64,000 nt of DNA. It comes from Patescibacteria group bacterium. GTDB lineage: Bacteria > Patescibacteriota > Microgenomatia > UBA1400 > PJMF01. Positions 1 through 64,000 of the stretch are shown here, in pieces. Under the pieces are notes generated by a model, which made no database searches, was not told the origin of the DNA, and was given only the letters and a program-made list of their open reading frames with translations. The first letter of the stretch is position 1. Every line of letters starts with the position of its first letter. The stretch spans positions 23,739-87,738 of the forward strand of contig JBBDKV010000017.1 in the NCBI GenBank assembly GCA_040879165.1. Reading direction: 5' to 3'. The position numbers were made by a program, and so were the translations under genes.

Positions 1-1020
1 ACCAGGTGCAGCTAGTTCTGCACCAGTGCTAGAAAAACTAGCAAATTGGTCATTACTATCGGTAGCAGAGACGGCAATCACAGAATTATACGCAGCTGGA
101 TACAGTAAGGGACCGCCACTGGTATTGCCAGCAGCTGCCACCAGGTAAATTCCCTGAGCTTGGGCTTCTGCAAGTTTTGTTTTAAGTGCTGAGCTATCAT
201 AGGTAGTTCCTAGAGAAAAGTTCATCACCTGCACATCTTCAGCCATTGCCCAATCTATTCCATCAATGATATCGCTAATATAACCAGTGCCATCAGCCCC
301 CAATACTTTAACAGCTACGAGCGATGCCTGAGGAGCAGCACCTTGCCAACCGCCATTATCTACATCTGCTCCTACAGTACCTGCTACATGAGTGCCATGC
401 CCATGATCATCAAAAGGATCCGAGTCATTATTTGCAAAATCATACCCTCCCACGTACCGTCCACGCAAATCTGGGTGCGAGTAATCAATGCCGGTATCGA
501 CTATTGCTACTCTAACACCACTGGCTTGAGTTGTCGTCCAAACTGGTGGCACCTCAATTTTAGAAATACCCCAATCTACCTGATCAGCAGTAATAAAAAC
601 AGGGTAATCTACCTCAACAGACTCAACAAGTTGTTCAGACTCAAGTTGCGACATGACTTCGGACTCTGTCTCCTTAGCTATTTTGACAACAATCACGCTC
701 GAGCTGCTTTCGATCACTGAGCCGCCAGCCTGTCTTACCACTGCTTCTACACGAGCGATATCAGCGGGTGAATCAGGAATAATTAGCTTTCTCTGAAGAT
801 CAACTTTCTCAGCTATAAGGCTAGTTTCGACGACAGCTTGTTGACTAGGTTGCGAATTAGCAATAAAGACAGGAGGGGCAAGTGAGTCATCAGTTAAAGG
901 GATGGGGCGATTGTACAAAGCGAGTTGAGCCGTAGCTATGTAGAAAAGACCGCCCAAAAACAATGCAACTAAAAGACTTATCCCAACAGTATAGAGGTGA
1001 TTTGTAGTTATTCTAAACAC
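1..1020 (-). CDS. Subtilisin-like serine protease (peptidase S8), partial; C-terminus lies beyond the window start
   Basis: The reverse-strand translation contains the catalytic motifs VAIVDTGIDYSHPDL (Asp), HGHGTHVAG (His) and AAAGN. An N-terminal hydrophobic anchor follows a GTG start at 1020-1018, and an in-frame TAA lies just upstream. Confidence 0.8.
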   Translation of the reverse strand, partial: MFRITTNHLYTVGISLLVALFLGGLFYIATAQLALYNRPIPLTDDSLAPPVFIANSQPSQQAVVETSLIAEKVDLQRKLIIPDSPADIARVEAVVRQAGGSVIESSSSVIVVKIAKETESEVMSQLESEQLVESVEVDYPVFITADQVDWGISKIEVPPVWTTTQASGVRVAIVDTGIDYSHPDLRGRYVGGYDFANNDSDPFDDHGHGTHVAGTVGADVDNGGWQGAAPQASLVAVKVLGADGTGYISDIIDGIDWAMAEDVQVMNFSLGTTYDSSALKTKLAEAQAQGIYLVAAAGNTSGGPLLYPAAYNSVIAVSATDSNDQFASFSSTGAELAAPG

Positions 1021-1226
1021 GCTTTAAGCGTAGATTATTTTGCCCTATGTGACAAGCGTGTAATCAAGTGGTGGATCGAGTCGGTCAGGTACGGGAAAGT
1101 GCTATAATGTTGTTTGACTCGATTTTTGTGGGTGAGTTGATAACTACGGCATTAGTGCTCAGACTATCTTTGGAAAAGACTGCATATTGACAATTGTATC
1201 GTTTCGCAACAAAATGACCCATATAC

Positions 1227-1784
1227 ATGGATAAATCACCGTCACAAACAACACAGAATTCCCCGATAGCAGGTTCAACCCAGCAGCAGCCAAATCCAGC
1301 CATACCAGGTCCTAGCTCTTCTACCAACCAGCCCACACTCCACCAGAGCCCGAATAATTCATCCACCGCTTCTGCGGACCAGTCGTCTTCACCCATGAAA
1401 ATACAGCTTGAGAAGCCCATCAAGGGAGTGACTATACTTGTTGTCGAAGATGAGCAGGATTACCGCCAAATACTCACTGAGGTACTTGAATTAGAAGGAT
1501 TTACAGTCCTGCAGGCAGCTGATGGTCAGCAAGCGCTTGATCTAGCACAGAACAATGATATACAACTTGTTCTTCTCGACATGCTCATGCCAAAAATAGA
1601 TGGCGTGACCTTTTTATACCACCTGCGTAACACACTCCATAAAGAACATATTCCTGCACTGATTCTCACGAACTTCACCGAAGCTGCTTTTCCAGAAAAA
1701 GTGGCTGGTTTTATTATTAAGTCAAATACGAGCTTAGATGAAGTTGTGGCAAAAGTTAAAGAAGTCCTGCCGATTACTACTTAG
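1227..1784 (+). CDS. Stand-alone response regulator receiver (CheY-like) with a Pro/Gln/Ser-rich N-terminal extension
   Basis: ILVVEDEQDYRQIL...LVLLDMLMPKIDG matches a REC domain with the phospho-acceptor Asp. An internal Met at 1395 (MKIQLEK) is an alternative start. Confidence 0.75.
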   Translation: MDKSPSQTTQNSPIAGSTQQQPNPAIPGPSSSTNQPTLHQSPNNSSTASADQSSSPMKIQLEKPIKGVTILVVEDEQDYRQILTEVLELEGFTVLQAADGQQALDLAQNNDIQLVLLDMLMPKIDGVTFLYHLRNTLHKEHIPALILTNFTEAAFPEKVAGFIIKSNTSLDEVVAKVKEVLPITT

Positions 1785-1798
1785 CGCGGAGGCACTCT

Positions 1799-2941
1799 AT
1801 GAAGATTCAGCAAAAAAAGTGGACAGCAGCAAATGGCTGGCAAGATGTCATGGGAGACCAGTTAGCAGAACAAGCGCAGCTGGTTTTTTTATTTGGCGGG
1901 GTAAGTGCTCTTAAAGACCAAGAGCAATACAACGCAGTAAAAAACTGGTATCCTCACGCACAAGTAGTGAGTGTCTCAACTGCTGGTGAGATCATTGGGA
2001 CCCAGGTACTCGATGAGTCATTGGTTGTTACCGCCATAGCATTTGAGAAAACACAAATCCAAGCAGTGCAAGCCAAGATTTGGAATATGGACGAAAGTCT
2101 CTCAGTTGGCCATCAACTTGGTGAAGCCTTGCCGAAAGAAGGTCTCATTCATGTTCTTGTGTTTTCTGATGGTCTGCATATGAATGGCACAATGCTGGTA
2201 AATGGATTAGCAGAAAAACTTCCTCCTGAGGTTTCGGTGACTGGCGGATTAGCTGGTGATCAGGATAGATTTCAAGAAACACTCGTAGGTTTGAACTATG
2301 CTCCGCAACAAAATGTGGTGATTGCAATCGGGTTGTATGGCAATAACATTAAGGTTGGATATGGTTCGATGGGAGGCTGGGATCCGTTTGGTCCAGAACG
2401 ACTGGTAACAAAATCTAAAGCAAATGTTCTCTATGAACTCGATGGCCAGTTAGCTTTGGATTTGTATAAAAAATACTTGGGCGAGCAGGCGAAGAATTTG
2501 CCTGCATCGGGATTGCTCTTTCCTCTCAGCTTGAGAATTGGTGATCGCGAAGTAGGAATTGTTCGCACTATCCTGGCAGTAAATGATGAGGAGGGAAGTA
2601 TGACCTTTGCTGGAGACATTCCAGAAGGATCATATGCACGCTTGATGAAAGCCAACTTTGAACGGTTAGTAGATGGTGCGCAAGGAGCAGCAAGCATGAG
2701 TACTCAGTCGCTTCAGGGTACACGCTCAGAGCTAGCACTACTCATTAGCTGTGTTGGACGCAAACTGGTGCTTAAGCAGCGGGTTGAGGAAGAAGTAGAG
2801 GGCGTAGCGAGTATTTTAGGAGAACAGACCGTAATTACAGGTTTTTATTCGTATGGAGAGATTTGTCCTGTTGCTCCTACAGAAAAACAGTGCGATCTGC
2901 ATAATCAAACGATGACCATTACTACACTCACAGAACAATAA
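1799..2941 (+). CDS. FIST-domain sensory protein
   Basis: At 380 aa it has the size and architecture of FIST_N + FIST_C proteins. It lies between the REC and histidine-kinase genes on the same strand with short spacers. Confidence 0.5.
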   Translation: MKIQQKKWTAANGWQDVMGDQLAEQAQLVFLFGGVSALKDQEQYNAVKNWYPHAQVVSVSTAGEIIGTQVLDESLVVTAIAFEKTQIQAVQAKIWNMDESLSVGHQLGEALPKEGLIHVLVFSDGLHMNGTMLVNGLAEKLPPEVSVTGGLAGDQDRFQETLVGLNYAPQQNVVIAIGLYGNNIKVGYGSMGGWDPFGPERLVTKSKANVLYELDGQLALDLYKKYLGEQAKNLPASGLLFPLSLRIGDREVGIVRTILAVNDEEGSMTFAGDIPEGSYARLMKANFERLVDGAQGAASMSTQSLQGTRSELALLISCVGRKLVLKQRVEEEVEGVASILGEQTVITGFYSYGEICPVAPTEKQCDLHNQTMTITTLTEQ

Positions 2942-2956
2942 AAACTTCCGCCTTGC

Positions 2957-4438
2957 ATGAATAAATTATTACAACGACAGCTGAAAAAGGTCTATGGGAG
3001 AAACACCAATATCCCTAGTGAGATAGCACCCCTTTTACAGATCATTACTGATACCTACGACGGCTTTGATCAAGACCGTGAATTGACGATTCGCTCTCTT
3101 GAGCTCTCATCCCAAGAATTACTTGACGCAAATAGAAAACTAGGAGAGGAAACACAACGTCAGAAAGCAATTCTTGAAGCGCTTCGAGCAGCGACTTCAG
3201 TGCTCAAACCGAGCTCAGCTGAAAAAAAAGAGTGGCTTACTTCAGCGGATGAAGTGATCTATCTTGCGGAGTCGCTTACCCAATTAATCGAGGAACAAAA
3301 GCAGCACGAGCTGGAGTTGATCCACTCCAAAGTTCAGACCGAACAAGAAAAAGCAAAAGCTGAGGCTATTTTACTGTCGATCGGAGATGGGGTATTTGCA
3401 GTAGACCTAGATTTGAGAATTATGTTGATGAATCCCATAGCAGAACAACTATCAGGTTATTCCTTTGCCGAAGCTGAAGGAAGACCATATAACCAAATCT
3501 TCAGTTTTAAAACGGAGCACGATCCAGACGCACCCTATCCTAACTTTGTCCAGGATGTGATGAGTAGTGGTAAAATTCGAGCTCTGACCAACCACACCTT
3601 GCTTGTTAGAAAAGACAAAACGGAACTGTCAGTTTCTGATAGTGCGGCTCCTATTGTGAGTGAAAATGGCAAGATCATCGGCTGCATTGTCGTGGTGCGC
3701 GATGCGAGTCGTGAACGGGAGCTTGAGCGTGCTAAAGACGACTTCATCTCCATCACTGCCCACCAACTACGCACTCCGCTCGGAATTGTGCGCTGGCATG
3801 CTGAGATGCTCCTGCGGAATACTTTGCTCGATGCTGCTACCAGATCAAAGCTCAAACATGTTCATGCGAGCAACTTGCGCTTGATTGCTTTAGTGAATGA
3901 TTTACTTAATGTCTCACGGATTGATCAGGGGAGAGTACAGGATAATCCTCATTCTACCCATGTTTGTGAGGTCATCCGTGACGCATACTCAGAACTAGAG
4001 CCTTTAGCCCAACAGCTCAACGTCACGGTTAATCTACTGTTGAAAGATGGGTGTGACAAGGAAATATTTATTGATTCAAAACGTTTGGAGGAAGTAATCT
4101 TGAACTTACTCTCAAATGCGATCAAGTACAATGTTCCCGGAGGCAAGGTCGATGTCACTACTATGATGCAGGATGAGTTTATTGCGATTAGTTTCAGTGA
4201 TACGGGGATTGGTATCCCGCTGGAGGATCAAAAACGAATGTTTGATAAATTCCACCGTGCTAAAAATGCAACTCGCAATGATACTACAGGCACAGGCCTT
4301 GGCATGTATATTGTCAAATCATACGTTGATGCTTGGAGTGGTAAGATTGCCTTTCAGAGCACCGAAGGCAAAGGCTCCACCTTTGTGATTAGCATTCCTC
4401 TGTCCAGCACCCAATCTACTACACAGTTAGTTGAGTGA
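2957..4438 (+). CDS. PAS-domain sensor histidine kinase
   Basis: PAS-like segment DGVFAVDLDLRIMLMNPIAEQLSGY. HisKA H-box ITAHQLRTPL. HATPase_c N, G1 and G2 boxes (LLSNAIKYNVPGG, DTGIGIP, GTGLGMYIVK). Confidence 0.85.
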   Translation: MNKLLQRQLKKVYGRNTNIPSEIAPLLQIITDTYDGFDQDRELTIRSLELSSQELLDANRKLGEETQRQKAILEALRAATSVLKPSSAEKKEWLTSADEVIYLAESLTQLIEEQKQHELELIHSKVQTEQEKAKAEAILLSIGDGVFAVDLDLRIMLMNPIAEQLSGYSFAEAEGRPYNQIFSFKTEHDPDAPYPNFVQDVMSSGKIRALTNHTLLVRKDKTELSVSDSAAPIVSENGKIIGCIVVVRDASRERELERAKDDFISITAHQLRTPLGIVRWHAEMLLRNTLLDAATRSKLKHVHASNLRLIALVNDLLNVSRIDQGRVQDNPHSTHVCEVIRDAYSELEPLAQQLNVTVNLLLKDGCDKEIFIDSKRLEEVILNLLSNAIKYNVPGGKVDVTTMMQDEFIAISFSDTGIGIPLEDQKRMFDKFHRAKNATRNDTTGTGLGMYIVKSYVDAWSGKIAFQSTEGKGSTFVISIPLSSTQSTTQLVE

Positions 4439-4547
4439 TATACGCGACACTTTTTCAGCCATATTTGTGTGCATACTGATTTGGACTAGGCATCACTGTT
4501 CCTTCATGTGGTCAAATACGGGAGAGTGTTAGAATCCTACTCACTCG

Positions 4548-5204
4548 TTACTCTACTATCTCACCCTTCAACTTTTCAGCTTCAATATGAAAAAAATCAC
4601 TTAAGCTTTTCCTATCAAGAGAACCAATGATAATTGGATCGTCGAGGTGAGCATCTGCTTCAAATAATCTGCTAGCTAACTGGAGTGGGTCAACATGCCA
4701 ATCAAACTTCAATTTTGCTTTCATTCGCAGCTCCTCAGTTCCAAAACCATACTTTCGAATGATTGTGTACAGATCAAAATAATCTCGGCCTCTTGGTTTT
4801 TGAACAATAGTAAACAATTTGTTGGTGGCAATATCAATAACACTGTCAACAAGGAGACCATCTTTTTTCTCTGGATGCTCAATTTGTTCAAAAGGATAAT
4901 AGGTGAACTCTAGTTTGAGAACAGACTCATCCTTGAAACGAATAAAGTATAAATTTCGGTTAAAGCTATTTTGGTAGTCAAATGAAATAAATTCTAACTT
5001 CTTTTGTAGGCTTTTAATTATGACTGTAATGTCTTGCGCATCAAATTCTTCGTGACAGAAAAAATCAAGATCTTCTGAATAACGATGTTGCAAGTAATAG
5101 TGTGAAAGGGCTGTGCCACCACTAAAATAAAAGTGCTCTGCTAGACTCGTTTCTGAGATTAATTTGAGCACTAATTGTTGCTGCTCAGTTAGGATTGTGA
5201 CCAT
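4548..5204 (-). CDS. AbiEii-like nucleotidyltransferase (DUF1814), type IV toxin-antitoxin toxin-like
   Basis: FYFSGGTALSHYYLQHRYSEDLDFF matches the GGTAL...RxSxDLDF signature of AbiEii/DUF1814 nucleotidyltransferases. Confidence 0.7.
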   Translation of the reverse strand: MVTILTEQQQLVLKLISETSLAEHFYFSGGTALSHYYLQHRYSEDLDFFCHEEFDAQDITVIIKSLQKKLEFISFDYQNSFNRNLYFIRFKDESVLKLEFTYYPFEQIEHPEKKDGLLVDSVIDIATNKLFTIVQKPRGRDYFDLYTIIRKYGFGTEELRMKAKLKFDWHVDPLQLASRLFEADAHLDDPIIIGSLDRKSLSDFFHIEAEKLKGEIVE

Positions 5205-5497
5205 ACAATGCTCTTTAAGTAGTTCCGCTTGGCTGCATCAATGTCAAGTTTATCCCAATTAGCTTTTAATTTTTCTAATGAAAGCTTTGTGTTGTTGAGA
5301 CCAAAATTGATTTGCTGCTCCAATACAAATTGATCATACTTAGCAGAATTTTTCTTAAGTCGAGTAGTGTCAGTGTTCCAGTTGTACATAGTAGTATTAT
5401 ACTTGAAAATGGGCGCATTTAATAGGTTTGACCGGAAAAAGAAACTAATTTTGGGTTGATAAATCAAAGCATATTGTTTTTGAGCAAAAATCCTCAA
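5189..5497 (-). CDS. Hypothetical small protein, possible cognate antitoxin or partner of the AbiEii-like gene
   Basis: Its 3' end overlaps the start of the AbiEii-like gene by 16 nt on the same strand. No recognisable wHTH. Confidence 0.3.
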   Translation of the reverse strand: MRIFAQKQYALIYQPKISFFFRSNLLNAPIFKYNTTMYNWNTDTTRLKKNSAKYDQFVLEQQINFGLNNTKLSLEKLKANWDKLDIDAAKRNYLKSIVWSQS

Positions 5498-5523
5498 AAA
5501 CCTTTATTTATATGCATGGAAGC

Positions 5524-5883
5524 TCATTCAGAAATCTCTGCTATCGCTTCAATTTCAATCAATACTTTGGGATCACCCGGAAATTCTGGGAGAGCAGCTA
5601 CTCCAATAGTAGTTCTTGCTGGCAGATGTTTGCCAAAAAAATCCGCATAAAGCTCATTCATCTGAGGAAATAGCGATAAATCAGTCATAAACACCGTTGT
5701 CTTAACAACATTAACTTCAGTTAAGCCAGCAAGTTCTAAGACATTTCTTAAATTTTGGAAAATATTTTCAGTCTGAGATTGAAAGTCCTCAGGAATTACC
5801 TTGGTTTTTGAGTCTGATCCCACTTGACCAGATATAAAAACCATATTTCCAGTTTTGTAAAAAGGGCTGAGAGGTGCTTTCAT
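5524..5883 (-). CDS. ridA: RidA/YjgF family reactive intermediate deaminase
   Basis: 119 aa. ISGQVG...TTVFMTD...ARTTIGVAALP resembles the YjgF/RidA fold signature. Confidence 0.8.
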   Translation of the reverse strand: MKAPLSPFYKTGNMVFISGQVGSDSKTKVIPEDFQSQTENIFQNLRNVLELAGLTEVNVVKTTVFMTDLSLFPQMNELYADFFGKHLPARTTIGVAALPEFPGDPKVLIEIEAIAEISE

Positions 5884-6274
5884 ATGATTATTATAATGCA
5901 GTTTAAAAAAAATAGAACTGGTTGTTTAGACAAAGGGAAGAGCGTCTTGAATTTGGGGTAGCGTACACGAGTGTGTTAACACCTTGTTTGCGTGTTATAA
6001 CAATACTTGGTAGTAATTATAGATCGGACTTAACCAAAGTGAAGTGCAGTGTTTAGCTTAGTGAGCTTATTAACATAATTTTATAAATTTGAATAAGGAG
6101 AAAAATGCACGAAGATGAGCACAATTACGAACAACAAATTTTAGATGAGTACAAACGCAAGTTTCATGAAACACAAAAAATTATAAAGAGTCATCTAGGT
6201 AATTCAGGGTGGTGGGTGATAGGCAGCAATAGTAGACGAGGATTACTCGACATTGCCCCAATTTCAGGTGAAAT

Positions 6275-6875
6275 CAACTACCACCACCAGAGGTGGTGGT
6301 ATGCCTTCCGCCTCAAAGGCGCTACTTGTTACAGTGTATGTTGTTCGTGACTTAGCCCTTTTGCTCTTTTTGTTGCTGCCACTTTACATACTTTTTTATT
6401 TTATCTTCGTCCAGTCCTACAGTACTCACACAATACCCTCTGCTCCATAAGTGTTTTCCCCAGTATTGTTTGGTGAGATCTTTCCTGCTCCCAAACAACT
6501 TGATTGCTACTTTCCCTTTCAGATATCCCATTACCTCACTGACGGAGTACTTGGGTGGAATACTGATGATTAAGTGAACATGGTCGGGTTGAATGTTAAT
6601 TTCTTCGATCTCAACCTTGTTCTTTTGACCACACAATCGGTACAGCTGGTTTCTTACAAATACTTCTGACTTTCCTTCTAGTACTTTATACCTATATTTG
6701 GGACAAAATACTATGTGATATGTACAGTGCCAGATACTGTGCGATAATCGGTTATACTTTTTCATAGCTCCTCCTGGAACTCGCCTTTCAGGCGGAGCTA
6801 TTTTATTTTACTATACTCGTTGAACGTTAATGAGCGCTCACCGCCTGTAGGCGGTGGATATCTGAGGGATTATAT
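6275..6875 (-). mobile_element. IS200/IS605-family insertion sequence (tnpA only) with subterminal hairpins
   Basis: TnpA ORF flanked by perfect hairpins caccacc-aga-ggtggtg (6284-6301) and cgcc-tcaaa-ggcg on one side. The other side has gcctttcaggcgg (6783-6797) and accgcctgtaggcggtgg (6840-6858). Boundaries are approximate. Confidence 0.7.
6352..6765 (-). CDS. tnpA: IS200/IS605 family transposase TnpA (HUH Y1 transposase)
   Basis: 137 aa. WHCTYHIVFCPKYR followed by the HUH motif DHVHLIISIPP and a C-terminal Tyr-bearing helix (YVKWQ). Confidence 0.9.
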   Translation of the reverse strand: MKKYNRLSHSIWHCTYHIVFCPKYRYKVLEGKSEVFVRNQLYRLCGQKNKVEIEEINIQPDHVHLIISIPPKYSVSEVMGYLKGKVAIKLFGSRKDLTKQYWGKHLWSRGYCVSTVGLDEDKIKKYVKWQQQKEQKG

Positions 6876-6911
6876 AAGCCAGGAGGAATTTGGGCAGATA
6901 TAGACCTGCTA

Positions 6912-7430
6912 GTGGTTAATTCAAAAAAAGAAGCTTTTGACGAGTTAAGGAAAATGACAACCCCTCTGCCAATTGGCGGTGGTGTACTTACTACCTACTT
7001 ATCTATTGATGAAATTGACCCAGAAACAGAACTACCAAGCTCAGTAATAGCTGGTCTTAGTAGGCAACAAAATATACGTATTGATCCACAAATCTTCAAG
7101 ACGTTTTATGTAGAACAGATGGGTGAAAGATTTCCAACGGTATGTAGAGAAACTCTACTGGCATTATATTATCTTGGGGGAATAAGAGAAAAAGACATAC
7201 CAAGAATGAAAGAGTTAGAAGATTCGATCATGGCGCGTCCAACATGGACTACTCAAATTGACTCATATCGTTTGATAAAAGAGAAATGGGGAAATAAGGA
7301 CCGGCCTTTGATGGACAGAATAGGAAACGTAGTTGATAAATCAAGTTTATATAGGTTATTGAGAAGAAGAATGCCAAGAGTTACTGGAGCTATATTAGGA
7401 AAGTGTAAGAAAGTATTATATGGAAAGTAA
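6912..7430 (+). CDS. Hypothetical protein (GTG start), cargo of the integrative element
   Basis: 172-aa ORF with no recognised motif. It lies between the IS200 copy and the restriction-modification module. Confidence 0.4.
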   Translation: MVNSKKEAFDELRKMTTPLPIGGGVLTTYLSIDEIDPETELPSSVIAGLSRQQNIRIDPQIFKTFYVEQMGERFPTVCRETLLALYYLGGIREKDIPRMKELEDSIMARPTWTTQIDSYRLIKEKWGNKDRPLMDRIGNVVDKSSLYRLLRRRMPRVTGAILGKCKKVLYGK

Positions 7431-7565
7431 ATATTTTAATTGATATATCAATACGTGGGTAGAGTACGGGAGCTTGTTAGCAATCTTTTTTCATACTATA
7501 TTGAAGATCAAAATAATATGAACATCTCATACTAAACTAAACCCGAGCCAAGTAAGATACAGAAT

Positions 7566-8171
7566 TTACTTTTCCCAAACAATATGCCCATTCATATCAT
7601 TCTTTTCATAGACCTCAAGAATTTCAGTACAAAACCGCAGGAGGTTTTCATCACCCGATTGTTTAGCTATTTCATATAGCCGAATATACATCTTCTTGCC
7701 TGTTTCAGTTTGCTTGAAGTTTTTCTTCAAAAAATTATGTTGACTACAAAGCGTTTGTCCGTTTTGTAGTGTTGCTCCACCACCCAAGTCTTTGGGTTTA
7801 ATGTGGTCAGCATGAATTTCAACTCCTTCATTTCTACCTCTGCCACATATTACACACTTGTAGTCATCTCTCTCAAAAATTTGCTTTCTCAATGCTGGAG
7901 TAAAGTCTTCAAGCTCTCTGATTTGAATCATACTAGGGTCATATCTATAAATGCCCTTGTTCACTTTGATGAGGTATCCATTTTGGTGCAACTTTCTGAT
8001 TGCTCTATCAGGGTCTCGAAATATCTCACCAGTTCTTTCTAGCCATTCACCTGTAGCCCAGTCAACAATTTCAGGATGACTAATATCTCTCTTGGGATGT
8101 CCTTCAAAATACTCCATTATCAATCCACTTTGGCTGAGCTTTTCTTTTTTTATATCGTCGCTTTTTGACAT
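7566..8171 (-). CDS. HNH endonuclease, putative restriction endonuclease of a type II R-M system
   Basis: CVICGRGRNEGVEIHADHIKPKDLGG...NGQTLCSQHN is an HNH motif with flanking Cys pairs. The N-terminal region is wHTH-like. It lies 17 nt downstream of a C5-methyltransferase on the same strand. Confidence 0.65.
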   Translation of the reverse strand: MSKSDDIKKEKLSQSGLIMEYFEGHPKRDISHPEIVDWATGEWLERTGEIFRDPDRAIRKLHQNGYLIKVNKGIYRYDPSMIQIRELEDFTPALRKQIFERDDYKCVICGRGRNEGVEIHADHIKPKDLGGGATLQNGQTLCSQHNFLKKNFKQTETGKKMYIRLYEIAKQSGDENLLRFCTEILEVYEKNDMNGHIVWEK

Positions 8172-8187
8172 ATTACTTCTTCCTTTT

Positions 8188-9183
8188 TTATTTTAACACT
8201 TTGAGTAAAGATGCGATTTGTTTTGCAACTGCTTCAACCACAGGGACTGCAACAGAGTTCCCAAATTGCCTGTACATTTGTGTCCTAGAAACAGGCACTT
8301 TGAAATCCTTAGGAAATCCCATAATAGCCTTACATTCATTTACAGTGAGAAGTCTCAGCCCAGTTTCTCCATCTTTGACAAATGTTCCAGTAAGTCTTTG
8401 TATCTTGTGGTAAGTCGAAACAAGAGTTTTTACTTGTATCCTTGAACTTTTATCAATGATCTTTGGTCTACCATCATCTTTTTTGAACAGGTAGCTTTCT
8501 TGCAAGTGCTTCGATATGGAATATCCAGAAACGTCTTGCTCAAGAAAATCATTTATGTATGATTTTTCCACGCCACCTGTAGGGAAAGTGAAACTTCTCT
8601 CCTTGAGAAGGTCTTTTCTAAATCCAACAATGTAAATCCGCTTTCTAAATTGTGGCACTCCAAAATCAGAAGCATCTAAAACTTTAGTAAAAACTTTATA
8701 CCCAGCTTCATCTAAGGAGTCTAAAATAACTTGAAATGTTCTTCCACTATCGTGACTGACTAAACCTGGCACATTTTCTAATAAAAATGCTTTGTTTTTT
8801 TTATTCTCGATAATTCTCAGTACGTCATAAAATAGAGTACCCTGAGTAGCATGTAGAAACCCTTGTCTCTTGCCAATAGAACTGAATGGTTGACAGGGGA
8901 ATCCGCCTACTAATACATCAAAATCTGGAATTTCTTTCTCATCTATCTTTGTTATATCACCATGTGGAATCTCTCCAAAATTAGCCTCATAGGTTTTTTG
9001 ACTATGCTTGTCCCACTCTGAAGAAAAAACACATTCTCCCCCAGCATTTTCAAATGCAATTCTAGTGCCTCCAATCCCAGCAAATAAATCAATAAACTTA
9101 AAATCACCAACAGTTGATCTTTTATTCTGGTCTTCAAACAGACTAGGTGCACTCATTTTAGATAATTTTTTTGTGTTACTCAT
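8188..9183 (-). CDS. DNA (cytosine-5)-methyltransferase
   Basis: Motif I FIDLFAGIGG, motif IV GGFPCQPFS and motif VI ENVPGL, with target-recognition and C-terminal motifs present. Confidence 0.9.
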   Translation of the reverse strand: MSNTKKLSKMSAPSLFEDQNKRSTVGDFKFIDLFAGIGGTRIAFENAGGECVFSSEWDKHSQKTYEANFGEIPHGDITKIDEKEIPDFDVLVGGFPCQPFSSIGKRQGFLHATQGTLFYDVLRIIENKKNKAFLLENVPGLVSHDSGRTFQVILDSLDEAGYKVFTKVLDASDFGVPQFRKRIYIVGFRKDLLKERSFTFPTGGVEKSYINDFLEQDVSGYSISKHLQESYLFKKDDGRPKIIDKSSRIQVKTLVSTYHKIQRLTGTFVKDGETGLRLLTVNECKAIMGFPKDFKVPVSRTQMYRQFGNSVAVPVVEAVAKQIASLLKVLK

Positions 9184-9207
9184 ATCAAAGACTCGTTTTT
9201 GAAAAAA

Positions 9208-9408
9208 CTATGTTTCCAATTTTCGTTTATCTAAAAAGTTTTGCAAATCATCTTCCTTGACTCGCAGTTCTTGCTCCAATTTGTAGGCGGGCAGTTTTTT
9301 CGTTTTGATATAGCGGTAAATGGTCATCTTGCTCACTTTGAGAGCTTGGGCGACTTCTTCAATGGTGAGGAGCGTCTGTGTTTGCACTATATTGATAGTA
9401 TCACTCAT
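9208..9408 (-). CDS. Small HTH DNA-binding protein (AlpA/excisionase-like), possible controller of the R-M operon
   Basis: 66 aa. LTIEEVAQALKVSKMTIYRYIKTKKLP is a classic HTH. It sits directly upstream of the methyltransferase on the same strand. Confidence 0.6.
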   Translation of the reverse strand: MSDTINIVQTQTLLTIEEVAQALKVSKMTIYRYIKTKKLPAYKLEQELRVKEDDLQNFLDKRKLET

Positions 9409-9463
9409 TCACATTTGTTTACAAGGGTGATATAGTTTTTCTCAAGAATTATCAAATATAAGT

Positions 9464-10621
9464 ATGAAACAAAGTTTTTTCCATCAAGATTTTTTGAAAC
9501 ACGTTGATCTCAATCTTTTCAACCAGTATTTACTTTCCAAGAATCTAACTGAAATAAGTACTCCAGATAGTAAGGCTGACAAAGCTCAAGCAATGTCTGA
9601 CTATTTAGTCAGTTTGACCGATGCGGACGGCGATATTGTGGTCAATGATCTTATGGTAGTGAGAGATTTGTCATCAGACGGCGGTGTGATTGCCATTATG
9701 GAGCTATCGGAGGAAGCTACTTTCAAGCAAGCCCTCTCGGAGCTGACAAGTAACATCAATCGGGTGCTATATTGCTTACTATACAAACCAGATTTGATTG
9801 AACCAGCTCTCAAGTTGAAGCAAATCACAGCGACTGAAAACTTCCACGTTCGCAGGGTGACAAAAAGCGTTGAGGCTGACCAAGTATTAGCCAAGCTCCC
9901 TGAGTTCAAACTTGAGTTGACTGCTTTCTTGCAGAAAGAGGAAGCAAAAGGAGCGAACTGCCAGATAGATAGCTATCAATTCAAAGATAGAGTTTGCTTT
10001 TTTGCCTATCCAGAAGATCATCCCAAATCATTGAATCTTTATCAGAACGGGAAGCTCAATCCTACAGTAGTGCATCCTAGCTTTGAGTTGGTTTTTGTCT
10101 ACTATCCAGAAATGAAACAGCTAGAAATAGCAACCCGAATGAGAAGCAAAAAATTACAAACTCTGTTCAACCTTTTCAATCGTGCTGTGCTAGACGACTC
10201 TCAGCCAGTACCAAACAACCAAGACACACTCAACCTCGATGTGTTGCTTACTGATGGATTTAGCTTCATTTTTGACCCGAGCTACCAAGTTGATTCTATA
10301 TGCGTAACTCAGATTCGCCTTGACTACAAGTACAACCGCAAGAAACGGTTTATCACCCATGTTGATGAGGGTAACGGCATGGAACAAATCTTAGAGGAGT
10401 TAAAATATCGCAATTTACGAGGTGATAGTCTACAACACTATGTGGTTGCCCAAGCTACCATCAAATTGCGTTTCAAACAGTTTGGACGAAGCAATCGGGT
10501 CACCACACTCTTGACCGCACCAGACAAAATAAAGCTCAATGAAACAAATCCTCACCAACTCGCCAAGAAGTGCCTACAGGACTGGAAAATCATCAATGAG
10601 CCACTCACAGACGCTGAATAA
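9464..10621 (+). CDS. Hypothetical protein, 385 aa, no recognisable domain
   Basis: Long uninterrupted ORF with a plausible RBS. Its 3' end overlaps the start of the next ORF, indicating translational coupling. Confidence 0.5.
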   Translation: MKQSFFHQDFLKHVDLNLFNQYLLSKNLTEISTPDSKADKAQAMSDYLVSLTDADGDIVVNDLMVVRDLSSDGGVIAIMELSEEATFKQALSELTSNINRVLYCLLYKPDLIEPALKLKQITATENFHVRRVTKSVEADQVLAKLPEFKLELTAFLQKEEAKGANCQIDSYQFKDRVCFFAYPEDHPKSLNLYQNGKLNPTVVHPSFELVFVYYPEMKQLEIATRMRSKKLQTLFNLFNRAVLDDSQPVPNNQDTLNLDVLLTDGFSFIFDPSYQVDSICVTQIRLDYKYNRKKRFITHVDEGNGMEQILEELKYRNLRGDSLQHYVVAQATIKLRFKQFGRSNRVTTLLTAPDKIKLNETNPHQLAKKCLQDWKIINEPLTDAE

Positions 10622-11675
10622 GCTACTAGATGCAGGTATCAACATCAAGGACTTTCAAATAAGTGCTAAAGATTTAGACCAACAATTTAGGCAGGTTGGT
10701 AACATCTTACTCAATCTTGGCTGGTTTACCCAAGATTATGCCACTGGTTATCAATGCTCGCAGTGCGGTGCTGTTCATGAGGTGGTGGCTTTCAATGGCA
10801 AGTATTTTATTGGCTGTGATGTGGACGGAGATTCTGGTTTAGAGACACTGAGCAAAGATGATCTATTGATCTATCGTTTTTCAGCCACGAAGTTCTTTGA
10901 ATGGTTGCAACAATCTTTCTCCTTGCAGGGTAATGTTGAATCCACTGACGATAGGGTATTACTTGGTCAGGGAACGGTAAACGGCAAGCAACGTCTGTTT
11001 ATATTCAGCCATGAAAACTCACCCGAAGCAAGAAAAGTACTCTGTCAGAAATACCTTATCAGTCAGCCTTTGATTCTCTACCTCAGCACCATTCACGATA
11101 ATCACAATCAGGGATATGACATCAACTTGGCTCATTATCTAGTAGTGCAAGAAATGGGTTTGAGCATCGATACAAACTCAGCTTTGAGTGCGATTGCAGA
11201 TTCCATACCGCCGTTTGCAGGTGAGGCTCAGACAAACTCAAGCATTTATGCCATTGAATTGAAGCTTGTGGGTGACAAAATTGTGCTAGTTGGCACAGCT
11301 CTTGGTGGTTCGTATCCAGCGTTCAAAGCCAAGAAGAAAAGAAGCACTGCCATGTCTAGATTGTTGAGAACCCTGCTCAATTTGCATGAGAACGATAAGG
11401 AAACTACCTCTGTAATTTACAAACAAAGCGTGCTTGAGGCGAACTACATTGACCCACGAAAAAACAAGCTAAATGACCTTGCAGAAATTGATCTCAGTCA
11501 AGACAAGCGACCACTGAGTGAACTCTGCTCACTCTTACTACCATACTTACTCGCACACCGACACCACAAAGACGACGGCTTAGTGGTCGAGTTCAAACCC
11601 GCTTTGTCGCAAGAGAGCTGGAACAGACTCCCAGACTCAGAAAAACAGAAGATTCTAGCTTCAAAGGCTAATTAG
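10539..11675 (+). CDS. Hypothetical protein, about 360-378 aa, with an N-terminal CxxC motif
   Basis: Long ORF. CSQCGAVHE suggests a zinc-ribbon-like element. The likely true start is Met at 10592 (MSHSQTL), overlapping the upstream ORF by about 30 nt. Confidence 0.5.
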   Translation: MKQILTNSPRSAYRTGKSSMSHSQTLNKLLDAGINIKDFQISAKDLDQQFRQVGNILLNLGWFTQDYATGYQCSQCGAVHEVVAFNGKYFIGCDVDGDSGLETLSKDDLLIYRFSATKFFEWLQQSFSLQGNVESTDDRVLLGQGTVNGKQRLFIFSHENSPEARKVLCQKYLISQPLILYLSTIHDNHNQGYDINLAHYLVVQEMGLSIDTNSALSAIADSIPPFAGEAQTNSSIYAIELKLVGDKIVLVGTALGGSYPAFKAKKKRSTAMSRLLRTLLNLHENDKETTSVIYKQSVLEANYIDPRKNKLNDLAEIDLSQDKRPLSELCSLLLPYLLAHRHHKDDGLVVEFKPALSQESWNRLPDSEKQKILASKAN

Positions 11676-11837
11676 CCAAACCTCGTCAATCCTCAGTTTG
11701 TGCAATTACTTGCATTTAGCAACGTCCATCAGTTGTGTTTTTTAGTACTTTCTGCGTTTGCGTGCATTTAGCGTTTTGGATCAAAAACCTAGGTGACAAT
11801 CCTCTTGCGAACATAAAAATTAGCAATGAGGATAAGC

Positions 11838-12086
11838 ATGAAAGACGCACACAATTACTTCACTACTTACGATCTGAACCTGTCAGCCGTATTGGTTTCA
11901 CAAAACTTCATTTTAGAAGAAATAGAAAAACCTGAAAGCGGGAAAGCTCTTTTTTACTTCAAAAAAAGCGATGCTCTGCTAGAGACTATTGATCGCTACT
12001 GGAAAAACCAGCTCCAAATCTCCCCTCAAACCTTATTTACCAGTTTGAAATCCATCAAGAACCGCCTGTACAGCGGTTGGAAGTAA
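11838..12086 (+). CDS. Small DUF5659-like protein typical of CPR and phage mobile elements
   Basis: MKDAHNYFTTYDLNLSAVLVSQNFILEEIEK...ALFYFKK resembles the small DUF5659 family. Assignment from memory, not a search. Confidence 0.35.
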   Translation: MKDAHNYFTTYDLNLSAVLVSQNFILEEIEKPESGKALFYFKKSDALLETIDRYWKNQLQISPQTLFTSLKSIKNRLYSGWK

Positions 12087-12286
12087 AAGTCATGTTGAGT
12101 CGTGCCTCAGTGACAAAGTTCCAGCAAATCTACTTCCAAGAGTACGGCATCAATCTAGATGAGCAGACTGCCTACGAGCTGGCGAATAACCTCGCAAACC
12201 TGTACCGCAGTGTCTACCTGCCAGACACAAAAAATATAAGTCAAAAATATGAAACGAACACATCAACTCAGACGAATCAAAACTAA
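12077..12286 (+). CDS. Hypothetical small protein
   Basis: 69-aa ORF overlapping neighbours by a few nt in a compact same-strand array. Confidence 0.25.
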   Translation: MEVKVMLSRASVTKFQQIYFQEYGINLDEQTAYELANNLANLYRSVYLPDTKNISQKYETNTSTQTNQN

Positions 12287-12302
12287 GAAGTCTTACTCAT
12301 CT

Positions 12303-12668
12303 ATGGAGTTGGCTAACTTGCTTGGTGTTCATGTTCAAACAGTACGATCATGGGCAAGTAATGGTTTAGAACCCCTCAGCCCAAACGCTCACAGACCTTT
12401 GTTTTTAGGTCAGACAGTGAAGTCCTATCTTTCCAAACTGCAAGACGCTCGCAAAGTGAAGCTCCAAGTGGGTGAGTTCTACTGCCTACGGTGTCGAGTC
12501 GCCATCACGCCAGAGTTAGTGATTGAGGTTGATCGTCATGTCACCATCGGCAAGCACAAAGACTCGATTTTACTTACCGCCCACTGTCCACAGTGCAACT
12601 GCCCCGTCAATAAGTTTTCTAGCCGAATATCAACCAACCAGAAAGGAAAATATGCTCCTGACGCATAA
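12303..12668 (+). CDS. HTH (MerR/excisionase-like) protein with a C-terminal Cys4 zinc ribbon
   Basis: MELANLLGVHVQTVRSWASNG is an HTH. CLRC...CPQCNC gives four Cys. It lies upstream of the integrase genes. Confidence 0.5.
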   Translation: MELANLLGVHVQTVRSWASNGLEPLSPNAHRPLFLGQTVKSYLSKLQDARKVKLQVGEFYCLRCRVAITPELVIEVDRHVTIGKHKDSILLTAHCPQCNCPVNKFSSRISTNQKGKYAPDA

Positions 12669-12996
12669 ACGGTACGAAGTCCCTGGCGACTGGTATCAAC
12701 CCAAACAGCAACTCCTCACCAAGCCGAGTGTGATGTTGGCTGAGTACTACGAAACATCATCAAGCTCTGGTGATTGGAGTGGGTACTTCTTGCAGAAAAT
12801 CGGTCAAGCCTATCACCTGATTTTATTCACTCAGGAAAACCTTTATCCAGAGGATGGCTTTGAGTTGATGACAGGTGTGGTAATCCACACATTCAAATCC
12901 GAGCCAAACAAACCCGATGTTGCAAAGGTCATTATCTCAGTACTTGAACACTCTCGTAATCACTCACTTAGTAATAACGCAGAAATGAAAGGATAA
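12652..12996 (+). CDS. Hypothetical protein
   Basis: The ORF starts at ATG 12652, overlapping the stop of the previous gene. No motif recognised. Confidence 0.35.
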   Translation: MLLTHKRYEVPGDWYQPKQQLLTKPSVMLAEYYETSSSSGDWSGYFLQKIGQAYHLILFTQENLYPEDGFELMTGVVIHTFKSEPNKPDVAKVIISVLEHSRNHSLSNNAEMKG

Positions 12997-13148
12997 CTAT
13001 GTTGAATCACGCTCAATTATCGTTTTTAGCAGTAATACTCTGGGTTGGAATAACCTATCTGGCAACTGCCAAGAAAGAGTTTCCCTGGCATCTAGTAATT
13101 TTGGCAGTAATTATCACACTCGAATTACTCTCGAAATAGAAAGGCATT

Positions 13149-14264
13149 ATGTCAAAAACCAAAGACAAAAACGAACGCATCAAACGCAAGTATCTCAACT
13201 GGCTACAAGAGGCTGAGGGATTTTCAGAGAAGTCGATCACGGCGGTAGAAAAAGCTCTGTGGAAATATGAAGATTTTATCAAGGATTCAGACTACAGCAC
13301 GTTCAATCATAAGCAGGCTGAACAATTCAAGAAATATCTGACAACCAACAAAAATAAGGTCAGTAACAAAATCCTCTCACTGAGATCGCAATATCACATC
13401 CTCAGGCACGTTCGCAACTTCTTGACTTGGTTATCTGGACAGCTTGGCTATAAGTCCCGTATCTCAACCTACGATGTCCAGTACTTGCAACTGAGCAAAA
13501 AAGATCGGCGGGTTGCGACCTCTGCCTCACTTCCAAAGTATCCCACCCTTGAGCAGATCAAACAGCTTTGTAGCTTTTCAGTTCAAACTGAGCTTGACCA
13601 GCGAGATCGAGCGTTGATAGCCTTTACTGCTCTAACAGGCATGAGAGATCAAGCGATTGTTACCTTGCCACTTGGTTGTTTTGACCAAGAGAAAATGCTC
13701 GTGCAACAGCTCCCAAGCAAAGGTGTTCAAACCAAGTTCAGCAAGGACATTTATACTACTCTTTTTCAGGTAGATGAAACGCTGGCTGGCTACTTTTTGA
13801 AGTGGTACGCTTATTTGAAAACGGAGAAGCATTTTGGGCTGGAAGATCCGATATTTCCGAGTACAGAGGTAGGTTTTGTTAGTAAAAATCACCATGCCTT
13901 TACCCCTATTGGTATTAGTAAAGAGTTCTGGGCAGATACCAATCCGATGCGAAAGATTTTTCAGGAGCGAAGCAAGCAAGCGAACGTGCCTTACTACACC
14001 CCCCATAAGTTCAGGCACTTCATCATCAATGAGGCTCAGAAACACATCACGAGCATTGAACAGCTCAAGGCTCTCAGTCAGAACCTGGGTCATGAAAACA
14101 TAAGCACCACTTTTCATGGCTACGGAGCAATTGATACTTATCGAGTCAATGAGTTGGTCAGTTCTATTGATTTTTCAGGACTTCCCAAGAACCAAGCAGA
14201 AGAAGCTCAACTTGAAAGAATCGCTGATCTTGTCGCTAAAAAATTAGGAAGAAATGAGCTATAA
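13149..14264 (+). CDS. Tyrosine recombinase / phage-type integrase
   Basis: The C-terminal catalytic region has HKFRHF and LGHENISTTFHGYGAI, the R..H..R..Y signature. Confidence 0.85.
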   Translation: MSKTKDKNERIKRKYLNWLQEAEGFSEKSITAVEKALWKYEDFIKDSDYSTFNHKQAEQFKKYLTTNKNKVSNKILSLRSQYHILRHVRNFLTWLSGQLGYKSRISTYDVQYLQLSKKDRRVATSASLPKYPTLEQIKQLCSFSVQTELDQRDRALIAFTALTGMRDQAIVTLPLGCFDQEKMLVQQLPSKGVQTKFSKDIYTTLFQVDETLAGYFLKWYAYLKTEKHFGLEDPIFPSTEVGFVSKNHHAFTPIGISKEFWADTNPMRKIFQERSKQANVPYYTPHKFRHFIINEAQKHITSIEQLKALSQNLGHENISTTFHGYGAIDTYRVNELVSSIDFSGLPKNQAEEAQLERIADLVAKKLGRNEL

Positions 14265-14294
14265 TGTTAGTGTTGACCCAAGTTATAGTGGTGC

Positions 14295-16040
14295 ATGAAA
14301 AAAGGCAGTTCTGCCAACGTATGCACTATGTTGGGTCAACCAGGACTGTCTTTTTATATGAGAATAAGAAAAACACTTACTAGCCTCAAGCCAAGAAAAT
14401 CTGGTCACCCCAAGCAGAATCGGTACATTCTATATGCCCGTAAGTCTACTACCTCAGAAGACCGTCAAGTTGCTTCGATTGAGTCCCAGATCGAAGTGAT
14501 GAAAGAGGTAGCTCGTGAGCATGATTTGGAAGTTTCAGAGGTATTGAGTGAAGCAGGTTCAGGCTTCAAGATAGGTAGACAAGCGTTCAATGCCATGATC
14601 GAAAAGATCGAAAGCGGTGAAGCTGATGGCATCATTGTCTGGAAGCTCTCACGCTTATCTCGTAACCCTGATGATGCGGGCAAAATCATGGGCTTACTGC
14701 AACGAGGTGAAATCAAGCACATTCGCACCGCAGACCGCAACTGGTATCCAGAAGACAACGTGATGATGATGTATGTTGAGTTTGGTATGACCAACCAGTT
14801 TAGTCGTGATCTGAGTTCAGACACTCGCCGAGGATTAGTCAAAAAAGCTGAGCGTGGTTGGTTGCCGAACGCCATTCTCCCACTTGGCTATATGCACAGC
14901 CCATACAAAAAGTTAGGTGATGAAGAAATTATCATTGATAAAAGCCGTTTTGACTTGATTCAAGAGGGTTTGAAGCTGGTAGCTTCTGGACAGAAAACAC
15001 CTGTTGAAGCTCATGGCTATTTAGTTACTCAAGGTGTTGTGGGAAAAAGAAGTGAAGCATTACCTAAAAGCACTTGGTACAAGATGTTAGTTGAACCACT
15101 ATACGCAGGGACTTTTGAGTATCCAATAGGTAGTGGTCAGTTTTATGACTCCAAAGCACCCAGAGCCATAGAACCGACTGAGTACGATGCCATTCAAGTT
15201 GTTTTAGGTAGAAAAGATAAGCCTCGACCCAAGACTCACTTTTTGCCTTACACGGGTTTGATGAAGTGCGGTGAGTGTGGTTGCTCCATTACTGCTGAAA
15301 AGAAGCGGAAAGTGCAGAAAAATGGTAACGTGCATCACTATATCTACTATCACTGTACCAAGAAAAAAGGCGAGTGTGGTCAGCCGTGTACGCCTGTTGA
15401 TACACTTGAGAAGCAATATAAGTCCATTTTGAAACGTATCAAAATCCCCTTAGCCTTTCACGAATGGGCTATTGATGAGATCAAATATGACCAAGAAAAA
15501 GTCATCAGGGATCGTGACACCAGCCTACAACGAACTCGAACAAACTACGATGACTGCCTGAGTGAGATTGATAACTTGGTAAAGAAATACCTTGAGGGGA
15601 AAGTGCCAGAAGACTACTATGATCGCAACCTTGCCAAGCTCAATAAAAACAAAAAGACATTGGCGAAAATCTTGGAGGGTATAGACAAAGGTGTCGATGA
15701 AAACTTGGAAAAAATCGATAAAGACCTAGATTTTGCCGTAACAGCCAGAAGACGCTTCAACCAAGGCAACGACTCCAAACGTCGAGAGATCATTTCCTAT
15801 TTAGGCTCGAACCTCATCCTCAAAGACCATTCACTCGGCATTGAGCTGAGAAAACCGCTGGAATTGGTGGCAGAAATTGCAGAAGAAGTCAATGCTGTTG
15901 CAGAAAAGTTCGAACCTCTAGAAAATGCTGATAATTCGGCACAATTTAAGTTGTATTTGTCTGAAAATCCTGCAATGGGTGGTATACCGGACTTGAACCG
16001 GCGACCTCCGCTGCCACAGAGCGGCGCTCTAACCAACTGA
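14295..16040 (+). CDS. Large serine recombinase (resolvase domain + recombinase domain + zinc ribbon)
   Basis: YARKSTTSEDRQVASIESQ carries the catalytic Ser. GIIVWKLSRLSRN is also present. The CGECGC...YYHCTKKK zinc ribbon fits this family, as does the 581-aa length. The 3' end overlaps tRNA-His. Confidence 0.85.
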   Translation: MKKGSSANVCTMLGQPGLSFYMRIRKTLTSLKPRKSGHPKQNRYILYARKSTTSEDRQVASIESQIEVMKEVAREHDLEVSEVLSEAGSGFKIGRQAFNAMIEKIESGEADGIIVWKLSRLSRNPDDAGKIMGLLQRGEIKHIRTADRNWYPEDNVMMMYVEFGMTNQFSRDLSSDTRRGLVKKAERGWLPNAILPLGYMHSPYKKLGDEEIIIDKSRFDLIQEGLKLVASGQKTPVEAHGYLVTQGVVGKRSEALPKSTWYKMLVEPLYAGTFEYPIGSGQFYDSKAPRAIEPTEYDAIQVVLGRKDKPRPKTHFLPYTGLMKCGECGCSITAEKKRKVQKNGNVHHYIYYHCTKKKGECGQPCTPVDTLEKQYKSILKRIKIPLAFHEWAIDEIKYDQEKVIRDRDTSLQRTRTNYDDCLSEIDNLVKKYLEGKVPEDYYDRNLAKLNKNKKTLAKILEGIDKGVDENLEKIDKDLDFAVTARRRFNQGNDSKRREIISYLGSNLILKDHSLGIELRKPLELVAEIAEEVNAVAEKFEPLENADNSAQFKLYLSENPAMGGIPDLNRRPPLPQSGALTN

Positions 16041-16052
16041 GCTAATACCACC
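15977..16052 (-). tRNA. tRNA-His (GTG)
   Basis: Manual cloverleaf. G-1 plus acceptor GTGGTAT/ATACCAC with C73. D-arm GCTCAGTTGGTTAGAGC. Anticodon loop CTGTGGC. T-arm GCCGG-TTCAAGT-CCGGT. Confidence 0.85.
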
Positions 16053-16200
16053 ATTAGTGAATTACGTCTCACAATATATTCAAGAAGTGTTTATTATACT
16101 AGATTGGTTCCCAGATGTATATAAAATTTTTCTGTTACACGATCATTTTGAAAGCCACTAATTTCCAAGCATGCCACACAATTCTCATCCTTCGAAAGTC

Positions 16201-16953
16201 TTAGTAACCTGAAACTACACAAACACCACTGTTTAATGCTTCATCAAGTGGATTACTCACAACTTTGCCATCAATGGTATAGGTCGTATCCTGTTCTCCA
16301 CTGAAGAGATCTGCGCTCATGCTTGTTCCAACAGATTCTGCCATGGCTCCATCTCTATAAAACTGCGCTACAGTCACTCGCTCATTTTCAGAATACCGGC
16401 ATTCCATTTTGCCATTATTTGGCATTTGCTCAACATACAAGCACTTTCCGTCAACAATTCCAAAAATCTCTTTTTCCAACATATCACCTGTGAGTGGGTG
16501 TTCAAATGTAGTTTTGTAATCAGTGCAAGAATCTAGTTTATCAGCAAAAACCATTTGAGCGTCTTGTGCTTCGCTTAGAGCAACAGGTTCCTCTTGTTGT
16601 GCAGCTGTTCCAGTAGCCGTTTCGATCTCATTTTCACCAGATAGCTCAACTTCATTTGACAGTGCTGGTGTTTCTTCTGATTTGAATAAAGTTTGGCTGG
16701 CCAGATATGCTCCACCACCTACTAGTGCCACACCTACTAAAATTGCTGCAATAATTTTCCAAGTATTGCTTGAAGCAACAGCCGGACCTGCTGAAGACAA
16801 TTCTGGCACATCCTGCGTAGTAAGACTACTAAGTGCCTCCTCGGCATCTTGGTCTTGCCAACCATTGGCTACCAGCGATGATTTAATTTGCTCTCGACTC
16901 AAACCCTGTTGACTTTGTTCTTTAATGTATTCAAGTACTTGTTGATTCACCAT
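16201..16953 (-). CDS. Hypothetical membrane-anchored protein (single TM)
   Basis: 250 aa with a central hydrophobic helix (IIAAILVGVALVGGGAYL) and an acidic extracytoplasmic C-terminal domain. Confidence 0.45.
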   Translation of the reverse strand: MVNQQVLEYIKEQSQQGLSREQIKSSLVANGWQDQDAEEALSSLTTQDVPELSSAGPAVASSNTWKIIAAILVGVALVGGGAYLASQTLFKSEETPALSNEVELSGENEIETATGTAAQQEEPVALSEAQDAQMVFADKLDSCTDYKTTFEHPLTGDMLEKEIFGIVDGKCLYVEQMPNNGKMECRYSENERVTVAQFYRDGAMAESVGTSMSADLFSGEQDTTYTIDGKVVSNPLDEALNSGVCVVSGY

Positions 16954-16984
16954 ACGCTTTCAGTATAGTAAGTTTTTGAAATCT

Positions 16985-17051
16985 ACACCAGACTCGAAAC
17001 GGCAACCTTCCTGCTTAGCGGAACGCTCTAACCAACAGAGCTACTACCACC
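16985..17051 (-). pseudogene. Degenerate tRNA-like fragment resembling the 5' half of tRNA-His
   Basis: GGTGGTAGTAGCTCTGTTGGTTAGAGCG matches the tRNA-His acceptor and D-arm at 26 of 28 positions. The anticodon arm forms only 4 bp with an 8-nt loop, and no T-arm or acceptor closure is present. Confidence 0.3.
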
Positions 17052-17143
17052 AAGAATCCGTATTATACTAGAAATTTAGCGATTTTTATACCGAAACGTC
17101 CTAGTTTGTGCCTATTTTGAATAAAAATTGATATAATACCGCC

Positions 17144-18184
17144 ATGAATACTGACAACTCAACAAACGCACTAAAGAAACAGACGGCAAGTGGCACTGAG
17201 GCTCCGCTTGAAACACCACTTCGTGACGGTGCTCCAGAACAGCCAAACAAGCTTGAGACCGACATGATCGGAGTAATTGAGATCCAGTGGCAATTGGCTG
17301 AAGATATTCGACAACTGGCAATTGATTTGGGCGTGACAGATGCTGATGAGAGTCAGTTTTTCGAAGTGCCGCCAGATATTCGCCAGGCTGTTGAATTGCA
17401 GAGTGAGTTTGCAGAAAAACAGGAAGAGCTAAAAAACGCCACGTTAGAGTCAGATAGAATTCATATCCAAGAACAATTGGTCAGGCTGTACGTCGAGTTC
17501 TCCTATAACACTATTCTGTTGCTCAAAAAGAATTTTAACGCTCGGTTACGTCAACTAACTGCTACACCAGATAGCTCAGTTGATGGAGAATTAGAACAAG
17601 AACTCAGCAAGACGGATGCACTCATTACACTGCTGCATGAGAGTGGCACGCTGCTTGCCAAGTTAGAAGTGTTCAAGTTTGATACGGAAAATATTTTCAG
17701 AAAAGTTGATCTAGCTAGCTTGGAAATTTCGCCAGATTCTCAAGAGGAGTCAAGCGCCGCAGACAAGACTGTACAATCTACTGAGATCAGACTTAAAGAA
17801 TTGCTGTATGAGCTAAATCAGGTTTTGTACGTTCAGCTTGGGAAAAATACGGCAGATTTGCCAGACTTTGATCAATTGCAGGCTCGAGTGCTGCCTGATC
17901 AAATTGAAAAGCTCACAGAGATTAAGCCAGAAGTCATTGCTGAATTATTAGAACATCTTAGTAGCTATAAAGAGCAGTTGCTCAAGGAAATATACGAAGC
18001 CAATCGCCCTACATCGTACGAGAGTCAAGACACTGAGCTGACTGACCAACAAAACGAGATTCAAGCAGAGGTTGCAGACACATTTGAGTTACATCAAGAA
18101 GGGGAAAATACTAACGACACCAACGACGATCAGCAACGTTCTTTTTCGTTTCCCAAAAGCAATCAGAGAAATCAAGCGGCTTAA
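17144..18184 (+). CDS. Hypothetical acidic, coiled-coil-rich protein
   Basis: 346 aa, Glu/Asp/Gln-rich with repetitive heptad-like segments. Confidence 0.45.
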   Translation: MNTDNSTNALKKQTASGTEAPLETPLRDGAPEQPNKLETDMIGVIEIQWQLAEDIRQLAIDLGVTDADESQFFEVPPDIRQAVELQSEFAEKQEELKNATLESDRIHIQEQLVRLYVEFSYNTILLLKKNFNARLRQLTATPDSSVDGELEQELSKTDALITLLHESGTLLAKLEVFKFDTENIFRKVDLASLEISPDSQEESSAADKTVQSTEIRLKELLYELNQVLYVQLGKNTADLPDFDQLQARVLPDQIEKLTEIKPEVIAELLEHLSSYKEQLLKEIYEANRPTSYESQDTELTDQQNEIQAEVADTFELHQEGENTNDTNDDQQRSFSFPKSNQRNQAA

Positions 18185-18224
18185 TTTTTCTTAAATCATC
18201 AGCGATACTCGTGTGTCAAGCATC

Positions 18225-18300
18225 TGGTGCGCCAAGCTGGACTCGAACCAGCGACCTACTGCTTAGAAGGCAGTTGCTCTATCCACTGAGCTATTGGCGC
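18225..18300 (-). tRNA. tRNA-Arg (TCT)
   Basis: Acceptor GCGCCAA/TTGGCGC. D-arm GCTCAGTGGATAGAGC. Anticodon stem ACTGC/GCAGT with loop CTTCTAA. T-arm GCTGG-TTCGAGT-CCAGC. CCA encoded. Confidence 0.85.
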
Positions 18301-18490
18301 GCATTGAGTATGTTAACCAGCGAGCTCTCTGCCAAATGTCTTGCTTACCTATTCAGACATACGCACATCTACCACACCAGTCCAAGTATTATAACTCAAG
18401 CAGCAGCAAAAAACTCCCACGCACTCGCTCAGCACTGACTTGGCAAATTTACCGCTAGTTAGAGTTTGCATATCTTAGTAAGATGAGTAC

Positions 18491-19747
18491 ATGAAGATAT
18501 CCTATGTCACTGCTCACGAAATTCTTGATTCTAATGGTCGTCCTACGATTGAGGTAGAGGTTGGCCTGGATGATGGCACGACGGCGCTGGGGCAAGTTCC
18601 CTCAGGTGCTTCCACTGGCTCAAAGGAAGCTATCGAGCTGCGCGATCACGATGATAAGCGATACTTTGGTAAAGGGGTGCTCAAAGCAGTAGAGAATGTT
18701 GAAACACATATCTCACAAGCACTTGAAGGTCAGGATGCGAACGATCAGGCAGCAATTGACCAAATTCTGCTCGACCTAGATGGCACTGACAATAAAAGTC
18801 GCCTTGGTGCAAATGCCATGGTCGGTACTTCTATGGCCGTCTGTCGCGCTGCCGCACTCAGTACAAAAAACCCTCTCTATCAGTATCTTGGAGAAATTAC
18901 TGGCAACCAAACATTCTCCATGCCCGCACCGATGATCCTACTCATGGAAGGTGGCAAGCACGGCAACTGGGCGACTGATATCCAAGAATTTTGTGTGTTT
19001 CCGTTAACTGGGGCTTTTGCTTCTTTTCGTGAAACACTGCGTGCTGGTGCAGAAATTTTTCACACGCTTGGGCAAATTTTGGCCAACAAAAACTATGACG
19101 TGGGCGTTGGTTTTGAGGGAGCGTATGCTCCCAAACAACTTAGCTCAAATGCCGAGGCTTTTGACATCATAATGTCAGCCGTTGAGCAGAGTGGCTATAC
19201 GATGGGGCGACATTTTGTTTTTGCAATTGACATCGCAGCCAGCGAATTTTTCCATGATGGTACATATATTTTAGCAAGCGAGGATAATAAAGAAATGACT
19301 CCTGATGCCTGGGAGCGACAGGTGCTTGACTGGGCAAACCAGTATCCTATTTGGTCAATAGAGGATCCATTTGATGAGCAGGACTGGGCACATTGGTCCC
19401 ACTTTAATCAAACATTGAACAACACCAAGCAAGTGGTGGGTGATGATCTCGTCGTAACAAACGTAGCATTAATTCAGCAAGCCATTGAACAAAAAGCCAT
19501 GAACGCCACACTAATCAAGCTTAATCAAATTGGCACAGTTACAGAGACTTTGGCGGCTATCACACTTTCACAAAAAGCCGGATTTAATTCAGTAATTTCT
19601 CACCGCAGTGGCGAAACCAATGACAATTTTATTGCTGACTTGGCAGTTGGCACAGTGGCAAATCAATGCAAATTTGGCGGGCCTGATCGGGGAGAGCGGT
19701 TGGCAAAGTACAATCGGTTATTAAGAATTGAAAATGAGTTGAGGTAA
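18491..19747 (+). CDS. eno: Enolase (phosphopyruvate hydratase)
   Basis: N-terminal ISYVTAHEILDSNGRPTIEVEV and the conserved SHRSGETND motif. 418 aa. Confidence 0.95.
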   Translation: MKISYVTAHEILDSNGRPTIEVEVGLDDGTTALGQVPSGASTGSKEAIELRDHDDKRYFGKGVLKAVENVETHISQALEGQDANDQAAIDQILLDLDGTDNKSRLGANAMVGTSMAVCRAAALSTKNPLYQYLGEITGNQTFSMPAPMILLMEGGKHGNWATDIQEFCVFPLTGAFASFRETLRAGAEIFHTLGQILANKNYDVGVGFEGAYAPKQLSSNAEAFDIIMSAVEQSGYTMGRHFVFAIDIAASEFFHDGTYILASEDNKEMTPDAWERQVLDWANQYPIWSIEDPFDEQDWAHWSHFNQTLNNTKQVVGDDLVVTNVALIQQAIEQKAMNATLIKLNQIGTVTETLAAITLSQKAGFNSVISHRSGETNDNFIADLAVGTVANQCKFGGPDRGERLAKYNRLLRIENELR

Positions 19748-19778
19748 TACAGCTATGAATGAAGCATATCCAAATCAA

Positions 19779-20342
19779 CTACCCCCGAGAAACATAACTA
19801 CAAGTCTGTGTATCAATGACGACTAAATCGCCTGTTTTCACAAAAATTGGCACGGCAATTTTCATACCAGTTTCAAGCTCTGCTTCTTTGCGAGCTTGAC
19901 CAACCGTATTGCCCGCCGCTGCCTCCTCGGCGTGCTTGACTTTCAAACTGACTTTAGGAGGTAATGAAACGCCTATGGCTTTATCTTGGTAGAGCAATAC
20001 ATACACCTTACTATCACTAGTCAATAACTGCACTTGCTTACCAATCAGACTAACGGGCACACTAATTTGATCAAAGTTTCGCGGATCCATGAAAGTTGCT
20101 TCTGTGTCATCAGCGTAGAGGAACTGCAACTCGCGACTTACAACCTCAACTTCTTCAATCGGCTCGGTGGACTTGAACGTATATTCCTGCGTCGAGCCAG
20201 TTTCCGCGCTTCTGATTTTCGCCCGCATAAATGCCGAGCCCTTGCCAGGACTGACAAACTCAGTTTTGGTAACTTGATGGGGCACATTTTTGTGTAGAAT
20301 GTACTTTCCCTTGCGAATATTGCCTGCTTTGATGGTGGACAT
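19779..20342 (-). CDS. efp: Elongation factor P
   Basis: 187 aa. The KPGKG loop (SPGKGSAFMRAKIR) carries the modifiable Lys. Confidence 0.95.
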   Translation of the reverse strand: MSTIKAGNIRKGKYILHKNVPHQVTKTEFVSPGKGSAFMRAKIRSAETGSTQEYTFKSTEPIEEVEVVSRELQFLYADDTEATFMDPRNFDQISVPVSLIGKQVQLLTSDSKVYVLLYQDKAIGVSLPPKVSLKVKHAEEAAAGNTVGQARKEAELETGMKIAVPIFVKTGDLVVIDTQTCSYVSRG

Positions 20343-20372
20343 AGAGGTGAATTATAGCACTTCGCTTAATTT

Positions 20373-21134
20373 TCAGGCACAGCCTGATGCATTCACGCTA
20401 GATAAAAACTGAGTAGTAGAGAAACCAGTTTGTCTGGGTAGTGAAATGTACTCGCAATTACAAGCTTCGGCCCGCTCAAACATCTTGTCCTGATCTCGCG
20501 AACTCATATCATTGTTGCCAAAATAATACGTTGGCTTCAGTTTTTTTAATAACGAGGTATACCCACTGTCAGAGTAGGGAACTTTAGAAATTCTCATTAC
20601 TAAACCATCAAAACCAGATGCAAGAACCCACTGCCACCGCAACCAATCCTTGGCGAAAGGCTGGACAGATTTAAATTTTTTTGTCCTCCAGCCATCTTCC
20701 ATACCCAGAACAAGAATGTCGCATCGTTCGCGCGCCATTATAACATTTGCCCAATTGGCAGGAGTAAGCAAGCGATAGTGTCCGTGTACAAACCCAACTG
20801 TTTTTTGACTCTGCACATAAGTTTCAATTTTGGCACCAACCTCTTGCGAATGATGCACATGAGATTTTACACCATCGCCTGGAACATGCCAGGGAATTAA
20901 GTCGTTAATCGGAATATTCCGAGCAATCTCTTGATCGCAGAGAGCTGTTGAAAGCATGCGATAATAATCAAAACTTGTTGTTAATGCAATAGCTGATAGA
21001 CCGGCACAAAAAACCGCTCCACTGCGTTGGTCTCCAAATTGCTCTAGATATATCGATGCCGCACTTTTGACTTGATCGTCATACTCAGTCTGCCATGCTG
21101 CTCTTAAATACGCAGTATTTTCTTTATTCAGCAT
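20373..21134 (-). CDS. Cytidylyltransferase-like (HIGH-motif nucleotidyltransferase) protein with an N-terminal extension of about 110 aa
   Basis: GFVHGHYRLLTPANWANVIMARERCDILVLGMED aligns with the GxFDxxHxGH...D.LVV of the RfaE-II/TagD family. The downstream LASGFDGLVMRI and YSDSGYTSLL resemble the ISST region. Inference. Confidence 0.4.
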   Translation of the reverse strand: MLNKENTAYLRAAWQTEYDDQVKSAASIYLEQFGDQRSGAVFCAGLSAIALTTSFDYYRMLSTALCDQEIARNIPINDLIPWHVPGDGVKSHVHHSQEVGAKIETYVQSQKTVGFVHGHYRLLTPANWANVIMARERCDILVLGMEDGWRTKKFKSVQPFAKDWLRWQWVLASGFDGLVMRISKVPYSDSGYTSLLKKLKPTYYFGNNDMSSRDQDKMFERAEACNCEYISLPRQTGFSTTQFLSSVNASGCA

Positions 21135-21153
21135 GTTTTTTCAAATTAATATA

Positions 21154-22182
21154 TTAAATTGAAATTTCAAAAATCTCCTCACCCGTATAACTCACTACCT
21201 CACTCATTTTTCCGGAATCTGTCAATACCATCACCAGTCGATCAATCCCTAAGGCAATTCCAGCAGTTGGAGGCAAGCCTTTTTTCAGTGCTGATATAAA
21301 CTGCTCGTCAACGTCCCATGCTGGCAGCCCCTCAGCTTTACGCGCTTTGAGTTGCGCTTTGAGCCGCTTTTCCTGCTCATCAGCGTCGGTCAGCTCAGAG
21401 AACGCGTTGGCAATTTCCAGATTTCCAATATACAGCTCAAAGCGCTCCGCCAACCGCGGGTCGTCGGGCTTCAATCGTGCAAGCGCTGCCTGACTAGCTG
21501 GGTAATCATACAAAAAGGTTGGTCTTGTTTTGCCCAGTTCTGGCTCGACTTCATTGAGCATAATTTGATAAAAAATGTCATCGTAACTGGTGGTATCTGT
21601 AATGCGGTAGCCTTTTTCTTCAGCTCGCGCTCGCAGCTTTTTGACATCAAAAAATTCATCTTCAGTAATCCCAGCGTATCGCTCAAATGCCTCCAGCACA
21701 CTCAGTCGTTCCCACGGCGTACTCATGTCAAGAGTCAGGTCTTGATACCGCAACTTCTTGCCATGCTTGGAATCTACTGCCTGCCAGGCTTCCAGCACCA
21801 ACTTCTCACAGTCCACCATGAGGCCACGATAATCTGCCTCAGGTCGATACCACTCCATAATTGTAAACTCGGGATTGTGCAATCGTGTCACTGGCTCACA
21901 GTTACGAAAACTTTTACAAATCTGGAAAATTGGTCCACTGCCTGCAGCAAGCAGTTTTTTCATTTGAAACTCAGGACTAGGAGCTAAATACCCAACTTTC
22001 TCAAGCTCACCCAGCTGCCAGGTGGTTTCAAACAATAAAATACTCGGTTCGGGATCAGGATTAGCCAAAAAGAGCGGCGTATCCACTTCAAGAAAATCCT
22101 GCTGAATAAAAAACCAGCGGATTGATTGGATAATCTGCGCTCGCTTACGCAGTGTATTTATTTTGGGTGTATATTGAGTCAT
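21154..22182 (-). CDS. epmA: EF-P lysine-lysyltransferase EpmA (truncated class II LysRS paralogue)
   Basis: Class II aaRS catalytic motifs (FFIQQDFLEVDTP, ...FELYIGNLEIANAFSEL..., GIALGIDRL). 342 aa. It sits upstream of efp on the same strand. Confidence 0.8.
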   Translation of the reverse strand: MTQYTPKINTLRKRAQIIQSIRWFFIQQDFLEVDTPLFLANPDPEPSILLFETTWQLGELEKVGYLAPSPEFQMKKLLAAGSGPIFQICKSFRNCEPVTRLHNPEFTIMEWYRPEADYRGLMVDCEKLVLEAWQAVDSKHGKKLRYQDLTLDMSTPWERLSVLEAFERYAGITEDEFFDVKKLRARAEEKGYRITDTTSYDDIFYQIMLNEVEPELGKTRPTFLYDYPASQAALARLKPDDPRLAERFELYIGNLEIANAFSELTDADEQEKRLKAQLKARKAEGLPAWDVDEQFISALKKGLPPTAGIALGIDRLVMVLTDSGKMSEVVSYTGEEIFEISI

Positions 22183-22391
22183 GGGAAGTTGAACTCATTA
22201 CGAAACTTAAACTACTATTAATTTTGAATATATTTGATGCATTTTAGCAGTTTTTGGACGACGATAGTACCCCCATGAATACTTGCCACGCAGATGCTCA
22301 GCTTGGCGGGCGTAGCCACAGCTACTTGAGGAGGACAAAAATGCTATAAATGTTCAAATAGATTTGAAAGAAATGTGGTTTAAGTTTTGTA

Positions 22392-23129
22392 ATGAGTTCA
22401 GTATATAATGCCAGAATCATGACAGCACAGCCTACAATTAAACTGCAAGCCTATATTGCCCAACATGGCGTTACTTCACGCCGAAAAGCTGAAGAGCTAA
22501 TCGAAGCTGGCAAGGTCGTGGTCAATGGAGAGCGTGCCCATATTGGCCAGCGTATTGATCCAAATACAGCGGTGGTTTTGGTCGCAGGGGAACGGATCGG
22601 CAAGCCCATCAATGCCAAATACTTTCTTATTTACAAACCACGTGGCGTCATCTCCACCACTAGTGATGAGCTTGGGCGGCGCACAGTCTTAAGCCTCATC
22701 CCGCCGCAAGATGAGCGACTATATCCTGTTGGACGACTTGACCGTGACAGCGAAGGTCTGATGCTACTCACCAATGACGGTGATCTGGCACATAAGTACA
22801 CACACCCCTCCTTTGGAGTTGAAAAAACGTATCGGGTTACACCTGATAGACGCCTCAGTCGTGATGCCTATGAGCACTTGGAGCGCGGTGTCAAACTCAA
22901 AGATGGTTGGGCAAAACCAACCGCACTTGCTGAGCTACACAACGATGATTCTGGAGAGCTTGAGATAACCATGACTGAGGGGCGCAACCAAGAAATTCGC
23001 CGCATGCTCAGAAGGGTGGGGTATGAGGTTGCGCGACTCATCCGCGTCAGGTTGGGAGATTTTCACTTGTCAGATCTCAATGGTGCTGACTGGATCGAGC
23101 TGCAATCAAATGACGTGTCGAGTAATTAA
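22392..23129 (+). CDS. S4-domain pseudouridine synthase (RsuA/RluB family)
   Basis: S4 segment LQAYIAQHGVTSRRKAEELIEAGKVVVNG. Catalytic motif YPVGRLDRDSEGLMLLTNDG. Confidence 0.85.
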   Translation: MSSVYNARIMTAQPTIKLQAYIAQHGVTSRRKAEELIEAGKVVVNGERAHIGQRIDPNTAVVLVAGERIGKPINAKYFLIYKPRGVISTTSDELGRRTVLSLIPPQDERLYPVGRLDRDSEGLMLLTNDGDLAHKYTHPSFGVEKTYRVTPDRRLSRDAYEHLERGVKLKDGWAKPTALAELHNDDSGELEITMTEGRNQEIRRMLRRVGYEVARLIRVRLGDFHLSDLNGADWIELQSNDVSSN

Positions 23130-23138
23130 ATCAGAGTG

Positions 23139-24059
23139 TTAGTGTTTCTTTTTGAAAATAGAATTAGGTGTAATTGTGAGCACGTTGCGATGACTGACAA
23201 TTCCTTCTGCACCCAACAGCTGGAGCACATTTTTGCGTATCTGATGTTTCAATACCCAAGCATCCTGCGGAGAACTGGCCCAACCCGCCACCCAACACTT
23301 AACTGCTTCTTTCTCAATGTCCATGATCCAAAATTGTGGTTCTTCAACTTCCCAAAGCAGTGAACACTCCTGCACTGCCTGCTTGGCCAATCGCTCTACA
23401 ACATCAAAGTCTGCTTCTGGAATTGTCCAAAATTCTACATACGCCCAAATATTGGAATCGGTGAGCGTGTAATTCACGCACTCCTTAGTCAACATTAGCG
23501 AGTTGGGAATCACATACCGCCGCCAGTCCCAAATTTTAATTGTGGTGTGCGTACTACTGATGTCCTCGATCGTGCCATACTCATCATCGATCATCACCGT
23601 ATCTCCGGTGCGAAACTGACGAGATAGAGTCATCACTATTCCTGCAAAGACATTTTCTATGACAGGCTTGGCAGCGATTCCAATCATCACTGTTGCAACT
23701 GTTGCAATGATGGAAATAAACTGGGTGGGCAAGCTATTCCAATGAGGCAGTAATGTAAGAATAATTGCTACAATCACTAAAAATGAAATTGCTGATACCC
23801 GGATGACGCTAAAACGTTGGGCAATACCTTTTTTACCAGATTTAAGCGTCGATTCCTCAGTAATTTGAGTCAGATCAGTCTTGACAGCTTCTCCTGGCGA
23901 ACCTTCTTTAACTCGAGCGATTCTTTTTTTCTCGGAGTTATGAATAAAGCGCTTGAGCAGCAAGTACCCAAGAAAAAGGCTTCCCCAAACTACAATCACG
24001 TATAAGGTATATATTGGAAATGAGGAGAGAGCATTTGTAATATTTTGCAAAATGAACAT
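23139..24059 (-). CDS. Small-conductance mechanosensitive channel (MscS family)
   Basis: TM helices are followed by the MscS beta-domain signature FRTGDTVMIDDEYGTIEDISSTHTTIKIWDWRRYVIPNS. Confidence 0.8.
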   Translation of the reverse strand: MFILQNITNALSSFPIYTLYVIVVWGSLFLGYLLLKRFIHNSEKKRIARVKEGSPGEAVKTDLTQITEESTLKSGKKGIAQRFSVIRVSAISFLVIVAIILTLLPHWNSLPTQFISIIATVATVMIGIAAKPVIENVFAGIVMTLSRQFRTGDTVMIDDEYGTIEDISSTHTTIKIWDWRRYVIPNSLMLTKECVNYTLTDSNIWAYVEFWTIPEADFDVVERLAKQAVQECSLLWEVEEPQFWIMDIEKEAVKCWVAGWASSPQDAWVLKHQIRKNVLQLLGAEGIVSHRNVLTITPNSIFKKKH

Positions 24060-24115
24060 TGACTAGATAGTATAATCCCTACTCAGACATATACGCTACA
24101 ATCAATTATCAAGCT

Positions 24116-25762
24116 ATGACCCAAGAACAAGCACTAACCATTCTCAAAACTGGTGCCAATGTCTTTCTGACAGGTGAGCCTGGTAGTGGAAAAACGCACA
24201 CAGTGCTCGAGTATATTCAGTACTTACACCAACACGACTTGCGCGTAGCAGTCACTGCATCCACCGGCATTGCCGCCACACATTTAGCTGGCATGACCAT
24301 ACATTCTTGGAGTGGCATAGGCGTACGCAAATCCCTCACACTACGAGATAAAGTATTGCTACAAGAGAAAACACCACTGGTCACTCGAGCGCAAAAAACC
24401 AATGTTCTCATTATTGACGAAATATCTATGCTTGATGCCAGTGTGCTCAACACCGTGGACGAAGCACTACAAACTCTGCGTGATTCTGATGAACCCTTTG
24501 GTGGTCTACAGGTTATTTTTGTGGGCGACTTTTTTCAATTGCCCCCTGTGTCTCGCGATGAAGTAGTTGAGTTCGCCTACACAGCAACTTCCTGGAAAGC
24601 TGTTCAACCAGTCATTTGCTATCTGACTGAACAACATCGACACGAAGACTCGCAACTAGCTGACTTTCTGCGCGCCATTCGTAGTGGTCAGGAATATCTG
24701 GATGAACACTCCTTGCTCCATAGCCGAAGAATGGAGTTTGATATGTCAGAAACCATCACCCGCCTGTATTCCCACAATGCCGATGTTGATGGCGTTAACT
24801 CTGCCAAATTAGAAGCGATTGAAGAAGAACGTAAAGAGTTTACAATGACGAGCAAGGGACGAAAAAACATGATAGAACAGCTGCAAAAAGGCTGCCTCTC
24901 TCCCGCACTTTTGTCACTAAAAGTGGGTGCGCAAGTGATGTTCACCAAAAATAATTATGAATCAGGCTTCGTCAACGGTACTTTGGGAGAAGTAGTTGGT
25001 TTTAACGCCGAAGACCTCCCAATAATCAAAACCAAACAAGGTCAGCACATCACTGCAGAACCAATGGAGTGGCAGATTGAAGATAATGGCAAAGTACTGG
25101 CAAGCATTACCCAACTTCCTCTCAGACTTGCCTGGGCAATTACTGTACATAAGAGTCAAGGCATGACGCTAGATGCCGCAATCATCGATCTTTCCCGAGC
25201 CTTTGAATACGGACAGGGCTACGTTGCGCTCTCGCGCGTCCGATCAAGTGAGGGTTTGTACGTCATAGGATTTAATGAGCGATCGCTCCAAGTTCACCCA
25301 GATATCATCCAAGCAGATCAGAATTTTCAACAACTCTCTGAAAAGGCTGAGGATCGACTCAATGCCTATTCTGAGGATGCGCTCGTAAAAAAGCATCGCA
25401 ATTTTATTCTCAATCACGGCGGCTCACTCAAAAAAATTGCCATATCAGATAAAAAATCTGCGATAACCACTGTGGACAAAACCCTCGCATTATTTAATCA
25501 GGGTAAAAGCATTGCAGAGATCGCATCCGAGCGGGGCTTAAAAGAAAATACCATCATCAGTCATCTTGAAGAGTTAGTGTTTGGCGCCCAGCTGGAAAAA
25601 GAAAAAATCTTAGCTGAGATTCCATCTAAACTAGCCAAAAAACTACCGCGCATTCACAAAGTCCTGGCCAAGATGGAAGACAACCGGCTCGGACCAGTTT
25701 ATTATGCGCTCAAGGGGAAGTTTAGTTACGAGGAATTGCGGTTGGCAAGGATGGTGCGGTAG
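24116..25762 (+). CDS. PIF1/RecD-like ATP-dependent DNA helicase with a C-terminal HTH
   Basis: Walker A GEPGSGKTH, TASTGIAATHLAGMTIHSW, Walker B LIIDEISM and VHKSQGMT. The C-terminal HTH is KSIAEIASERGLKENTIISHL. Confidence 0.8.
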   Translation: MTQEQALTILKTGANVFLTGEPGSGKTHTVLEYIQYLHQHDLRVAVTASTGIAATHLAGMTIHSWSGIGVRKSLTLRDKVLLQEKTPLVTRAQKTNVLIIDEISMLDASVLNTVDEALQTLRDSDEPFGGLQVIFVGDFFQLPPVSRDEVVEFAYTATSWKAVQPVICYLTEQHRHEDSQLADFLRAIRSGQEYLDEHSLLHSRRMEFDMSETITRLYSHNADVDGVNSAKLEAIEEERKEFTMTSKGRKNMIEQLQKGCLSPALLSLKVGAQVMFTKNNYESGFVNGTLGEVVGFNAEDLPIIKTKQGQHITAEPMEWQIEDNGKVLASITQLPLRLAWAITVHKSQGMTLDAAIIDLSRAFEYGQGYVALSRVRSSEGLYVIGFNERSLQVHPDIIQADQNFQQLSEKAEDRLNAYSEDALVKKHRNFILNHGGSLKKIAISDKKSAITTVDKTLALFNQGKSIAEIASERGLKENTIISHLEELVFGAQLEKEKILAEIPSKLAKKLPRIHKVLAKMEDNRLGPVYYALKGKFSYEELRLARMVR

Positions 25763-25776
25763 AACAGACTTCCTTT

Positions 25777-26334
25777 CTATTCAGCTGTTTTCACCCCTTC
25801 TTTTCCTACCTGAATAATCTGCGTTAGCTCAATCAACTCATCCACCATCCGCTCAGCCCGCTCCAACACTTTCTCATCCTTTAGCTGCCCAGCATCATCA
25901 AACAACTCTTTAACAAAGGGAAAATGCAGATTTTTGCCCGAGACAATCATGCCAAAATTACTCAAAATAGGAAGCAGTGACTCCACCGCCCGCACACCAC
26001 CAAACTGACCGCTTGAAACGCTGGCTACGAGAACCGGCTTGTGTTTATAGGTAGCAAATTCTGTATCAAGGAGCGTCTTGAATTTACCTGGAAAACCATG
26101 ATTGTACTCGGGAAAAACGAGTACAAATGCATCAGCAGCCGTTGTTATGGCATGAAATTCTGGTATCTGTTGTTTTTCATCATACTCAATCTCAAAATCT
26201 CTCACATCAACCGAAACTGGAGACACGTTCGGATTTTTCTCAAGAATTGATTGCAGCAGTGCAGCTACTTTGGCGGATTGACGCTCAGGTCGCGAGGCGC
26301 CAAGGATAATTGGGATGTTGAGTGGAGTGGGCAT
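25777..26334 (-). CDS. NAD(P)H-dependent FMN reductase (flavodoxin-like fold)
   Basis: IPIILGASRPERQSAKVA at the N-terminus and FPEYNHGFPG motifs. 185 aa. Confidence 0.7.
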   Translation of the reverse strand: MPTPLNIPIILGASRPERQSAKVAALLQSILEKNPNVSPVSVDVRDFEIEYDEKQQIPEFHAITTAADAFVLVFPEYNHGFPGKFKTLLDTEFATYKHKPVLVASVSSGQFGGVRAVESLLPILSNFGMIVSGKNLHFPFVKELFDDAGQLKDEKVLERAERMVDELIELTQIIQVGKEGVKTAE

Positions 26335-26424
26335 GATAGATCGCTTTCTATTATGGTATTATACCAGCTACTTACTCGTGTTTTGTGAATCTTATTTGTA
26401 GGGATTGATTATAAGGAAGAAAAG

Positions 26425-28128
26425 ATGTTCGAAACATTTGGATTATACGGCAGCATCTCAATTATTGTCATTTTCTACATTCTTCCCTTTATACTTGCCG
26501 TACTCTTGCCTGCATGGCTGTTACCTCAACTAGTAGCTCGTTTCATTAATCGCCAAAAACTCCCCATTCCGTCACTTTTGCTATTTACTGTGAGTTTAGT
26601 GGTGCTTGCAATATTCGCAAACCTGTTCTGGGAATTTGCTCTCTTTAATAGAATTTATCACGAGTGGGATCGCACATTTTTGCCCTACACTTTTTTCTGG
26701 CATGAATCACCTAGCCTGTATGGATCAAGTTGGATTGCAACTCACTGGAAACAATGGCATCTTTATGCAATATGGCTTGTTCTGACTGAACTCATTTACA
26801 TAAGCGCTGCTTTTTTAGCGTATTTTAAAAGAAGTGGAGTGGAGAACACAAAGCTGTTTCGCAAGATTCTTGTAGCTTCGGTTATTGCACTCACTATTCT
26901 TTCAATTGTAATACCACAATTTATTTTTGCTGGAATGAAGTATTTATTTTCCGATACATACAATATTGACTACAAGCAGGTAGACGTTGCCTGTACGCCA
27001 TCAGCTAGTACCGAACCAAAAATTATCTACACCGGGACTCAAAATGAGTGGATTTCTGACATATCGGGTCAAAACTTACAACAAGCCTTCAAAAAGAATC
27101 TGCAATTAAACAGATCTCAGGACGTGCTCTCTCCCGATGGAACCATGGCTGTTATCATTTGGGAGAAAGATCTATGGATTCATTGTGTGCATAGTGACGG
27201 AGCATTTAAAATTGAGTTGCCAAAACCTGAGCAAGAAGTTGGTCACTATCAATCGGGAAGTTTTCCCTCATGGTCGCCAGATAGTCAGCAAATGGTGATA
27301 AATAACGCTGGTGATGTATTATTGGTCGATCTCACACATAAAACTACTGAAGTGCTCAAAGAAACAGTGGCAATTCGGGACAATAAGGTTGATATTACTG
27401 CCAAAGATCGCGATGTAATGATTCCTCCATTTGAATTTGGAGATGCTGATTGGAGCCCTAGCGGAACTATTTATTACACCTCATTTAATGGAGATGAAGT
27501 ACGTTTGCATGAATTGAATCCCAAAACAAATAAAAATGAGATTGTTCATCAAAGTCAAAACCTACTCGCCATTACTTCTGGGGATCCTACTGGCAACTGG
27601 CTACTGCTATCTGAACAGTCGTGGGCGACTCAGGGAGATATGAATAACTGGAAAAGTGAGAGCTACTTTTTCAACACTGCCTCAAAACAAGTGATTGAGA
27701 TTCCAGATGGAGACATATCTAATCCGGTTTGGTCACCATCTGGACAGTCTGTAGCGCAAAGCACCGGAAGTTGGATGCATTCACCCAAATTAGCAGCATT
27801 TCCAGCAACCATTTTGAATCTAGAAACACACCAGTCCACCTCCGTTACTGATATGGTTGGAATCGCTTTGGAAAATCAGAATATTAAAGTGGGAAACAAT
27901 ATTTTGGTTGTTGAAATCAAGGATTTCGTCGATGAGTCTAGAATTCTTTTGAAGATCGCCTTGCCAGGATCAGGAATTGATATTCCCCGACAGATTAATG
28001 CAATTCTAGATATGTCGACGAACGAACTCAGCATTCTGCAAGATTACCCCGCAGAGACATACGAGACTCACCAGAGCGATAGAAGCGATAGAGTTGTGCC
28101 ACTGAAGATCATAAATACTGCCTATTAA
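26425..28128 (+). CDS. Membrane protein with a C-terminal TolB/PD40-like beta-propeller domain
   Basis: The N-terminal 170 aa are multi-TM. Repeated WSPDS/WSPSG (PD40-like) motifs follow. Confidence 0.5.
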   Translation: MFETFGLYGSISIIVIFYILPFILAVLLPAWLLPQLVARFINRQKLPIPSLLLFTVSLVVLAIFANLFWEFALFNRIYHEWDRTFLPYTFFWHESPSLYGSSWIATHWKQWHLYAIWLVLTELIYISAAFLAYFKRSGVENTKLFRKILVASVIALTILSIVIPQFIFAGMKYLFSDTYNIDYKQVDVACTPSASTEPKIIYTGTQNEWISDISGQNLQQAFKKNLQLNRSQDVLSPDGTMAVIIWEKDLWIHCVHSDGAFKIELPKPEQEVGHYQSGSFPSWSPDSQQMVINNAGDVLLVDLTHKTTEVLKETVAIRDNKVDITAKDRDVMIPPFEFGDADWSPSGTIYYTSFNGDEVRLHELNPKTNKNEIVHQSQNLLAITSGDPTGNWLLLSEQSWATQGDMNNWKSESYFFNTASKQVIEIPDGDISNPVWSPSGQSVAQSTGSWMHSPKLAAFPATILNLETHQSTSVTDMVGIALENQNIKVGNNILVVEIKDFVDESRILLKIALPGSGIDIPRQINAILDMSTNELSILQDYPAETYETHQSDRSDRVVPLKIINTAY

Positions 28129-28249
28129 CTGAAATAGTTTGCTAACAGAATTATTCAAGTAGATTTGTTAAAAAATAAAGTTGCGAAGAAATATAGTTTA
28201 CACAATAGCACTTTGAAGTGATAATCTTCGAACATAATACTTACTTACT

Positions 28250-29305
28250 TTAAAAATAATTATTCACCGCAAAATGATACTGATCTAAAAACAACCTTTT
28301 TAGATGATACATATTATTAGTTTCATAAAAAATTATGAGCGCTTGCTTATATTCGTTTTCATTTATGCTTCTATATGAAAGTGGAAAGTGGTCATATGCT
28401 AAAAGTACGGCATTTGAAAGCATTCTGGCTGTTCGTTTATTGCCATCAGCAAATGGTTGAATATAAGTCATTAGAGCAGAGACAATCAGAGCCTTTTCAA
28501 GAGGATGAGCTGTCTTATTGACCAAATTAATCATCTTCTTAACCGCCTCTTTTAGCTCCCAAGCATGTGACAATGGTTTGTATGTGGTGCCAGTTATCCC
28601 CACTGCCTGTTTTCTAATACCACTTGTTATTGGCAAGTTTTTGGTTAACACACCATGAAGTTCCAGTACGTCCTTGGTTTGAAGTTTCTTAAAGCTCGTT
28701 CGATGCTCAATGAGTGTTTTACATGCATCTTTGTGATTTAAAATCATGTCTGCTTCTTCTCTGCTTTTACCTTTTGCCTCAATGCCTTGTTTAATCAGGC
28801 TCTCTGTTTCAAGCAAGCTATAGGTATTTCCTTCAATTTTCGAAGATTTCCAAGAAAGCTCAATCACATAACGCTCTAGCTCTCTCTCAAGAATAGTGGG
28901 GTCAAGTTTTTTCGTAGATTTGTCAAAAGAACGAAATGTTTTGTCCAAAGCACTTTGCTCTGGACTTTCTAGTAATCCTGGAAGCAATTCGAAAACTCCA
29001 GCATCAAACACGGTTTTAGCTAGCTTTCTATTATCAGGCTCTATAGAAAAATATTGCTTGAGATCAACATATGCAAGAAGTGGGTGTGTCGAAGCTGTAT
29101 TATATGCTGTACTTGGACCACTACCAATAGAAATGATGAGTCCTTTTTTAACCAAGTATTTGAGATCTCTTGCGAGGGTGGCTTTGGAAGATTGAAAAGC
29201 CTCCGGTAGCCTGGCTGAAAGCCTTTCTCTAGAAATACTCTTGGTCTTGGCAATAGTATTTACTATTTCTTTCTGCCTAGTGTTCAGTTTTATCGTCTCA
29301 TTCAT
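28250..29305 (-). CDS. Fic/DOC family protein with an N-terminal wHTH and a degenerate Fic motif
   Basis: The motif region reads QPFADGNKRTARML, against the canonical HPFx(D/E)GNGRxxR. The catalytic His is replaced by Gln, and the second Gly by Lys. Confidence 0.7.
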   Translation of the reverse strand: MNETIKLNTRQKEIVNTIAKTKSISRERLSARLPEAFQSSKATLARDLKYLVKKGLIISIGSGPSTAYNTASTHPLLAYVDLKQYFSIEPDNRKLAKTVFDAGVFELLPGLLESPEQSALDKTFRSFDKSTKKLDPTILERELERYVIELSWKSSKIEGNTYSLLETESLIKQGIEAKGKSREEADMILNHKDACKTLIEHRTSFKKLQTKDVLELHGVLTKNLPITSGIRKQAVGITGTTYKPLSHAWELKEAVKKMINLVNKTAHPLEKALIVSALMTYIQPFADGNKRTARMLSNAVLLAYDHFPLSYRSINENEYKQALIIFYETNNMYHLKRLFLDQYHFAVNNYF

Positions 29306-29424
29306 GAGCTCTTATCGTCTCATAATGAGTCGATTTTTACAATCAGTATCATTTCTTGAGGTTTGGCTATAGGAATTTGCGTGACAACTCCGGAGGTAAG
29401 AAGAAAGATGCTATTAATCACTCG

Positions 29425-29787
29425 CTATTTTCGCAAAATCTTCTCCATCGCCCTCCCATTTGCCAACTCATCAACCAGCTTGTCCAGATATCTGACCTGT
29501 TTGGTTAGGGGACTATCAATTTCTTCGATGCGATAACCACAGATTGTGCCCGTAATCTGCTCAGCATTGGGATGCAGTGTTGCTTTTTGGAAAAATTCCT
29601 CAAAAGTAGCGTCCGCATCAATCAGCTTTTGCTGTTGCTTTTCATCAAACCCAGTCAGCCACTCAATAACCTGATGCAATTCTTTTTTTGTTCTGCCTTT
29701 TCTCTCAACTTTTGTGACGTAGTGGGGATAGACTTCTGCAAAGGTCATTTTTGCCATGCGCTCGTCGTGTTTTGGGGTGGTTTTCAT
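29425..29787 (-). CDS. DUF2200-family protein
   Basis: 120 aa. MAKMTFAEVYPHYVTKVERKGRTKKELHQVIEWLTGF resembles DUF2200. From memory. Confidence 0.45.
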   Translation of the reverse strand: MKTTPKHDERMAKMTFAEVYPHYVTKVERKGRTKKELHQVIEWLTGFDEKQQQKLIDADATFEEFFQKATLHPNAEQITGTICGYRIEEIDSPLTKQVRYLDKLVDELANGRAMEKILRK

Positions 29788-29789
29788 AG

Positions 29790-30248
29790 TTATTTCTCCT
29801 CATGAAAATTAATCATCCAACAGACTCCAAACTTGTCTTTGAAACTGCCATAGTAGTCACCCCAGAACTGATCGGCCATCGGCATTTCTACTTCGCCACC
29901 CTCGGACAATGCTGCGAAAAGCCTGTCTGCTTCTGCTTTTGAATCAGGGTGAACCGAGATGTAATTATTGTTTCCCATAGTGACTGGTTTGCCCATGGAC
30001 TTAGTGACGTCATTCGCCATTAAGTACTGCCCATCACCAAGAGGTATTGAAACATGCATAATCAAGTCTTTTTCATCTTCTGCTACTTCGTTGTTCTCAT
30101 CATCGGCCGGCATCTCGCCAAAAGTCATTGTCGAATCCATTTTGACTCCAAATGCTTGTTCGTAAAATTCAAAGGCTTGTCGGGCATTTCCATTAAAGTT
30201 GAGATATGGGTTGAGCTTCATAGTTTCCTTTTTTGTGAGCACTACCAA
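29790..30248 (-). CDS. VOC (glyoxalase/bleomycin resistance/PhnB-like) family protein
   Basis: LNPYLNFNGNARQAFEFYEQAFG at the N-terminus is typical of PhnB-like VOC proteins. Confidence 0.6.
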   Translation of the reverse strand: MVVLTKKETMKLNPYLNFNGNARQAFEFYEQAFGVKMDSTMTFGEMPADDENNEVAEDEKDLIMHVSIPLGDGQYLMANDVTKSMGKPVTMGNNNYISVHPDSKAEADRLFAALSEGGEVEMPMADQFWGDYYGSFKDKFGVCWMINFHEEK

Positions 30249-30342
30249 GTAGCATTTTATACTTTGCCTTGAATTTTTTCTAGAGATACCTCATTTGTTA
30301 ATTCAGGCAAGATTTTACACAGCATCATATTTTGATCAGTGC

Positions 30343-31086
30343 CTACGTAATTTGTATCCTCCTTGTGGCGTGCTTAATAATCCACTGTGTGTTTGTATTG
30401 TCGGAAGTACGGTGTTTTTTAATGAATGCAACGGCGAGTGGCTTATTTACCTTCAGATAATCAGTCAAGTTGTTTGCTACAGATTTTTGGACAAATTTCA
30501 CATCATCTGCTAATAAGTTTGCGAGTATTGCAAAAACAGGTTCTGGCTCATCGATAAAAACATCAAGTTTTGTCGCCCAAGGTAGCTTTGGCCTACAACC
30601 TTCAGAAGCCAATCTGCGCAGATGAAAGTTTTTAGATTTTGACCATTTTTGCATGACTGTAATAGTCTTTTGAGGATACGTTTTTAGAAACGGTCGAATT
30701 GCATACTCACCAGTATTTCTTTTGGTTATTTCTTCAATAGCATGAATTGAGATCTCAAAATGCTCCAGTCCGTATGTTTCTACAAATTTTCCTATTGGCA
30801 GTATCCAGTAATACTGAGTGAACATGCCTGTTTCATTTGGATTTTCTTTCCCAAGTATTGAAGTTACAATCTGCAGTGCTTCAGGATAGGGTTGGGGTAA
30901 AAACTCCCTCAACCTTTTAGCATGTAGCTCCACTCTTTTAGAGTAACTGAGATCTTTGCACTCCTTTTTGATAGACTTGATGTAGGATTCGCTATCAAAT
31001 TCTTTGTAAACACTGGTAATTTTTTCAGCCAGTAATTTTGCAAGATTATCACCAAACCACTGAGTGACACTGTTGTCTTTTTCCAT
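30343..31086 (-). CDS. DNA alkylation repair (AlkC/AlkD-like HEAT-repeat) protein
   Basis: 247 aa, helical repeat composition. The motif assignment is tentative. Confidence 0.4.
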   Translation of the reverse strand: MEKDNSVTQWFGDNLAKLLAEKITSVYKEFDSESYIKSIKKECKDLSYSKRVELHAKRLREFLPQPYPEALQIVTSILGKENPNETGMFTQYYWILPIGKFVETYGLEHFEISIHAIEEITKRNTGEYAIRPFLKTYPQKTITVMQKWSKSKNFHLRRLASEGCRPKLPWATKLDVFIDEPEPVFAILANLLADDVKFVQKSVANNLTDYLKVNKPLAVAFIKKHRTSDNTNTQWIIKHATRRIQIT

Positions 31087-31145
31087 ATATTCACTTTTTT
31101 AAAATTATAGCAGTCCAACTTGCTTTGTTCAGCTCGTTTCGTTCC

Positions 31146-31676
31146 TTAAAGAGCCACTAATTTCTGAATGGTGTTCCAGTTTCTTGTAGTCAAATTTTTT
31201 CCAAAACGCTTTTCTAACACGTCCATTGCTTTTGGAGTCTTTGCTTTTGACAGGTCTAGCACACTTAAAATTATATTATTTTTGACAGCAATTATTTGGT
31301 AGGCCTTGTCTTCTGTAGCATACGGAACTTCTAGCTCAGCCTGAGGGGTTTCTTTTAACAAAGAAGCATAGAGCCTGTGATCTGTATGCATATTGATGTG
31401 CTTGAAGGGATTTTGTTCAACCAACTCAGCTATCTCCTGCTGTGTTCTCAAAATCACAGGTATTGGAAATCCAAATGATTTGGAAAGAAAATCTTCTAGC
31501 TTGTTTTCTAAATCCTGCAGGTCCGAGCGCTTTGTTTCAAAAACAATATTTCCTGAATTTAGCAATGTTCTGACGTCTTCGCAACCTAGTTCATTGAGTT
31601 TGTCACGAAGCTCCGCCATCGGCACCTTGTGATGCCCTCCTACATTTATGCCGCGCAAAAAGCCGAGTGCTGTCAT
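31146..31676 (-). CDS. DUF1697 family protein
   Basis: LGFLRGINVGGHHKVPMAELRDKL matches the DUF1697 N-terminal signature. Confidence 0.6.
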   Translation of the reverse strand: MTALGFLRGINVGGHHKVPMAELRDKLNELGCEDVRTLLNSGNIVFETKRSDLQDLENKLEDFLSKSFGFPIPVILRTQQEIAELVEQNPFKHINMHTDHRLYASLLKETPQAELEVPYATEDKAYQIIAVKNNIILSVLDLSKAKTPKAMDVLEKRFGKNLTTRNWNTIQKLVAL

Positions 31677-31679
31677 TTT

Positions 31680-31982
31680 CTATCCTTTTTTAGTATTTTT
31701 TTGAAAATCTAAATGTGCTTCTTGTAATTTCTTCTTAAAAATCGGCATAGATGATGGACCTATACCGTGCATATCAAGAATCTCTTTTTCTGTGTAATTT
31801 GAAAGGTGTTTGATGGTTTTTATTTCTGCGTGCTCCAAAGCCCGCCGCACTGGTGAACCCAACTCCGCCCAAATACTTTCTTTGGTCTTTTCTTTCTCAC
31901 AAGCAGGACATGTCAAGCAATCGCTTGATTTGTAAAATATGTGTCCTTTTGGGCAGGTTTTCTTTCGAGGTGTTTTTTTCAT
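31680..31982 (-). CDS. Hypothetical zinc-ribbon protein
   Basis: CPKGH...CLTCPAC gives a Cys4-type arrangement. 100 aa. Confidence 0.35.
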   Translation of the reverse strand: MKKTPRKKTCPKGHIFYKSSDCLTCPACEKEKTKESIWAELGSPVRRALEHAEIKTIKHLSNYTEKEILDMHGIGPSSMPIFKKKLQEAHLDFQKNTKKG

Positions 31983-31984
31983 AG

Positions 31985-32326
31985 TTATTCTTTTACTTGT
32001 TTTAGCAAATCGGTGAGCGCTGATTCATCTATGTCTTGAGTGTCTTCTATGATAACAAATCGAATAAACTTTCCTTTTCCTTGTAAGAGCTTCTTTGGAT
32101 CATCGAGAGAACTGCCATTATAAAATCCAAGTTGAATGTAGTCTGACTCTGTGTGAATGTATGCTCTAGGTTTTTCCTCAAATATCCAACATCCTTGTCC
32201 CCATTTAACAGATTTTTCAAAATGAGGAGCGATTTTTTTAATCAAGCTTTCAAGTGCACTGATTAACTTTTTATTATCCTCAGATTGATCGTTTTTCCAG
32301 TCGGAAAAGGATTCATAGGCTTTCAT
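31985..32326 (-). CDS. DUF1801 (YdhG-like) domain protein
   Basis: 113 aa. SVKWGQGCWIFEEKPRAYIH resembles DUF1801. Confidence 0.5.
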   Translation of the reverse strand: MKAYESFSDWKNDQSEDNKKLISALESLIKKIAPHFEKSVKWGQGCWIFEEKPRAYIHTESDYIQLGFYNGSSLDDPKKLLQGKGKFIRFVIIEDTQDIDESALTDLLKQVKE

Positions 32327-32344
32327 TTTTTGCGTTTTTTAAAA

Positions 32345-33535
32345 TTATTTCTTAGTTATATCATAATCCGGCAGGTCGATATTGTCTCTCAAAGAACGAT
32401 CAATAACCACCTGCCTGAGAGGAGAAAATGACAAAGACTGCATTATAATGTTTCTAGCTTTTTGACCAAAGGTAGTTTTGGGTGCAAAAAAACCTCCAAA
32501 TATTTCTGCTCCTTTTTGTTTTTCCTTGATAAAATCTCGTAATCTTTTTTCATAATTTTCAAATGCTTTTTGGTGATCACCATTTGCGGCTTTTAGTTCT
32601 CCAGCCAAAACATAAGCCTGAGTCATTGCCAAACCTGTTCCTTCACCCGCAAGCAGTGAGGCGCAGCTGGCGGCATCACCAATTAAGGCAACACGACCTT
32701 TTGTCCAGCAATCGAGGTGAATTTGGCTAACACTATCAAAATAAATATCCTCAACTTCATTCATTCGTTCTAATATTTTTGGAGTTTCCCAACTCATGTC
32801 TCCAAAAACTTGTAAAAGAGCTTCTTTTTCTTCCGTTTCCGTTTCGGGTTCTTTTTCAGCAAGTTCTGAGCGAAATACAAATATAAAAAGTGTATTACCG
32901 TTTCTCATAGAAAAACGAGAAACTGACTTTTTGACCGGTGCATGCATGATGTACGTCAGTTCATTTCGTGGCTTGTAGTTAGGGAGCTCAAAGGCAGCAA
33001 CACGATATCCTAAGTGTTTTTCAAATTTTTCTTCCGGACCAAAGACGATTTTTCTTATTTCCGAATGTAAACCGTCTGCGCCAATTACCAAGTCAAACCT
33101 CTCTTTTGAACCATCTGAAAGTTTCGCGATAACACCGCTATCGTCCTGAGTAATTCCCACAATAGAAGTATCAAATCGTGTATCTACATCACTACACGCA
33201 TGATAAATAGTGGCAGCCAAATCGCTTCTGGCAATCGAAAGAAACCGATTGTTTATTGATTTTGCTATGGTGCTCATATCAACTCCGGCCTTCGTTTCCC
33301 CTTTGTCATTTACTATTTGTAGCTGACGAAACATATAAACCTTCTTTTTCAATTAATGTAAAATCCCCATTTTCTCGGCAATATCATACCCAACACCCCA
33401 AAAATCAATAATGTAACCGCCTGTACGCAATTCAGGAGCCTTTTCAAATAAGACAGGCTGATATCCATATTTTTTTAACCAATATGCAAGTGTTGGACCG
33501 GCAACACCAGCTCCGTTTATAGCTATTTTTCTCAT
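32345..33535 (-). pseudogene. FAD-dependent monooxygenase (UbiH/salicylate-hydroxylase-like) interrupted by an in-frame TAA
   Basis: The 60-aa N-terminal ORF has the FAD-binding GxGxxG (IAINGAGVAGPTLAYWL). The 335-aa ORF carries the remaining domain (DGLHSEIR, GDAASCASLLAGEGTGLA). Both are in the same frame, separated by one TAA at 33353-33355. Confidence 0.65.
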
Positions 33536-33538
33536 AGT

Positions 33539-34099
33539 TTATTTTCTTAAATTTCTAATGGCATCAACAAGCTCTGGTAACCCATTGGTAAACGCGTGAG
33601 AGTCGCCATTAAGCGCATGTAACTTTGCTTGAGGAAGTGCTTTTTTGTACACATGTGCGTGATTAAACGGGACAATCGGATCATCTTGGCAATGGAATAA
33701 TTGCATCGACGGTATCTCGGGAAGCTTTTCTGCGAAATTCTTTGCCAGTTTGTATTCCTCAACATTCCAGTCTTCCTCGCCCCAGTAGGGAGCAGCAATT
33801 AAAAAGAGACCGGCAATTTTGATGTCAGAATTACGCTCGGAAAGATATTTTAGAAGAGAAGAACCTCCCAAAGAATGTCCGATGAGTACGCACTCGTCAT
33901 TGCCTCGTTCTCTAAATGCTTTACTCAGCAGGGATTGCCACATCTCGTCTGTAGGTGCTTCTGGATCTTCCAGTATTGGATAGTGTATCTCAAATTCTTC
34001 TCCCAGCTCGGCACGCAAATACGCAACGAGGTCATAGCTTCCTTTTCCTGGGCCGTCTTGTGCACCAGCGCTGTGAGCAAATATAATGTGTTTTTTCAT
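33539..34099 (-). CDS. Alpha/beta hydrolase (YdeN/RBBP9-like serine hydrolase)
   Basis: 186 aa with GHSLGG nucleophile elbow. Confidence 0.6.
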   Translation of the reverse strand: MKKHIIFAHSAGAQDGPGKGSYDLVAYLRAELGEEFEIHYPILEDPEAPTDEMWQSLLSKAFRERGNDECVLIGHSLGGSSLLKYLSERNSDIKIAGLFLIAAPYWGEEDWNVEEYKLAKNFAEKLPEIPSMQLFHCQDDPIVPFNHAHVYKKALPQAKLHALNGDSHAFTNGLPELVDAIRNLRK

Positions 34100-34117
34100 A
34101 TTATTTTCCTAGATTTT

Positions 34118-34636
34118 TCATGGCTTCCAATAGTGTGGCATGGATATACTGCATTTCTTCGCTGGGCTCCCATGATGCATCGTCATCACCTTCATCCGTG
34201 TTCCATTCAGCTTCACCTTCGGTCTGGGGTTATGTTTGAACACCCACCAAAGGTTATTCCACGGGTCAGTAAAGCGAGAAAACACATCTCCATAAAAATC
34301 AGTGGGCTCGGTAACAATCTTTGCTCCCAATTTTTTAGCTCGCTTAAGCGTGCCGTCGACATCATCGACATATACCCTTAGCAAACTAGGCGTGAATGGC
34401 CTTCCTGGCTTAGTATCGCCCACCATTACGATTGAGTCTCCGATTGCAAGTTCTGAATGGATGAGTAATCCATCATTGTCAACTGTATGGGCTGCGGGGT
34501 CTTCGGTGGCACCAAATACTTCCTGCAAAAATTCTATCAGTTTAGAAGCGTCTTTGGTGATAATGAACGAGTTAGCGGTATTATGACCTTTTGGTATGTT
34601 TGGTTTTTTCATACTATTTTCCATTGTAAGCTTCAT
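34118..34636 (-). CDS. VOC family protein
   Basis: VOC-like core (FIITKDASKLIEFLQEVFGA...HSELAIGDSIVMVGD). The C-terminal tail may reflect a frameshift. Confidence 0.45.
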   Translation of the reverse strand: MKLTMENSMKKPNIPKGHNTANSFIITKDASKLIEFLQEVFGATEDPAAHTVDNDGLLIHSELAIGDSIVMVGDTKPGRPFTPSLLRVYVDDVDGTLKRAKKLGAKIVTEPTDFYGDVFSRFTDPWNNLWWVFKHNPRPKVKLNGTRMKVMTMHHGSPAKKCSISMPHYWKP

Positions 34637-35528
34637 TTAACTTAACAATATCAAACTTCTTCATCTTAATAAACGCTTCTGTTACTCTATCAATTTTTTC
34701 TTGATCACCACACGTCATCATTTCATTCATTATAGATGGAACGATTTGCCACGACACCCCGTATTTATCTTTCAACCATCCACATTGTTCAGATTCAGGA
34801 GCTGCAGAAAGCTTCTCCCAGTAGTAATCAATCTCTTCTTGAGTGTCGCAATGTACAACTAGAGAAATACCTTCATCGAAAGCAAATTTGTGCATATCAC
34901 TACTTGCGTCGGTTGCAGTAAACCGCTGACTTTCCAAAGTAAAATCAGTAAACATAATCGACCCTTCCTTACCACCCTCTGCTTCAGCACCCGCCGGATA
35001 ACGAGCAACAATCCCTCGCTTCGAATTCTTAAATACTGAGAGATAAAAATCGGTTGCCTCTTCTGCCTTGTCACAACCTTCTGTTACAAAGAGGAAAGAA
35101 GGAATGACAGCTGGACGATCTTCGCCATCAGGGTCGGTTAAAATAAGTTGCCACGATACTCCATACTTATCTTGAATCCAGCCATACTTCTTACTGAATG
35201 GATACTCACCAAGTTCCATTGCTACCATTCCGCCATCACTAAGTTTTTTCCAAATCTCATCTAACTCTTCTTCGGCATTATCCATTTTAGATGGATCAAA
35301 ATTAACCATAAATGAAATGGATGGGTTTGGCTTGAAATCAGGCCCTGCACTAATGGCCATAAAGTCTTGACCCATGACATTGAAAGTCATGATTTCACAG
35401 TCACCGGAAGGAGTGTTGTTTAAAATGGTACTACTGCTTACTTTTGAATTTGGAAAGACAGAAGCGTAAAATTCCGCGGCTTCTTTTGCTTGTGTATCAA
35501 ACCAAATATGGGGGATTATTTTTTGCAT
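34614..35528 (-). CDS. Tandem PhnB-like VOC-domain protein (3-demethylubiquinone-9 3-methyltransferase-like fold)
   Basis: Two repeats each start with the PhnB-like signature (IIPHIWFDTQAKEAAEFYASVF and the second-half equivalent). Confidence 0.55.
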   Translation of the reverse strand: MQKIIPHIWFDTQAKEAAEFYASVFPNSKVSSSTILNNTPSGDCEIMTFNVMGQDFMAISAGPDFKPNPSISFMVNFDPSKMDNAEEELDEIWKKLSDGGMVAMELGEYPFSKKYGWIQDKYGVSWQLILTDPDGEDRPAVIPSFLFVTEGCDKAEEATDFYLSVFKNSKRGIVARYPAGAEAEGGKEGSIMFTDFTLESQRFTATDASSDMHKFAFDEGISLVVHCDTQEEIDYYWEKLSAAPESEQCGWLKDKYGVSWQIVPSIMNEMMTCGDQEKIDRVTEAFIKMKKFDIVKLNEAYNGK

Positions 35529-35546
35529 GTTTTTATTCTTAGTGAT

Positions 35547-36044
35547 TTATAATTTTAGTAACTCCTCAAGCTGCGTAAGACCGGTATCAAATCCTTCCTT
35601 CATTCCCATCTTCACCAAGGTTTCAAGATCTGCCGCGCTCTTGAGCGTTAGAACGACTTTGAGATTAGTCACATCACCGTCCTGAGTAAAAAGTACCTCC
35701 CATTCTGTAGATGGCATATCACTTTTAATATTCCAATATTCATCAGCAAACGAGTCAGAGCACGTAAATGAATCTTGCGGATCGATCGTGTGAAACTCAT
35801 TTACACAATAATGGGCGACTTCTTCAGGACCAGACATTACATATCGCCACTGACCGCCTGGTTGAAAGTCAAAGCTATGAGTAATGGCCTTGTAGGGCAG
35901 GGGTCCCCACCACTTATCCAGTAATTCGGCGGTGGTGTAGTACTTCCAGACCTTGCTCTTTGGTGCATTAAAACTGCGCTCCGCGATGAGCTGGTTTTTT
36001 GCTGCATCTTCTGTGTACTTTGTTTTCATACAAACTTTCATCAT
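35547..36044 (-). CDS. SRPBCC domain protein (AHSA1-like)
   Basis: SFNAPKSKVWKYYTTAELLDKWWGP is typical of the AHSA1/SRPBCC family, often paired with ArsR. Confidence 0.6.
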   Translation of the reverse strand: MMKVCMKTKYTEDAAKNQLIAERSFNAPKSKVWKYYTTAELLDKWWGPLPYKAITHSFDFQPGGQWRYVMSGPEEVAHYCVNEFHTIDPQDSFTCSDSFADEYWNIKSDMPSTEWEVLFTQDGDVTNLKVVLTLKSAADLETLVKMGMKEGFDTGLTQLEELLKL

Positions 36045-36050
36045 TACTTA

Positions 36051-36368
36051 TTACTTTTCAAGTAACGCATCCAGGGCATCAAATCGAGCAGACCAAGCAG
36101 TTTTCATCTGCCGCACCCACTCCTCAAGCTCGTCAAATGCGCGTGCGTTGAGCGTGTACAACCGCCTGCGCGCCTGCCGCTCCATCTGTATCACCCGTGC
36201 CTCTCTCAAAATTTTCAGATGCTGGGAAATAGCTGCGGGAGAAATTTCAAATTGATTGGAAATGTCAGTGGCGGACATCTGACCACGGTCTGCCAGCAAC
36301 TCAACGATCTTTCTGCGTCGTGGTTCCGCTAAGGAGGAGAAAAGCAAGTTTGAAGAGTTTTGAAGCAT
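36051..36368 (-). CDS. ArsR/SmtB family transcriptional regulator
   Basis: RRRKIVELLADRGQMSATDISNQFEISPAAISQHLKILREARVI is an HTH_5 domain. Confidence 0.8.
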   Translation of the reverse strand: MLQNSSNLLFSSLAEPRRRKIVELLADRGQMSATDISNQFEISPAAISQHLKILREARVIQMERQARRRLYTLNARAFDELEEWVRQMKTAWSARFDALDALLEK

Positions 36369-36556
36369 GACTGCATGTTACTGGAAGATGATATTTAAGT
36401 CAATGCTTAAATAAGACACATATGCGAAATTAGAGCAGTAGTCAATTTTTATGAAGATATTAAGAAATGAATGAGTGTAGGTACTCACTTCAAATCAATT
36501 TCACCTATTGGATCAAAACGGTACTAGATTAATGTTGAAGCCTCCTAATTTTGATA

Positions 36557-37021
36557 TTAGGCATATGGCTGATTTCTACCAATTTCAAAATATGTTTCAC
36601 AAAAATCTGATGATTTTTCTACAAACTTGAGCGAATCACTTACATAATCAATCACATTATTTGGGAGATCGCTAATGTTAAACCACTTCAATTCAGAACA
36701 TTTTCCTGGTTCATTATTGCGGATTTTTCCCTTCCAGTTACTGATTTCAAAATAAAAATCCAGCGTTTCTCTATCAATAGAAAATCTATCAAACACGCCA
36801 ACAAAATTTAGACTGTCTTCTGAAATAGTAATACCAAGTTCTTCCCAAGCCTCTCTGACAGCAGCATTTCTGACCGATTCATGAACTTCTTTATGACCCG
36901 CCGGAAGACCAAATTGACCATCTCTATGTCTCGTATTCTGGCGTTTCAAAAACAACACTTTATTATCTCTACGAAAAATGAGGAAAACAACCACATGTAG
37001 TTTAAAAGAGTGCTCAGTCAT
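36557..37021 (-). CDS. NUDIX hydrolase
   Basis: Nudix box GLPAGHKEVHESVRNAAVREAWEELGI (GX5EX7REUXEEXGU). Confidence 0.8.
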   Translation of the reverse strand: MTEHSFKLHVVVFLIFRRDNKVLFLKRQNTRHRDGQFGLPAGHKEVHESVRNAAVREAWEELGITISEDSLNFVGVFDRFSIDRETLDFYFEISNWKGKIRNNEPGKCSELKWFNISDLPNNVIDYVSDSLKFVEKSSDFCETYFEIGRNQPYA

Positions 37022-37023
37022 AG

Positions 37024-37686
37024 TTAGAATTTAGCAAATTTTTGCATCAAAATGCGTGACACACTTGTTGTTAGAATGTCTCTATCTAAAACTCCAATCT
37101 GGGAAAGCAAATGTCTCGTGTCATTCTTTGCTTTGTCAACATTTATGTCATCTACTAATTGCTCCACCTCAATGACTGTACCAAAGTCGGGTATTTCATC
37201 AAAAACTATCGTGTACTCTCCCAACTCATAAGTCTGCCTATCTTTGAGAATTGAAAAGAAGCATTTGAATCCAATAATTTCAAGTATTTGGCAGATAGAT
37301 TCCCATGACTGAATACTACTCTCAATTTCTCTCCAGGAACTATGATCATTTTGCCTTGTTAACACTTTGGTGTTAATATTACTTTCCACACCAGAAGATT
37401 TGGTAATTCTCCTCACTCGTAATCCGTACGAACCAACTTTATTCATGGCAATTTCATCAAAAGATCTCACATTCTGTGGGCAGAAATGAGCGTCTTCAAT
37501 TCTTTGATCTAAGATTCGCTCAGCACCCAGTTGTTCCAAGTTTTCAATAACCGTTGTTAAGACGTCTCGAGAAATTAGAGCCCTGGTTTCAACTTCTATG
37601 GGGGCTACCAACTTTTCAGTTGTGCTTAAAGAGTGTTCTTTATTTTTCATAATCTTATCATCCATATTTAGCGTGTTGTATACCAC
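37024..37686 (-). CDS. CYTH-domain protein (class IV adenylyl cyclase/triphosphatase-like)
   Basis: N-terminal IEVETRA follows the ExExK-like pattern. GLRVRR is present. C-terminal FGTVIEVEQ resembles the CyaB/CYTH signature. Confidence 0.55.
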   Translation of the reverse strand: MVYNTLNMDDKIMKNKEHSLSTTEKLVAPIEVETRALISRDVLTTVIENLEQLGAERILDQRIEDAHFCPQNVRSFDEIAMNKVGSYGLRVRRITKSSGVESNINTKVLTRQNDHSSWREIESSIQSWESICQILEIIGFKCFFSILKDRQTYELGEYTIVFDEIPDFGTVIEVEQLVDDINVDKAKNDTRHLLSQIGVLDRDILTTSVSRILMQKFAKF

Positions 37687-38462
37687 TTTTTTGCAGGGAT
37701 TGTAAAAGTTACCTTGGCCTTGCTTGTTTCTCTAGACTCACTACCAATGATTTGAGCAGTTCTTTTCTTTGTTGATTCAAGAATAGCATTGAAGCGATCA
37801 TCATCTAAATTAATCGGAATGTCTGCTAGGTGTGCCGCACCATAATCTTGGTTTAGTTGTTTGTTTAAATCATCGGGCTTAGGCTTAGTTCTAACAGCAA
37901 TTTCTACTTGAGGAGCCTGTCTGGTTTTAGGCAAAAAATCAAATGGCCCAAATCCTACAAGCCAAGCCTCAGAGTCTTTACTAATTCGTAATCTCAACTC
38001 TAGTATAACAAACTCTCCAAATAATCGCTCTGCAGTAATTTTGACAATCTTTTTTTCGAATAATGACCGAATAGTGTCGCAAAGCTGTTCAACAGTATGG
38101 ATCTCTGGAAATATAAGACTTAAGTTTTGACACTTTGGGTTATCAATTGATGCTTGAAGCAGAGACGGTAAGTCATTGCTGTTCTCTCGAACAACCTCTG
38201 AGTCCCACCCAAGTTTATCTGCTTGTGCAGCAACGATTTGAGCGAATACACAGCCATTTTGACCTCTTATGTGCCAATGCCTCTGCACGTCCTTAACGAG
38301 TTGGTCATTGCTCCAGAGCTCGTGCGGATAACAAATCGTACCTTTTTTTATGAAATATGCTTCATAATCAATTCGAGCGGGAAACCTCAAGCCATTTATT
38401 TCAGTAGATTGTGAAATGGTATTGTTTATTTTAACTACACGTTCTTTACTCATATCAAACAT
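37668..38462 (-). CDS. Hypothetical protein, 264 aa, first gene of the unknown-CYTH-Nudix operon
   Basis: Overlaps the CYTH gene start by 19 nt. There is possible faint YqcI/YcgG-like similarity (GCVFAQ), not supported further. Confidence 0.4.
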   Translation of the reverse strand: MFDMSKERVVKINNTISQSTEINGLRFPARIDYEAYFIKKGTICYPHELWSNDQLVKDVQRHWHIRGQNGCVFAQIVAAQADKLGWDSEVVRENSNDLPSLLQASIDNPKCQNLSLIFPEIHTVEQLCDTIRSLFEKKIVKITAERLFGEFVILELRLRISKDSEAWLVGFGPFDFLPKTRQAPQVEIAVRTKPKPDDLNKQLNQDYGAAHLADIPINLDDDRFNAILESTKKRTAQIIGSESRETSKAKVTFTIPAKKWYTTR

Positions 38463-38493
38463 GATTAATAATTAGTACTATAGTTTATATTTT

Positions 38494-38540
38494 GATTTAG
38501 TCAACATCTCTTTGATATATTAGAAATTATTGGTAAAATC
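38494..38540 (+). promoter_or_regulatory. Putative sigma70-like promoter in the divergent intergenic region
   Basis: TTGATT-18nt-TATATT, and an extended -10-like TGGTAAAAT just upstream of ATG 38549. Confidence 0.25.
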
Positions 38541-38548
38541 TAGATATC

Positions 38549-39115
38549 ATGAAAAATATCGAAGTTAGAACACAACTGGGTGGCAAGTTCTCCAGAGAAG
38601 ATGATGGGATATTTGTATTAAAGAAGCAACTGAAAAGTTTGGGAGTTGCAGTCACTTTTCCAGAGGGGGACAATATAATTGGTGATCACAATGGTATCCC
38701 AGTCACCTTTAACCCAAATGAGAAAGATTTCTATCAAGTTGAACTTGAATATTTAGCCTCTATTCGAGATAGCTCACTTCATATTGTTTATAACAATAAA
38801 CCAGATGTGTCTGGATATATCGGGGAGAGCGCAAGTCTCGAGATGCTGTATGCCATTGCACATAACAAACCTATCATTATCATGTACAGTCCTATAGTTC
38901 TATCCAATACAGTTTGGGATGAGGTCAGAGAGCCTATTAGCAGAAATCAAAATGAGTTTTTTCAGATACGATTCGATCTTTTAACTCCTGAAGAAGTGCT
39001 ATCAATAATCGATAGGGCTGCTCAAAGCACCCCAAAATATAAACTAACCTCTGAGGAATCTGAAAAAGTATTTCCGCTTATATTAAAGTTAATGAGGCAG
39101 TACAGAAATAGATAG
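38549..39115 (+). CDS. Nucleoside 2-deoxyribosyltransferase-like (Rossmannoid NDT/SLOG/TIR-class) protein
   Basis: GYIGESASLEMLYAIAHNKPIIIM resembles the GTAxEiGyAxAxgKPvi core of the NDT family. Inference. Confidence 0.35.
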   Translation: MKNIEVRTQLGGKFSREDDGIFVLKKQLKSLGVAVTFPEGDNIIGDHNGIPVTFNPNEKDFYQVELEYLASIRDSSLHIVYNNKPDVSGYIGESASLEMLYAIAHNKPIIIMYSPIVLSNTVWDEVREPISRNQNEFFQIRFDLLTPEEVLSIIDRAAQSTPKYKLTSEESEKVFPLILKLMRQYRNR

Positions 39116-39211
39116 GTGCAGTATGAGCACAAAACCAGATAAAAAAATTATTCAGCAAAGAGTTGATCCGCGCCACACATTCATACAAAAAAATCCAGCT
39201 TCGCGGGATTT

Positions 39212-39238
39212 TTCTGTATGAGCGGGTGAAGGGAGTCT
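39212..39238 (-). repeat. Partial direct copy of the tRNA-Gly 3' end (about 25 nt with a 3-nt indel)
   Basis: tttttctg(tat)gagcgggtgaagggagtc here versus tttttctgagcgggtgaagggagtc at the genuine tRNA 3' end (39363-39386). Confidence 0.6.
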
Positions 39239-39334
39239 ACGACTCACTCGTTTCACTCGTTCGCATGCATTAGCCAGCCCCGCTGGAGCGGGGTTGGCGG
39301 CAGAACCAAAGAGTTGATCCATGCCACCACCTCA

Positions 39335-39367
39335 GAAAAATATTGACCCTGTCGGGTCATTATTTTT
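39335..39367 (-). terminator. Rho-independent terminator downstream of tRNA-Gly
   Basis: Hairpin gaccc-tgtc-gggtc flanked by an A-run and a T-run, reading on the minus strand. Confidence 0.5.
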
Positions 39368-39370
39368 CTG

Positions 39371-39442
39371 AGCGGGTGAAGGGAGTCGAACCCTCGTCAC
39401 CAGTTTGGAAAACTGGAGCTCTGACCGTTGAGCTACACCCGC
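39371..39442 (-). tRNA. tRNA-Gly (TCC)
   Basis: Acceptor GCGGGTG/CACCCGC. D-arm GCTCAACGGTCAGAGC. Anticodon stem CCAGT/ACTGG with loop TTTCCAA. T-arm GAGGG-TTCGACT-CCCTT. Confidence 0.85.
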
Positions 39443-39551
39443 GCAATTCATTTGTTTGTTAAATAACTAGAACACTCTGTATTGTACTGCCAATTGGTAT
39501 TCTGGGCAAATGCTTGTGCACGTTGAGCTTTGAATCAAAAAAACAGCTCTG

Positions 39552-40811
39552 CTATGCTGGCACCTTCGCCTGCAGATCTGCCTTACGACTCGCTCGCAGT
39601 GACACACCAAACGCAACCAAAAACAGCACAAGGCCCAGAATGAACACACCTGGAATACTATACGTCGCCACCACACCAGCCATCAGTGGACCGCCGATTT
39701 GCCCAAGCGACATGTACGAAGCGTTGATTCCCAGCAAACCACCTTGCTCTTTGGAACTTGCACGTTCAGAAATCATCCCTGAAATAATCGTCAAAATTGG
39801 TCCACTAAACATCATGTACACAAACAAAAATGCCACAAACATTGAAAAATTGCTTATAAACCCAAGCGCTCCAATCAGCGCAGCAGCACCCAGCTCTGCT
39901 CCGAGAATGATGTGTTCGTGATTGGTAATTTTCCTAAGCAGCACTCGAATACCCACTGCCTGCATCAGCAAATTCACCAGCCCCGAAGCCGCAAACAACA
40001 AGCCAATCTCGCGAGGACTCAACATCAGCACATCGACTGTATACGATTGAAATCCAATAAAAAACGCATTTTGCGCCAGCGAAATTATCAGCACCGTCAA
40101 CATCAGCATGCCCATCACTGGTCGCTTCAGTACACCCACAAATGCTTTAAAGTCAAAAAATGGCTCATCACCCCGCACCTTTTTATTCTTATCATCCAGC
40201 GTTTCCTCCAGGAAAAAGTAGCCAAAAATAGTTGCAGTCAGTGCCAAGCCAGCTGCAAACCAGAAGGGAAACGTAATATTGATTTCACTCAATAACCCAC
40301 CAATTGCTGGTCCAATCAAAAAACCAAAACCAAACGACGCTCCAAGTAGACCAAACGCCTTCGCCCGCTCCTTACCCTCCACTCGATCAGCGATCACAGC
40401 CTGAGCCACCGACATATTCCCCCCAGTGATACCATCGAGAATTCGCGCTAGAAAAAGCATTAGCACCGAAGTGGCTGAAGCAAAAAAGGCCAATGACAAA
40501 CTGGTACCCAACAAACTAAGCAGGAGCAATGGTCGCCGTCCATAAATATCCGATAACCTTCCGATAATGGGAGTTGCCAAAAACTGAAACAACGAAAACG
40601 AGGCAAACAAAAAACTCAAGCCAAGTGGATCAATGCCAAATCGACTTGCATATGGGTAGAGCAGGGGAATGATAGTGCCATATGATAGCGCATTGATCAA
40701 CATCAATACCGCTAAGAACACCAAAGTTCGCTTATGTGAATCTGTTTGATCAGGAGGCAATGCCGAACGAGCAGTAAGGATTCTGGAGAAAAACATATAG
40801 CTTGCTCTCAA
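39552..40811 (-). CDS. MFS transporter (drug/H+ antiporter-like)
   Basis: Twelve predicted TM segments. MFS motif A GRLSDIYGRRPLLL. Confidence 0.85.
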   Translation of the reverse strand: MRASYMFFSRILTARSALPPDQTDSHKRTLVFLAVLMLINALSYGTIIPLLYPYASRFGIDPLGLSFLFASFSLFQFLATPIIGRLSDIYGRRPLLLLSLLGTSLSLAFFASATSVLMLFLARILDGITGGNMSVAQAVIADRVEGKERAKAFGLLGASFGFGFLIGPAIGGLLSEINITFPFWFAAGLALTATIFGYFFLEETLDDKNKKVRGDEPFFDFKAFVGVLKRPVMGMLMLTVLIISLAQNAFFIGFQSYTVDVLMLSPREIGLLFAASGLVNLLMQAVGIRVLLRKITNHEHIILGAELGAAALIGALGFISNFSMFVAFLFVYMMFSGPILTIISGMISERASSKEQGGLLGINASYMSLGQIGGPLMAGVVATYSIPGVFILGLVLFLVAFGVSLRASRKADLQAKVPA

Positions 40812-40977
40812 AACTCATAACTATGTCAGCGATTACATTCACTAACAAACAAAAACTGCACTGAACAAGTGGGTGTTCGGCTTGAGGAAAGTATTATACC
40901 TTACTAGGCACTACTAATGCTATAATTGTCTCTGTAGAAATCTAGATCCAAAATAGTCAAATTTTGGCAGACTTCTT

Positions 40978-41061
40978 GGCCCGGTGGCGGAATTGGTAGA
41001 CGCGTCAGACTTAAAATCTGATGATGGCAACATTGTGTGGGTTCGAGTCCCACCCGGGCCA
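40978..41061 (+). tRNA. tRNA-Leu (TAA), class II with a long variable arm
   Basis: Acceptor GGCCCGG/CCGGGCC. D-loop GAATTGGTAGA. Anticodon stem TCAGA/TCTGA with loop CTTAAAA. T-arm GTGGG-TTCGAGT-CCCAC. Confidence 0.85.
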
Positions 41062-41086
41062 CAATTGAGTTATAATACAGAACGAA

Positions 41087-41153
41087 TCAGGGAGTAGCTC
41101 AGATGGTAGGTGCGCCCCGCTTAGCGGGGTGAGGTCACTACCTGCGACCCTGA
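41087..41153 (+). pseudogene. Degenerate tRNA-Pro-like copy
   Basis: The 5' half (GGGAGTAGCTCAGATGGTAG-GTGCGC) is near-identical to tRNA-Pro, with a 1-nt deletion in the D-stem. The anticodon region is replaced by a tight CCCCGC-TTA-GCGGGG hairpin, with no T-arm or acceptor closure. Confidence 0.4.
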
Positions 41154-41179
41154 TACAATATATTCGGCGTATGTATAGC

Positions 41180-41252
41180 CGGGGAGTAGCTCAGATGGTA
41201 GAGTGCGCGCTTTGGGAGCGTGAGGTCGCAGGTTCGAGCCCTGTCTCCCCGA
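41180..41252 (+). tRNA. tRNA-Pro (TGG)
   Basis: Acceptor CGGGGAG/CTCCCCG. D-arm GCTCAGATGGTAGAGT. Anticodon stem CGCGC/GCGTG with loop TTTGGGA. T-arm GCAGG-TTCGAGC-CCTGT. Confidence 0.85.
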
Positions 41253-41281
41253 CATAGTAAGCAACGCGAGTAAAAAGGGGA

Positions 41282-41323
41282 GAACAAGGCGAGAAGTTTA
41301 CCCCGCAAAGCGGGGAGTCCTGT
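41282..41323 (+). repeat. GAGAAGTTTACCCC + CCCCGC-AAA-GCGGGG hairpin + partial copy of the tRNA-Pro 3' end (cctgtctccccga)
   Basis: A 13-nt exact repeat of tRNA-Pro 41240-41252 lies at 41310-41322. It is preceded by a perfect GC-rich hairpin and a leader also found downstream of tRNA-Gln. Confidence 0.6.
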
Positions 41324-41351
41324 CTCCCCGATAAGTAGTTAGGAGTTCAAA

Positions 41352-41669
41352 ATGAATGAAGAGCCAAAATTTAGTAAATTTGATAGTTTAAGAGATGCGA
41401 TGAAAAGCAAGGCTGAAATGAAAGCAAGCGGCCTTGAAGCCCAAGAAGAATTAAGAGAACAAATAGAAACAGGCGAATATTTCCAAGCCCTAAGACTCCA
41501 GCGTGGCTTATCAACAACAGAACTCGCAAATAAAATTAGAGAAGTTGAAAAAGTTGAAGTAGACCCATATCAAATTACTTTATTAGAAGGTGGCGGACTG
41601 CAAAATAGAAAACTGTATTCAAAACTGTGTAAGTTGTTGGAAAAATACTTTTCAACTCATAATCAGTAG
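41352..41669 (+). CDS. XRE-like HTH protein
   Basis: QALRLQRGLSTTELANKIRE is a Cro/C1-type HTH. 105 aa. Confidence 0.45.
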   Translation: MNEEPKFSKFDSLRDAMKSKAEMKASGLEAQEELREQIETGEYFQALRLQRGLSTTELANKIREVEKVEVDPYQITLLEGGGLQNRKLYSKLCKLLEKYFSTHNQ

Positions 41670-41686
41670 TAAATATTCTCTTATCC

Positions 41687-43504
41687 TTACAACCGCTGCT
41701 TCTCCCACAACTGAGCAAATGCTCCCGCTTGATTGATCAACTGCTTGAAGCTTCCTCGTTCAATAATTTTGCCCTCGTGCATCACCACAATTTCGTCCAT
41801 TTCTTTGATCGTAGATAATCGATGAGCAATTACCACCGCAGTTACCCGCTGGAAAAACTGATGCAGCGATGCTTGAATTTTCCTCTCAGAATCAACATCA
41901 AGATGCGAGGTTGCCTCATCCATCAACAACAGATCTGGCTGACGATAGAGAGCACGGGCAATCCCCAGCCGCTGCTTCTCTCCACCAGACAGCTTAACGC
42001 CCTTTTCGCCAATTACCGTATGCATTCCCTCAGGCAGTCGCTCGACCACCTCCTGCAGATGCGCGTTCTGAATCGACTTTAATATTCGTTCCTCGTCTGG
42101 TTTTTCCTGAGGCTGCGCACCAATTAAAATATTTTCTCTCAGTGTCAGATTGAATAATTCCGTATCCTGCAACACCACCGACAGGTGGTTGATATAGTCT
42201 TGGCGTGAAATATTTGTCAGTGAAATGTCATCGATCAAAATTTCTCCTTCATAATCCTCATACAAATCAAGCAATAGACTAAACAGGGTCGACTTTCCCG
42301 CTCCAGACAACCCAACGATACCAATTTTTTGACCACGATTGATGGTAAGATTAAAATTAAGTAGCACCTTTTTCTGGCCATATGAAAACGTCACATTCTT
42401 AAACTCAATCTTCTTCCAATTTTCAGGTACAACTTGCTGCTGAGAAACTCGTGTGCCTTCGATTGTCGGCAGAGTAAGCAAAATCTCCTTTAACCGATAG
42501 AACTGCAATTTATTTATCACCAACTCATGAGCCACATCGGCCAGCTCAAACACAGCCTCTTCCACTTTGCCAAAATATCCTACAAACAGAACTAGGATTG
42601 CAGCCGAAAACTCACCCTGTAAAATTTGATACACAATGTAACTAATCATGCCTACTTCAAAAATGAAGTAAAAGACACTCAAGGCGCCGTTTCGATACTG
42701 AAAAAGCGCAACTCTTTTTTGAATTGCTCCGTAAGTCTGATTAGTGTAGGAATTCAGGCTACTCAAAATTGCCCGATGAATACTCAGTGATTTCACCGTT
42801 TTAATATTATTAAGCGCCTCATAACTAAAGCCTTCTAAATCTTCTTGATATTGATTCACCACATACGCTTGATGGGCGGCTCGCTTTGTAAGAATAGAGG
42901 AGAGGATGAAGTAGACCACCATAAAGATAAACATTGTGATAGCCAAATGTAGATCAAGTGCCAAGAAAATAAGAAAGATACTTATTGAGTTTAGACATGC
43001 TTCAATGATGACATTGAAAAATATTCTGATCGTACCATCAAGCGCTCGACTACCATGATCAATTCGCTTTATTTTATTGCCAATTTTCTCTTTTTCTTGC
43101 CAGGAAATATCCAAACTGAAAATATGTCGAAACGCCTGCAATCGAGTATCTAGTGCCACCCGTTCACTTACTTGATATCCAAGCCACTTAGCAGACTGAT
43201 GAGCCACTGAGTGATACATCACAGCTACCAACCAACCCACCAGCAACCAGATTGCTTCCTGCGTTTTATCGGCTGCAGAAATAGCAGTGGCATCCGTCAG
43301 CAACACCACCAATCTGCTTAAAGCAAAGGTGGGGTATAGATTAACGACATCACTACTGAGTCGTAAAAAAGCACCCAACAAGAACTTGGCCTTGTACGGC
43401 TGAATCAATTTGATCAAATCAGTAACAAATTCGAGAACCGAATACTGAATGGTGCTAGTAGAAAATGACTTATTTGGCACCAGGGTATTGTACAGGAAAG
43501 TCAA
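41687..43504 (-). CDS. ABC transporter, fused permease/ATP-binding exporter (MsbA-like)
   Basis: An N-terminal six-TM domain. Walker A GLSGAGKST, signature LSGGEKQRL and Walker B LLLMDEATSHLD. Confidence 0.9.
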   Translation of the reverse strand: MTFLYNTLVPNKSFSTSTIQYSVLEFVTDLIKLIQPYKAKFLLGAFLRLSSDVVNLYPTFALSRLVVLLTDATAISAADKTQEAIWLLVGWLVAVMYHSVAHQSAKWLGYQVSERVALDTRLQAFRHIFSLDISWQEKEKIGNKIKRIDHGSRALDGTIRIFFNVIIEACLNSISIFLIFLALDLHLAITMFIFMVVYFILSSILTKRAAHQAYVVNQYQEDLEGFSYEALNNIKTVKSLSIHRAILSSLNSYTNQTYGAIQKRVALFQYRNGALSVFYFIFEVGMISYIVYQILQGEFSAAILVLFVGYFGKVEEAVFELADVAHELVINKLQFYRLKEILLTLPTIEGTRVSQQQVVPENWKKIEFKNVTFSYGQKKVLLNFNLTINRGQKIGIVGLSGAGKSTLFSLLLDLYEDYEGEILIDDISLTNISRQDYINHLSVVLQDTELFNLTLRENILIGAQPQEKPDEERILKSIQNAHLQEVVERLPEGMHTVIGEKGVKLSGGEKQRLGIARALYRQPDLLLMDEATSHLDVDSERKIQASLHQFFQRVTAVVIAHRLSTIKEMDEIVVMHEGKIIERGSFKQLINQAGAFAQLWEKQRL

Positions 43505-43676
43505 GAGTCTGTTATGACTAAAAACAAATACAGCTAGTGTAAGATTGCAGCAAATCCTATTGTCACCAAAATCTGATACGGTACTATCAATACAGCGTTA
43601 TCACTTGATCTAAGAGTTCAAAGACAATGTCTCGGTTAATCTTGCCATTTCTTCAACTCCCAGCTATAACTAAACC

Positions 43677-44324
43677 ATGGAAAATACGCAATCTCCTGTA
43701 GAAACTCCCGCAGAAACTACACCGCCTAAAAAACGAATTAGTTGGTACTGGTATCTCATCGGAGGCGTACTTATTGCTGCGTTGGCTAGTGCTTATTTTA
43801 ACCAACACGACCCTGCCCCCACACAGCCGCCAGAGGAGTATGCTCAAACCATACGTTGGGACGAGTGGAAGAGCAGTGATCCTGAGGACAACCAGTTGGA
43901 GCTCACAGATGAGCTTGTCACTGAGATGCTTGAGACCGAGTATGAACAAGTGGCATTTTTACAGTACCAGCCAGATGAAGAATTTCCTGGGGAAGAAGTT
44001 TCTCCCTTGGGGATAGCGTTGGTGAATATTGAAGAAGAACGAACACTAGCTCAGATCACTGTTGACGGCTTGGAGTTTGTGCCACAAGAATATCGCTACG
44101 CTGCTTGGATGCTTAATCCCGAAACAGAAAACTACCGCTTGCTCGGTCCGCTAGTTCCAGTTGCGGATCAAATGGGCGAGCGCCCAGCTTGGGAGTTATT
44201 GTATGGTGTAACAGAAGCATGGCCGGCAGAAGCCACTATCATTGTCACTCAAGAAACCTCTGGCGAGGCGCCAATTGAACCAACAATGCCACCGTTACTC
44301 GCCGGACAGCTTGATTCTCTCTAG
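43677..44324 (+). CDS. Hypothetical acidic, Pro/Glu-rich membrane-anchored protein
   Basis: An N-terminal TM helix (ISWYWYLIGGVLIAALASAYF) followed by an acidic low-complexity domain. Confidence 0.45.
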   Translation: MENTQSPVETPAETTPPKKRISWYWYLIGGVLIAALASAYFNQHDPAPTQPPEEYAQTIRWDEWKSSDPEDNQLELTDELVTEMLETEYEQVAFLQYQPDEEFPGEEVSPLGIALVNIEEERTLAQITVDGLEFVPQEYRYAAWMLNPETENYRLLGPLVPVADQMGERPAWELLYGVTEAWPAEATIIVTQETSGEAPIEPTMPPLLAGQLDSL

Positions 44325-44330
44325 GATACA

Positions 44331-45131
44331 GTGAAAAACTTTCAAACATATATTCTCTGGTGGTATTCGCAGTACGGACGGACACATCTTCCTTGGCGCC
44401 AGACTACCGATCCATATCGAATACTCGTGTCAGAATTAATGCTTCAACAAACGCAGGTGGATCGAGTTATCCCCAAGTACAATGCATTTCTCAAACAATT
44501 TCCAACTGTTCAGGTGCTTGCTACCGCACGCCTCGGTGCAGTTCTGACTGCTTGGCAAGGACTTGGTTACAATCGTCGGGCGAAATACTTGCATCAATTA
44601 GCACAAACCGTAACTCGGGATGCTTCTGGCATATTTCCAAAATCTGAGACGGAATTACTGAATTTGCCTGGTGTTGGATCCTACACTGCCTCTGCAATCA
44701 CTGCCTTTGCATATAATCAACCTACAGTTGTTATTGAAACCAATATACGAGCAGTCTATATTTATCACTTTTTTCCAGAAAAGTCCCAGGTTAAAGACGA
44801 TGAGTTGCTTCTTCTCATTAGCGATTCATTGTACAAAAAAAATCCTCGTCTTTGGTATTCCGCTTTGATGGATTACGGAACTCAGCTTAAAAAAATATTT
44901 CCAAATCCCAACAGAAACAGCAGGCAATACGCTAGGCAAAGCACTTTTCAAGGATCATTACGTCAAACGAGGGGAGAGATTATTCGCATGCTTTCTGTCC
45001 ATTCCAATCTTTCTGAAACAAAACTGTTACAACAACTCACTTCCAATCCAGAGCATCACGCCAAAGCCTTGGAAAGTTTGATCAAAGAGCAGCTAGTTCT
45101 CAGAGAAAAAACCACTATTCGTTTGGCTTAA
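44331..45131 (+). CDS. HhH-GPD DNA glycosylase (MutY/Nth-like adenine glycosylase)
   Basis: WYSQYGRTHLPWRQTTDPYRILVSELMLQQTQV and the HhH LLNLPGVGSYTASAI with a downstream Asp. No clear 4Fe-4S Cys cluster seen. Confidence 0.7.
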   Translation: MKNFQTYILWWYSQYGRTHLPWRQTTDPYRILVSELMLQQTQVDRVIPKYNAFLKQFPTVQVLATARLGAVLTAWQGLGYNRRAKYLHQLAQTVTRDASGIFPKSETELLNLPGVGSYTASAITAFAYNQPTVVIETNIRAVYIYHFFPEKSQVKDDELLLLISDSLYKKNPRLWYSALMDYGTQLKKIFPNPNRNSRQYARQSTFQGSLRQTRGEIIRMLSVHSNLSETKLLQQLTSNPEHHAKALESLIKEQLVLREKTTIRLA

Positions 45132-45177
45132 TTACCCAAACCTTTCACAATACAAAATTTACTGGTACAGTACTTCC

Positions 45178-46338
45178 ATGTCATCACTTGCTCAAACGCT
45201 TAGACCAAAAACACTTGATGAAGTTATTGGCCAATCTCACCTCATAAGCCAGGGAAAACCACTCCGCGCAGCTCTTGAAAAAGATCATATTTTCTCTATT
45301 ATTTTTTGGGGACCACCTGGAGTTGGAAAGACCACACTAGCACGAATTATTGCCAATCATCTTGATCGAGATTTCTACGAAGTTTCAGCAGTCAGCGCTG
45401 GAAAAAAACGGCTTCAAGAAATTGTCCTTGAAGCGCAACAGCTACTCTCCCCAAAAGCTCCAGTATTATTTGTCGATGAAATTCATCGCTTTAATAAAGC
45501 GCAGCAAGACTACCTACTTCCTTATGTTGAAGATGGCACAATCATTCTGATAGGAGCAACCACTGAGAACCCAAGTTTTGAGGTCATCTCAGCTTTACTT
45601 TCTCGTACAAAAGTATTTACTCTTAAACCACTTTCCTCATCTGAATTATTACTTTTGTTAAAAAAAGTAGTCAAGCATCTGAGCATTACTCCACCACTTA
45701 CTTCAGATACCAAAGAATGGCTCATCAATTTTTCTGCTGGTGATGCTCGCAAGCTTCTCAACTTAATTGAGCAAACAAAAATTCTTTTTGATGAAGTATC
45801 ACTTGAGAACTTAAAGAAAACGCTTCAAAGTTCAGCAATTAAGTACGATAAGGATGGGGAAGAACATTACGATACAATAAGTGCTTTTATCAAGTCCATG
45901 CGCGCCAGCAACGTCGATGCGTCACTCTATTATTTGGCTCGAATGGTGCACGCAGGAGAGGACCCTACATTTATCGCTCGACGAATGGTGATCTTTGCCA
46001 GCGAAGACATTGGTTTGGCTGCACCGACGGCACTGGTGGTTGCCAATGCAGTGTTTGATGCAGTAACAAAGATTGGCTATCCCGAAGCCCAGATCAATCT
46101 CGCTCATGGTGTGGCATACTTGGCCAGCTGTAAAAAGAATCGTTCAGCCTATGACGCTTATTTTTCAGCACTAGCAGATGTTGAAAAATTTGGCAATCTA
46201 CCCATTCCCCTCAATCTGAGAAATGCGCCCACAGCTTTGATGAAAGAGTTGGGATATGGCAAGAATTACGAGATGTATCCAGACACCAAAAAATCCCTAC
46301 TACCTGACAAGCTTGCAAAGAAAAACTACTTCAAGTAG
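45178..46338 (+). CDS. rarA: Replication-associated recombination protein A (RarA/MgsA AAA+ ATPase)
   Basis: Walker A GPPGVGKTT and Walker B LFVDEIHRFNK. C-terminal MgsA-type domain (ARRMVIFASEDIGLA). Confidence 0.85.
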   Translation: MSSLAQTLRPKTLDEVIGQSHLISQGKPLRAALEKDHIFSIIFWGPPGVGKTTLARIIANHLDRDFYEVSAVSAGKKRLQEIVLEAQQLLSPKAPVLFVDEIHRFNKAQQDYLLPYVEDGTIILIGATTENPSFEVISALLSRTKVFTLKPLSSSELLLLLKKVVKHLSITPPLTSDTKEWLINFSAGDARKLLNLIEQTKILFDEVSLENLKKTLQSSAIKYDKDGEEHYDTISAFIKSMRASNVDASLYYLARMVHAGEDPTFIARRMVIFASEDIGLAAPTALVVANAVFDAVTKIGYPEAQINLAHGVAYLASCKKNRSAYDAYFSALADVEKFGNLPIPLNLRNAPTALMKELGYGKNYEMYPDTKKSLLPDKLAKKNYFK

Positions 46339-46378
46339 CCCTACACTCTATGCAAGAATTGGTGTGTACACTTGTAAC

Positions 46379-47836
46379 ATGCCAACTCCTCAAGAAGTAC
46401 TGAAGCATTTTTGGCAGTACGACCATTTCCGCTCAGGACAGCTGAAAATTATTGAAGCAGCGCTCAACGGTCGCGACGTACTCGCACTACTACCAACTGG
46501 TGGTGGTAAATCTATTTGTTATCAAGTACCCGCAGTGTTGCTACCTGGTCTCACAATTGTAATCTCCCCACTTATTTCCCTGATGCAGGATCAAGTACAA
46601 AACTTGCTCTCAAGGGGCATTCCTGCAACATACCTAGCAAGCTCAGTTGACAAGCAAGAAATGTCATCACGCATGATCAAGTTACGAAACGGTGAGTATA
46701 CATTAGTCTATTTGTCGCCAGAACGTCTCAAACAAGATGCTATCCAAGCAGTATTTAAAACCCTCACAATTAGTCTGATCGTGATTGATGAAGCGCACTG
46801 TATTAGTCAGTGGGGGCATAGCTTTCGCCCGCCGTACCGAGCCATTGCTGCCAGAGTGAAGCTGATACGACCTGATACACCAATTATGGCACTGACAGCC
46901 ACAGCCACTCCTCAGACGGCACTTGATCTCATTGCCACCCTGCGACTTCAGGATCCGTATACTGAAAAATTGAGCTTTTTTCGGGACATTGCTATCCATG
47001 TCTGGAGAGCTAACCACGTAATGCACAAAGACCTGCAGTTATTGTTGTTACTGAAGCAACTAGGCAATCAACCAACAATTATCTATGCATCAACCAGGGA
47101 AAATGTCGAACTCGTAGCTCATTGGCTAAACTCCTTAAAAACTTTCCTAAAACTTTCATCAGTTGGGAAATACCATGCTGGTATGGGAGCAGATGATCGA
47201 GAAGCTGAGCAGCGTGCTTTTCTAGAAAATACAACCAAGATTATGGTTGCCACTTCTGCCTTCGGAATGGGAATAGATAAACCAGATATTACTACAGTCA
47301 TACACTATCAACTACCAGGCTCAATTGAGCAGTTTTATCAAGAAATTGGCAGAGCAGGAAGAGGCGGACAGCACTCTCAATCTCACTTATTGCTGGCTCC
47401 AAACGATTTGACAATTCAACAAGCAATGGCAACCACTCATGATAGCAAGCAAACAACTCGAAATTCGCACAAACTGCGTAGTCTGATCAATTTTACGACT
47501 CAAAACTGCTGTAGAATGCAAGGTTTATGCGCTTATTTTGGCGAACAATTAGAAACACGATGCAGCTTTTGTGACCGCTGTGATCCCAGCTTTCACTTTT
47601 ATAATCAAGATACAGATCACCTTTCCCAGCAACTTTCCCATTGGCGAACCATACTGGCAAAACACCATAACTATCATCCAGCTTCTATTCTCAACGATGC
47701 GCAGCTTCAACTAATCTCCCTACTGAAACCTACTAGTGTGCAAGAGTTTAAAAGCATCTCTCTTTTTGGCAAGCTTTGGATTGATAGATGGGGTAAAAGA
47801 TTACTTTCACAATCGTGGTACAATACTCAACATTGA
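46379..47836 (+). CDS. recQ: ATP-dependent DNA helicase RecQ
   Basis: FRSGQ at the N-terminus, Walker A PTGGGKS, DEAH box VIDEAHCISQWGHSFRP. Zn-binding Cys cluster and an HRDC-like C-terminus. Start at ATG 46379. Confidence 0.85.
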   Translation: MPTPQEVLKHFWQYDHFRSGQLKIIEAALNGRDVLALLPTGGGKSICYQVPAVLLPGLTIVISPLISLMQDQVQNLLSRGIPATYLASSVDKQEMSSRMIKLRNGEYTLVYLSPERLKQDAIQAVFKTLTISLIVIDEAHCISQWGHSFRPPYRAIAARVKLIRPDTPIMALTATATPQTALDLIATLRLQDPYTEKLSFFRDIAIHVWRANHVMHKDLQLLLLLKQLGNQPTIIYASTRENVELVAHWLNSLKTFLKLSSVGKYHAGMGADDREAEQRAFLENTTKIMVATSAFGMGIDKPDITTVIHYQLPGSIEQFYQEIGRAGRGGQHSQSHLLLAPNDLTIQQAMATTHDSKQTTRNSHKLRSLINFTTQNCCRMQGLCAYFGEQLETRCSFCDRCDPSFHFYNQDTDHLSQQLSHWRTILAKHHNYHPASILNDAQLQLISLLKPTSVQEFKSISLFGKLWIDRWGKRLLSQSWYNTQH

Positions 47837-47855
47837 CAACTTAACTGAGGATTTC

Positions 47856-48182
47856 ATGACAGTACAAGAACTCATTCAACAATATCAAGAAATTGCAAAC
47901 ACGCTTAATAAAACCTGGCCATTGGACAAGCAGCAACGAGTATTTGCCCGCACACTCAAACTCACAGAAGAAATGGGCGAACTAGCTGATGAAATTCTGA
48001 CAAGCATGAAACTACAACGGAATAGCAAAGTAAGCAACTTTACGCAAGAAAAGCTTGAAGATGAGTTTGCTGACGTATTTGCTTGTGTTGTCTTGATGGG
48101 AATTGAGCTCGATATTGATGTCGTGAAAGTGATGGAACGAAAAATCGCATCAACTAGACTTCGTTTAGAAGAAGAAAAATAA
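47856..48182 (+). CDS. MazG-like nucleotide pyrophosphohydrolase domain protein
   Basis: EEMGELADEIL...EDEFADVFACVV has the EExxE...E/D motifs of the MazG fold. Confidence 0.55.
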   Translation: MTVQELIQQYQEIANTLNKTWPLDKQQRVFARTLKLTEEMGELADEILTSMKLQRNSKVSNFTQEKLEDEFADVFACVVLMGIELDIDVVKVMERKIASTRLRLEEEK

Positions 48183-48190
48183 TTTTGTTT

Positions 48191-48772
48191 CTACAACCCT
48201 GGCACGCAGTCTTGCCACAAACCAAGACTCTGATCACGAGCAGCAGCTTGGGCAGCAAGTAAGCGATCTTCATATTTTTTATCTGGCGGATAGGTAATTT
48301 GTGTAGCGAAGCCTTGCTGCACCAACCATTCATTGACCAGTGTTTCATCTACCCAAACGTAGCGAAGCAATCTACCATAGCGATCCCGATTACTGCGATC
48401 ACGCTCCAGTCGCACAACCACACCCTCGACCCATTGACGATTTGCCTCACTTGATTCAGCAGCGTAACATTCCGCGTTACTTGCGCTACGAGAGTTTAAT
48501 TCTGGCGTATCAATTCCGATATACCGCACTCTCTCACCAGAATCCAACTCAACTGTATCGCCATCAATCACTCGCACTACTAAGGCTGACTCAGCTGCAC
48601 GATCTTCATTCAAATCCACAGCAGGTGCTGGCAACTCAGCTGCGCTCTCTAACTGATCGCGAGCCTGTCCAAACAACTCAGGAAATTCAATCAATGCGCC
48701 CCAAGTTAAAAACCAGACGATACCTGTTAAAACCGATAATTGAAAAAAACTTAGCAACTGCTTTCTACTCAT
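48191..48772 (-). CDS. Thermonuclease (SNase-like) with an N-terminal TM anchor
   Basis: VIDGDTVELDSGERVRYIGIDTPE matches the SNase active-site region. Confidence 0.8.
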   Translation of the reverse strand: MSRKQLLSFFQLSVLTGIVWFLTWGALIEFPELFGQARDQLESAAELPAPAVDLNEDRAAESALVVRVIDGDTVELDSGERVRYIGIDTPELNSRSASNAECYAAESSEANRQWVEGVVVRLERDRSNRDRYGRLLRYVWVDETLVNEWLVQQGFATQITYPPDKKYEDRLLAAQAAARDQSLGLWQDCVPGL

Positions 48773-48780
48773 GTCAGCAG

Positions 48781-50592
48781 TTATAACACCTTCTTCTGGT
48801 ACAAGTCACCATCCTCAAAGCCACGCTTGCGGTAGTATTCTCGAGTACCAATTGCAGAAATAACTGCTAAGCTATCAAAGCCCGCAGCTCTACTCAAGAC
48901 TTCGGCTTCTTGTAATAAACGGGTACCAAATCCAGCATGCTGAGATTTACCCAATGCTGATTTTCCTAGTTGCGCCAACTTGCCATAGACGTGAACTTCT
49001 CGGATAATAGCCGTGTTTTCAAGCTCAGTAACGAAACCAGGCTCAGTTGGCAAACTTAATCGCAAAAATGCCACCAACTTGTCGTCTTCAGTCACAAATT
49101 CTAGGAATTTCTCAGTGCTTGAACTTGTTTGGTAGTCATAGCATCTTAGTGAAACTTGTCCTGGATTCACAACCAGATCTCTTACCTCACGAGCGCGGAT
49201 GTCTCGAGAAGTAAAGCCCTTTTTAGCCAGTGACTGCTCAGCAATTTGACGAAAATTAGTCAGCTTATTGCCTTCCACAATATCAGTGGATGGAATATCG
49301 CGAATCACTCGGGTCAAACGACAATATTCTGGAGTCACCTCAAAAGCGTGCTCCAACACCGAAAGTAATTCCTCATAGGTATAGGTCTGCCACTTGCCCT
49401 CTTTGTGATACTGCATCAATTCAGCAGTACCAATCAAGGAACAAGGGTACACCTTCAACTCGTCAGGCCTGAAGTCTGGATCTGAAAATAGTAGCTGGTA
49501 ATCTTTCTTATCAGCTTCCACACTGGAGCCGTACAAGTTAGCCATCCAGTGAGCGTGAATTTTAAAACCGGCTTGACGCAGCAGCTTGATTGCTCGACGA
49601 GAAGACGCAACATCGTGACCGCGTTTATTTTTCTCAAGCACGCTATCCTGCAAACTCTGCAAACCTATTTGTGTTTTCGTGCAGCCTAAACGACGAATAC
49701 GCAACACTTCAGCCTTAGAAATATTATCTGGCCTCGTCTCAATCACGAGCCCAACACAACGAACATTCGCCGACTCATTCAAATCCTGCTGTGCTTTCAA
49801 CTCTGACCACTCAGCCTGTTGATACAAATGAAAACCACCCGTAATTTCTGGTGCGACATAGAGTTCAGAAACCGTATGATTGTAGGTTTTATCAATTTTG
49901 ACTCCATTGATTTGATGTTGCTGGAAGGCCTTTTTATTCTCCATCGGATCGTTACTCATGCTAATAGTTTTATTTTTTTTCAGTGCTGCGCGCATTTCGT
50001 CATACCGTATCAATACCTGAGAGCGCTCATCACGCTTGCCAAAGTCATTCAGTGCACGAAAACATTCCTCGATAAACCAAATCTGATACGCTTCCGGATA
50101 ATACGACCAAGTACCACCCAGCACGATAATTTCCACTTTATCAACATCATGACCAATGTTTTGCAACGCTTGCAATCGATTGTAAGTCTGCAAATAGGGA
50201 TCAAAATAATTTCGCTCGGCACGCTGCGCGCCGGGCTCATCCGCCAAATAACTCTTGGGCATCCGAATATCATTCGGACAAAAAATACATTTGCCTGGGC
50301 AGGGAAACGGTTTAGTGAGCACTGTCACTGGTGCCACACCAGACATCGTTCTCATTGGCTTCATCTTAATTCTATCCAACAGATCTGAGCCCAAATCCGC
50401 GCGTTTTTTTTCAGTCAATCCACGATACACAGAAACCAGCTGGTTTTTGGTGAAAAACGAGCCATCAGCTTTGGGAAACTGCTTTAATAACTGAAAATAA
50501 CGTCTTTTCTTGAACGGCTGCTCAACTGCTAAAACCTTTAGCATCGCTAGTCCCTGTGCCGCATCCTGATTAGATAGCTTGGTATATATCAT
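48781..50592 (-). CDS. Elp3-like radical SAM / GNAT acetyltransferase (tRNA wobble-uridine modification family)
   Basis: CPGKCIFCPN radical-SAM cysteine motif. C-terminal GNAT fold (GFGTRLLQEAEVLSRAAGF...YYRKRGF). 603 aa. Confidence 0.7.
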   Translation of the reverse strand: MIYTKLSNQDAAQGLAMLKVLAVEQPFKKRRYFQLLKQFPKADGSFFTKNQLVSVYRGLTEKKRADLGSDLLDRIKMKPMRTMSGVAPVTVLTKPFPCPGKCIFCPNDIRMPKSYLADEPGAQRAERNYFDPYLQTYNRLQALQNIGHDVDKVEIIVLGGTWSYYPEAYQIWFIEECFRALNDFGKRDERSQVLIRYDEMRAALKKNKTISMSNDPMENKKAFQQHQINGVKIDKTYNHTVSELYVAPEITGGFHLYQQAEWSELKAQQDLNESANVRCVGLVIETRPDNISKAEVLRIRRLGCTKTQIGLQSLQDSVLEKNKRGHDVASSRRAIKLLRQAGFKIHAHWMANLYGSSVEADKKDYQLLFSDPDFRPDELKVYPCSLIGTAELMQYHKEGKWQTYTYEELLSVLEHAFEVTPEYCRLTRVIRDIPSTDIVEGNKLTNFRQIAEQSLAKKGFTSRDIRAREVRDLVVNPGQVSLRCYDYQTSSSTEKFLEFVTEDDKLVAFLRLSLPTEPGFVTELENTAIIREVHVYGKLAQLGKSALGKSQHAGFGTRLLQEAEVLSRAAGFDSLAVISAIGTREYYRKRGFEDGDLYQKKVL

Positions 50593-50717
50593 GCAACTAT
50601 ATTATACGCTGCCTGGCAAGAAAAAATCGGGTACAATAGTGGGTAACAAAGCTCACCAATTTTCAGTTCCATATCTGGCACTTTTCGCCAGAAAAGTGCC
50701 AGCAATCTGCAAAAACC

Positions 50718-51488
50718 ATGAAAACGGCAACCGCTATCAAACTCAACCAGCTCAATCAGCACTTCTATAAAAAAGTGGCTGAACACTTCCACACTTCACG
50801 CCAATTTTATTGGCATGGCTGGCGACAGCTGTTGCCGCACATTAAAAACAATCTCAATTCCAAGACTCAACTAAAAGTGCTCGATGTGGGATGCGGTAAC
50901 GGCAGATTTGGCAAGTTTCTTTTTGACACATTGCCCGAACAAGACATCATCTATCACGGTATCGACTTTAATCAGTCGCTACTCGAACACGCACAACAAA
51001 ATCTCAAAAAAACTACACTAACGTTTGAACTGCATCAGCTTGATCTGGTTGAAAAACTTATTTCAGACACACTTTTCTCTACAAAAGTGAAAAAATACGA
51101 CCTCATTGTGTTGTTTGGTGTCCTGCATCACATTCCTAGCTACCAGCTGCGCAAACAACTTGTCCAGAATCTTTCAGCACAAGTAGCTGAGACAGGAATA
51201 CTCTGCTGCACACTCTGGAGATTTATCAATCCTGACAATGAAAAGAGCACCGCCACAGTTGACTCGTCCCAGGTAAATATAGACCAAAACGAACTAGAGC
51301 CACATGATTATTTTATACCTTGGAAGCGGGGAGTGCCTGCCATTCGCTACTGTCATTTTACTCCTGATTTTGAAGAGCGTCGACTCATTACGGCTTCTGG
51401 ATTAAAGCTGAGGGCAACCTTTGAAGCAGACGGTAAAGAGAGTAAAGGCAATCGCTACTTAATCTTGCAAAATGACAACGAAAGATAG
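50718..51488 (+). CDS. Class I SAM-dependent methyltransferase
   Basis: Motif I VLDVGCGNGRFG. Confidence 0.75.
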   Translation: MKTATAIKLNQLNQHFYKKVAEHFHTSRQFYWHGWRQLLPHIKNNLNSKTQLKVLDVGCGNGRFGKFLFDTLPEQDIIYHGIDFNQSLLEHAQQNLKKTTLTFELHQLDLVEKLISDTLFSTKVKKYDLIVLFGVLHHIPSYQLRKQLVQNLSAQVAETGILCCTLWRFINPDNEKSTATVDSSQVNIDQNELEPHDYFIPWKRGVPAIRYCHFTPDFEERRLITASGLKLRATFEADGKESKGNRYLILQNDNER

Positions 51489-51503
51489 CGTATAATCACC
51501 CAA

Positions 51504-53051
51504 ATGCAGTTATTTTTAGCACTTCTACTCATTATTCTATCTTTGACTGGTATTGTTGATGCTAGTTACATAACCTACCAAGATCTTACCAATCAAATTC
51601 CACCATGCAGCGAAGAATTTCAATGTGAAAAAGTCTTAACAAGTGAGTATGCTGCCATCGGACCGATTCCGGTATCCGGCTTGGGTATAGTCTATTACCT
51701 AGCTGCTTTTATCTTGGCAATCTTTCATTACTTACAGCTTGATCTCAAAAAATTGCCACTCCTGCGCCAGCTACCATATCCAGTCCGAGCACTTGACGGC
51801 TTGTTAGTGGTAACGGCCACTGGCTTTCTTTTCTCGATCTACCTGGTCGTATTGATGGCATTCATTATACAAGGCTGGTGTTTATACTGCCTGATTTCTG
51901 CGGGCATTTCCACTGCTCTGTTTATCATCACACAACTGTATAACTGGCTATATAGCTCTCATTCCAGTTTTCCAATCAAGGACTGTTGGTATCGACTGAG
52001 CCATTGGGGCTACAAAACACTCAGTAAACCATTACTTTTTTTACTCAATCCAGACCGCGTTCACCACGCCGTTCTAGCACTTTCTCCCCACCTCTCCGCA
52101 CAAGGAGTGTTCAAACAAAAACTGCGTTGGTTCTATCATTTTAAGCACCCAAGCCTTCAGCAATCGCTGGCAGGCATTCCTTTTGCTAATCCAGTAGGCT
52201 TACCTGCGGGGTATGACTACAATGGCGACCTAACTGACCTGACCCCCGAACTGGGATATGGCTGGCACACCGTGGGAACTGTTACGTTTCAACCTTATCA
52301 GGGAAATAAGCCACCCTTTTATACTCGATTACCTCAGAGTGAGGGCTTAATCGTCAATAAAGGGCTCAAGAATGACGGTGCAAAAGCAATAGCTCAAAAA
52401 TTAGCTGGCAAGCCCTTCAAAATCCCCACTGGCATTAGCATCGCCAGCACCAATACATCATTTCAAAGCACCAAAGAACAAATACTCGATATTCTCCAAA
52501 GCTTTATTATTTTTGAAACTTCCTCCGTACAACACAGCTATTATGAATTAAACATCAGCTGCCCCAATGTTTTTGGCGGCGAGCCATTTACCACGCCTCA
52601 GCGACTAGAGTCTCTCTTATCAGCACTAGACAAACTCTATCTTTCCAAGCCCACTTTTATAAAAATGCCAATTGATCAATCCACCCAAGAAACTGAAGCT
52701 CTACTTAAAACCATTACAAACCACCAGGTTGCAGGTGTCATTTTCGGCAACTTAACCAAGGATAAAAACAATGCAGCAATTACCCAGCAGGAGCGAAAAA
52801 TCTGGGCAAATAGTGCAGGCAACGTCAGTGGCAAAGCAACTTTTGAACGCTCCAATCAATTGCTTTCCCTAGCTAAAAAAACACTGCCTCCTGGAATGGT
52901 CATTATCGGCACTGGAGGAATTTTTACCCCAGCAGATGCAGACAGAAAAATATCACTCGGAGCTGATTTAGTGCAACTGATCACGGGCAGCATCTTTGAA
53001 GGACCGCAGTTAGTCGCTCAGATCAATTTGTCGCTAGCCGCTAAAAACTAG
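51504..53051 (+). CDS. pyrD: VKOR-domain / dihydroorotate dehydrogenase (quinone-type architecture) fusion protein
   Basis: VKOR hallmarks occupy the N-terminal 150 aa: loop Cys pair [11 protein letters not shown] and TM Cxx[18 protein letters not shown] domain follows ([44 protein letters not shown]). Confidence 0.75.
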
Positions 53052-53572
53052 ACTAATGACTCAACAAACGCGCCTAAGAAGTAGGCTACAAATGCAGCAA
53101 TCGCTCCAATGCTCAACATTTCAAAACCATACTTTAACCAATTGCCTGGAGTCACCAATACCCGCAGACTACCCACTAAAAAGAGGGCGCACCCCGTTGC
53201 TAATACTGATAACGGAAACTGCCAAGTTGCGGAAACTTGATTACCAGTAAGTTGAATCACGTATGGCAATAAAGGTAGTGAGCCGGCGAGCATAAAACTC
53301 ACAAAAGTAATGACGCTCGTTTCCATTGAGCGAATTTTTGGTGACATAGTACCAGATTTTTTGAGACGTTCAGCTGAGCGCTCTCCCAGATAATCACCAA
53401 CCGCCATACTCATCGCGTCAGCCACCATGCTAGCAATTCCTAAAATAATGATAACGCGCGCACTCAAACCAGCGCCAACCGCACCAGCCACTACCGCGAA
53501 GGTCGTAATAATACCATCATTAGCACCAAGCACCATGGCCTTGACTTTTTTTGCTGAAAGCAGTTGAAACAT
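53048..53572 (-). CDS. VIT1/CCC1 family iron/manganese transporter
   Basis: [15 protein letters not shown] signature. 174 aa with a multi-TM C-terminus. Confidence 0.7.
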
Positions 53573-53738
53573 GTAATTATACTACCATGTACGCAAGTAA
53601 TTTTTATCATGAAAGTGTCTGCTATACAGAAATTGCTACATTTTCCAGGCACTTCAAAAAATACTGTTTTCTGTGTACAATATCAGTTCTGTATCTCGAG
53701 AAATAGCACATCGCTCTCTCAAGCAAGCAGCCCACATT

Positions 53739-53809
53739 CTGCCCCGTCGTCCAATGGCAGGACAGCGGCCTTTGAAGCCGTTAATCTAGGTTCGAATCCT
53801 AGCGGGGCA
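53739..53809 (+). tRNA. tRNA-Gln (TTG)
   Basis: U1-A72 acceptor TGCCCCG/CGGGGCA. D-arm GTCC-AATGGCA-GGAC. Anticodon stem GCGGC/GCCGT with loop CTTTGAA. T-arm CTAGG-TTCGAAT-CCTAG. Confidence 0.8.
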
Positions 53810-53926
53810 TCATACAGAATAACTGGCTCAAGCCAGTTTTTCTGTATTTGTCCCCAGATAGAGGCGGGGCTGTTGCGCCGTCGAGATGCGCAGCATCCCG
53901 AGTAGTGCTGGGAGCGAAGCGAACAG

Positions 53927-54022
53927 TGAATCCTAGCGGGGCATCAGTGAACGCAGTGAACTGAGATTTCGCGTAGGATGAGAAGTTTACCCCACTATGG
54001 CGGGGAATCCTAGCGGAGCATC
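53927..54022 (+). repeat. Two partial direct copies of the tRNA-Gln 3' end, the second preceded by GAGAAGTTTACCCC + a CCCCAC-TATG-GCGGGG hairpin
   Basis: gaatcctagcggggcatca (53927-53945) and aatcctagcggagcatca (54005-54022) repeat tRNA 53791-53809. The leader gagaagtttacccc (53979-53992) is identical to the one at 41282-41295. Confidence 0.6.
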
Positions 54023-54032
54023 AGATAATAAA

Positions 54033-54058
54033 AACCAGCTTGGACTGGTTTTTTTGTA
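54033..54058 (+). terminator. Rho-independent terminator-like hairpin
   Basis: ccagcttggactgg followed by ttttttt. Confidence 0.5.
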
Positions 54059-54105
54059 TTGGCACATCTGGTAATTGGACTGTAACTTTTGTGTTAGTAT
54101 GAAAT

Positions 54106-54525
54106 ATGGCTTTTTTGTCTGATAAAACGTGGGAAAGACACGCTAATCCTTGGAGTGGCTGGACAAGAGTAGTATCGATGCCACTTCTCATGTTGGGATT
54201 ATACTTTCAAAATATTTGGATACTGATTGGCGTTGTCTTATGGACAATAATAAATCCCATGCTATTTCCAAAACCCAAGAGTACACAAAATTGGATGAGT
54301 AAAGGAGTGCTTGGAGAAAAATTGTATTACAAGGATGGAAAAAAGTTAAAAAATGACTTGCCTTCACTACTTAATTTAGTCAATGTACCTGTGTTTTTAC
54401 TTTTTCTCTACTTTGGATGGCAACAGCAGCTTGCACCAATGATTCTTTCTGGACTACTGACATCGGTTATAAAATTTTGGTTCATTGACAGAATGGTTCT
54501 TTTCTATGACCAACATCACTCATGA
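54106..54525 (+). CDS. Hypothetical small membrane protein (about four TM)
   Basis: 139 aa, hydrophobic segments. Confidence 0.4.
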   Translation: MAFLSDKTWERHANPWSGWTRVVSMPLLMLGLYFQNIWILIGVVLWTIINPMLFPKPKSTQNWMSKGVLGEKLYYKDGKKLKNDLPSLLNLVNVPVFLLFLYFGWQQQLAPMILSGLLTSVIKFWFIDRMVLFYDQHHS

Positions 54526-54607
54526 TCCTGATGCGCATGCACTTACTTCCACCAGGTGCTTGATTTCTCCTGACCAATAGAGGTATCCTTGTGTAGAACT
54601 AAAAAAC

Positions 54608-54925
54608 ATGGAGGCTTTTATGAACCACAAATTAATTGCAATTAGTCTAATTTTTGTTTGTTTTGTTGCCGCCTTCGCTTACTGGGATAGCGTCTTTACT
54701 GTTTTTATGCCAGAAAAGGGAGTAGAGCAAACAGAATCAACTGAGCTGCAAGTTGAAGCCTCGCTCTGTGCTGCTACCCCAGATAGTGAGTGTTGCCTAG
54801 AATCCGAATCAACTGTTCTTGAGAATGGCTACATGCTCGCTGATGCTGGTAATTGCCCTGAAGGACACACCTCAAACCAACTCCGCTGCACAGAAAGCTT
54901 GGTGTGGTGTGAGCCTGCTATATAG
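54608..54925 (+). CDS. Small secreted or membrane-anchored Cys-rich protein
   Basis: An N-terminal hydrophobic signal/anchor. Seven Cys in the C-terminal 55 aa (CAATPDSECCLE...NCPEGH...LRCTESLVWC). Confidence 0.4.
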   Translation: MEAFMNHKLIAISLIFVCFVAAFAYWDSVFTVFMPEKGVEQTESTELQVEASLCAATPDSECCLESESTVLENGYMLADAGNCPEGHTSNQLRCTESLVWCEPAI

Positions 54926-55070
54926 ATTTCAACCAATAGTGGGATAGATCCTTGATACAGGTTGGGAGTTGTAACCAACCCTACATCCTTCTAACAAAGT
55001 GACATATCCAGCTAGCTGGACAGCATGGATTTTGCTAGACTGAGTAAAGTTTTTACTATTTCTGCCCACA

Positions 55071-56372
55071 ATGTCTAATCCTCACCAACAACAGTCGCAA
55101 CATCCAGGTCAAACACAAACAAACCAACATCCAATAGGTCATCATGCGCCCAGACCAGACGCCCCACATCCTCAGCAGCAACATCCATACACCCACAGCA
55201 GTCATACGTATCATGTAACTGAAGAAGTCAATGCAAAAAAAGAATCTGCTTTCTTTGCGTTTTTTGAACACCACCGGGTATTGATTCCCTTGATTGCTTT
55301 ACTCGCTATAGTGGTCAGTATTTTTTTCGCGATGCAGTACTCTCAAACCATAGGCTCTCAGGTGACGCGCTGGCTTGGTTTTACGCCCAATACACAATCC
55401 AGTGAAGTAGGTGTCAATCAAGAGTTTTCATTTCCCGATACGGGCATTATTTTTTCAAGCAATCAACTGACACTAGTGTACTCATCGGTCGATCAAAATA
55501 TTACAGAAGTTTTCAGCCCGTCTTTTACTCAACTGAGTAACCAATCAAGTATTCAGAGCAACCCCACAAAGACTCACTTTTTACTAAGCGATTATCAACT
55601 CAATACACTCGAACTATACGATTCTCAGTCTGGAAATGCGATAAAAATATCAGATCAATTAAAAAACCTCTACACAAATTTTCAAATACTCGACTCACAA
55701 ATCCACCAGCGCGAAGAGGCGATCGTTGCGCTCGCTCTCATTAAAATAGAAGAATTGAATGTACCCATCACACTTCTAGTCGAATACAATGCACAAACCA
55801 AGCAACTCAAAGACGCACGCTTAAATACTGGTGAAAATCCAAAAATAATCTGGATACATCCCACTAATAATGCGGTCTACCTCACTTCTTACATTTCAAA
55901 TACGGTGGAGCTTCTTACCACAGTAGATCAAAGACAGCGTCAAACTAACACCAGACTACCATACACTTTTTTGGGCAAATCATCTCCGCAAGGATTGCAA
56001 ATAGTTGAGGATGGTCAGAATCTTACTATCACCCAGATCTTCAATCCCACCCAAACACAATCCAGCCTGGCTATTGACCAAAGTGCAGGCAAAATACTAG
56101 AAACTATCTGGCATCAAGATGGCAATCGCGTATCAGTATTACTGGAGCAGGGTAGGTCAAAAAAAATCTTGACGTTCTCACTAAGTGGGCAGCTCAATTG
56201 TGAATCTGCTAATCTGGATTTTATTGATTATGTGGTTGCGCAACATACCAATCAAGTAGCACTACTGTTTGAAGAAAATAGAACTCAATTATTAGATCTC
56301 GCTACTTGTCAAAATAATTCTTTATTCTCATATAGTGACCTGCCGATTACTAAACTTCTGGGATGGTATTAG
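55071..56372 (+). CDS. Hypothetical membrane-anchored protein with a His/Gln-rich N-terminal low-complexity region
   Basis: 433 aa. The N-terminal 50 aa are QQSQHPGQTQTNQHPIGHHAPRP..., followed by one TM and an extracytoplasmic domain. Confidence 0.45.
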   Translation: MSNPHQQQSQHPGQTQTNQHPIGHHAPRPDAPHPQQQHPYTHSSHTYHVTEEVNAKKESAFFAFFEHHRVLIPLIALLAIVVSIFFAMQYSQTIGSQVTRWLGFTPNTQSSEVGVNQEFSFPDTGIIFSSNQLTLVYSSVDQNITEVFSPSFTQLSNQSSIQSNPTKTHFLLSDYQLNTLELYDSQSGNAIKISDQLKNLYTNFQILDSQIHQREEAIVALALIKIEELNVPITLLVEYNAQTKQLKDARLNTGENPKIIWIHPTNNAVYLTSYISNTVELLTTVDQRQRQTNTRLPYTFLGKSSPQGLQIVEDGQNLTITQIFNPTQTQSSLAIDQSAGKILETIWHQDGNRVSVLLEQGRSKKILTFSLSGQLNCESANLDFIDYVVAQHTNQVALLFEENRTQLLDLATCQNNSLFSYSDLPITKLLGWY

Positions 56373-56440
56373 TACGTACTGGTGAAACTGTAGAGAAAGT
56401 CGTACTTGCAAAGCAAAATGTATTTTGAAATACTGACTGT

Positions 56441-57394
56441 ATGAATACTGATGATAGTTTGCCGACTGATAGTGATCTAGAGGACAGCTCCTTCCAACCA
56501 CAACACAGTCGAACAACCTTTTTTAAGAAAAAATTGCTACTACTCTTACTGCTGTTTGTCGGAATAGGTGCTGTAGTGGCAGGTTATTCTTGGTATCAAA
56601 ATCAACAACCTACCGCCATTGATGAAACAGTGTTTCAGGATGCTCAAGGAGTAATAGCCACAGTTGGTGAGGAGCAGATTTTCCAATCAGATCTGGAACA
56701 AATAATTCCACTTCTTCCAGCTTCAGAAAATACGCAAGAACAAGGTCTGGAAGTATTGGTTAATCATTCGATTATTTTACAGGCGGCTCAAGAAGAAGGA
56801 GTAATCGGTATTCCTAGCGAATTGTTTAACAAGCCATATAAAAATCAGAGTGCTCGTTTTGAGTTTGTTGATCAAGTTCGGCAAACTATTGAATCCAATT
56901 TTTCAGTTATTCAAGGCTCAGTAGTATCTATTTATTTCTTAAACGAGTCTCCTGGTATCATTGGTTATGAGGCGGGAAGAGAATTTGCTCAACAAAAAAT
57001 TAACGCCATACATCAGCAAGTAACAAATGGTGAAATAACTATGCAACAAGCTGGGCAGATGATAGCAGCAGATGCAGAATTAGAACGAGTTGATTCGGCA
57101 TTTCGCAGCAATGCTTACTTCGAGTTTAGCGCTGGGCCAGATGAAGGAATCGTTATTGACCCGGATCTTGACCCAGCCATTCGAGCGCTTGACCCAGGAG
57201 AAGTAAGCAGTGTGTTGGTAGGTAAGGGCATGGACTTATCTGATTGGTCTCCAACTAGTGATGTCCAAGTAGAAGTGGTAGATGCTATGTTTATGTTTGC
57301 TCAAGTTGATAAAAAGGAAACAAACTTAGAGTATAATTCTTTTGACGAATGGCTCGAAGCCAAGCGAATGGCATATCAAGTAAGTTATGAATAA
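56441..57394 (+). CDS. Hypothetical membrane-anchored protein
   Basis: 317 aa, one N-terminal TM (LLLLLLLFVGIGAVVAG). Overlaps the next ORF by 8 nt. Confidence 0.45.
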   Translation: MNTDDSLPTDSDLEDSSFQPQHSRTTFFKKKLLLLLLLFVGIGAVVAGYSWYQNQQPTAIDETVFQDAQGVIATVGEEQIFQSDLEQIIPLLPASENTQEQGLEVLVNHSIILQAAQEEGVIGIPSELFNKPYKNQSARFEFVDQVRQTIESNFSVIQGSVVSIYFLNESPGIIGYEAGREFAQQKINAIHQQVTNGEITMQQAGQMIAADAELERVDSAFRSNAYFEFSAGPDEGIVIDPDLDPAIRALDPGEVSSVLVGKGMDLSDWSPTSDVQVEVVDAMFMFAQVDKKETNLEYNSFDEWLEAKRMAYQVSYE

Positions 57395-60300
57395 AATTCA
57401 TCGCATAGTACTAGCAGTTTTATTGATATTTTCAGGTTTGTTCCTGAACAATTCAGTTAGTAACGCTGCAGAAACCGCTCCAAATGTGAATGGTCGAGTG
57501 CGCCATGTTGACGGTATTACACCAATAACTAGTTTTGGTAACGCGAATATTTGGCTCGATTGGGAAGTGCTTGATAATTTGCAGGACACCGCAGCGCAGC
57601 GCAAAGAGCAAAATCCAGATGGCAGGCGTTTTGTCCGCACCTCTAGTGATGGTAGCTATACCTTTCCACACTACAATCCAACAGATGGTGAAAATAAAAG
57701 TATTTGGGAAACAGCTTCTGACTCATATACCTCAAAAAATTTGAATGAGCTGCTTGATCTTGCCAGAAATCAGAGTGATCGCTACAAAAGAATGCGGTAT
57801 GAATACCAAGCTTCCCACTGGTATAAATACGGGTGCCACCAAAATTCCCACATGCTTTCAGTTGTCACGCCAAATTCAGTATCAGGTCAAGGCGTTTTTA
57901 TCGCCTCTGATGGTGTGCCTAGCTCCACAAACCACTACACGACTGACCTTCCTCAGAGCTACCAATTTGATATGCCCAATGGCTCAAACAGCTTGGAATT
58001 TAATTTTAAGTGGTTGCCTACAGGGCAAACGCCAGTCTGTCCCGAAACACTGCCAGTACGATGCAACCCTCAAGTTCGAGACGCTGAGGGCAATATCCAA
58101 GCTACCATTTCCTGGAATCATCCTGCATACTCCACAGCAGCCTCAGGTGAAGAAAACGACGTCACTCAGTTTTTAGTTCGAGTTCATAACACAGCACTTA
58201 CCTGGGCAAATGATTTAAATTATCTTGTTGACCCAATGTATTCCGGCGGAGATACCAATCTACTCAATGGCAATAATCGCAATATCATGGTTAGAAGCAA
58301 TCTCACCAGCATTCCACTCTTCGTTACTCCAGGTCAAGAATATAATTGGTCAGTTCAACCTGGCAAAAGAGATTGGCCCGCACCACATGGTAGCCTTTGG
58401 AACAATGCCCCATACCAATCACCAAATAATTGTTTTGGAGTAGCGATACGGTGTAATGAGCCAACTACCGATCCAGACTCAGATTCTGAAGGAGAAACGT
58501 CGCAAGGCGAAATGCACACCCTTTCTTGTGCTAATTACGAAGGCGGTCAATCCAGTGCAATTAATTATCATCACCGCATTAACATCGATGCAGACAGCAC
58601 ATTCCTTGATACTTTTACAACAGGACAATTAGTTTTAGAATTTTCGGCTCCATCAGACAGTCAGTTAGCAGGAGTAATAGATGGTTTCTTCGGCAATCAA
58701 GTACTGTCTCAATCCACAGTAAATGGAAATACGGTAACGCGAGTTTCTCTTATAAACCTAGGACGTGAAGACTTTAAACAATCTTGGAGAGAGTGGTCAG
58801 TTGCTTCAATTCAGATTCCTGACACCCATCAATTTAGCAATGGTCAGACGATCAGCGACCTTGATACTCAATTACTCGCAGCGGGCATTGATTCAGTATT
58901 GCAAAATACTCGAGTAATTTTTCTCAACAATAGTCAAAACTCGGAAGGGGTTTTTGTTCATGCTCGACCATTAGAAATGGCGTGTCAAACATCAACGGGC
59001 GGCGTTCCAGCTGCATGTCCTGATCCAAATAGCTACAGTATTACACTAGACAATCCAACTCAAGTTGTTGATCGTGATAACCCGAATTTTTTGGTGAATT
59101 GGAATAGCTCACCCAGTCAATTATCAGGTGTCACAAACTACGAGGCACTACTTTTTAATAACCAACAAACCAACATTGATCAAGCATATGCGTCTCCGAA
59201 TGCACTTATAAAAAAGACTCCTGATGAATCAACGAAACAGGCATTATTTAGCATTGATGACATTAATGATCTCAATGATCATGAAATTGGCGTAGCAATT
59301 CGTCCTCTGGCTGGCGCACAAACTTGCCCCTGGACAAGAAACACCCTCACATTACAAGAGGAAGTTGATGTGAATTTTAGAGTCAAAGAGCCTGACACAG
59401 CCTGCATACCAACTGACTCACACCAACTGATATCAAACGGCCTACTTGGCAATTCCACAATCAATGGTGAACCAATAGCTGACAATCCAATGACACTAAA
59501 TTTTGACTACAATAGCAACAACAATAGGATTACTACCAATTTTATTAATACCGACTACTCATGCGCCAGCATGTGTAGCCGCACAAATTGCAATCCTTTG
59601 ATTGATTCTGACGAGCAAGAAATTGACATCCTTGTTCACACAGGTCAAATCTACTCAAGTTGGTGGCAGACTAGAGGCGGGCTTGTGTTCGCCCAACAAC
59701 AAATTAGGTCCAATCTTCCATTACTCAGCGAAGTCCTAAATCCACGTTGTAATGATCTAGAAAGCTGTGTTCCATTTATTATTCGCACTGATCGATTTAG
59801 CCCGACGCAAAGAAGAGAAGTCAATCGAACAGCTGGTATTCTTATGACTGATGGAGAGTTGCAAAATACGGCACTTGACGGCTCAAGTGTAAAGGGATGG
59901 GCAACTCAACGCCAACGAAATCAGTATGCAGAGGGTGCAAGCGCCCATATCGAATCTAACTATAGATATTCTGATTTTAGAACCTTGGTCAGTCCTCCTA
60001 ATGCTACAGCAAAAGCTTCCATATCATCTAGTGACATCACTTCACAGCAGGTTTCGCACTGGTCGGGTGAAGTTGAAATTCCAAACCCAATTCAAATTGA
60101 ACCAGGTGGTCAGCATATAGTATTTGTTGACGGTAACTTGTCAATCAACGCAGTTTCAGAAGGTCAAAAAATGATTACTGTGCCAAATGGATCTTTCTTA
60201 GCATTTATTGTCAATGGCAACATTACCTTCAATGGACTAGTTGGAAGTAGTGATTTTGAGAGTGAGGATCCCTTAGTAGAAGGAATATTTATGGCTGAGG

Positions 60301-60539
60301 AGAGCATAGTTATTAATTCTCTAGGAGCAGGTAATGATCTTAAATTCATCGGTGCCGGCAGCTTTATTGGATGGACTAATGTCAGTATGAACCGCAATTA
60401 CAATGACGTTGATAAGCCCGAAGAAGAACAATTCAATGATCTCTACGCTACAGAACTTTTTATACACCGTCCTGATTTGGTCATCAGTACCCCTGAAATT
60501 CTGAGGGAAGCGTCAGTAACTTGGCAAGAAGTCAATTAA
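57387..60539 (+). CDS. Large secreted or cell-surface protein (1050 aa), function unknown
   Basis: An N-terminal signal peptide (IVLAVLLIFSGLFLNNSVSNAAE). Asn/Ser/Thr-rich with many Cys pairs. No recognised catalytic motif. Confidence 0.5.
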   Translation: MNKIHRIVLAVLLIFSGLFLNNSVSNAAETAPNVNGRVRHVDGITPITSFGNANIWLDWEVLDNLQDTAAQRKEQNPDGRRFVRTSSDGSYTFPHYNPTDGENKSIWETASDSYTSKNLNELLDLARNQSDRYKRMRYEYQASHWYKYGCHQNSHMLSVVTPNSVSGQGVFIASDGVPSSTNHYTTDLPQSYQFDMPNGSNSLEFNFKWLPTGQTPVCPETLPVRCNPQVRDAEGNIQATISWNHPAYSTAASGEENDVTQFLVRVHNTALTWANDLNYLVDPMYSGGDTNLLNGNNRNIMVRSNLTSIPLFVTPGQEYNWSVQPGKRDWPAPHGSLWNNAPYQSPNNCFGVAIRCNEPTTDPDSDSEGETSQGEMHTLSCANYEGGQSSAINYHHRINIDADSTFLDTFTTGQLVLEFSAPSDSQLAGVIDGFFGNQVLSQSTVNGNTVTRVSLINLGREDFKQSWREWSVASIQIPDTHQFSNGQTISDLDTQLLAAGIDSVLQNTRVIFLNNSQNSEGVFVHARPLEMACQTSTGGVPAACPDPNSYSITLDNPTQVVDRDNPNFLVNWNSSPSQLSGVTNYEALLFNNQQTNIDQAYASPNALIKKTPDESTKQALFSIDDINDLNDHEIGVAIRPLAGAQTCPWTRNTLTLQEEVDVNFRVKEPDTACIPTDSHQLISNGLLGNSTINGEPIADNPMTLNFDYNSNNNRITTNFINTDYSCASMCSRTNCNPLIDSDEQEIDILVHTGQIYSSWWQTRGGLVFAQQQIRSNLPLLSEVLNPRCNDLESCVPFIIRTDRFSPTQRREVNRTAGILMTDGELQNTALDGSSVKGWATQRQRNQYAEGASAHIESNYRYSDFRTLVSPPNATAKASISSSDITSQQVSHWSGEVEIPNPIQIEPGGQHIVFVDGNLSINAVSEGQKMITVPNGSFLAFIVNGNITFNGLVGSSDFESEDPLVEGIFMAEESIVINSLGAGNDLKFIGAGSFIGWTNVSMNRNYNDVDKPEEEQFNDLYATELFIHRPDLVISTPEILREASVTWQEVN

Positions 60540-60729
60540 CGTATTCTTTTTTTTCAAAACAAGATTGGAAGCATGCTGCTATGCAGAGCATGAGTGGTGG
60601 ATCTATTGCAATAAAATTCCGTGCGCATTTTGACTAAAGATCAAGCTGATTACACATGCAAAAAGAGCGTATATGCAACAAAGATTAAGAAGTAACGCCT
60701 GAGCTAGAATTCGTTGAAGTAACGACAGC

Positions 60730-61989
60730 CTATCTTGCCACAATTCTTAAGATTGCGTCATCTCCCCGCCTGACAGAACCTCGACCATCTCGATTGCTGG
60801 TACCAATATATATCGCGCCATCAGGACCTACCTCCACCACACGCACTCGTCCCACATCGACTTGTGGCATTTGTTCATGAGCAACCACTTGGGTGGGATC
60901 ATCAAGGTCAAAAACTACTCGATATAAGCCCGTGCCACGCAGACCCCCAAACAAAAAACTACCTCTCAGCTCTGGAATCAAATCAGCATCATAAAATGCA
61001 GCCGTAGCTGGCGCTACAGCCGGTGTATAGACTAGCAAACCCGTTTCCATACCTTCACCAGTCTGTTCGTGCGAGATCACTGGCCACCCATAGTTGCTAC
61101 CAGGTTGAATCAAATTAACCTCATCACCACCAGCAGGACCGTCAAAGACGCTTGGTCCATGTTCAGTAGAGTAGAGCTCATTTGTCAGAGGGTGCCATGC
61201 CAAACCTTGGGGATTGCGGTGACCAAAGCTATAGATCTCTGAAGCAGGAAAAGGGTTGTCATCCGGAATACTCCCATCCAAATTGAGTCTAATGATTTTG
61301 CCTGCCAGAGTATCCATATTTTGTGCTAAGTCACGTTCTAGAGCATCACCAACTGTTATAAACAGCTTTTCATCTGGACTGATCGCCAACTCACAGCCTG
61401 CATGATTGCGAGCAGAGGGCAGTTTATCAATGATTTCGTCAACAACTTCCACACTTGAGCCTTGGTCACGCGCAGCAATCACTTTATTGAAAATACCAGT
61501 TGGAGATTGATAGCCATAGCAAATATAGAGCAACTGATTTTGTTCATAATCAGGATGCGCGACCATGCCCATCATGCCAATTTCGCCATTACTCTGAACT
61601 TCATCCACCACCAGTAGTGGCGACTCTGTAAGTACACCTGCCACTACCTCACGAACTCTACCCGGTCGTTCAGTAATCAACATTCGCTCCGACCCAGTAA
61701 AAACAATACTCCAAGGAACCTCTAGACCTTCAACAACTGTTTCAATCTCTAAGTCTATATTTTCAGCAGAAATAAATGATTGTCGATAATCCTCAGCGCT
61801 GGTTGCCGCCATCTTGTCCTGATCGTCCTGGGCAGATTTTGACGAAGAGAGCTGTTCAGCCAATCGAGTGCTTCCGGGAATACTCACAGGCTCAGGTCGG
61901 TACAATGCCAAGTAATCAATTAACCAAACACCAAGCACTCCCGCAAGACAAAGCGTGGTACCGATAATGGCTTTTTTTGTGACTGTCAT
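60730..61989 (-). CDS. PQQ-dependent sugar dehydrogenase (soluble glucose/sorbosone dehydrogenase-like beta-propeller), membrane-anchored
   Basis: HRNPQGLAWHP and GSNYGWP motifs typical of the YliI/sGDH family. N-terminal TM. Confidence 0.7.
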   Translation of the reverse strand: MTVTKKAIIGTTLCLAGVLGVWLIDYLALYRPEPVSIPGSTRLAEQLSSSKSAQDDQDKMAATSAEDYRQSFISAENIDLEIETVVEGLEVPWSIVFTGSERMLITERPGRVREVVAGVLTESPLLVVDEVQSNGEIGMMGMVAHPDYEQNQLLYICYGYQSPTGIFNKVIAARDQGSSVEVVDEIIDKLPSARNHAGCELAISPDEKLFITVGDALERDLAQNMDTLAGKIIRLNLDGSIPDDNPFPASEIYSFGHRNPQGLAWHPLTNELYSTEHGPSVFDGPAGGDEVNLIQPGSNYGWPVISHEQTGEGMETGLLVYTPAVAPATAAFYDADLIPELRGSFLFGGLRGTGLYRVVFDLDDPTQVVAHEQMPQVDVGRVRVVEVGPDGAIYIGTSNRDGRGSVRRGDDAILRIVAR

Positions 61990-62027
61990 AGCAGGAGAAT
62001 AGCACAGGCTGCAGGCCTGTAAAAGTG

Positions 62028-62528
62028 TTAATCAGATATTTTTTCGATGAAAAAATTATTAATTGCCGTACGTACTGCACCTAACACATCCCCCTGAGGC
62101 TGAGTTGAATCTAGTACCTTTTCGTCAAGTCGCCAATTGCCAGACATACCAACAGCCTCTGAGTGTGTCAGTGAGCCATCGCTGCCTTCAGTAATTTGAT
62201 ACCGTATAATGTAGGGAACGTAAAAATCAGCATGTTGCGCCTCTTTCACCCGTACTATCTTCGCCTGTTGTCGCTCACCATCGACCATAATCAACCACGT
62301 CTGATTTTCTTGAGGAACGTCAGGTAAGCGCTTCATTTCAATTGCTTCAGAATCTTTTGGAGAGCTTAGAGTCTCATGCGTTTTTCCTGGTGACTTAGGT
62401 AAAAGTTTACGAAGTTTATTACTAATCACAGCACCAGCACCACCTAAAAACAAAGCCCCAGTCAAGCGGAAAAATTGCCTCCGCCCAATCTTCTCATCTC
62501 CTAAATCATTTGCCGTTTCCACCGCCAT
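62028..62528 (-). CDS. Hypothetical protein with an N-terminal TM/signal segment
   Basis: 166-aa ORF. RRQFFRLTGALFLGG is Tat-like but weak. Confidence 0.35.
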   Translation of the reverse strand: MAVETANDLGDEKIGRRQFFRLTGALFLGGAGAVISNKLRKLLPKSPGKTHETLSSPKDSEAIEMKRLPDVPQENQTWLIMVDGERQQAKIVRVKEAQHADFYVPYIIRYQITEGSDGSLTHSEAVGMSGNWRLDEKVLDSTQPQGDVLGAVRTAINNFFIEKISD

Positions 62529-62587
62529 ACATTCTTTTTTTTCTGTTTATATCGTACCATTTCTCAGTCACGACAAAAAGTATCGCT

Positions 62588-63040
62588 CTACATTTGACCT
62601 AACCACAACCACGCTACGTACACACTCCCAACAATCGCTGCAACAGCTAGGCACTGCCAAAAAATTTGATAGGCAAAGTAGATCGAGTGATTTTGAAAAA
62701 TACTATAACCAAGAAGCGATTCAGGAGCATCAAGTTTTTTCTCCGCAAACTGCTGATTGAACCAATACTGCGTTTCACCAAGACTGCGCACAACCCAAAA
62801 TACCGAAAAAATAAGCCAAAATAACAGCCAGTCAGACAGCAAGAGACTACTCAAGCTAGCCAAAACCCAGAAAACACTGAACACAAGCGCATCGCCCCAA
62901 ACAAACGAGCCGAGCGGAAACAACCAGCGAGTCAAACCAAATGCAGTACGCTTAGTTTTGACTTGTTGCCAAGCAATGAGAAAAATAAACAGGTTCAATA
63001 GTAAAATAAAATATAAAAAAGTGTGCTGAATATACGTCAT
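62588..63040 (-). CDS. Hypothetical integral membrane protein
   Basis: 150 aa, four hydrophobic helices rich in Trp/Phe. Confidence 0.4.
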   Translation of the reverse strand: MTYIQHTFLYFILLLNLFIFLIAWQQVKTKRTAFGLTRWLFPLGSFVWGDALVFSVFWVLASLSSLLLSDWLLFWLIFSVFWVVRSLGETQYWFNQQFAEKKLDAPESLLGYSIFQNHSIYFAYQIFWQCLAVAAIVGSVYVAWLWLGQM

Positions 63041-63210
63041 GACTGTTTGTCGTTTTCAATTACAGCAGGTGTCCTAATTCTGCACCTCAGGCATAGTATA
63101 CGCCACATCATATGTTTTTCACAATCCAGCATGCCATTTCCTACTTTGTGCAAGGATAGATAAATACCAAGTTGTTAGCAGACAATTGATCACTTATACT
63201 ATACATACCT

Positions 63211-63924
63211 ATGTTATCGATTGTCATACCCGCCTTCAATGAAGAAAAAAACGTATCAAAATGTCTTGATGCATTGTGCAGACAATCAACAGATCAAAAA
63301 TTTGAAGTAATCTTAGTGGATAATAACTCAACAGACAATACAGTTGGGATGGCAAAAGAATTTAGCGAAAAACTTAATTTAAAAATAGTCAAACAAGAAA
63401 AAAAGGGGAGAAGTCCAGCAAGAAAAAAAGGCTTTGATGTTGCCCGAGGGGAAATTATTTTTTCTACTGATGCTGATATCGTTGTCCCGTATAACTGGAT
63501 TCATGAGATGGTATCTTGTTTTGAAGATGAAAACATAGTTGCAGTAACAGGCAGGTGTTATATAGATGACTGCAACTGGCTTACCAACAAAATATTTAAT
63601 ACTTTCCATCCTCTTGCAATGCATCTTTACCGAGTGTTTTTTGGACATTATTGGCTTAATGGATTTAGTTTTGCCGTTCGAGCTTCGGTATATACTAAAT
63701 CAGGAGGTTTTGATTCTGAACTAAATGTACAAGAGGATGTTGATTTAGCTATTAAGCTGAGCAAATTAGGAAAAATTGAGTTTTTGGGAAAAGCGCCGGT
63801 TCACTTCTCAGGGAGGCGATTCAATCAACATGGATTACTTAAAGGACTTTGGCCATACCTCAAATCTTTTAGATTTTATCGACAGGGAAATAAAGCTGAG
63901 GCGTACCTTAGCGATGTGCGCTAA
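63211..63924 (+). CDS. Family 2 glycosyltransferase
   Basis: LSIVIPAFNEEKNV...ILVDNNSTDNT and the DAD (STDADIVVP) motif. Confidence 0.8.
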   Translation: MLSIVIPAFNEEKNVSKCLDALCRQSTDQKFEVILVDNNSTDNTVGMAKEFSEKLNLKIVKQEKKGRSPARKKGFDVARGEIIFSTDADIVVPYNWIHEMVSCFEDENIVAVTGRCYIDDCNWLTNKIFNTFHPLAMHLYRVFFGHYWLNGFSFAVRASVYTKSGGFDSELNVQEDVDLAIKLSKLGKIEFLGKAPVHFSGRRFNQHGLLKGLWPYLKSFRFYRQGNKAEAYLSDVR

Positions 63925-64000
63925 AATTTTCGTGTAGTTGTGGAGCGGGAGACGCAAATTATTTTGAACTCCAGCTTGAGCCGCCCCAGGCGTATTTTAA

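What the first reader, a model, noticed from the sequence alone, without database searches (positions are those of the whole stretch)
4440..16060. Integrative element of about 10 kb inserted next to tRNA-His, carrying an AbiE-like toxin, IS200, an R-M module, unknown coupled ORFs and two recombinases
Everything between the histidine-kinase operon and tRNA-His looks like cargo rather than core genome. The cargo comprises an AbiEii-like nucleotidyltransferase, RidA, an IS200 copy, an HNH/C5-methyltransferase module with a small HTH, two large unknown ORFs, DUF5659-like and HTH/Zn-ribbon genes. It ends with a tyrosine integrase immediately followed by a large serine recombinase that abuts the 3' end of tRNA-His. 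No capsid, terminase or tail genes are present, so this looks like a non-phage integrative (defense-island-type) element.
Basis: partly seen in the sequence, partly recalled or inferred. Interest (0 to 1): 0.7.

Follow-up and report, generated by a model that had tools for sequence, protein, structure and literature searches.

The report
Stacked mobile elements beside tRNA-His
The 11.5 kb between a sensor-kinase operon and the tRNA-His gene of this Patescibacteria genome looks like a stack of three foreign DNA units, apparently laid down one after another by a large serine recombinase that targets the last bases of tRNA-His, a target rarely reported for this enzyme class.

Summary

The block is foreign and non-phage, but the evidence points to a tandem array at the tRNA-His 3' end, not one 10-kb element.

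- **Unit B (7461-15980)** is an intact 8.5-kb element. It carries an HNH nuclease and C5 methyltransferase, then a conserved core running from an HTH_17 gene to the tyrosine and serine recombinases.
- **Units A1 (4513-5959) and A2 (5960-7460)** have no recombinase. A1 holds AbiEii and RidA; A2 holds IS200.
- **Left-end motif.** Each unit starts with a ~30-nt motif, (T)GGGT-N3-GTACGGGAGNNTGTTAGAAC. There are three copies, all on the + strand and all intergenic.
- **No tRNA duplication.** No copy of the tRNA 3' segment exists at the left boundary. The junctions share only TGGGT (tRNA positions 71-75), which fits serine rather than tyrosine recombination.
- **Relatives.** Recombinases 62-89% identical abut tRNA-His in seven other elements. 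The 95% relative sits at a non-tRNA site, and similarity to the window stops at 15980. The slot left of HTH_17 holds a different restriction-modification system in each relative.
- **Transfer.** Element proteins are 89-98% identical where shared host proteins are 48-64%.

No empty site or circular form was found. The tyrosine recombinase's role is unknown. I rate this a new variant of a known kind.

The parts
4509..4538 (+). Left-end motif copy 1: degenerate core TGGT, then CAA-ATACGGGAGAGTGTTAGAAT. Proposed outer left boundary of the island, 71 nt after the histidine-kinase stop codon (4438).
   Evidence: the DNA search found 2 hits in the window against 0.03 expected. It is one of the 11 copies used to build the nhmmer profile, so its score (E 8e-6) is by construction. 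Sequence shown.
4548..5204 (-). AbiEii-family nucleotidyltransferase (toxin of AbiE-type toxin-antitoxin / abortive infection systems), unit A1
   Evidence: Pfam PF08843 1e-22; 26 PADLOC AbiEii models
5189..5497 (-). Small ORF overlapping the AbiEii start by 16 nt. A possible antitoxin by position only; no family match.
   Evidence: ORF list; no Pfam, PADLOC or PHROG hit; not called as a gene on the Logan contig
5524..5883 (-). RidA / L-PSP family protein, unit A1
   Evidence: Pfam PF01042 2e-31
5955..5985 (+). Left-end motif copy 2 (GGGGT-AGC-GTACACGAGTGTGTTAACAC), degenerate. Proposed boundary between units A1 and A2.
   Evidence: It is the only hit outside the training set when the motif profile is run over 1.78 Mb (E 0.009, 16.7 bits). 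It is intergenic and on the + strand.
6352..6765 (-). IS200-type Y1 transposase, the only copy in the window, unit A2. An 81-aa ORF lies beside it at 6105-6350(+).
   Evidence: Pfam PF01797 3e-37; no second copy by blastn or tblastn
6912..7430 (+). Unknown 172-aa ORF, unit A2
   Evidence: No Pfam, PADLOC or PHROG hit
7440..7486 (+). Junction between units A2 and B: palindrome TTGATATATCAAT (7440-7452), core TGGGT (7456-7460), then AGA-GTACGGGAGCTTGTTAGCAA. Proposed left end of the intact element.
   Evidence: It is one of the 11 profile-building copies, so its nhmmer score (E 1e-6) is by construction.
7566..8171 (-). HNH nuclease, candidate restriction endonuclease of the cargo R-M pair
   Evidence: Pfam HNH 6e-7; weak PADLOC REase_II 3e-5. 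The same slot holds R-M systems in L082, L083, L084, L112 and L121; L118 carries a type ISP enzyme in its cargo.
8188..9183 (-). C5 cytosine DNA methyltransferase (cargo)
   Evidence: Pfam PF00145 1e-104; PADLOC MTase_II / orphan MTase
9208..9408 (-). HTH_17 (excisionase / MerR-like) small DNA-binding protein. The conserved core begins inside it, at about 9244.
   Evidence: Pfam 4e-16. blastn similarity to L082 and L083 starts at 9247 and 9244.
9464..10621 (+). Core protein of 385 aa, no family. The predicted fold resembles CENP-N/Chl4, TBP and RdgC, which suggests DNA binding.
10596..11675 (+). Core protein of 359 aa (378 aa from the ATG at 10539), overlapping the previous gene. It has an N-terminal winged helix and invariant C-C-H-C residues. 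Its C-terminal third is variable between elements.
11826..12086 (+). DUF5659 protein (core)
   Evidence: Pfam PF18903 3e-12
12077..12286 (+). Small conserved core ORF (64-69 aa)
   Evidence: tblastn 96% in L082, 89% in L083, 60% in L084, and 44% in the Prim-Pol elements L085-L088
12249..12668 (+). HTH plus CxxC...CxxC zinc-ribbon protein. It travels with the recombinase pair, so it is a candidate directionality factor or regulator (inferred).
   Evidence: Weak MerR/HTH_17 hits. Homologue present in L082, L083, L084, L112, L113, L118 and L121, directly upstream of the recombinases in L084 and L118.
12652..12996 (+). Conserved 114-aa ORF with no family match, followed by a called 46-aa ORF at about 12999-13139
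   Evidence: Gene calls on L001, L082, L112 and L120; 75-96% identical in relatives
13149..14264 (+). Tyrosine recombinase of 371 aa. By eye the R, H-x-x-R, H and Y catalytic motifs are present. It lies directly upstream of the serine recombinase in this sub-family. Role unknown.
   Evidence: Pfam Phage_integrase 1e-9; phrog_216 integrase. It is 91-94% identical in L082, L083, L112 and L121, truncated in L113, and absent from L085-L090.
14295..16040 (+). Large serine recombinase and the proposed integrase. The last 21 codons are the antisense strand of tRNA-His.
   Evidence: Resolvase 4e-21 plus Zn_ribbon_recom; phrog_95 integrase 3e-62; TP901-1 integrase catalytic domain. Homologues abut tRNA-His in seven other elements.
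15960..15980 (+). Right end of the element: TCTGAAAATCCTGCAA plus core TGGGT (15976-15980). It also encodes the recombinase residues SENPAMG.
   Evidence: Similarity to L082, which sits at a different insertion site, ends at 15980. The arm has 0-3 mismatches in L082, L083, L084, L112, L113 and L115 and is also present in L121.
15977..16051 (-). tRNA-His (GUG), the integration target. G-1 is encoded at 16052. The core TGGGT corresponds to tRNA positions 71-73 plus two following nucleotides.
   Evidence: ARAGORN; Rfam 66.5 bits; sequence read

Best explanation
The region 4509-15980 is a genomic island built by repeated site-specific integration at the 3' end of tRNA-His. The integrase is the large serine recombinase (LSR) encoded at 14295-16040.

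**The attachment site.** The element's attP consists of three parts. The first is the last ~20 nt of the recombinase gene (TCTGAAAATCCTGCAA). The second is a 5-bp core, TGGGT. The third is the motif NNN-GTACGGGAGNNTGTTAGAAC, which forms the element's left end. Crossover within TGGGT falls on tRNA positions 71-73 plus the next two nucleotides, which are identical in the element arm. The tRNA is therefore left intact, and no long direct repeat is created.

**The three units.** The unit nearest the tRNA (7461-15980, 8.5 kb) is an intact element. It carries a type II-like restriction-modification pair (HNH nuclease plus C5 methyltransferase) as exchangeable cargo. It also has a conserved core: an HTH_17 protein, two DNA-binding-like proteins of unknown function, DUF5659, an HTH/Zn-ribbon protein, a tyrosine recombinase and the LSR. 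The two distal units (4513-5959 with AbiEii and RidA; 5960-7460 with IS200) each begin with a copy of the left-end motif but have no recombinase. They are either decayed older elements pushed away from the tRNA by later arrivals, or recombinase-less cassettes moved in trans.

**Shown.**
- The gene content.
- The exact right end of the element.
- The recurrence of the LSR clade at tRNA-His.
- The motif copies and their exclusivity to these islands.
- An attP-like junction in a relative.
- Element proteins far more similar between genomes than the shared host proteins.

**Inferred.**
- That the LSR, rather than the tyrosine recombinase, catalyses integration.
- The order of arrival of the units.
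- That the HNH protein is the restriction enzyme.
- How the element moves between cells. No transfer genes are present, so uptake of the circular form or hijacking of a phage are both open.
For: 1. **Right end.** L082 carries a 95%-identical LSR and a 90-92%-identical core, but lies at a non-tRNA site. Similarity stops at window 15980 (CAATGGGT|GGTATACC versus CAATGGGT|CCATTACC).
2. **Target recurrence.** LSR homologues 62-89% identical abut the tRNA-His 3' end in L083, L084, L085/86 (L088 and L090 encode the identical protein), L113, L118 and L121/122. The L085-L090 elements have a Prim-Pol gene and no tyrosine recombinase. In L113 the tyrosine recombinase is truncated to 166 residues.
3. **Short core.** Only TGGGT is shared among the three junction types: arm followed by tRNA, arm followed by left-end motif, and other sequence followed by left-end motif.
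4. **Left-end motif in the window.** The stringent pattern gives 2 hits against 0.03 expected. A profile run over 1.78 Mb finds only its 11 training copies plus window 5955-5985 (E 0.009). All copies are on the + strand and, in the window, intergenic.
5. **attP-like junction.** In L112 the recombinase 3' end is joined directly to the motif (...CCGCAATGGGT|AGAGTACGGGAGGGTGTTAGAACC), as expected for tandem units.
6. **Independent validation.** In L121, fetched after the profile was built, the profile finds copies at 616-646 and 1570-1597. Both are on the + strand, after a host-like VIT1 gene and before the element's cargo. By eye there is a degenerate copy at about 953. The independent contig L122 begins exactly at the 1570 motif.
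7. **Exchangeable cargo.**
   - The slot left of HTH_17 holds HNH plus C5 MTase in the window.
   - L112 has NgoPII RE plus C5 MTase.
   - L083 and L121 have type III Res plus Mod; L082 shows Res up to its contig end.
   - L084 has a 648-aa C5 MTase plus DUF4145.
   - L118 carries a type ISP enzyme plus an RT in its cargo.
   - L085 carries type I HsdM/HsdS plus AAA_15.
8. **Horizontal transfer.** Element proteins are 89-98% identical to those of L082 and L121. The shared host proteins are 64% (L113, which is on the same contig as L082) and 48% (L121) identical, and the tRNA-His sequences differ.
9. **LSR architecture and active site.** Resolvase plus Zn_ribbon_recom domains, phrog_95 integrase, a match to the TP901-1 integrase catalytic domain, and a YARKST serine motif.
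10. **Composition.** Cargo is 35.6-38.5% GC against flanks of about 45%.
11. **Precedent.** Tandem arrays in which newcomers push older elements away from a tRNA are documented for tycheposons (10.1101/2020.12.28.424599) and for integrative elements generally (PMC7192596).
Against: - No empty-site allele, circular junction or excision product of this particular island was found.
- The nearest relatives with the flanking genes are only 57-69% identical and are not syntenic on the left side.
- The two distal motif copies are degenerate. Copy 1 has TGGT in place of TGGGT, and copy 2 scores only 16.7 bits.
- Canonical LSRs recombine only attP with attB. Serial insertion next to an already occupied tRNA needs either a relaxed requirement for the tRNA-distal half-site or another route. 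Neither was tested.
- The right-arm sequence also encodes conserved C-terminal residues of the recombinase, so its conservation is not independent evidence of att function.
- The left and right arms show no clear inverted symmetry (and my reading of the sequences).
- The intact tyrosine recombinase has no assigned role in this model.
- Three homologues (L082, L112, L115-117) are not followed by a tRNA.
Confidence: 0.72

Rival explanations
1. A single ~11.5-kb integrative element. AbiEii, RidA, IS200, the R-M pair and both recombinases would move together, with one attL near 4510 and one attR at 15980. The internal motif copies would be fortuitous, or internal sites with another role such as terminators or regulator-binding sites.
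For: Low GC is continuous from 4.5 to 9.2 kb. Only one set of recombinase genes is present. An LSR could in principle excise the whole block using the outermost sites.
Against: - The copy at 7456-7486 is a strong match to the motif that follows the recombinase 3' end in L112 and that precedes the cargo of the element in L084 and L121.
- None of the genes at 4548-7430 has a tblastn match (E 1e-5) in any related element fetched up, and the longer ORFs have none (E 1e-10) in the set that includes L121.
- Related islands show the same pattern: short gene sets without a recombinase, separated by motif copies (L112 with 6 copies, L121 with 3, L002 with 1).
Confidence: 0.12
2. Classical tRNA-targeting island integrated by the tyrosine integrase (13149-14264). 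On this view the serine recombinase would serve another purpose, such as resolving multimers, inverting DNA, or mobilising a nested element.
For: - Most tRNA-integrated islands use tyrosine integrases: 44.5% of tyrosine-integrase elements against 4.9% of serine-integrase elements use t(m)RNA genes (PMC7192596).
- The tyrosine recombinase appears intact and is 91-94% conserved among close relatives.
- An HTH_17 excisionase-like gene is present.
Against: - There is no displaced tRNA fragment and no direct repeat longer than 5 bp at the ends.
- It is the serine recombinase gene, not the tyrosine one, that forms the junction in every relative.
- Elements without a tyrosine recombinase (L085-L090), or with a truncated one (L113), occupy the same position on tRNA-His.
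Confidence: 0.08
3. A fixed, no longer mobile relic. The block would be an old insertion inherited vertically and decaying, and the similarity to other genomes would reflect shared ancestry of the locus rather than transfer.
For: No empty site, circular form or polymorphism was found. The core module has host-like GC, 42.8% against 42.1% for the window. The distal units clearly lack recombinases.
Against: - Element proteins are 89-98% identical to those in genomes whose shared host proteins are 48-64% identical and whose tRNA-His sequences differ.
- The closest relative sits at a different chromosomal site.
- Both recombinase ORFs are full length and, by eye, keep their catalytic motifs.
- Modules are mosaic between elements.
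Confidence: 0.08

Closest known systems
Integrative genetic elements / genomic islands mobilised by large serine recombinases (phiC31, Bxb1, TP901-1, A118 integrases; TnpX/TndX-type elements)
   Same: - Recombinase with Resolvase plus Zn-ribbon domains, with the recombinase domain detected in homologues.
- The gene sits at the very end of the element, next to the att site.
- The common core between junctions is tiny (5 bp here).
- There are no long direct repeats.
- Secondary-site use is seen (L082).
   Different: - The target is a tRNA gene 3' end. Mageeney et al. 2020 (PMC7192596) state that this had not been reported for serine integrases and that it needs proof.
- The crossover lies inside the recombinase's own reading frame, so its C-terminal tail changes on integration.
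- The gene is paired with a tyrosine recombinase.
- The host is a Patescibacteria (CPR) genome.
- No phage or conjugation genes are present.
Tycheposons and their tandem arrays in Prochlorococcus genomic islands (Hackl et al., 10.1101/2020.12.28.424599)
   Same: - Small cargo-carrying elements at tRNA genes in a streamlined genome.
- Tandem arrays in which newcomers push older units into the island.
- Degraded remnants and recombinase-less units separated by att fragments.
- Some relatives carry a Prim-Pol replication module (L085 family).
   Different: - 910 of the 937 Prochlorococcus elements described in that paper use tyrosine recombinases, and the integrated elements are flanked by partial tRNA repeats.
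- Here the junction repeat is a non-tRNA 30-nt arm plus a 5-bp core, and the enzyme at the junction is an LSR.
- The cargo is defence (R-M, AbiE) rather than nutrient acquisition.
- No sequence homology to tycheposon genes was tested.
Mobile restriction-modification units linked to integrases (Furuta et al. 2010, PMC2853133)
   Same: An R-M gene pair sits as the exchangeable cargo of a small integrase-bearing unit. Different R-M types occupy the same slot in related elements.
   Different: That work surveys R-M genes linked to mobility genes in general. I saw only its title and abstract, so I did not check whether it includes a serine-recombinase, tRNA-His-specific family.
Integron cassette arrays (IntI/attC)
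   Same: A directional array of short, mostly promoter-less gene sets, each bounded by a copy of a conserved recombination-site-like motif, lying next to a recombinase gene.
   Different: - No IntI-type integrase signature was tested or seen.
- The motif is not an attC-like imperfect palindrome folding as single-stranded DNA.
- The array is anchored on a tRNA gene.
- The resemblance is architectural only.

Membership tests
Large serine recombinase (serine integrase) | N-terminal resolvase catalytic domain with the nucleophilic serine | tested here: met
   PF00239 3.6e-21 over residues 45-188. YARKST motif in the translation. Matches the TP901-1 integrase catalytic domain, 3e-8.
Large serine recombinase (serine integrase) | Large C-terminal region with a recombinase domain and a zinc-ribbon domain | tested here: met
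   PF13408 Zn_ribbon_recom 8e-7 over residues 318-373. PF07508 Recombinase is recorded for many homologues but is below threshold in this protein. phrog_95 integrase 3e-62 over residues 28-530. The coiled-coil insertion was not examined.
Large serine recombinase (serine integrase) | Catalyses attP x attB recombination with a 2-bp staggered crossover | not testable with these tools
   Only inferred, from a 5-bp common core (TGGGT) shared by the junction types.
tRNA-integrated genomic island (Islander-type) | Integrase-bearing foreign block abutting an intact tRNA gene | tested here: met
tRNA-integrated genomic island (Islander-type) | Displaced fragment of the target tRNA gene at the far end of the island | tested here: not met
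   No copy of the tRNA-His 3' part lies to the left. The far end is marked instead by a non-tRNA motif.
tRNA-integrated genomic island (Islander-type) | Tyrosine integrase as the integrating enzyme | tested here: inconclusive
   A tyrosine recombinase is present, but it is dispensable for the location at tRNA-His in relatives.
Tandem array of integrative elements | Several same-orientation copies of the att core or arm delimiting adjacent units | tested here: met
   Three + strand copies in the window. An attP-like junction between two units in L112. The same layout in L121, found with a profile that had not seen it.
Tandem array of integrative elements | Each unit independently mobile, or independently found elsewhere | tested here: inconclusive
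   Relatives of unit B's core occur elsewhere with other cargo. Units A1 and A2 have no relatives in any fetched locus.
Type II restriction-modification system (cargo) | Adjacent methyltransferase and cognate endonuclease | tested here: inconclusive
   The C5 MTase is certain (1e-104). The HNH protein gives only weak REase_II matches, 3e-5. Restriction activity and target specificity are not testable here.
AbiE toxin-antitoxin / abortive infection system | AbiEii nucleotidyltransferase paired with an AbiEi-type antitoxin | tested here: inconclusive
   AbiEii is met. The upstream overlapping ORF 5189-5497 matches no AbiEi model or any other family.
Prophage or phage satellite | Capsid, terminase, portal or tail genes, or satellite hallmark genes | tested here: not met
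   No such Pfam or PHROG hit. No relatives in INPHARED or IMG/VR. Only a distant relative (L085) has a GP3_package gene.

The most novel reading that the evidence does not exclude
The repeated 30-nt motif and the conserved tyrosine recombinase could together form a cassette-exchange system layered on the LSR element. The LSR would anchor the platform at tRNA-His. The tyrosine recombinase would recombine motif copies with each other, capturing, excising and shuffling recombinase-less defence cassettes. A subset of these cassettes end in the palindrome TTGATATATCAAT. This would be an integron-like defence-gene array in the CPR, built from unrelated parts. The evidence does not exclude it.

- Several cassettes carry a right arm that is not a remnant of an LSR gene (window 7440-7452; L084; two or three in L112).
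- The tyrosine enzyme appears intact, is 91-94% conserved, and has no other assigned role.
- The arrays are strictly directional.
Probability: 0.15. Interest if true: 0.85.

Novelty: new variant of a known kind. Interest (0 to 1): 0.58.

Why it matters
**A rarely reported enzyme-target pairing.** Serine integrases were "not known for targeting tRNA genes". The one large survey that saw a few cases asked for experimental proof (PMC7192596). This locus and its relatives provide a coherent clade, with eight elements counting the window at 62-95% recombinase identity. All sit at the same few bases of tRNA-His, and candidate attP, attB, attL and attR sequences are defined to within 5 bp. That makes the question directly testable.

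**A view of gene exchange in the CPR.** The locus shows how Patescibacteria may exchange defence genes. These organisms have tiny genomes, and I found no described family of integrative elements for them in the held literature. The vehicle is an 8-14-kb element with a fixed core and a swappable R-M slot. It accretes into arrays beside tRNA-His, much as tycheposons do in Prochlorococcus.

**A possible tool.** An LSR whose target is a conserved tRNA end could serve for integration into uncultured or CPR-like hosts.

None of this changes basic concepts. It extends known ones to a new enzyme-target pairing and a new phylum.

Tried and rejected
- **Displaced tRNA copy at the left boundary.** I searched for the tRNA-His 3' segment or any direct or inverted copy of the right end, using repeat finder, a 3-mismatch pattern search, blastn-short and Smith-Waterman against shuffles. 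Nothing exceeded chance.
- **Empty-site search.**
  - Exact look-up of the kinase and of the right-flank ORF returned only same-sample contigs that carry the element.
  - The kinase scan of metagenome contigs gave relatives of at most 59% identity with no downstream synteny.
  - The enolase scan of GTDB genomes gave a best hit of 69%. There (L002) tRNA-His has other left neighbours and a motif copy of its own 2.7 kb away, so it is not a clean empty site.
- **Inverted repeats** that might serve a DNA invertase or shufflon role for the tyrosine recombinase: none convincing.
- **Phage origin:** no hits in INPHARED or IMG/VR.
- **Function of the two unknown core proteins.**
  - The PDB sequence search with the 9464 profile found nothing below E 0.4.
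  - Fold searches give only a generic DNA-binding resemblance.
  - The 9464 protein resembles CENP-N, TBP and RdgC; the 10596 protein resembles winged-helix regulators.
  - I do not assign either a function.
- **Motif as a displaced tRNA fragment.** I considered whether the 30-nt motif is a displaced tRNA-His 3' fragment. By eye, similarity to the T-arm and acceptor stem is too weak and the spacing differs, so I rejected this.
- **Fragment at 16986-17052 as a functional tRNA.** ARAGORN and the Rfam tRNA model do not score it.

Full report
**1. What is in the sequence**

- AbiEii: 4548-5204(-).
- A small overlapping ORF: 5189-5497(-).
- RidA: 5524-5883(-).
- IS200 Y1 transposase: 6352-6765(-).
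- An unknown ORF: 6912-7430(+).
- HNH nuclease: 7566-8171(-).
- C5 methyltransferase: 8188-9183(-).
- HTH_17: 9208-9408(-).
- Two overlapping family-less ORFs: 9464-10621 and 10539/10596-11675.
- DUF5659: 11826-12086.
- Small ORFs, including an HTH/zinc-ribbon protein: 12249-12668.
- Tyrosine recombinase: 13149-14264.
- Large serine recombinase (LSR): 14295-16040.

tRNA-His(GUG) lies at 15977-16051 on the minus strand. The LSR frame continues 64 nt into it.

The left neighbours are a response regulator, a FIST protein and a PAS histidine kinase ending at 4438. To the right lie two unknown ORFs, then tRNA-Arg(TCT), enolase, EF-P and EpmA.

The organism is a Patescibacteria (CPR) bacterium. The best enolase matches in GTDB genomes are CPR MAGs at 69% or less. 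An identical core protein is on a 113.6-kb NCBI MAG contig named "Patescibacteria group bacterium".

GC content is 35.6-38.5% across 4513-9243. It is 42.8% across 9244-15980 and about 45% in both flanks.

**2. The right end, and which recombinase sits on it**

A homologue search with the LSR gave thousands of hits. I fetched the genomic context for several.

L082 has a 95%-identical LSR and a 90-92%-identical core, but it is not next to a tRNA. Its similarity to the window stops at 15980. The two junctions read:
- window: ...CCTGCAATGGGT|GGTATACCGG
- L082: ...CCCGCAATGGGT|CCATTACCCA

This fixes the right end of the element at the last bases of the tRNA. TGGGT on the plus strand corresponds to A71 C72 C73 plus the next two nucleotides.

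Homologues at 62-89% identity abut tRNA-His in the same geometry in seven other elements. These are L083, L084, L085/86 (L088 and L090 encode the identical protein), L113, L118 and L121/122.

Two observations separate the roles of the two recombinases.
- The L085-L090 elements carry a Prim-Pol gene and no tyrosine recombinase.
- L113 has only the N-terminal 166 residues of the tyrosine recombinase.

So the position at tRNA-His tracks the serine enzyme.

L082's genome already has a related element on its own tRNA-His (L113, same contig). That may explain why L082 sits at a secondary site.

**3. The left end and the internal boundaries**

No copy of the tRNA 3' segment, and no significant direct or inverted copy of the right end, exists to the left.

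I then compared the cargo regions of related elements and found a short shared sequence. It resolves into this motif:

(T)GGGT-N3-GTACGGGAGNNTGTTAGAAC

The evidence that the motif marks element left ends is as follows.
- **Window copies.** The stringent pattern occurs twice, at 4516-4534 and 7464-7482, against 0.03 expected.
- **A third copy.** A profile built from 11 copies was run over the window plus 117 loci (1.78 Mb). It recovers only those 11 copies and one new hit, window 5955-5985 (E 0.009).
- **Orientation.** All copies are on the same strand as the LSR, and the three window copies are intergenic.
- **attP-like junction.** In L112 the motif directly follows the LSR's 3' end (...CCGCAATGGGT|AGAGTACGGGAGGGTGTTAGAACC). 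This is the arrangement expected where two units lie in tandem.
- **Independent test.** L121 was fetched after the profile was built. It shows a host-like VIT1 gene, a motif copy, a 67-aa gene, a degenerate copy, a MOSC gene and another motif copy. A 13.8-kb element (type III R-M plus core plus both recombinases) and tRNA-His follow.
- **Assembly break.** An independent assembly of the same population (L122) breaks exactly at the motif that starts that element.

The junction types share only TGGGT. This holds whether the sequence around the core is the right arm, the tRNA, the motif or something else. A core that short fits serine-recombinase att sites and does not fit the long identity blocks of tyrosine-integrase tRNA islands.

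The window island therefore reads, from left to right:
- kinase stop at 4438
- motif copy 1 (4509-4538)
- unit A1: AbiEii, the small ORF and RidA
- motif copy 2 (5955-5985)
- unit A2: an 81-aa ORF, IS200 and the 172-aa ORF
- palindrome plus motif copy 3 (7440-7486)
- unit B: the intact element, 7461-15980
- tRNA-His

**4. The element family**

The core from HTH_17 to the LSR is shared with L082, L083, L112 and L121, and more distantly with L084 and L113. The slot to its left holds a different restriction-modification system each time.
- Window: HNH plus C5 MTase.
- L112: NgoPII RE plus C5 MTase.
- L083 and L121: type III Res plus Mod (L082 shows Res up to its contig end).
- L084: a long C5 MTase plus DUF4145.

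More distant relatives also carry defence cargo.
- L118: a type ISP enzyme plus a reverse transcriptase.
- L085: type I HsdM/HsdS plus an AAA_15 ATPase.

This pattern supports reading the HNH protein as the restriction partner of the methylase, although its own REase matches are weak.

Modules are mosaic.
- L112 has 91% tyrosine recombinase and 89% 385-aa protein, but only a 72% LSR.
- L121 has 91% tyrosine recombinase and an 89% LSR, but only a 30% 385-aa protein.

Element proteins are 89-98% identical between the window and L082 or L121. The shared host proteins are 64% (L113, on L082's contig) and 48% (L121) identical, and the tRNA-His genes differ. This indicates recent transfer between distantly related hosts.

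No phage structural genes, no conjugation genes and no relatives in phage collections were found.

**5. The unknown core proteins**

The 385-aa protein has 13 homologues, none with a Pfam domain, and matches a function-less PHROG.
- Its AF2 model has pLDDT 83.
- Foldseek TM scores are only about 0.25.
- I take this as a hint of DNA binding, no more.

The 359-aa protein has an N-terminal winged helix and four invariant Cys/His residues. Its C-terminal third is poorly modelled and variable. That third is distantly related to the C-terminus of the RT protein in L118.

In the L085 family a Prim-Pol occupies this part of the element. The two proteins might therefore belong to a replication or maintenance module. 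This is inference.

**6. Mechanism proposed**

- The LSR recombines attP with the tRNA-His 3' end, crossing over inside TGGGT. The attP consists of the right arm, TGGGT and the left-end motif. The tRNA keeps its sequence.
- The recombinase loses its natural C-terminal tail and stop codon. It acquires 21 codons of antisense tRNA here, and other tails elsewhere (633 aa in L082, 576 aa in L112).
- Later arrivals insert next to the tRNA and push earlier units leftwards, where they decay. In L121 the arm before the main element (GAGTAAAGTCTTGTAATGGGGT) still resembles an LSR gene 3' end, which fits decay by deletion.
- Other cassettes end in the palindrome TTGATATATCAAT instead (window 7440-7452; L084; L112). 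They may be a separate, recombinase-less cassette type.
- Canonical LSRs do not recombine attP with an occupied junction. How arrays form is therefore an open point.
- The tyrosine recombinase appears intact and is conserved, but it has no role in this model. Plausible roles are multimer resolution of a circular form, or motif-by-motif cassette exchange.

**7. Comparison with what is known**

By architecture this is an LSR-mobilised integrative element. By layout it is a tandem array of the tycheposon kind.

It fails the Islander-type criterion of a displaced tRNA fragment.

Mageeney et al. (PMC7192596) found t(m)RNA targets for only 14 of 297 serine-integrase elements. They stated that such use had not been reported and needed proof.

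My literature searches found no description of this family or of LSR elements in Patescibacteria. Those searches cover only the held library.

**8. Verdict**

- **Observation:** confirmed.
- **Interpretation:** partly supported. The block is an island at tRNA-His with defence cargo and no phage genes, but it looks like an array rather than one element. The serine enzyme is the likely integrase, and the predicted tRNA duplication is absent.
- **Novelty:** new variant of a known kind.

The main weakness is the lack of an empty site, a circular junction or any experimental recombination data for this locus.

Noticed in passing
window 16986-17052 (-): A degenerate fragment derived from tRNA-His lies 1 kb to the right of the functional gene. 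29 nt (17024-17052) are 93% identical to the 5' part of the tRNA, with weaker similarity through the T-arm. The 3' acceptor strand is missing, and the similarity stops roughly where the LSR crossover core lies. ARAGORN and the Rfam tRNA model do not score it. It may be the scar of an older event at an ancestral tRNA-His copy.
   Followed up: partly
window 16052-18224; L002 7075-7095; L083 11695-12970; L084 11689-12234; L121 15451-16831; L113 16072-17770: The spacer between tRNA-His and tRNA-Arg(TCT) is hypervariable. It is 22 nt in L002, a sigma-70 gene in L083, a 165-aa ORF in L084, a 449-aa ORF in L121, and two genes in L113. In the window it is 2.2 kb with two ORFs (16201-16953, 17144-18184) that have no homologue in any fetched locus. 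This may be a second insertion hotspot at the tRNA-Arg 3' end.
   Followed up: partly
window about 26000-29500: A second low-GC stretch (36-41% against about 44-45% around it), which may be another island.
   Followed up: no
L082 and L113 (same NCBI contig JBDTME010000004.1): About 35 kb at the end of this contig looks like a chain of elements. It has a decayed relative on tRNA-His, cassettes, and a different 517-aa serine recombinase whose 3' end is also followed by the left-end motif (L113 6515-6546). An AAA_13/21 ATPase gene, a tRNA-Cys gene and the 95% relative of the window element at a non-tRNA site follow.
   Followed up: partly
L115 2700-2720 (-) and 5629-5649 (+): In L115-117 the tyrosine and serine recombinase pair is bracketed by the right-arm sequence and an inverted copy of it with 4 mismatches. 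The pair lies beside biosynthetic-looking genes (FemAB, Methyltransf_24, pyridoxal decarboxylase), and no tRNA follows. This could be chance or a different mobile configuration.
   Followed up: no
window 11200-11805: The C-terminal part of the 359-aa core protein and the spacer after it form the only stretch of the core that is not conserved with L082 and L083 at the DNA level (53% protein identity against 93-98% for its L082 neighbours). It is a hypervariable or swapped module inside an otherwise conserved core.
   Followed up: partly
L002 4247-4277: The closest GTDB relative by enolase (69%) has no recombinase at tRNA-His. It still has one left-end motif copy 2.7 kb downstream of the tRNA, with an APH-like kinase gene and an unknown gene in between. 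Recombinase-less cassettes at this site therefore seem widespread.
   Followed up: partly

What the first reader, a model, noticed from the sequence alone, without database searches (positions are those of the whole stretch)
7566..9408. Compact type II R-M operon: small HTH, then C5-cytosine methyltransferase, then HNH-family endonuclease
The methyltransferase has all canonical m5C motifs. The gene 17 nt downstream on the same strand encodes an HNH nuclease with an N-terminal wHTH-like domain. A 66-aa HTH protein sits just upstream and may act as a controller. HNH-type type II restriction enzymes are a minority class.
Basis: partly seen in the sequence, partly recalled or inferred. Interest (0 to 1): 0.5.

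Follow-up and report, generated by a model that had tools for sequence, protein, structure and literature searches.

The report
HNH-type restriction-modification cassette, probably CCGG
This is an ordinary but real DNA-cutting and DNA-marking defence gene pair, carried on a mobile island, whose cutting enzyme belongs to a very widespread family that seems never to have been tested and probably targets the sequence CCGG.

Summary
The three minus-strand genes are real: an HTH_17 protein (9408-9208), an m5C methyltransferase (9183-8188) and a 201-aa HNH nuclease (8171-7566).

The type II R-M reading holds. In 61 of 68 related loci that could be assessed, across Bacteria and Archaea, a methyltransferase sits directly upstream of the HNH homolog. 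Usually it is an SPPY-motif N4-cytosine type; in a minority it is this m5C type. Some relatives carry a separate true Vsr gene after the HNH gene. This rules out the Vsr-like and homing-endonuclease alternatives.

The nuclease is a winged helix, an HNH domain and a helical hairpin. No solved restriction enzyme matches it over its full length.

The methyltransferase is not HhaI-like in its target-recognition domain. It is 62% identical overall, and 68% identical without gaps across that domain, to the methylase that sits beside true R.MspI. The predicted site is therefore CCGG. This matches CCGG depletion in host loci and resembles the published, unconfirmed MjaVI system (m4CCGG).

The small HTH is not a classical C protein. 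Close copies head quite different cassettes (HaeIII-type, NgoPII-type, a helicase, a type III Mod) at the edge of an integrative island beside tRNA-His. Its role as a regulator is plausible but unproven.

Verdict: a new member of a known kind, of modest interest.

The parts
9208..9408 (-). Small HTH_17 (excisionase-family fold) DNA-binding protein of 66 aa. It is the first gene of the cassette. It is a portable leader gene, possibly a regulator.
   Evidence: PF12728 E 3.9e-16. TIGR01764 scores 49.8 bits against a cut-off of 28.8; MADS MAD1 scores 48 bits, below its cut-off of 80. Close homologs (63-88% aa) precede different cargo in L077-L091. The gene is fused in frame to the MTase in P0122/L095.
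9409..9463 (-). 55-nt divergent intergenic region and 5' leader upstream of the HTH gene. It contains the conserved block ACTATATCACCCTTGTAAACAAATGTGA just before the ATG. A promoter-like site, TGGAAA-17-TATATT, lies at 9483..9455 and extends beyond this region into the start of orf385.
   Evidence: Consensus scan. Alignment A3 of 10 loci. DNA homology to other loci starts about 30-35 nt upstream of the ATG. No strong inverted repeat or C-box was found.
8188..9183 (-). C5-cytosine DNA methyltransferase of 331 aa, of the MspI type. Predicted target is CCGG. By analogy with M.MspI it would methylate the outer C.
   Evidence: PF00145 E 1.5e-104. It is 62% identical to P0241 over residues 18-331; the target-recognition domain (201-285) matches at 58/85 without gaps. 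P0241 and P0254 lie beside R.MspI, which matches PDB 1SA3 at E 1.3e-129. The same domain is only 32% identical to M.HhaI, and with gaps.
7566..8171 (-). Restriction endonuclease of 201 aa. It has a winged helix (about residues 14-76), a linker, an HNH/beta-beta-alpha-Me domain (about 92-151) and a C-terminal helical hairpin (159-191). HNH features are C106, C109, C142 and H145 as zinc ligands, D122-H123, N137 and N146.
9464..16051 (+). Context: the conserved backbone of the integrative island. It holds orf385, orf378, DUF5659, a Tyr integrase (13149-14264) and a large Ser recombinase (14295-16040), and it abuts tRNA-His (15977-16051, minus strand).
   Evidence: Locus L080 shares window 13395..9222 at 82% nt identity. 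Homology stops at the end of the HTH gene, where a NgoPII-type R-M replaces the M-HNH pair.

Best explanation
This is a three-gene cassette, transcribed from a promoter upstream of the HTH gene, that encodes a type II restriction-modification system.

The 331-aa methyltransferase is an MspI-type C5-cytosine methylase. It most likely methylates CCGG; by analogy with M.MspI it would modify the outer cytosine. This protects host DNA.

The 201-aa protein just downstream, after a 16-nt gap and with its own Shine-Dalgarno-like GGAAG, is the cognate restriction endonuclease. Its N-terminal winged helix, with invariant residues R52, D53, D55, R56, R59, Q63, K69, Y75 and Y77, would read the unmethylated site. 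Its HNH active site (D122-H123, N137, N146; a C106/C109/C142/H145 zinc site) would cut. It probably acts as a dimer through the C-terminal helical hairpin.

The same nuclease family usually pairs with an N4-cytosine methylase instead, so either N4 or C5 methylation of the site must block it.

The cassette is cargo at the variable edge of an integrative island next to tRNA-His. The small HTH_17 gene is a portable leader that also heads other R-M and defence cassettes, and it probably regulates the operon promoter.

Shown here: gene structure, domain folds, conserved M-R linkage, and MspI-type target-recognition similarity. Inferred: CCGG as the cleavage target, dimerisation, the role of the winged helix, and the regulatory role of the HTH.
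For: ORFs and domains are established.

The HNH family is large: 2917 hits at 55-85% identity across Bacteria and Archaea. In the 50%-clustered library, 77 representatives score E<=1e-30.

Of 73 loci, 54 have an SPPY-motif N6_N4 MTase directly upstream on the same strand. Seven have the m5C type, 5 are at contig edges, and 4 of the remaining 7 have an MTase within about 1.3 kb or immediately adjacent on the opposite strand. The Calditerrivibrio plasmid also shows M followed by HNH.

Relatives have the order M, HNH, then a true Vsr.

No residue is fixed differently between HNH proteins with N4 partners and those with m5C partners.

Structure: a winged helix plus HNH.

CCGG inference: the MTase is 62% identical to P0241, and the target-recognition domain matches at 68% without gaps. 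P0241 and P0254 are the divergent neighbours of R.MspI. CCGG is the most depleted palindromic 4-mer by O/E in m5C-type host loci, 49 observed against 105 expected.

Literature: M.MjaVI is an N4-cytosine CCGG methylase (m4CCGG) with an overlapping 218-aa unclonable R gene. This is the same layout as the N4-type loci (PMC2615612). m4C CCGG methylases are listed for other archaea (PMC11033074).

HTH: close homologs precede HaeIII-type, NgoPII-type, ResIII-helicase, type III Mod and DrmD cargo at gaps of 18-60 nt. The HTH is fused to the MTase in P0122. A PADLOC type II MTase model begins with an HTH_17-like stretch.
Against: No biochemical data exist for any member of this HNH family that I could find. 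Peptide searches of the literature were empty. PADLOC REase_II models match only the HNH core, weakly.

CCGG depletion is not universal in host loci. GGCC and GATC are as depleted or more so, and I had no control set.

The nuclease could recognise a longer site that contains CCGG.

That P0241 is M.MspI itself rests on its neighbour being R.MspI. Methylation of the outer cytosine rests on established knowledge and was not tested.

Whether R.MjaVIP belongs to this HNH family could not be tested.

The HTH is absent from nearly all other loci of the family. It lacks a recognisable operator repeat. It also matches the excisionase-family domain model, on an island that has two recombinases.
Confidence: 0.75

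Rival explanations
1. The small HTH is not part of the R-M system. It would be the island's recombination directionality factor (excisionase) or a general island regulator that happens to sit at the boundary where cargo is exchanged. M and R would then be constitutively read through from its promoter.
For: TIGR01764 'excisionase family DNA-binding' scores above its cut-off. A Tyr integrase and a large Ser recombinase lie on the same island. L025 also has a large Ser recombinase right after HTH-M-HNH. The 4.2-kb backbone homology with L080 ends exactly at the end of the HTH gene. The HTH is absent from about 70 other M-HNH loci.
Against: HTH homologs with cargo also lie next to housekeeping genes (ftsZ, a Rieske oxygenase) without the orf385/orf378 backbone. 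The HTH is always co-oriented with and tightly spaced from the cargo. In-frame fusion to the MTase occurs in P0122, and an HTH_17-like N-terminus occurs in a DrmD-like protein (L094) and in a PADLOC type II MTase model.
Confidence: 0.35
2. The system is a type II R-M, but the nuclease does not recognise plain CCGG. It would recognise a longer or degenerate site containing CCGG (for example RCCGGY or CCCGGG), or an unrelated site that the methylase also covers.
For: Only the methylase specificity is inferred. CCGG depletion in N4-type loci is modest, 0.73 pooled. In the window it is 0.74.
Against: Several hosts show near-complete loss of CCGG: L053 has 1 of 16 expected, L050 2/17, L034 0/10 and L028 7/47. 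A characterised N4 methylase of the analogous MjaVI layout makes m4CCGG.
Confidence: 0.25
3. The HNH protein is not a restriction enzyme. It would be a Vsr-like mismatch nickase, a homing endonuclease, or a McrA-like methyl-dependent (type IV) enzyme.
For: The nearest structural HNH neighbours are EcoKMcrA and TagI. Some sources label homologs 'McrA'.
Against: Most partners are N4-cytosine methylases. These do not create the T:G deamination mismatches that Vsr repairs; this point is established knowledge and was not tested here. Relatives carry a separate true Vsr. The constant translationally coupled M-to-R order is incompatible with a methyl-dependent nuclease and is not expected for a homing endonuclease. 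No intron or intein context is seen.
Confidence: 0.03
4. The cassette is a decayed or silent R-M remnant, with an inactive nuclease and the methylase acting as an orphan.
For: Truncated HNH genes exist in several other loci (L059, L063, L065, L066, L069). The cassette sits among IS200 and other mobile debris.
Against: The window's HNH ORF is full length and keeps every invariant and nearly invariant residue of the family. The MTase matches the full Pfam profile.
Confidence: 0.1

Closest known systems
MspI restriction-modification system (Moraxella sp.; CCGG)
   Same: The methyltransferase is of the same type: 62% identity to the MTase beside true R.MspI, with the target-recognition domain 68% identical and gapless. 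The predicted site is the same, CCGG.
   Different: R.MspI (PF09208, PDB 1SA3) has an unrelated fold, whereas the nuclease here is winged helix plus HNH. The MspI genes are divergent; here they are co-directional in the order M then R. M.MspI carries a fused N-terminal Xre-type HTH of about 95 aa that this MTase lacks. Here a separate HTH_17 gene precedes it.
MjaVI system of Methanocaldococcus jannaschii (M.MjaVI makes m4CCGG; R.MjaVIP is putative) (PMC2615612)
   Same: The layout matches the majority (N4-type) loci of this HNH family: an N4-cytosine methylase of about 263 aa overlapping a small downstream R gene of about 218 aa. The site is CCGG, methylated on the outer cytosine.
   Different: The partner methylase in the window is m5C, not m4C. 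I could not obtain the R.MjaVIP sequence, so homology to this HNH family is untested.
HNH type IIP restriction enzymes Hpy99I, KpnI and PacI
   Same: A beta-beta-alpha-Me catalytic core with structural zinc, small size, and a presumed homodimer on a palindromic site (PMC4081073).
   Different: There is no detectable sequence similarity outside the HNH core: no PDB sequence hit to them at E<1 and no full-length fold match. Among the PDB matches found here, none combines an N-terminal winged helix with an HNH domain.
EcoKMcrA / TagI (type IV HNH enzymes)
   Different: They require modified cytosine and are never paired with a methylase. Here the obligatory linkage to a methylase implies the opposite methylation sensitivity.
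Controller (C) proteins, and MTases with N-terminal HTH that autoregulate (SsoII and MspI types)
   Same: A small DNA-binding protein, encoded first and co-oriented with R-M genes. A natural HTH-MTase fusion exists (P0122).
   Different: The fold family is HTH_17 (excisionase/MerR-like), not Xre. No C-box was found. The gene precedes M rather than R. It is shared with helicase-type and type III cargo, and it is missing from most loci of this R-M family.

Membership tests
Type II restriction-modification system | Separate, adjacent genes for a DNA methyltransferase and a nuclease | tested here: met
   M at 9183..8188 and HNH at 8171..7566, same strand, 16-nt gap.
Type II restriction-modification system | Methyltransferase with the complete catalytic motif set | tested here: met
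   PF00145 matched over profile positions 1-323 of 324, E 1.5e-104. Motifs I, IV, VI, VIII and X were read in the translation. It aligns with M.HhaI.
Type II restriction-modification system | Nuclease-methylase linkage conserved across unrelated genomes | tested here: met
   61 of 68 assessable loci have an MTase directly upstream, and 4 more have one within about 1.3 kb or immediately adjacent on the opposite strand. Additional loci L074 and L095-L102 agree.
Type II restriction-modification system | Sequence-specific cleavage that is blocked by the cognate methylation | not testable with these tools
   Requires enzyme assays.
HNH / beta-beta-alpha-Me nuclease superfamily | HNH motif with zinc ligands, and the beta-beta-alpha fold | tested here: met
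MspI-type m5C methyltransferase (CCGG) | Target-recognition domain homologous to that of the methylase partnered with R.MspI | tested here: met
   Residues 201-285 match at 58/85 identical with no gaps. This compares with 32%, with gaps, to M.HhaI, and no target-recognition similarity to HaeIII- or NgoPII-type MTases. The partner's neighbour is R.MspI.
MspI-type m5C methyltransferase (CCGG) | N-terminal Xre-type HTH extension of about 95 aa | tested here: not met
   The alignment starts at residue 95 of P0241. The window protein has only 17 residues before that point.
MspI-type m5C methyltransferase (CCGG) | Methylates the outer cytosine of CCGG | not testable with these tools
   Needs protection assays or bisulfite or long-read methylome data.
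Controller (C) protein of R-M systems | Xre-type HTH (HTH_3/HTH_31) protein of about 80 aa | tested here: not met
   The best family is HTH_17 (59.5 bits). HTH_3 scores only 18.6 bits, below its cut-off of 23.
Controller (C) protein of R-M systems | Palindromic C-box operators upstream of its own gene | tested here: inconclusive
   No strong inverted repeat in 9150-9520. Only a 4+4 TTGT-AA-ACAA element sits in the conserved leader.
Controller (C) protein of R-M systems | Co-inherited with the R-M family it controls | tested here: not met
   An HTH is present only in the window, L095 and L025 among about 75 M-HNH loci. Close HTH homologs head other cargo.
Vsr very-short-patch repair endonuclease | Vsr fold (PF03852) and association with m5C methylases only | tested here: not met
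   There is no PF03852 match. Partners are mostly N4 methylases. A separate PF03852 gene follows the HNH gene in L096, L097, L101 and L102.
Homing endonuclease (HNH class) | Located in an intron or intein, or free-standing in phage, with no obligatory methylase partner | tested here: not met
   Constant coupling to a methylase. Phage hits cover only the HNH core, apart from one weak match at 28% identity, H7.
Excisionase / recombination directionality factor | Excisionase-family DNA-binding domain | tested here: met
   TIGR01764 scores 49.8 bits against a cut-off of 28.8. This is a domain-level model only.
Excisionase / recombination directionality factor | Stimulates excision by the cognate recombinase | not testable with these tools
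   Needs excision assays. Context evidence is mixed.
MADS MAD1 | Reaches the NCBIfam equivalog cut-off | tested here: not met
   48.3 bits against a cut-off of 80.
MjaVI-like system | The nuclease is homologous to R.MjaVIP | not tested
   The sequence could not be obtained. A cluster look-up of 10 candidate representatives gave no M. jannaschii entry. Only the layout and site agree.

The most novel reading that the evidence does not exclude
The winged-helix-HNH proteins would be a globally distributed restriction-enzyme family, never characterised biochemically, that recognises CCGG. This would be a further unrelated fold for that site, besides MspI and HpaII (BsuFI from my own recollection). 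The family would swap freely between N4-cytosine and C5-cytosine methylase partners. It would give R.MjaVIP and thousands of 'HNH endonuclease' annotations a function. The 200-bp HTH_17 leader gene would be a portable promoter-regulator module that marks a cassette-exchange point for defence genes on integrative islands.
Probability: 0.4. Interest if true: 0.45.

Novelty: new member of a known kind. Interest (0 to 1): 0.3.

Why it matters
If confirmed, it would name the function and target of a very common family that is generically annotated as 'HNH endonuclease'. That family has 2917 hits in the 90%-identity cluster collection, found in Bacteria, candidate-phyla bacteria and Archaea.

It would add an HNH-fold enzyme to the CCGG isoschizomers. 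Such an enzyme might have a different cut position or methylation sensitivity, which is useful for epigenetic assays that rely on the MspI/HpaII pair.

It is also a clean natural example of one nuclease family protected interchangeably by m4C or m5C methylation.

The portable HTH_17 leader in front of alternative defence cargo is a small lead on how such cassettes are regulated or exchanged.

None of this changes current concepts of restriction-modification.

Tried and rejected
1. Inferring GCGC from the best PDB hit, M.HhaI. Rejected, because the target-recognition domain does not align (32% with gaps).

2. Inferring the site from palindrome depletion alone. Inconclusive. GGCC has the lowest O/E and GATC the lowest z-score. 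No site is depleted in all hosts, and I had no control set.

3. The GGCC hypothesis, prompted by HaeIII- and NgoPII-type cassettes behind the same HTH. Rejected, because there is no target-recognition similarity to those MTases. The cyanobacterial GGm4CC methylase M.Ssp6803II also belongs to a different class, D12 (PMC6105098).

4. Literature searches gave nothing. These covered family peptides, TTHA0409, SuaI and Gardnerella GGCC enzymes, and the Blow et al. 2016 supplements searched for Calditerrivibrio.

5. Source names from the big protein searches gave no specificity.

6. I looked for MspI-type MTase homologs paired with a nuclease of known Pfam family among close relatives. All of them were paired with the HNH protein. 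This was resolved instead by querying with my recalled M.MspI sequence. That query hit a real 418-aa protein at 95% identity whose neighbour is R.MspI.

7. The AFDB Foldseek library was unavailable.

8. Looking for att repeats of the island: no direct repeat of 16 nt or more was found.

9. Identifying R.MjaVIP among family representatives: not found.
Full report
**Observation.** Three co-directional ORFs lie on the minus strand.
- A 66-aa protein at 9408..9208.
- A 331-aa protein at 9183..8188.
- A 201-aa protein at 8171..7566.

Pfam assigns HTH_17 (E 3.9e-16), DNA_methylase (E 1.5e-104, the full profile) and HNH (E 5.8e-7, above the cut-off). NCBIfam adds the dcm superfamily for the methylase and the excisionase-family domain for the HTH.

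**Is the HNH protein a restriction enzyme?** The protein belongs to a large, tightly conserved family. There are 2917 hits in the protein collection, and the best 120 are 64-100% identical. Seventy-two genomic loci were found, at 53-84% identity for full-length matches. They come from Pseudomonadales, Bacteroidota, Helicobacter, Pseudanabaena, Chloroflexota, candidate-phyla bacteria, Woesearchaeota and Nanoarchaeota.

I called the neighbouring ORFs in every locus and searched them with both kinds of methylase. The count below covers these 72 loci plus the window's own contig, L001.
- 54 of 73 loci have a methylase of about 280 aa directly upstream on the same strand, often overlapping the HNH start.
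- 7 have the HhaI/MspI-like m5C methylase.
- 5 are at contig ends.
- Of the other 7, 4 have a methylase within about 1.3 kb or immediately adjacent on the opposite strand.

The 280-aa partners carry TSPPYN and FxGSGTT motifs in the beta-class order. Forty-one of 43 match PF01555. Their closest solved relatives are TTHA0409 and the rotifer N4-cytosine methyltransferase. A Calditerrivibrio plasmid shows the same pair, annotated 'site-specific DNA-methyltransferase' and 'HNH endonuclease'.

Close relatives of the window's pair have the order M, HNH, then a true Vsr (PF03852). Together these facts dispose of the Vsr-like, homing and methyl-dependent alternatives.
- Vsr is supplied by a separate gene.
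- Most partners are N4 methylases, for which Vsr-type repair is not known to be relevant.
- A methyl-dependent nuclease could not be obligatorily coupled to a methylase.

**Anatomy of the nuclease.** An AlphaFold model built on 51 family members has mean pLDDT 85. It shows:
- a canonical winged helix (residues 14-76);
- a linker;
- an HNH beta-beta-alpha domain (92-151);
- a helical hairpin (159-191).

Invariant residues cluster in three places:
- the third helix and wing of the winged helix: R52, D53, D55, R56, R59, Q63, K69, Y75, Y77;
- the HNH core: C106, C109, D122, H123, N137, C142, H145, N146;
- a KQTETGKK segment.

No position is fixed differently between nucleases partnered with N4 methylases and those partnered with m5C methylases. 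This suggests a single specificity protected by either modification. That the winged helix reads the site and the hairpin mediates dimerisation is inference.

**Which site?** The best PDB hit of the methylase is M.HhaI. However, the similarity lies in the catalytic domain, and the target-recognition region does not align. Palindrome depletion in the window and in host loci was suggestive but not decisive. GGCC, GATC and CCGG are all low.

The methylase resembled what I recalled of M.MspI. I therefore searched the protein collection with the recalled M.MspI sequence. It hit a real 418-aa protein, P0241, at 95% identity, with relatives in Acinetobacter and Psychrobacter. P0241 and P0254 lie divergently beside a 265-aa gene with the Endonuc-MspI domain. 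That neighbour matches PDB 1SA3, 'Type II restriction enzyme MspI', over its full length at E 1.3e-129. These are therefore MspI-type systems, independently of my memory.

The window's methylase compares with P0241 as follows:

| Region | Identity to P0241 |
|---|---|
| Residues 18-331 overall | 62% |
| Catalytic part | 59% |
| Target-recognition domain (201-285) | 68%, no gaps |
| C-terminal motifs | 71% |

Across the same target-recognition domain it is only 32% identical to HhaI, and with gaps.

The predicted target is therefore CCGG. By established knowledge of M.MspI, the outer cytosine would be methylated. Three further points agree:
- CCGG is the most depleted palindromic tetramer by O/E in the m5C-type host loci, with 49 observed against 105 expected.
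- Zheng et al. 2009 showed that M. jannaschii MJ1209 encodes an N4-cytosine methylase making m4CCGG. An overlapping 218-aa putative restriction gene follows it; it could not be cloned and its activity is still listed as unknown (PMC2615612). This is exactly the layout of the N4-type loci here.
- Further m4C CCGG methylases are listed for archaea (PMC11033074).

I could not obtain the R.MjaVIP sequence to test homology.

**The small HTH.** It is an HTH_17/excisionase-family protein, not an Xre-type C protein. Among the M-HNH loci it occurs only in three places:
- the window;
- L095, an 89%-identical relative in which it is fused in frame to the methylase (P0122);
- L025, at 44% identity.

A metagenome scan with the HTH found 20 loci. 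Close copies are 63-88% identical in protein and 81-88% in DNA over the gene plus about 35 nt upstream. They are followed at 18-60 nt by quite different cargo:
- NgoPII-type R plus M (L080);
- M plus HaeIII-type R (L084);
- a ResIII helicase protein of about 950 aa that is unknown to PADLOC (L077-79, L082, L085, L087);
- a type III Mod-like methylase (L091);
- a DrmD-like helicase (L094).

L080 shares 4.2 kb of backbone with the window, from 13395 to 9222, at 82% identity. The homology ends at the end of the HTH gene. In L082 and L085 the HTH and its cargo lie next to ftsZ and a Rieske oxygenase.

No strong inverted repeat precedes the gene. A promoter-like site at 9483..9455 and a conserved leader are present. 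The HTH is thus a portable first gene of defence cassettes, most simply a promoter-proximal regulator. An excisionase or island-regulator role remains possible, because the island has a tyrosine integrase and a large serine recombinase abutting tRNA-His. L025 also has a serine recombinase right after the cassette.

**Comparison and novelty.** The system works like any type IIP R-M.
- Its methylase is a member of the MspI type, minus the fused HTH.
- Its nuclease is a member of the HNH superfamily but of no characterised restriction-enzyme family that I could detect. PADLOC REase_II models touch only the HNH core, and there are no literature hits.
- HNH enzymes are the second commonest catalytic class of type II enzymes (PMC4081073).
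- Unrelated nucleases for one site are well known.

I therefore rate it a new member of a known kind. The points of interest are modest: a probable new fold class for CCGG, interchangeable m4C and m5C protection, and the portable HTH leader.

**Confidence.**

| Claim | Confidence |
|---|---|
| Type II R-M with an HNH nuclease | about 0.9 |
| Methylase site is CCGG | about 0.8 |
| Nuclease site is exactly CCGG | about 0.6 |
| HTH is a regulator of the cassette | about 0.5 |

Noticed in passing
window 6352-6765 (-): An IS200/IS605-type Y1 transposase (PF01797, E 2.8e-37) lies about 800 nt beyond the end of the cassette. The unknown convergent ORF 6912-7430 (+) sits in between and has no family match.
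   Followed up: partly
window 4548-5204 (-) and 5189-5497 (-): An AbiEii toxin gene (PF08843) with an overlapping upstream 102-aa ORF that may be the AbiEi antitoxin or a remnant of it. This would be a second defence or addiction module near the R-M cassette.
   Followed up: no
window 13149-16051: A tyrosine integrase (13149-14264) is directly followed by a large serine recombinase (14295-16040). The recombinase ORF runs into tRNA-His (15977-16051, minus strand). tRNA-Arg lies at 18225-18300. No direct repeat of 16 nt or more marks the island ends.
   Followed up: partly
window 9464-11675; L077-L080, L083: orf385 and orf378 overlap by 83 nt. They are conserved island-backbone proteins with no Pfam, NCBIfam or PADLOC match. 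The orf385 homolog in L077-79 is only 30% identical, while the flanking HTH and orf378 remain 88% and 67% identical. This indicates mosaic recombination.
   Followed up: partly
L075 411-545 versus window 16055-15922 and 9577: A metagenome contig joins tRNA-Arg, tRNA-His and its 55-nt flank directly to window position 9577, inside the 5' part of orf385. The 6.3 kb holding both recombinases is absent there, either as a deletion derivative or as a pre-insertion state.
   Followed up: partly
L077 4222-7089, L082 2172-5036, L085 4220-7072: ResIII/SNF2-like helicase proteins of about 950 aa sit behind the same HTH leader and have no hit in PADLOC. They are candidate uncharacterised defence genes.
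   Followed up: partly
L095 371-1588 (P0122): In an 89%-identical relative, the HTH and the methylase form one 405-aa ORF (HTH_17 plus DNA_methylase). The contig has low coverage (2.8x), so this could be a sequencing error or a natural fusion.
   Followed up: partly
L096 4658-5071, L101 4600-5001: A true Vsr gene (PF03852) follows the HNH gene in m5C-type relatives, giving an M-R-V operon. The window has no Vsr.
   Followed up: yes
whole window; L028, L039, L053, L061, L065: GGCC is strongly depleted: O/E 0.43 in the window, and 0 of 41 expected in L028. GATC is depleted in many host loci. This is probably the footprint of other R-M systems and is unrelated to this cassette.
   Followed up: partly
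L023 1967-3768: One locus carries both an N4-type methylase and an m5C methylase (44% identical to the window's) upstream of the HNH gene.
   Followed up: no
whole window: The public record carrying the identical HNH protein is labelled a Patescibacteria MAG. The window encodes a PAS-HisKA kinase, enolase, EpmA, MscS and IS200, and its island relatives come from environmental metagenomes. The host assignment was not verified.
   Followed up: no

What the first reader, a model, noticed from the sequence alone, without database searches (positions are those of the whole stretch)
14295..16052. Large serine recombinase ORF reads about 60 nt into tRNA-His, and a tyrosine integrase sits directly upstream
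The recombinase stop codon (16040) lies inside the tRNA-His gene on the opposite strand (15977-16052). The last 20 codons are therefore templated by the tRNA sequence, as expected if the att core lies within the recombinase gene. Two different recombinase types in tandem at one element end is unusual. It may reflect nested elements or one integrase plus one resolvase or invertase.
Basis: seen in the sequence. Interest (0 to 1): 0.55.

Follow-up and report, generated by a model that had tools for sequence, protein, structure and literature searches.

The report
Serine integrase element inserted at tRNA-His
An 8.5-kb mobile element sits at the very 3' end of an intact tRNA-His gene, placed there by a large serine integrase whose attachment site lies in its own last codons; it belongs to a large, apparently undescribed clade of tRNA-targeting serine integrases in candidate-phyla bacteria.

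Summary
The serine recombinase ORF (14295/14358..16040, +) ends 63-64 nt inside an intact tRNA-His (15977..16052, -). An intact tyrosine recombinase gene (13149..14264) lies directly upstream.

The att sites can be reconstructed from public sequences. A 92%-identical element (L001) stops matching the window at 15980. Two contigs (L083, L084) join the window's right end to the sequence at window 7461-7500 (attP). A relative (L087) has an empty tRNA-His site (attB). All share a 4-nt core, GGGT, which is tRNA nt 71-73 plus one base.

The element therefore spans 7457..15980. LSR residues 1-541 are element-encoded. The last 19 residues are read from host tRNA antisense and are predicted to be disordered.

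The pattern is family-wide. At least 50 of 68 related LSR loci end on an opposite-strand tRNA 3' end, against about 0.015 per locus expected by chance. Most of these loci have no tyrosine recombinase, so the LSR is the integrase. The tyrosine recombinase is a co-inherited accessory of one subclade, and its role is unknown. The two recombinases are not from nested elements.

Serine integrases were "not known for targeting tRNA genes" (PMC7192596).

Verdict: real; a new variant of a known kind.

The parts
7457..7460 (+). attL core GGGT (left crossover region)
   Evidence: The same 4 nt occur in attP (L083, L084), attR and the empty attB (L087).
7461..7500 (+). P' arm, the left end of the element (AGAGTACGGGAGCTTGTTAGCAATC...)
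   Evidence: It matches the sequence downstream of the core in the attP contigs: 30/40 with L084 and 27/40 with L083. It matches L009 attL at 32/40. The motif TACGG[GC]A[GA]..[GT]GTTAG occurs only at five places in the whole data set: the two window P'-type sites, L009 attL, and the two attP contigs.
7566..9183 (-). Cargo: HNH endonuclease (7566-8171) and C5 cytosine DNA methyltransferase (8188-9183), a restriction-modification pair
   Evidence: Pfam HNH 5.8e-7 and DNA_methylase 1.5e-104; NCBIfam dcm 343 bits. Relatives carry other R-M genes at this position.
9208..9408 (-). HTH_17 / excisionase-family DNA-binding protein (66 aa). It is the first gene of the leftward operon and a candidate regulator or directionality factor.
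   Evidence: TIGR01764 49.8 bits against a cutoff of 28.8; PHROG 66 excisionase/regulator 3.3e-11. Conserved in L001, L002 and L004.
9464..13139 (+). Conserved core genes of unknown function: p385 (9464-10621), p378/359 (10539 or 10596-11675), DUF5659 (11826-12086), p69 (12077-12286), an HTH/zinc-ribbon-like p139 (12249-12668), and small ORFs up to 13139
   Evidence: Synteny with L001, L002, L004 and L085. Pfam DUF5659 3.4e-12. PHROG 37634 (unknown function) for p385.
13149..14264 (+). Tyrosine recombinase (371 aa), a co-inherited partner of the LSR in this subclade
   Evidence: PF00589 1.2e-9. PHROG integrase. Xer models score far below their cutoffs. Catalytic R..HxxR..H..Y motif present, and dN/dS 0.04-0.05. 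It lies directly upstream of the LSR in 15 loci and shares at least 27 contigs with LSR hits.
14272..14357 (+). Conserved intergenic nested inverted repeats, with an alternative stem that abuts the LSR start codon
   Evidence: Covariation support is weak.
14358..16040 (+). Large serine recombinase ORF. Residues 1-541 (to 15980) are element-encoded. Residues 542-560 and the stop (15981-16040) are read from host tRNA-His antisense.
   Evidence: Domains. PHROG 95 integrase 1.2e-61. AlphaFold model with catalytic domain, recombinase domain, zinc ribbon and coiled coil, and pLDDT below 50 for residues 541-560. Foldseek hits to the SprA, Bxb1 and PhiC31 integrases. Breakpoint at 15980.
15941..15976 (+). 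P arm of the att site, lying inside the last codons of the LSR gene
   Evidence: 36/40 identical to L084 and 33/40 to L083 over the 40 nt ending at the core (15941-15980), upstream of the same GGGT.
15977..15980 (+). attR core GGGT, the antisense of tRNA-His A71, C72, C73 and the next base
15977..16052 (-). Intact tRNA-His(GTG) with encoded G-1. It forms the B' side of attB.
   Evidence: ARAGORN; Rfam 66.5 bits. An unoccupied homologous site exists in L087.
4509..4545 (+). Second, more diverged P'-type site (TGGT core at 4509-4512). It marks the outer end of an older element.
   Evidence: 24/32 (hand count on the sequences; 27/40 computed) identical to L084 P'. It is one of the five motif occurrences. 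It sits at the boundary between the host histidine kinase gene end (4438) and low-GC DNA.
4513..7456 (.). Integrase-less remnant in tandem: AbiEii toxin (4548-5204, -), a possible partner ORF (5189-5497, -; not scanned), L-PSP (5524-5883, -), IS200 Y1 transposase (6352-6765, -) and a 172-aa ORF
   Evidence: Pfam. GC 35-40%. No LSR relic detected.

Best explanation
Window 7457..15980 is an 8.5-kb integrative element of a Patescibacteria (CPR) bacterium. It was inserted by its own large serine recombinase (LSR) at the extreme 3' end of the host tRNA-His gene.

The element's attP core (GGGT) lies within the last codons of the LSR gene, so the LSR has no stop codon of its own upstream of the crossover. 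In the un-integrated junction the ORF runs on into the element's other end (P') for 17-38 codons. After integration it runs into the antisense strand of tRNA-His for 19 codons, until a TGA created by the conserved D-arm sequence.

The crossover falls at tRNA positions 71-73 plus one base, and the element supplies identical bases. The tRNA is therefore unchanged through C73 and stays functional. The swapped tail is an unstructured, junction-dependent appendage and not a conserved part of the enzyme.

The element carries a restriction-modification pair as cargo. The upstream tyrosine recombinase belongs to the same element and is a co-evolving partner of this LSR subclade. It is not what defines the tRNA junction. 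Its role is unknown: multimer resolution of a circular form is my inference only.

Shown in silico: the element ends, all four att types, the family-wide tRNA association, and purifying selection on both genes. Inferred: that the LSR catalyses the reaction, where the 2-nt crossover lies within GGGT, that a free circular form exists, and what the tyrosine recombinase does.
For: 1. Breakpoint. L001 carries the same element at 92% DNA identity. It matches the window only up to 15980 and then continues into unrelated, non-tRNA DNA.
2. attP. L084 and L083 read ...tctgaaaatcccgcaat GGGT agagtacggg...tgttagaa. This is the window's P arm (36/40 and 33/40) fused to window 7461-7500 (30/40 and 27/40).
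3. attL. The window (7457-7460) and L009 share an almost identical P', although their LSRs are only 67% identical.
4. attB. L087 holds an unoccupied tRNA-His with the same GGGT and no LSR next to it.
5. Family-wide pattern. 50 of 68 complete LSR ends overlap an opposite-strand tRNA 3' end by 9-104 nt (His 20, Asn 13, Gln 6 and others), against about 0.015 per locus expected. At least six more loci have an unannotated acceptor plus T-arm at the junction, and L010 reads right through a tRNA-His.
6. The junction tracks the LSR. Only 13 of 74 ORFs upstream of the LSR are tyrosine recombinases. In 16 loci without an adjacent tyrosine recombinase, only 1 of 82 large upstream ORFs has PF00589; the rest are mostly R-M genes.
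7. LSR identity. Pfam, PHROG and fold evidence agree.
8. Tail. pLDDT is below 50 for residues 541-560. Tail length and sequence vary with whatever lies across the junction.
9. Selection. dN/dS is 0.06-0.08 for the LSR and 0.04-0.05 for the tyrosine recombinase.
Against: No experiment and no read-level evidence of excision supports the model. None of 17 whole-contig loci is circular, so the P-P' junction contigs could be tandem copies and not free circles.

The att half-sites show no significant dyad symmetry, and P' is not significantly similar to B' when compared with shuffles. That symmetry would have been independent support for LSR binding.

In the window's own subclade the tyrosine recombinase is always present, so its involvement at this junction cannot be excluded from sequence alone. 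A 4-5 nt shared core is short for a tyrosine recombinase, but it does not formally exclude one.

L001 shows the same element end joined to non-tRNA DNA. This could be off-target integration, a rearrangement or a mis-assembly.
Confidence: 0.8

Rival explanations
1. This is a classical tRNA island. The tyrosine integrase is the enzyme that targets tRNA-His. The element carries its own copy of the tRNA 3' segment, which happens to overlap the LSR gene, and the LSR serves as a resolvase or invertase.
For: Tyrosine integrases are the enzymes known to favour tRNA genes: 44.5% of Y-Int islands against 4.9% of S-Int islands (PMC7192596). An intact tyrosine recombinase lies 1.7 kb from the tRNA. It is always present in this subclade.
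Against: The element ends only 3-4 nt inside the tRNA, so it does not carry a tRNA 3' segment. No repeat of the tRNA 3' part occurs elsewhere in the window. The same ORF-end/tRNA geometry holds in dozens of loci that have no tyrosine recombinase. The LSR gene, not the tyrosine recombinase gene, abuts the junction in every case.
Confidence: 0.07
2. The two recombinases belong to two different, nested or abutting elements.
For: Two recombinase types lie side by side at an element end. The window does contain a second P'-type site (4509-4545) and an integrase-less remnant.
Against: Both genes lie within a single attL/attR pair (7457 and 15980). They are adjacent with a conserved intergenic region in L001, L002, L004, L009, L083 and L084. 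They co-occur on at least 27 contigs, with parallel divergence. No att-like site lies between them.
Confidence: 0.03
3. The long C-terminus is an artefact, such as a frameshift or sequencing error or over-extended ORF calling, and the tRNA is unrelated to the recombinase.
For: The tail is predicted to be disordered, and its sequence is simply tRNA antisense.
Against: Identical geometry appears in independent assemblies (L002, L004, L008, L018, L020 and others). No in-frame stop exists upstream of the core in any state, including attP contigs. The ORF end coincides with the mapped crossover.
Confidence: 0.02
4. The same architecture holds, but the exchange of C-terminal tail and 3' UTR on integration is functional. 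Possible forms are biasing directionality, changing LSR stability, or letting convergent tRNA-His transcription silence the LSR in the integrated state.
For: The ORF always crosses the core, so the protein necessarily differs between states. A promoter-like site lies upstream of tRNA-His on the minus strand, and no terminator-like site separates the tRNA 3' end from the LSR.
Against: Tail length ranges from 0-3 to about 45 codons among relatives, depending only on the flanking sequence. The tail is disordered. There are no expression data.
Confidence: 0.15

Closest known systems
Phage and ICE large serine integrases (PhiC31, Bxb1, TP901-1, A118/LI, SPbeta SprA)
   Same: Same domain architecture: catalytic domain, recombinase domain, zinc ribbon and coiled coil. 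Distinct attP and attB sites share only a very short core. The int gene lies at the element end next to attP.
   Different: The target is the 3' terminus of a tRNA gene, whereas known LSRs use protein-coding or intergenic sites (PMC7192596). The attP core lies inside the integrase ORF, so the stop codon is supplied across the junction. The element is a small non-phage carrier of R-M genes, with no relatives in the viral collection. The hosts are CPR and other uncultivated phyla.
tRNA-targeting tyrosine-integrase genomic islands (P4-like and similar; Williams 2002 sublocation classes)
   Same: Integration at a tRNA 3' end preserves the tRNA. The integrase gene lies adjacent to the tRNA-proximal junction.
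   Different: Here the junction-defining enzyme is a serine recombinase. Only 4 nt of tRNA are duplicated, not a 3' segment of tens of nt.
SSV1-type archaeal integrases (attP inside the int gene, which is split on integration). This comparison is from my own knowledge.
   Same: attP lies within the integrase ORF, so integration changes the encoded protein.
   Different: SSV1 Int is a tyrosine recombinase, and its gene is split into two substantial parts. Here only a disordered tail of about 19-38 aa is exchanged, and the enzyme body stays intact.
The 14 bioinformatically predicted S-Int islands at t(m)RNA genes in TIGER (Mageeney et al. 2020, PMC7192596)
   Same: Predicted use of tRNA genes by serine integrases.
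   Different: Those were few cases in cultivated genomes, flagged by the authors as needing proof. Here there is a coherent clade with mapped attB, attP, attL and attR, and a consistent junction position. I did not test whether the two sets overlap.

Membership tests
Large serine recombinase (serine integrase) | N-terminal resolvase-type catalytic domain with a serine nucleophile | tested here: met
   PF00239 3.6e-21. The YARKS motif gives Ser30, numbering from the ATG at 14358. TP901-1 Int catalytic domain 3e-8.
Large serine recombinase (serine integrase) | Large C-terminal region with a recombinase domain, a zinc ribbon and an embedded coiled coil | tested here: met
   PF13408 8.1e-7. PF07508 is annotated in many homologues. 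The model shows a recombinase domain at about 178-282, a zinc ribbon at about 302-360 and two long helices at 365-469. Full-length Foldseek hits to SprA (1.9e-19), Bxb1 and PhiC31.
Large serine recombinase (serine integrase) | Non-identical attP and attB sites sharing only a short central core; hybrid attL and attR flank the element | tested here: met
   attP (L083, L084), attB (L087), and attL and attR (window, L009) share only GGGT.
Large serine recombinase (serine integrase) | Imperfect dyad symmetry of att half-sites around the core | tested here: inconclusive
   rc(P) against P', rc(B) against B', and P' against B' are no better than shuffles. Only simple alignment scoring was used.
Large serine recombinase (serine integrase) | Catalysis of unidirectional attP x attB recombination, with excision needing a directionality factor | not testable with these tools
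   This needs in vivo or in vitro recombination assays. The candidate HTH proteins at 9208-9408 and 12249-12668 are only leads.
Tyrosine-integrase tRNA island | A direct repeat of the tRNA 3' segment (usually at least 7 nt and up to tens of nt) at the distal element end | tested here: not met
   No second copy of any 25-nt part of the tRNA 3' half with up to 3 mismatches, and no exact match of 12 nt or more to the 3' half. The shared core is 4-5 nt.
Tyrosine-integrase tRNA island | The junction co-varies with the tyrosine integrase across relatives | tested here: not met
   The tRNA junction persists in loci without any tyrosine recombinase.
Xer-type chromosome/plasmid dimer resolvase (for the 371-aa tyrosine recombinase) | Score above the curated XerA/XerC/XerD model cutoffs | tested here: not met
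   XerA 57.6 bits against 220; XerC 53.3 against 335; XerD 43.7 against 330. It is a tyrosine recombinase (PF00589) but not a recognised Xer equivalog.
SSV1-type partitioned integrase | attP inside the int ORF | tested here: met
   The core at 15977-15980 lies 60 nt upstream of the stop in the integrated state, and 17-38 codons upstream of the stop in attP contigs.
SSV1-type partitioned integrase | A tyrosine recombinase whose gene is split into two substantial fragments on integration | tested here: not met
   The enzyme is a serine recombinase. Only the last 19 residues change.

The most novel reading that the evidence does not exclude
A large clade of serine integrases, found in CPR/Patescibacteria, Elusimicrobiota, Omnitrophota and others, has specialised on tRNA 3' ends, a niche thought to belong to tyrosine integrases. 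In this clade attP is embedded in the integrase's own last codons. Integration and excision would then rewrite the enzyme's C-terminus and 3' UTR, and place the gene head-on against a tRNA promoter. That would be a built-in sensor of integration state, controlling directionality or expression. In one subclade an obligatory tyrosine-recombinase partner would take part in the reaction cycle.
Probability: 0.2. Interest if true: 0.8.

Novelty: new variant of a known kind. Interest (0 to 1): 0.62.

Why it matters
First, it extends the known target range of serine integrases. The literature I could search treats tRNA genes as the province of tyrosine integrases and states that serine-integrase use of a tRNA gene had not been reported (PMC7192596). 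Here there is a coherent clade with mapped attB, attP, attL and attR sites.

Second, tRNA 3' ends are short, highly conserved natural attB sites. Serine integrases need no host factors (my own knowledge), which makes these enzymes attractive candidates for landing-pad-free genome engineering, including of uncultivated or genetically intractable bacteria.

Third, the work identifies a family of small mobile elements that move restriction-modification systems among CPR bacteria, whose mobilome is poorly known.

Fourth, there is a practical annotation point. LSR ORFs ending in 'DSNPRP'-type tails, or overlapping tRNAs, mark exact element junctions.

Tried and rejected
- I searched the window for a second copy of the tRNA-His 3' part. 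None exists. The only tRNA-like repeat is a degenerate full-length tRNA-His relic at 16978-17052, on the other side of the tRNA.
- I scanned for P' as the reverse complement of the P arm. There was no convincing hit. P' was instead found through the translated 'attP-type' tails of homologues.
- By eye, P' seemed to resemble the tRNA B' half-site and the att sites seemed to have dyad symmetry. Shuffle tests do not support either, so I dropped both arguments.
- Exact-protein look-ups of the host flanks, in search of an empty site, returned only fragments of the same genome. The empty site came from a degenerate tRNA-His pattern scan.
- I tested 17 whole-contig loci for circularity. None has terminal overlaps.
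- The viral contig collection holds no relatives.
- I looked for a dif-like or dyad site for the tyrosine recombinase within the element. Nothing was decisive.
- I tested covariation in the Tyr-LSR intergenic hairpin. It is too weak with five distinct sequences.
- I looked for an LSR relic in the 4513-7456 remnant. There is none; only the IS200 copy matches elsewhere.
Full report
**1. The observation**

The ORF 14295..16040 (+) encodes a 581-aa protein with a Resolvase domain and a recombinase zinc ribbon. Its TGA stop is at 16038-16040. ARAGORN and Rfam call an intact tRNA-His(GTG) on the minus strand at 15977/8..16051, and G-1 is encoded at 16052. The ORF enters the tRNA from its 3' end and overlaps it by 63-64 nt.

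The ORF 13149..14264 (+) is a tyrosine recombinase with the catalytic R..HxxR..H..Y residues.

The likely LSR start is the ATG at 14358, giving 560 aa. Most homologues begin MRIRKT/MKIRKT, and 14272-14357 is a conserved structured non-coding stretch.

**2. Where the element ends**

Three relatives share the module HTH_17 | p385 | p378 | DUF5659 | small ORFs | Tyr recombinase | LSR.
- L001 carries the element at 92% DNA identity. It matches the window only up to 15980, then continues into unrelated DNA with no tRNA.
- L002 and L004 share the element and also the tRNA-His.

The last 60 nt of the window's LSR ORF therefore lie outside the element.

The C-termini of 120 homologues end in a conserved ...NPxMG(G). 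After that they fall into three classes:
- about 56 that show neither tail signature; most of these end within a few codons of the junction;
- about 37 with a tail of the RRDSNPRPPLPQSGALTN type, which is tRNA antisense;
- about 23 with a tail of the RVREGVRTL... type.

Translated searches with the third class hit window 7455-7514 and 4501-4563, and distal sites in L009 and L014.

The DNA of two such homologues gives ...tctgaaaatcccgcaat GGGT agagtacgggag..tgttagaa... (L084, L083). This is the window's P arm (36/40 and 33/40) joined to window 7461-7500 (30/40 and 27/40). That is the attP configuration.
- Window attL is ...caatacgt GGGT agagtacgggagcttgttagc..., with the core at 7457-7460.
- Window attR is ...cctgcaat GGGT ggtataccggacttgaacc..., with the core at 15977-15980.
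- L009 has the same pair of junctions.
- L087, a 1.2-Mb contig of a relative, has an unoccupied tRNA-His reading ...cgaaaatg GGGT ggtaaaccggacttgaacc..., with no LSR beside it.

The 4-nt core is the antisense of tRNA A71, C72, C73 and the next base. The tRNA is identical through C73 in attB and attR.

The element is therefore 7457..15980 (8.5 kb). It carries an HNH endonuclease and a C5 methyltransferase as cargo.

**3. A second site and a remnant**

A more diverged P'-type site lies at 4509-4545. It is 24/32 (hand count; 27/40 computed) identical to L084 P', and it sits exactly where host two-component genes give way to low-GC DNA.

The segment 4513-7456 (AbiEii toxin and an adjacent unscanned ORF, L-PSP, IS200 transposase) has no integrase and no LSR relic. 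I read it as the remnant of an older element at the same tRNA, displaced when the present element inserted next to the tRNA. If so, the non-tRNA (B) arm can vary widely. This is inference.

**4. Which recombinase?**

In 80 genome loci encoding relatives of the LSR (35-95% identity; Patescibacteria, Elusimicrobiota, Omnitrophota and others), 68 have a complete ORF end. In 50 of these the ORF end overlaps an opposite-strand tRNA by 9-104 nt: His 20, Asn 13, Gln 6, plus Lys, Trp, Arg, Ala, Gly, Ile, Ser and Pro. tRNA density in the same loci is 0.085 per kb, which predicts about 0.015 per locus for a window of that size.

The true fraction is higher:
- At least six further loci carry an antisense acceptor plus T-arm at the junction, followed by a shared non-tRNA sequence. 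These are probably intron-containing tRNA genes of the kind described for Patescibacteria (PMC13011429, abstract seen).
- L010 reads straight through a tRNA-His.

Only 13 of 74 ORFs immediately upstream of the LSR are tyrosine recombinases. In 16 loci without one, a single ORF out of 82 large ORFs in the upstream 10 kb has PF00589. The rest are dominated by restriction-modification genes.

The tRNA junction therefore tracks the LSR. The protein is a bona fide LSR by sequence and by fold.

**5. The tail**

Residues 542-560 (GIPDLNRRPPLPQSGALTN) are tRNA-templated. The ORF stops at a TGA formed by the antisense of the conserved D-arm. The model gives pLDDT below 50 for residues 541-560.

Among relatives the extension ranges from a few to about 45 codons. 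It depends only on what lies across the junction. I therefore regard the tail as an incidental appendage. A regulatory role is not excluded (see the fourth rival explanation).

**6. The tyrosine recombinase**

It is intact and under strong purifying selection (dN/dS 0.04-0.05). It lies directly upstream of the LSR in 15 loci and on both attP contigs. Its protein family shares at least 27 contigs with the LSR hits, with parallel divergence.

It is therefore a co-inherited partner within one element, not a sign of nesting. It scores far below the Xer model cutoffs, and I found no candidate site for it. Its function is unknown. Multimer resolution of a circular intermediate is a guess.

**7. Weaknesses**

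- There is no experimental or read-level evidence for excision.
- No circular contigs were found, so the P-P' junctions could come from tandem copies.
- There is no significant half-site symmetry.
- L001 shows the same element end at a non-tRNA site, which could be off-target integration, a rearrangement or a mis-assembly.

**8. Comparison with what is known**

Mageeney et al. [quoted passage not shown] Further searches turned up no description of a tRNA-targeting LSR clade, of CPR LSR elements, or of attP inside a serine integrase gene.

The nearest analogy for attP lying within the int gene is the SSV1-type tyrosine integrase (my own knowledge), which differs in enzyme family and in the consequence for the gene.

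**Verdict**

The feature is real and is a new variant of a known kind. Confidence in the mechanism is about 0.8, and interest is about 0.6.

Noticed in passing
window 16978-17052 (minus strand): A degenerate tRNA-His-like sequence lies 1 kb on the 5' side of the real tRNA-His. Its 5' 29 nt are 93% identical to the real gene and its T-arm is recognisable, but the anticodon arm and the acceptor 3' end have decayed. Neither ARAGORN nor Rfam calls it, even at E<=10. A 250-aa ORF (16201-16953, -) separates it from the real tRNA-His. Its origin is unexplained; it could be an old duplication or a displaced ancestral copy.
   Followed up: partly
window 14272-14357: The region between the tyrosine recombinase and the LSR holds conserved nested inverted repeats (GTTGACCCA...GGCAG-TT-CTGCC...TGGGTCAAC). 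An alternative long stem (AAAAAGGCAGTTCTG / CAGGACTGTCTTTTT in the window; CAGAACTGTCTTTTT in L004, L083 and L084) abuts the LSR ATG. This could be an expression switch. It is conserved in L001, L002, L004, L083 and L084, but covariation is weak.
   Followed up: partly
window 4513-7456: A low-GC, integrase-less island bounded on the left by a P'-type site. It holds an AbiEii toxin (4548-5204), an adjacent unscanned ORF (5189-5497) that may be its antitoxin, L-PSP (5524-5883), an IS200/IS605 Y1 transposase (6352-6765) and a 172-aa ORF. A 77%-identical IS200 copy sits inside the element in L008.
   Followed up: partly
L001 9942 onward (JBDTME010000004.1): The same element (92% identical) is joined at the same GGGT to non-tRNA DNA. 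Its LSR ORF runs on to 633 aa, over the end of an aminotransferase gene. This could be off-target integration, a rearrangement or a mis-assembly.
   Followed up: partly
L014, L030, L037, L059, L062 (junction just after the LSR end): An antisense acceptor plus T-arm of a tRNA is followed by a shared sequence (...GTGGACTATATCAT...) in place of the rest of the tRNA. These are probably intron-containing tRNA genes missed by ARAGORN (compare PMC13011429).
   Followed up: no
L058 394-501: An LSR 3'-end fragment fused to a P'-type sequence lies about 9.5 kb upstream of the intact LSR. This is the signature of tandem elements, with a P-P' joint inside a chromosome.
   Followed up: no
window 11697-11720 and 11749-11772: A pair of 24-nt direct repeats (79% identical) lies in the intergenic region between p378 and DUF5659. 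The stretch 11200-11805 is the one part of the core element that does not align with L001. It could be an origin or a regulatory region.
   Followed up: no
Relatives' loci, the 10 kb upstream of the LSR: The cargo of this element family is dominated by restriction-modification genes: ResIII, N6_Mtase, N6_N4_Mtase, Eco57I, D12 methyltransferase, type I S subunit and MmeI. The family appears to be a vehicle for R-M systems.
   Followed up: partly
window 26000-29500: A second low-GC stretch (36-41%) in the window. I did not examine it.
   Followed up: no
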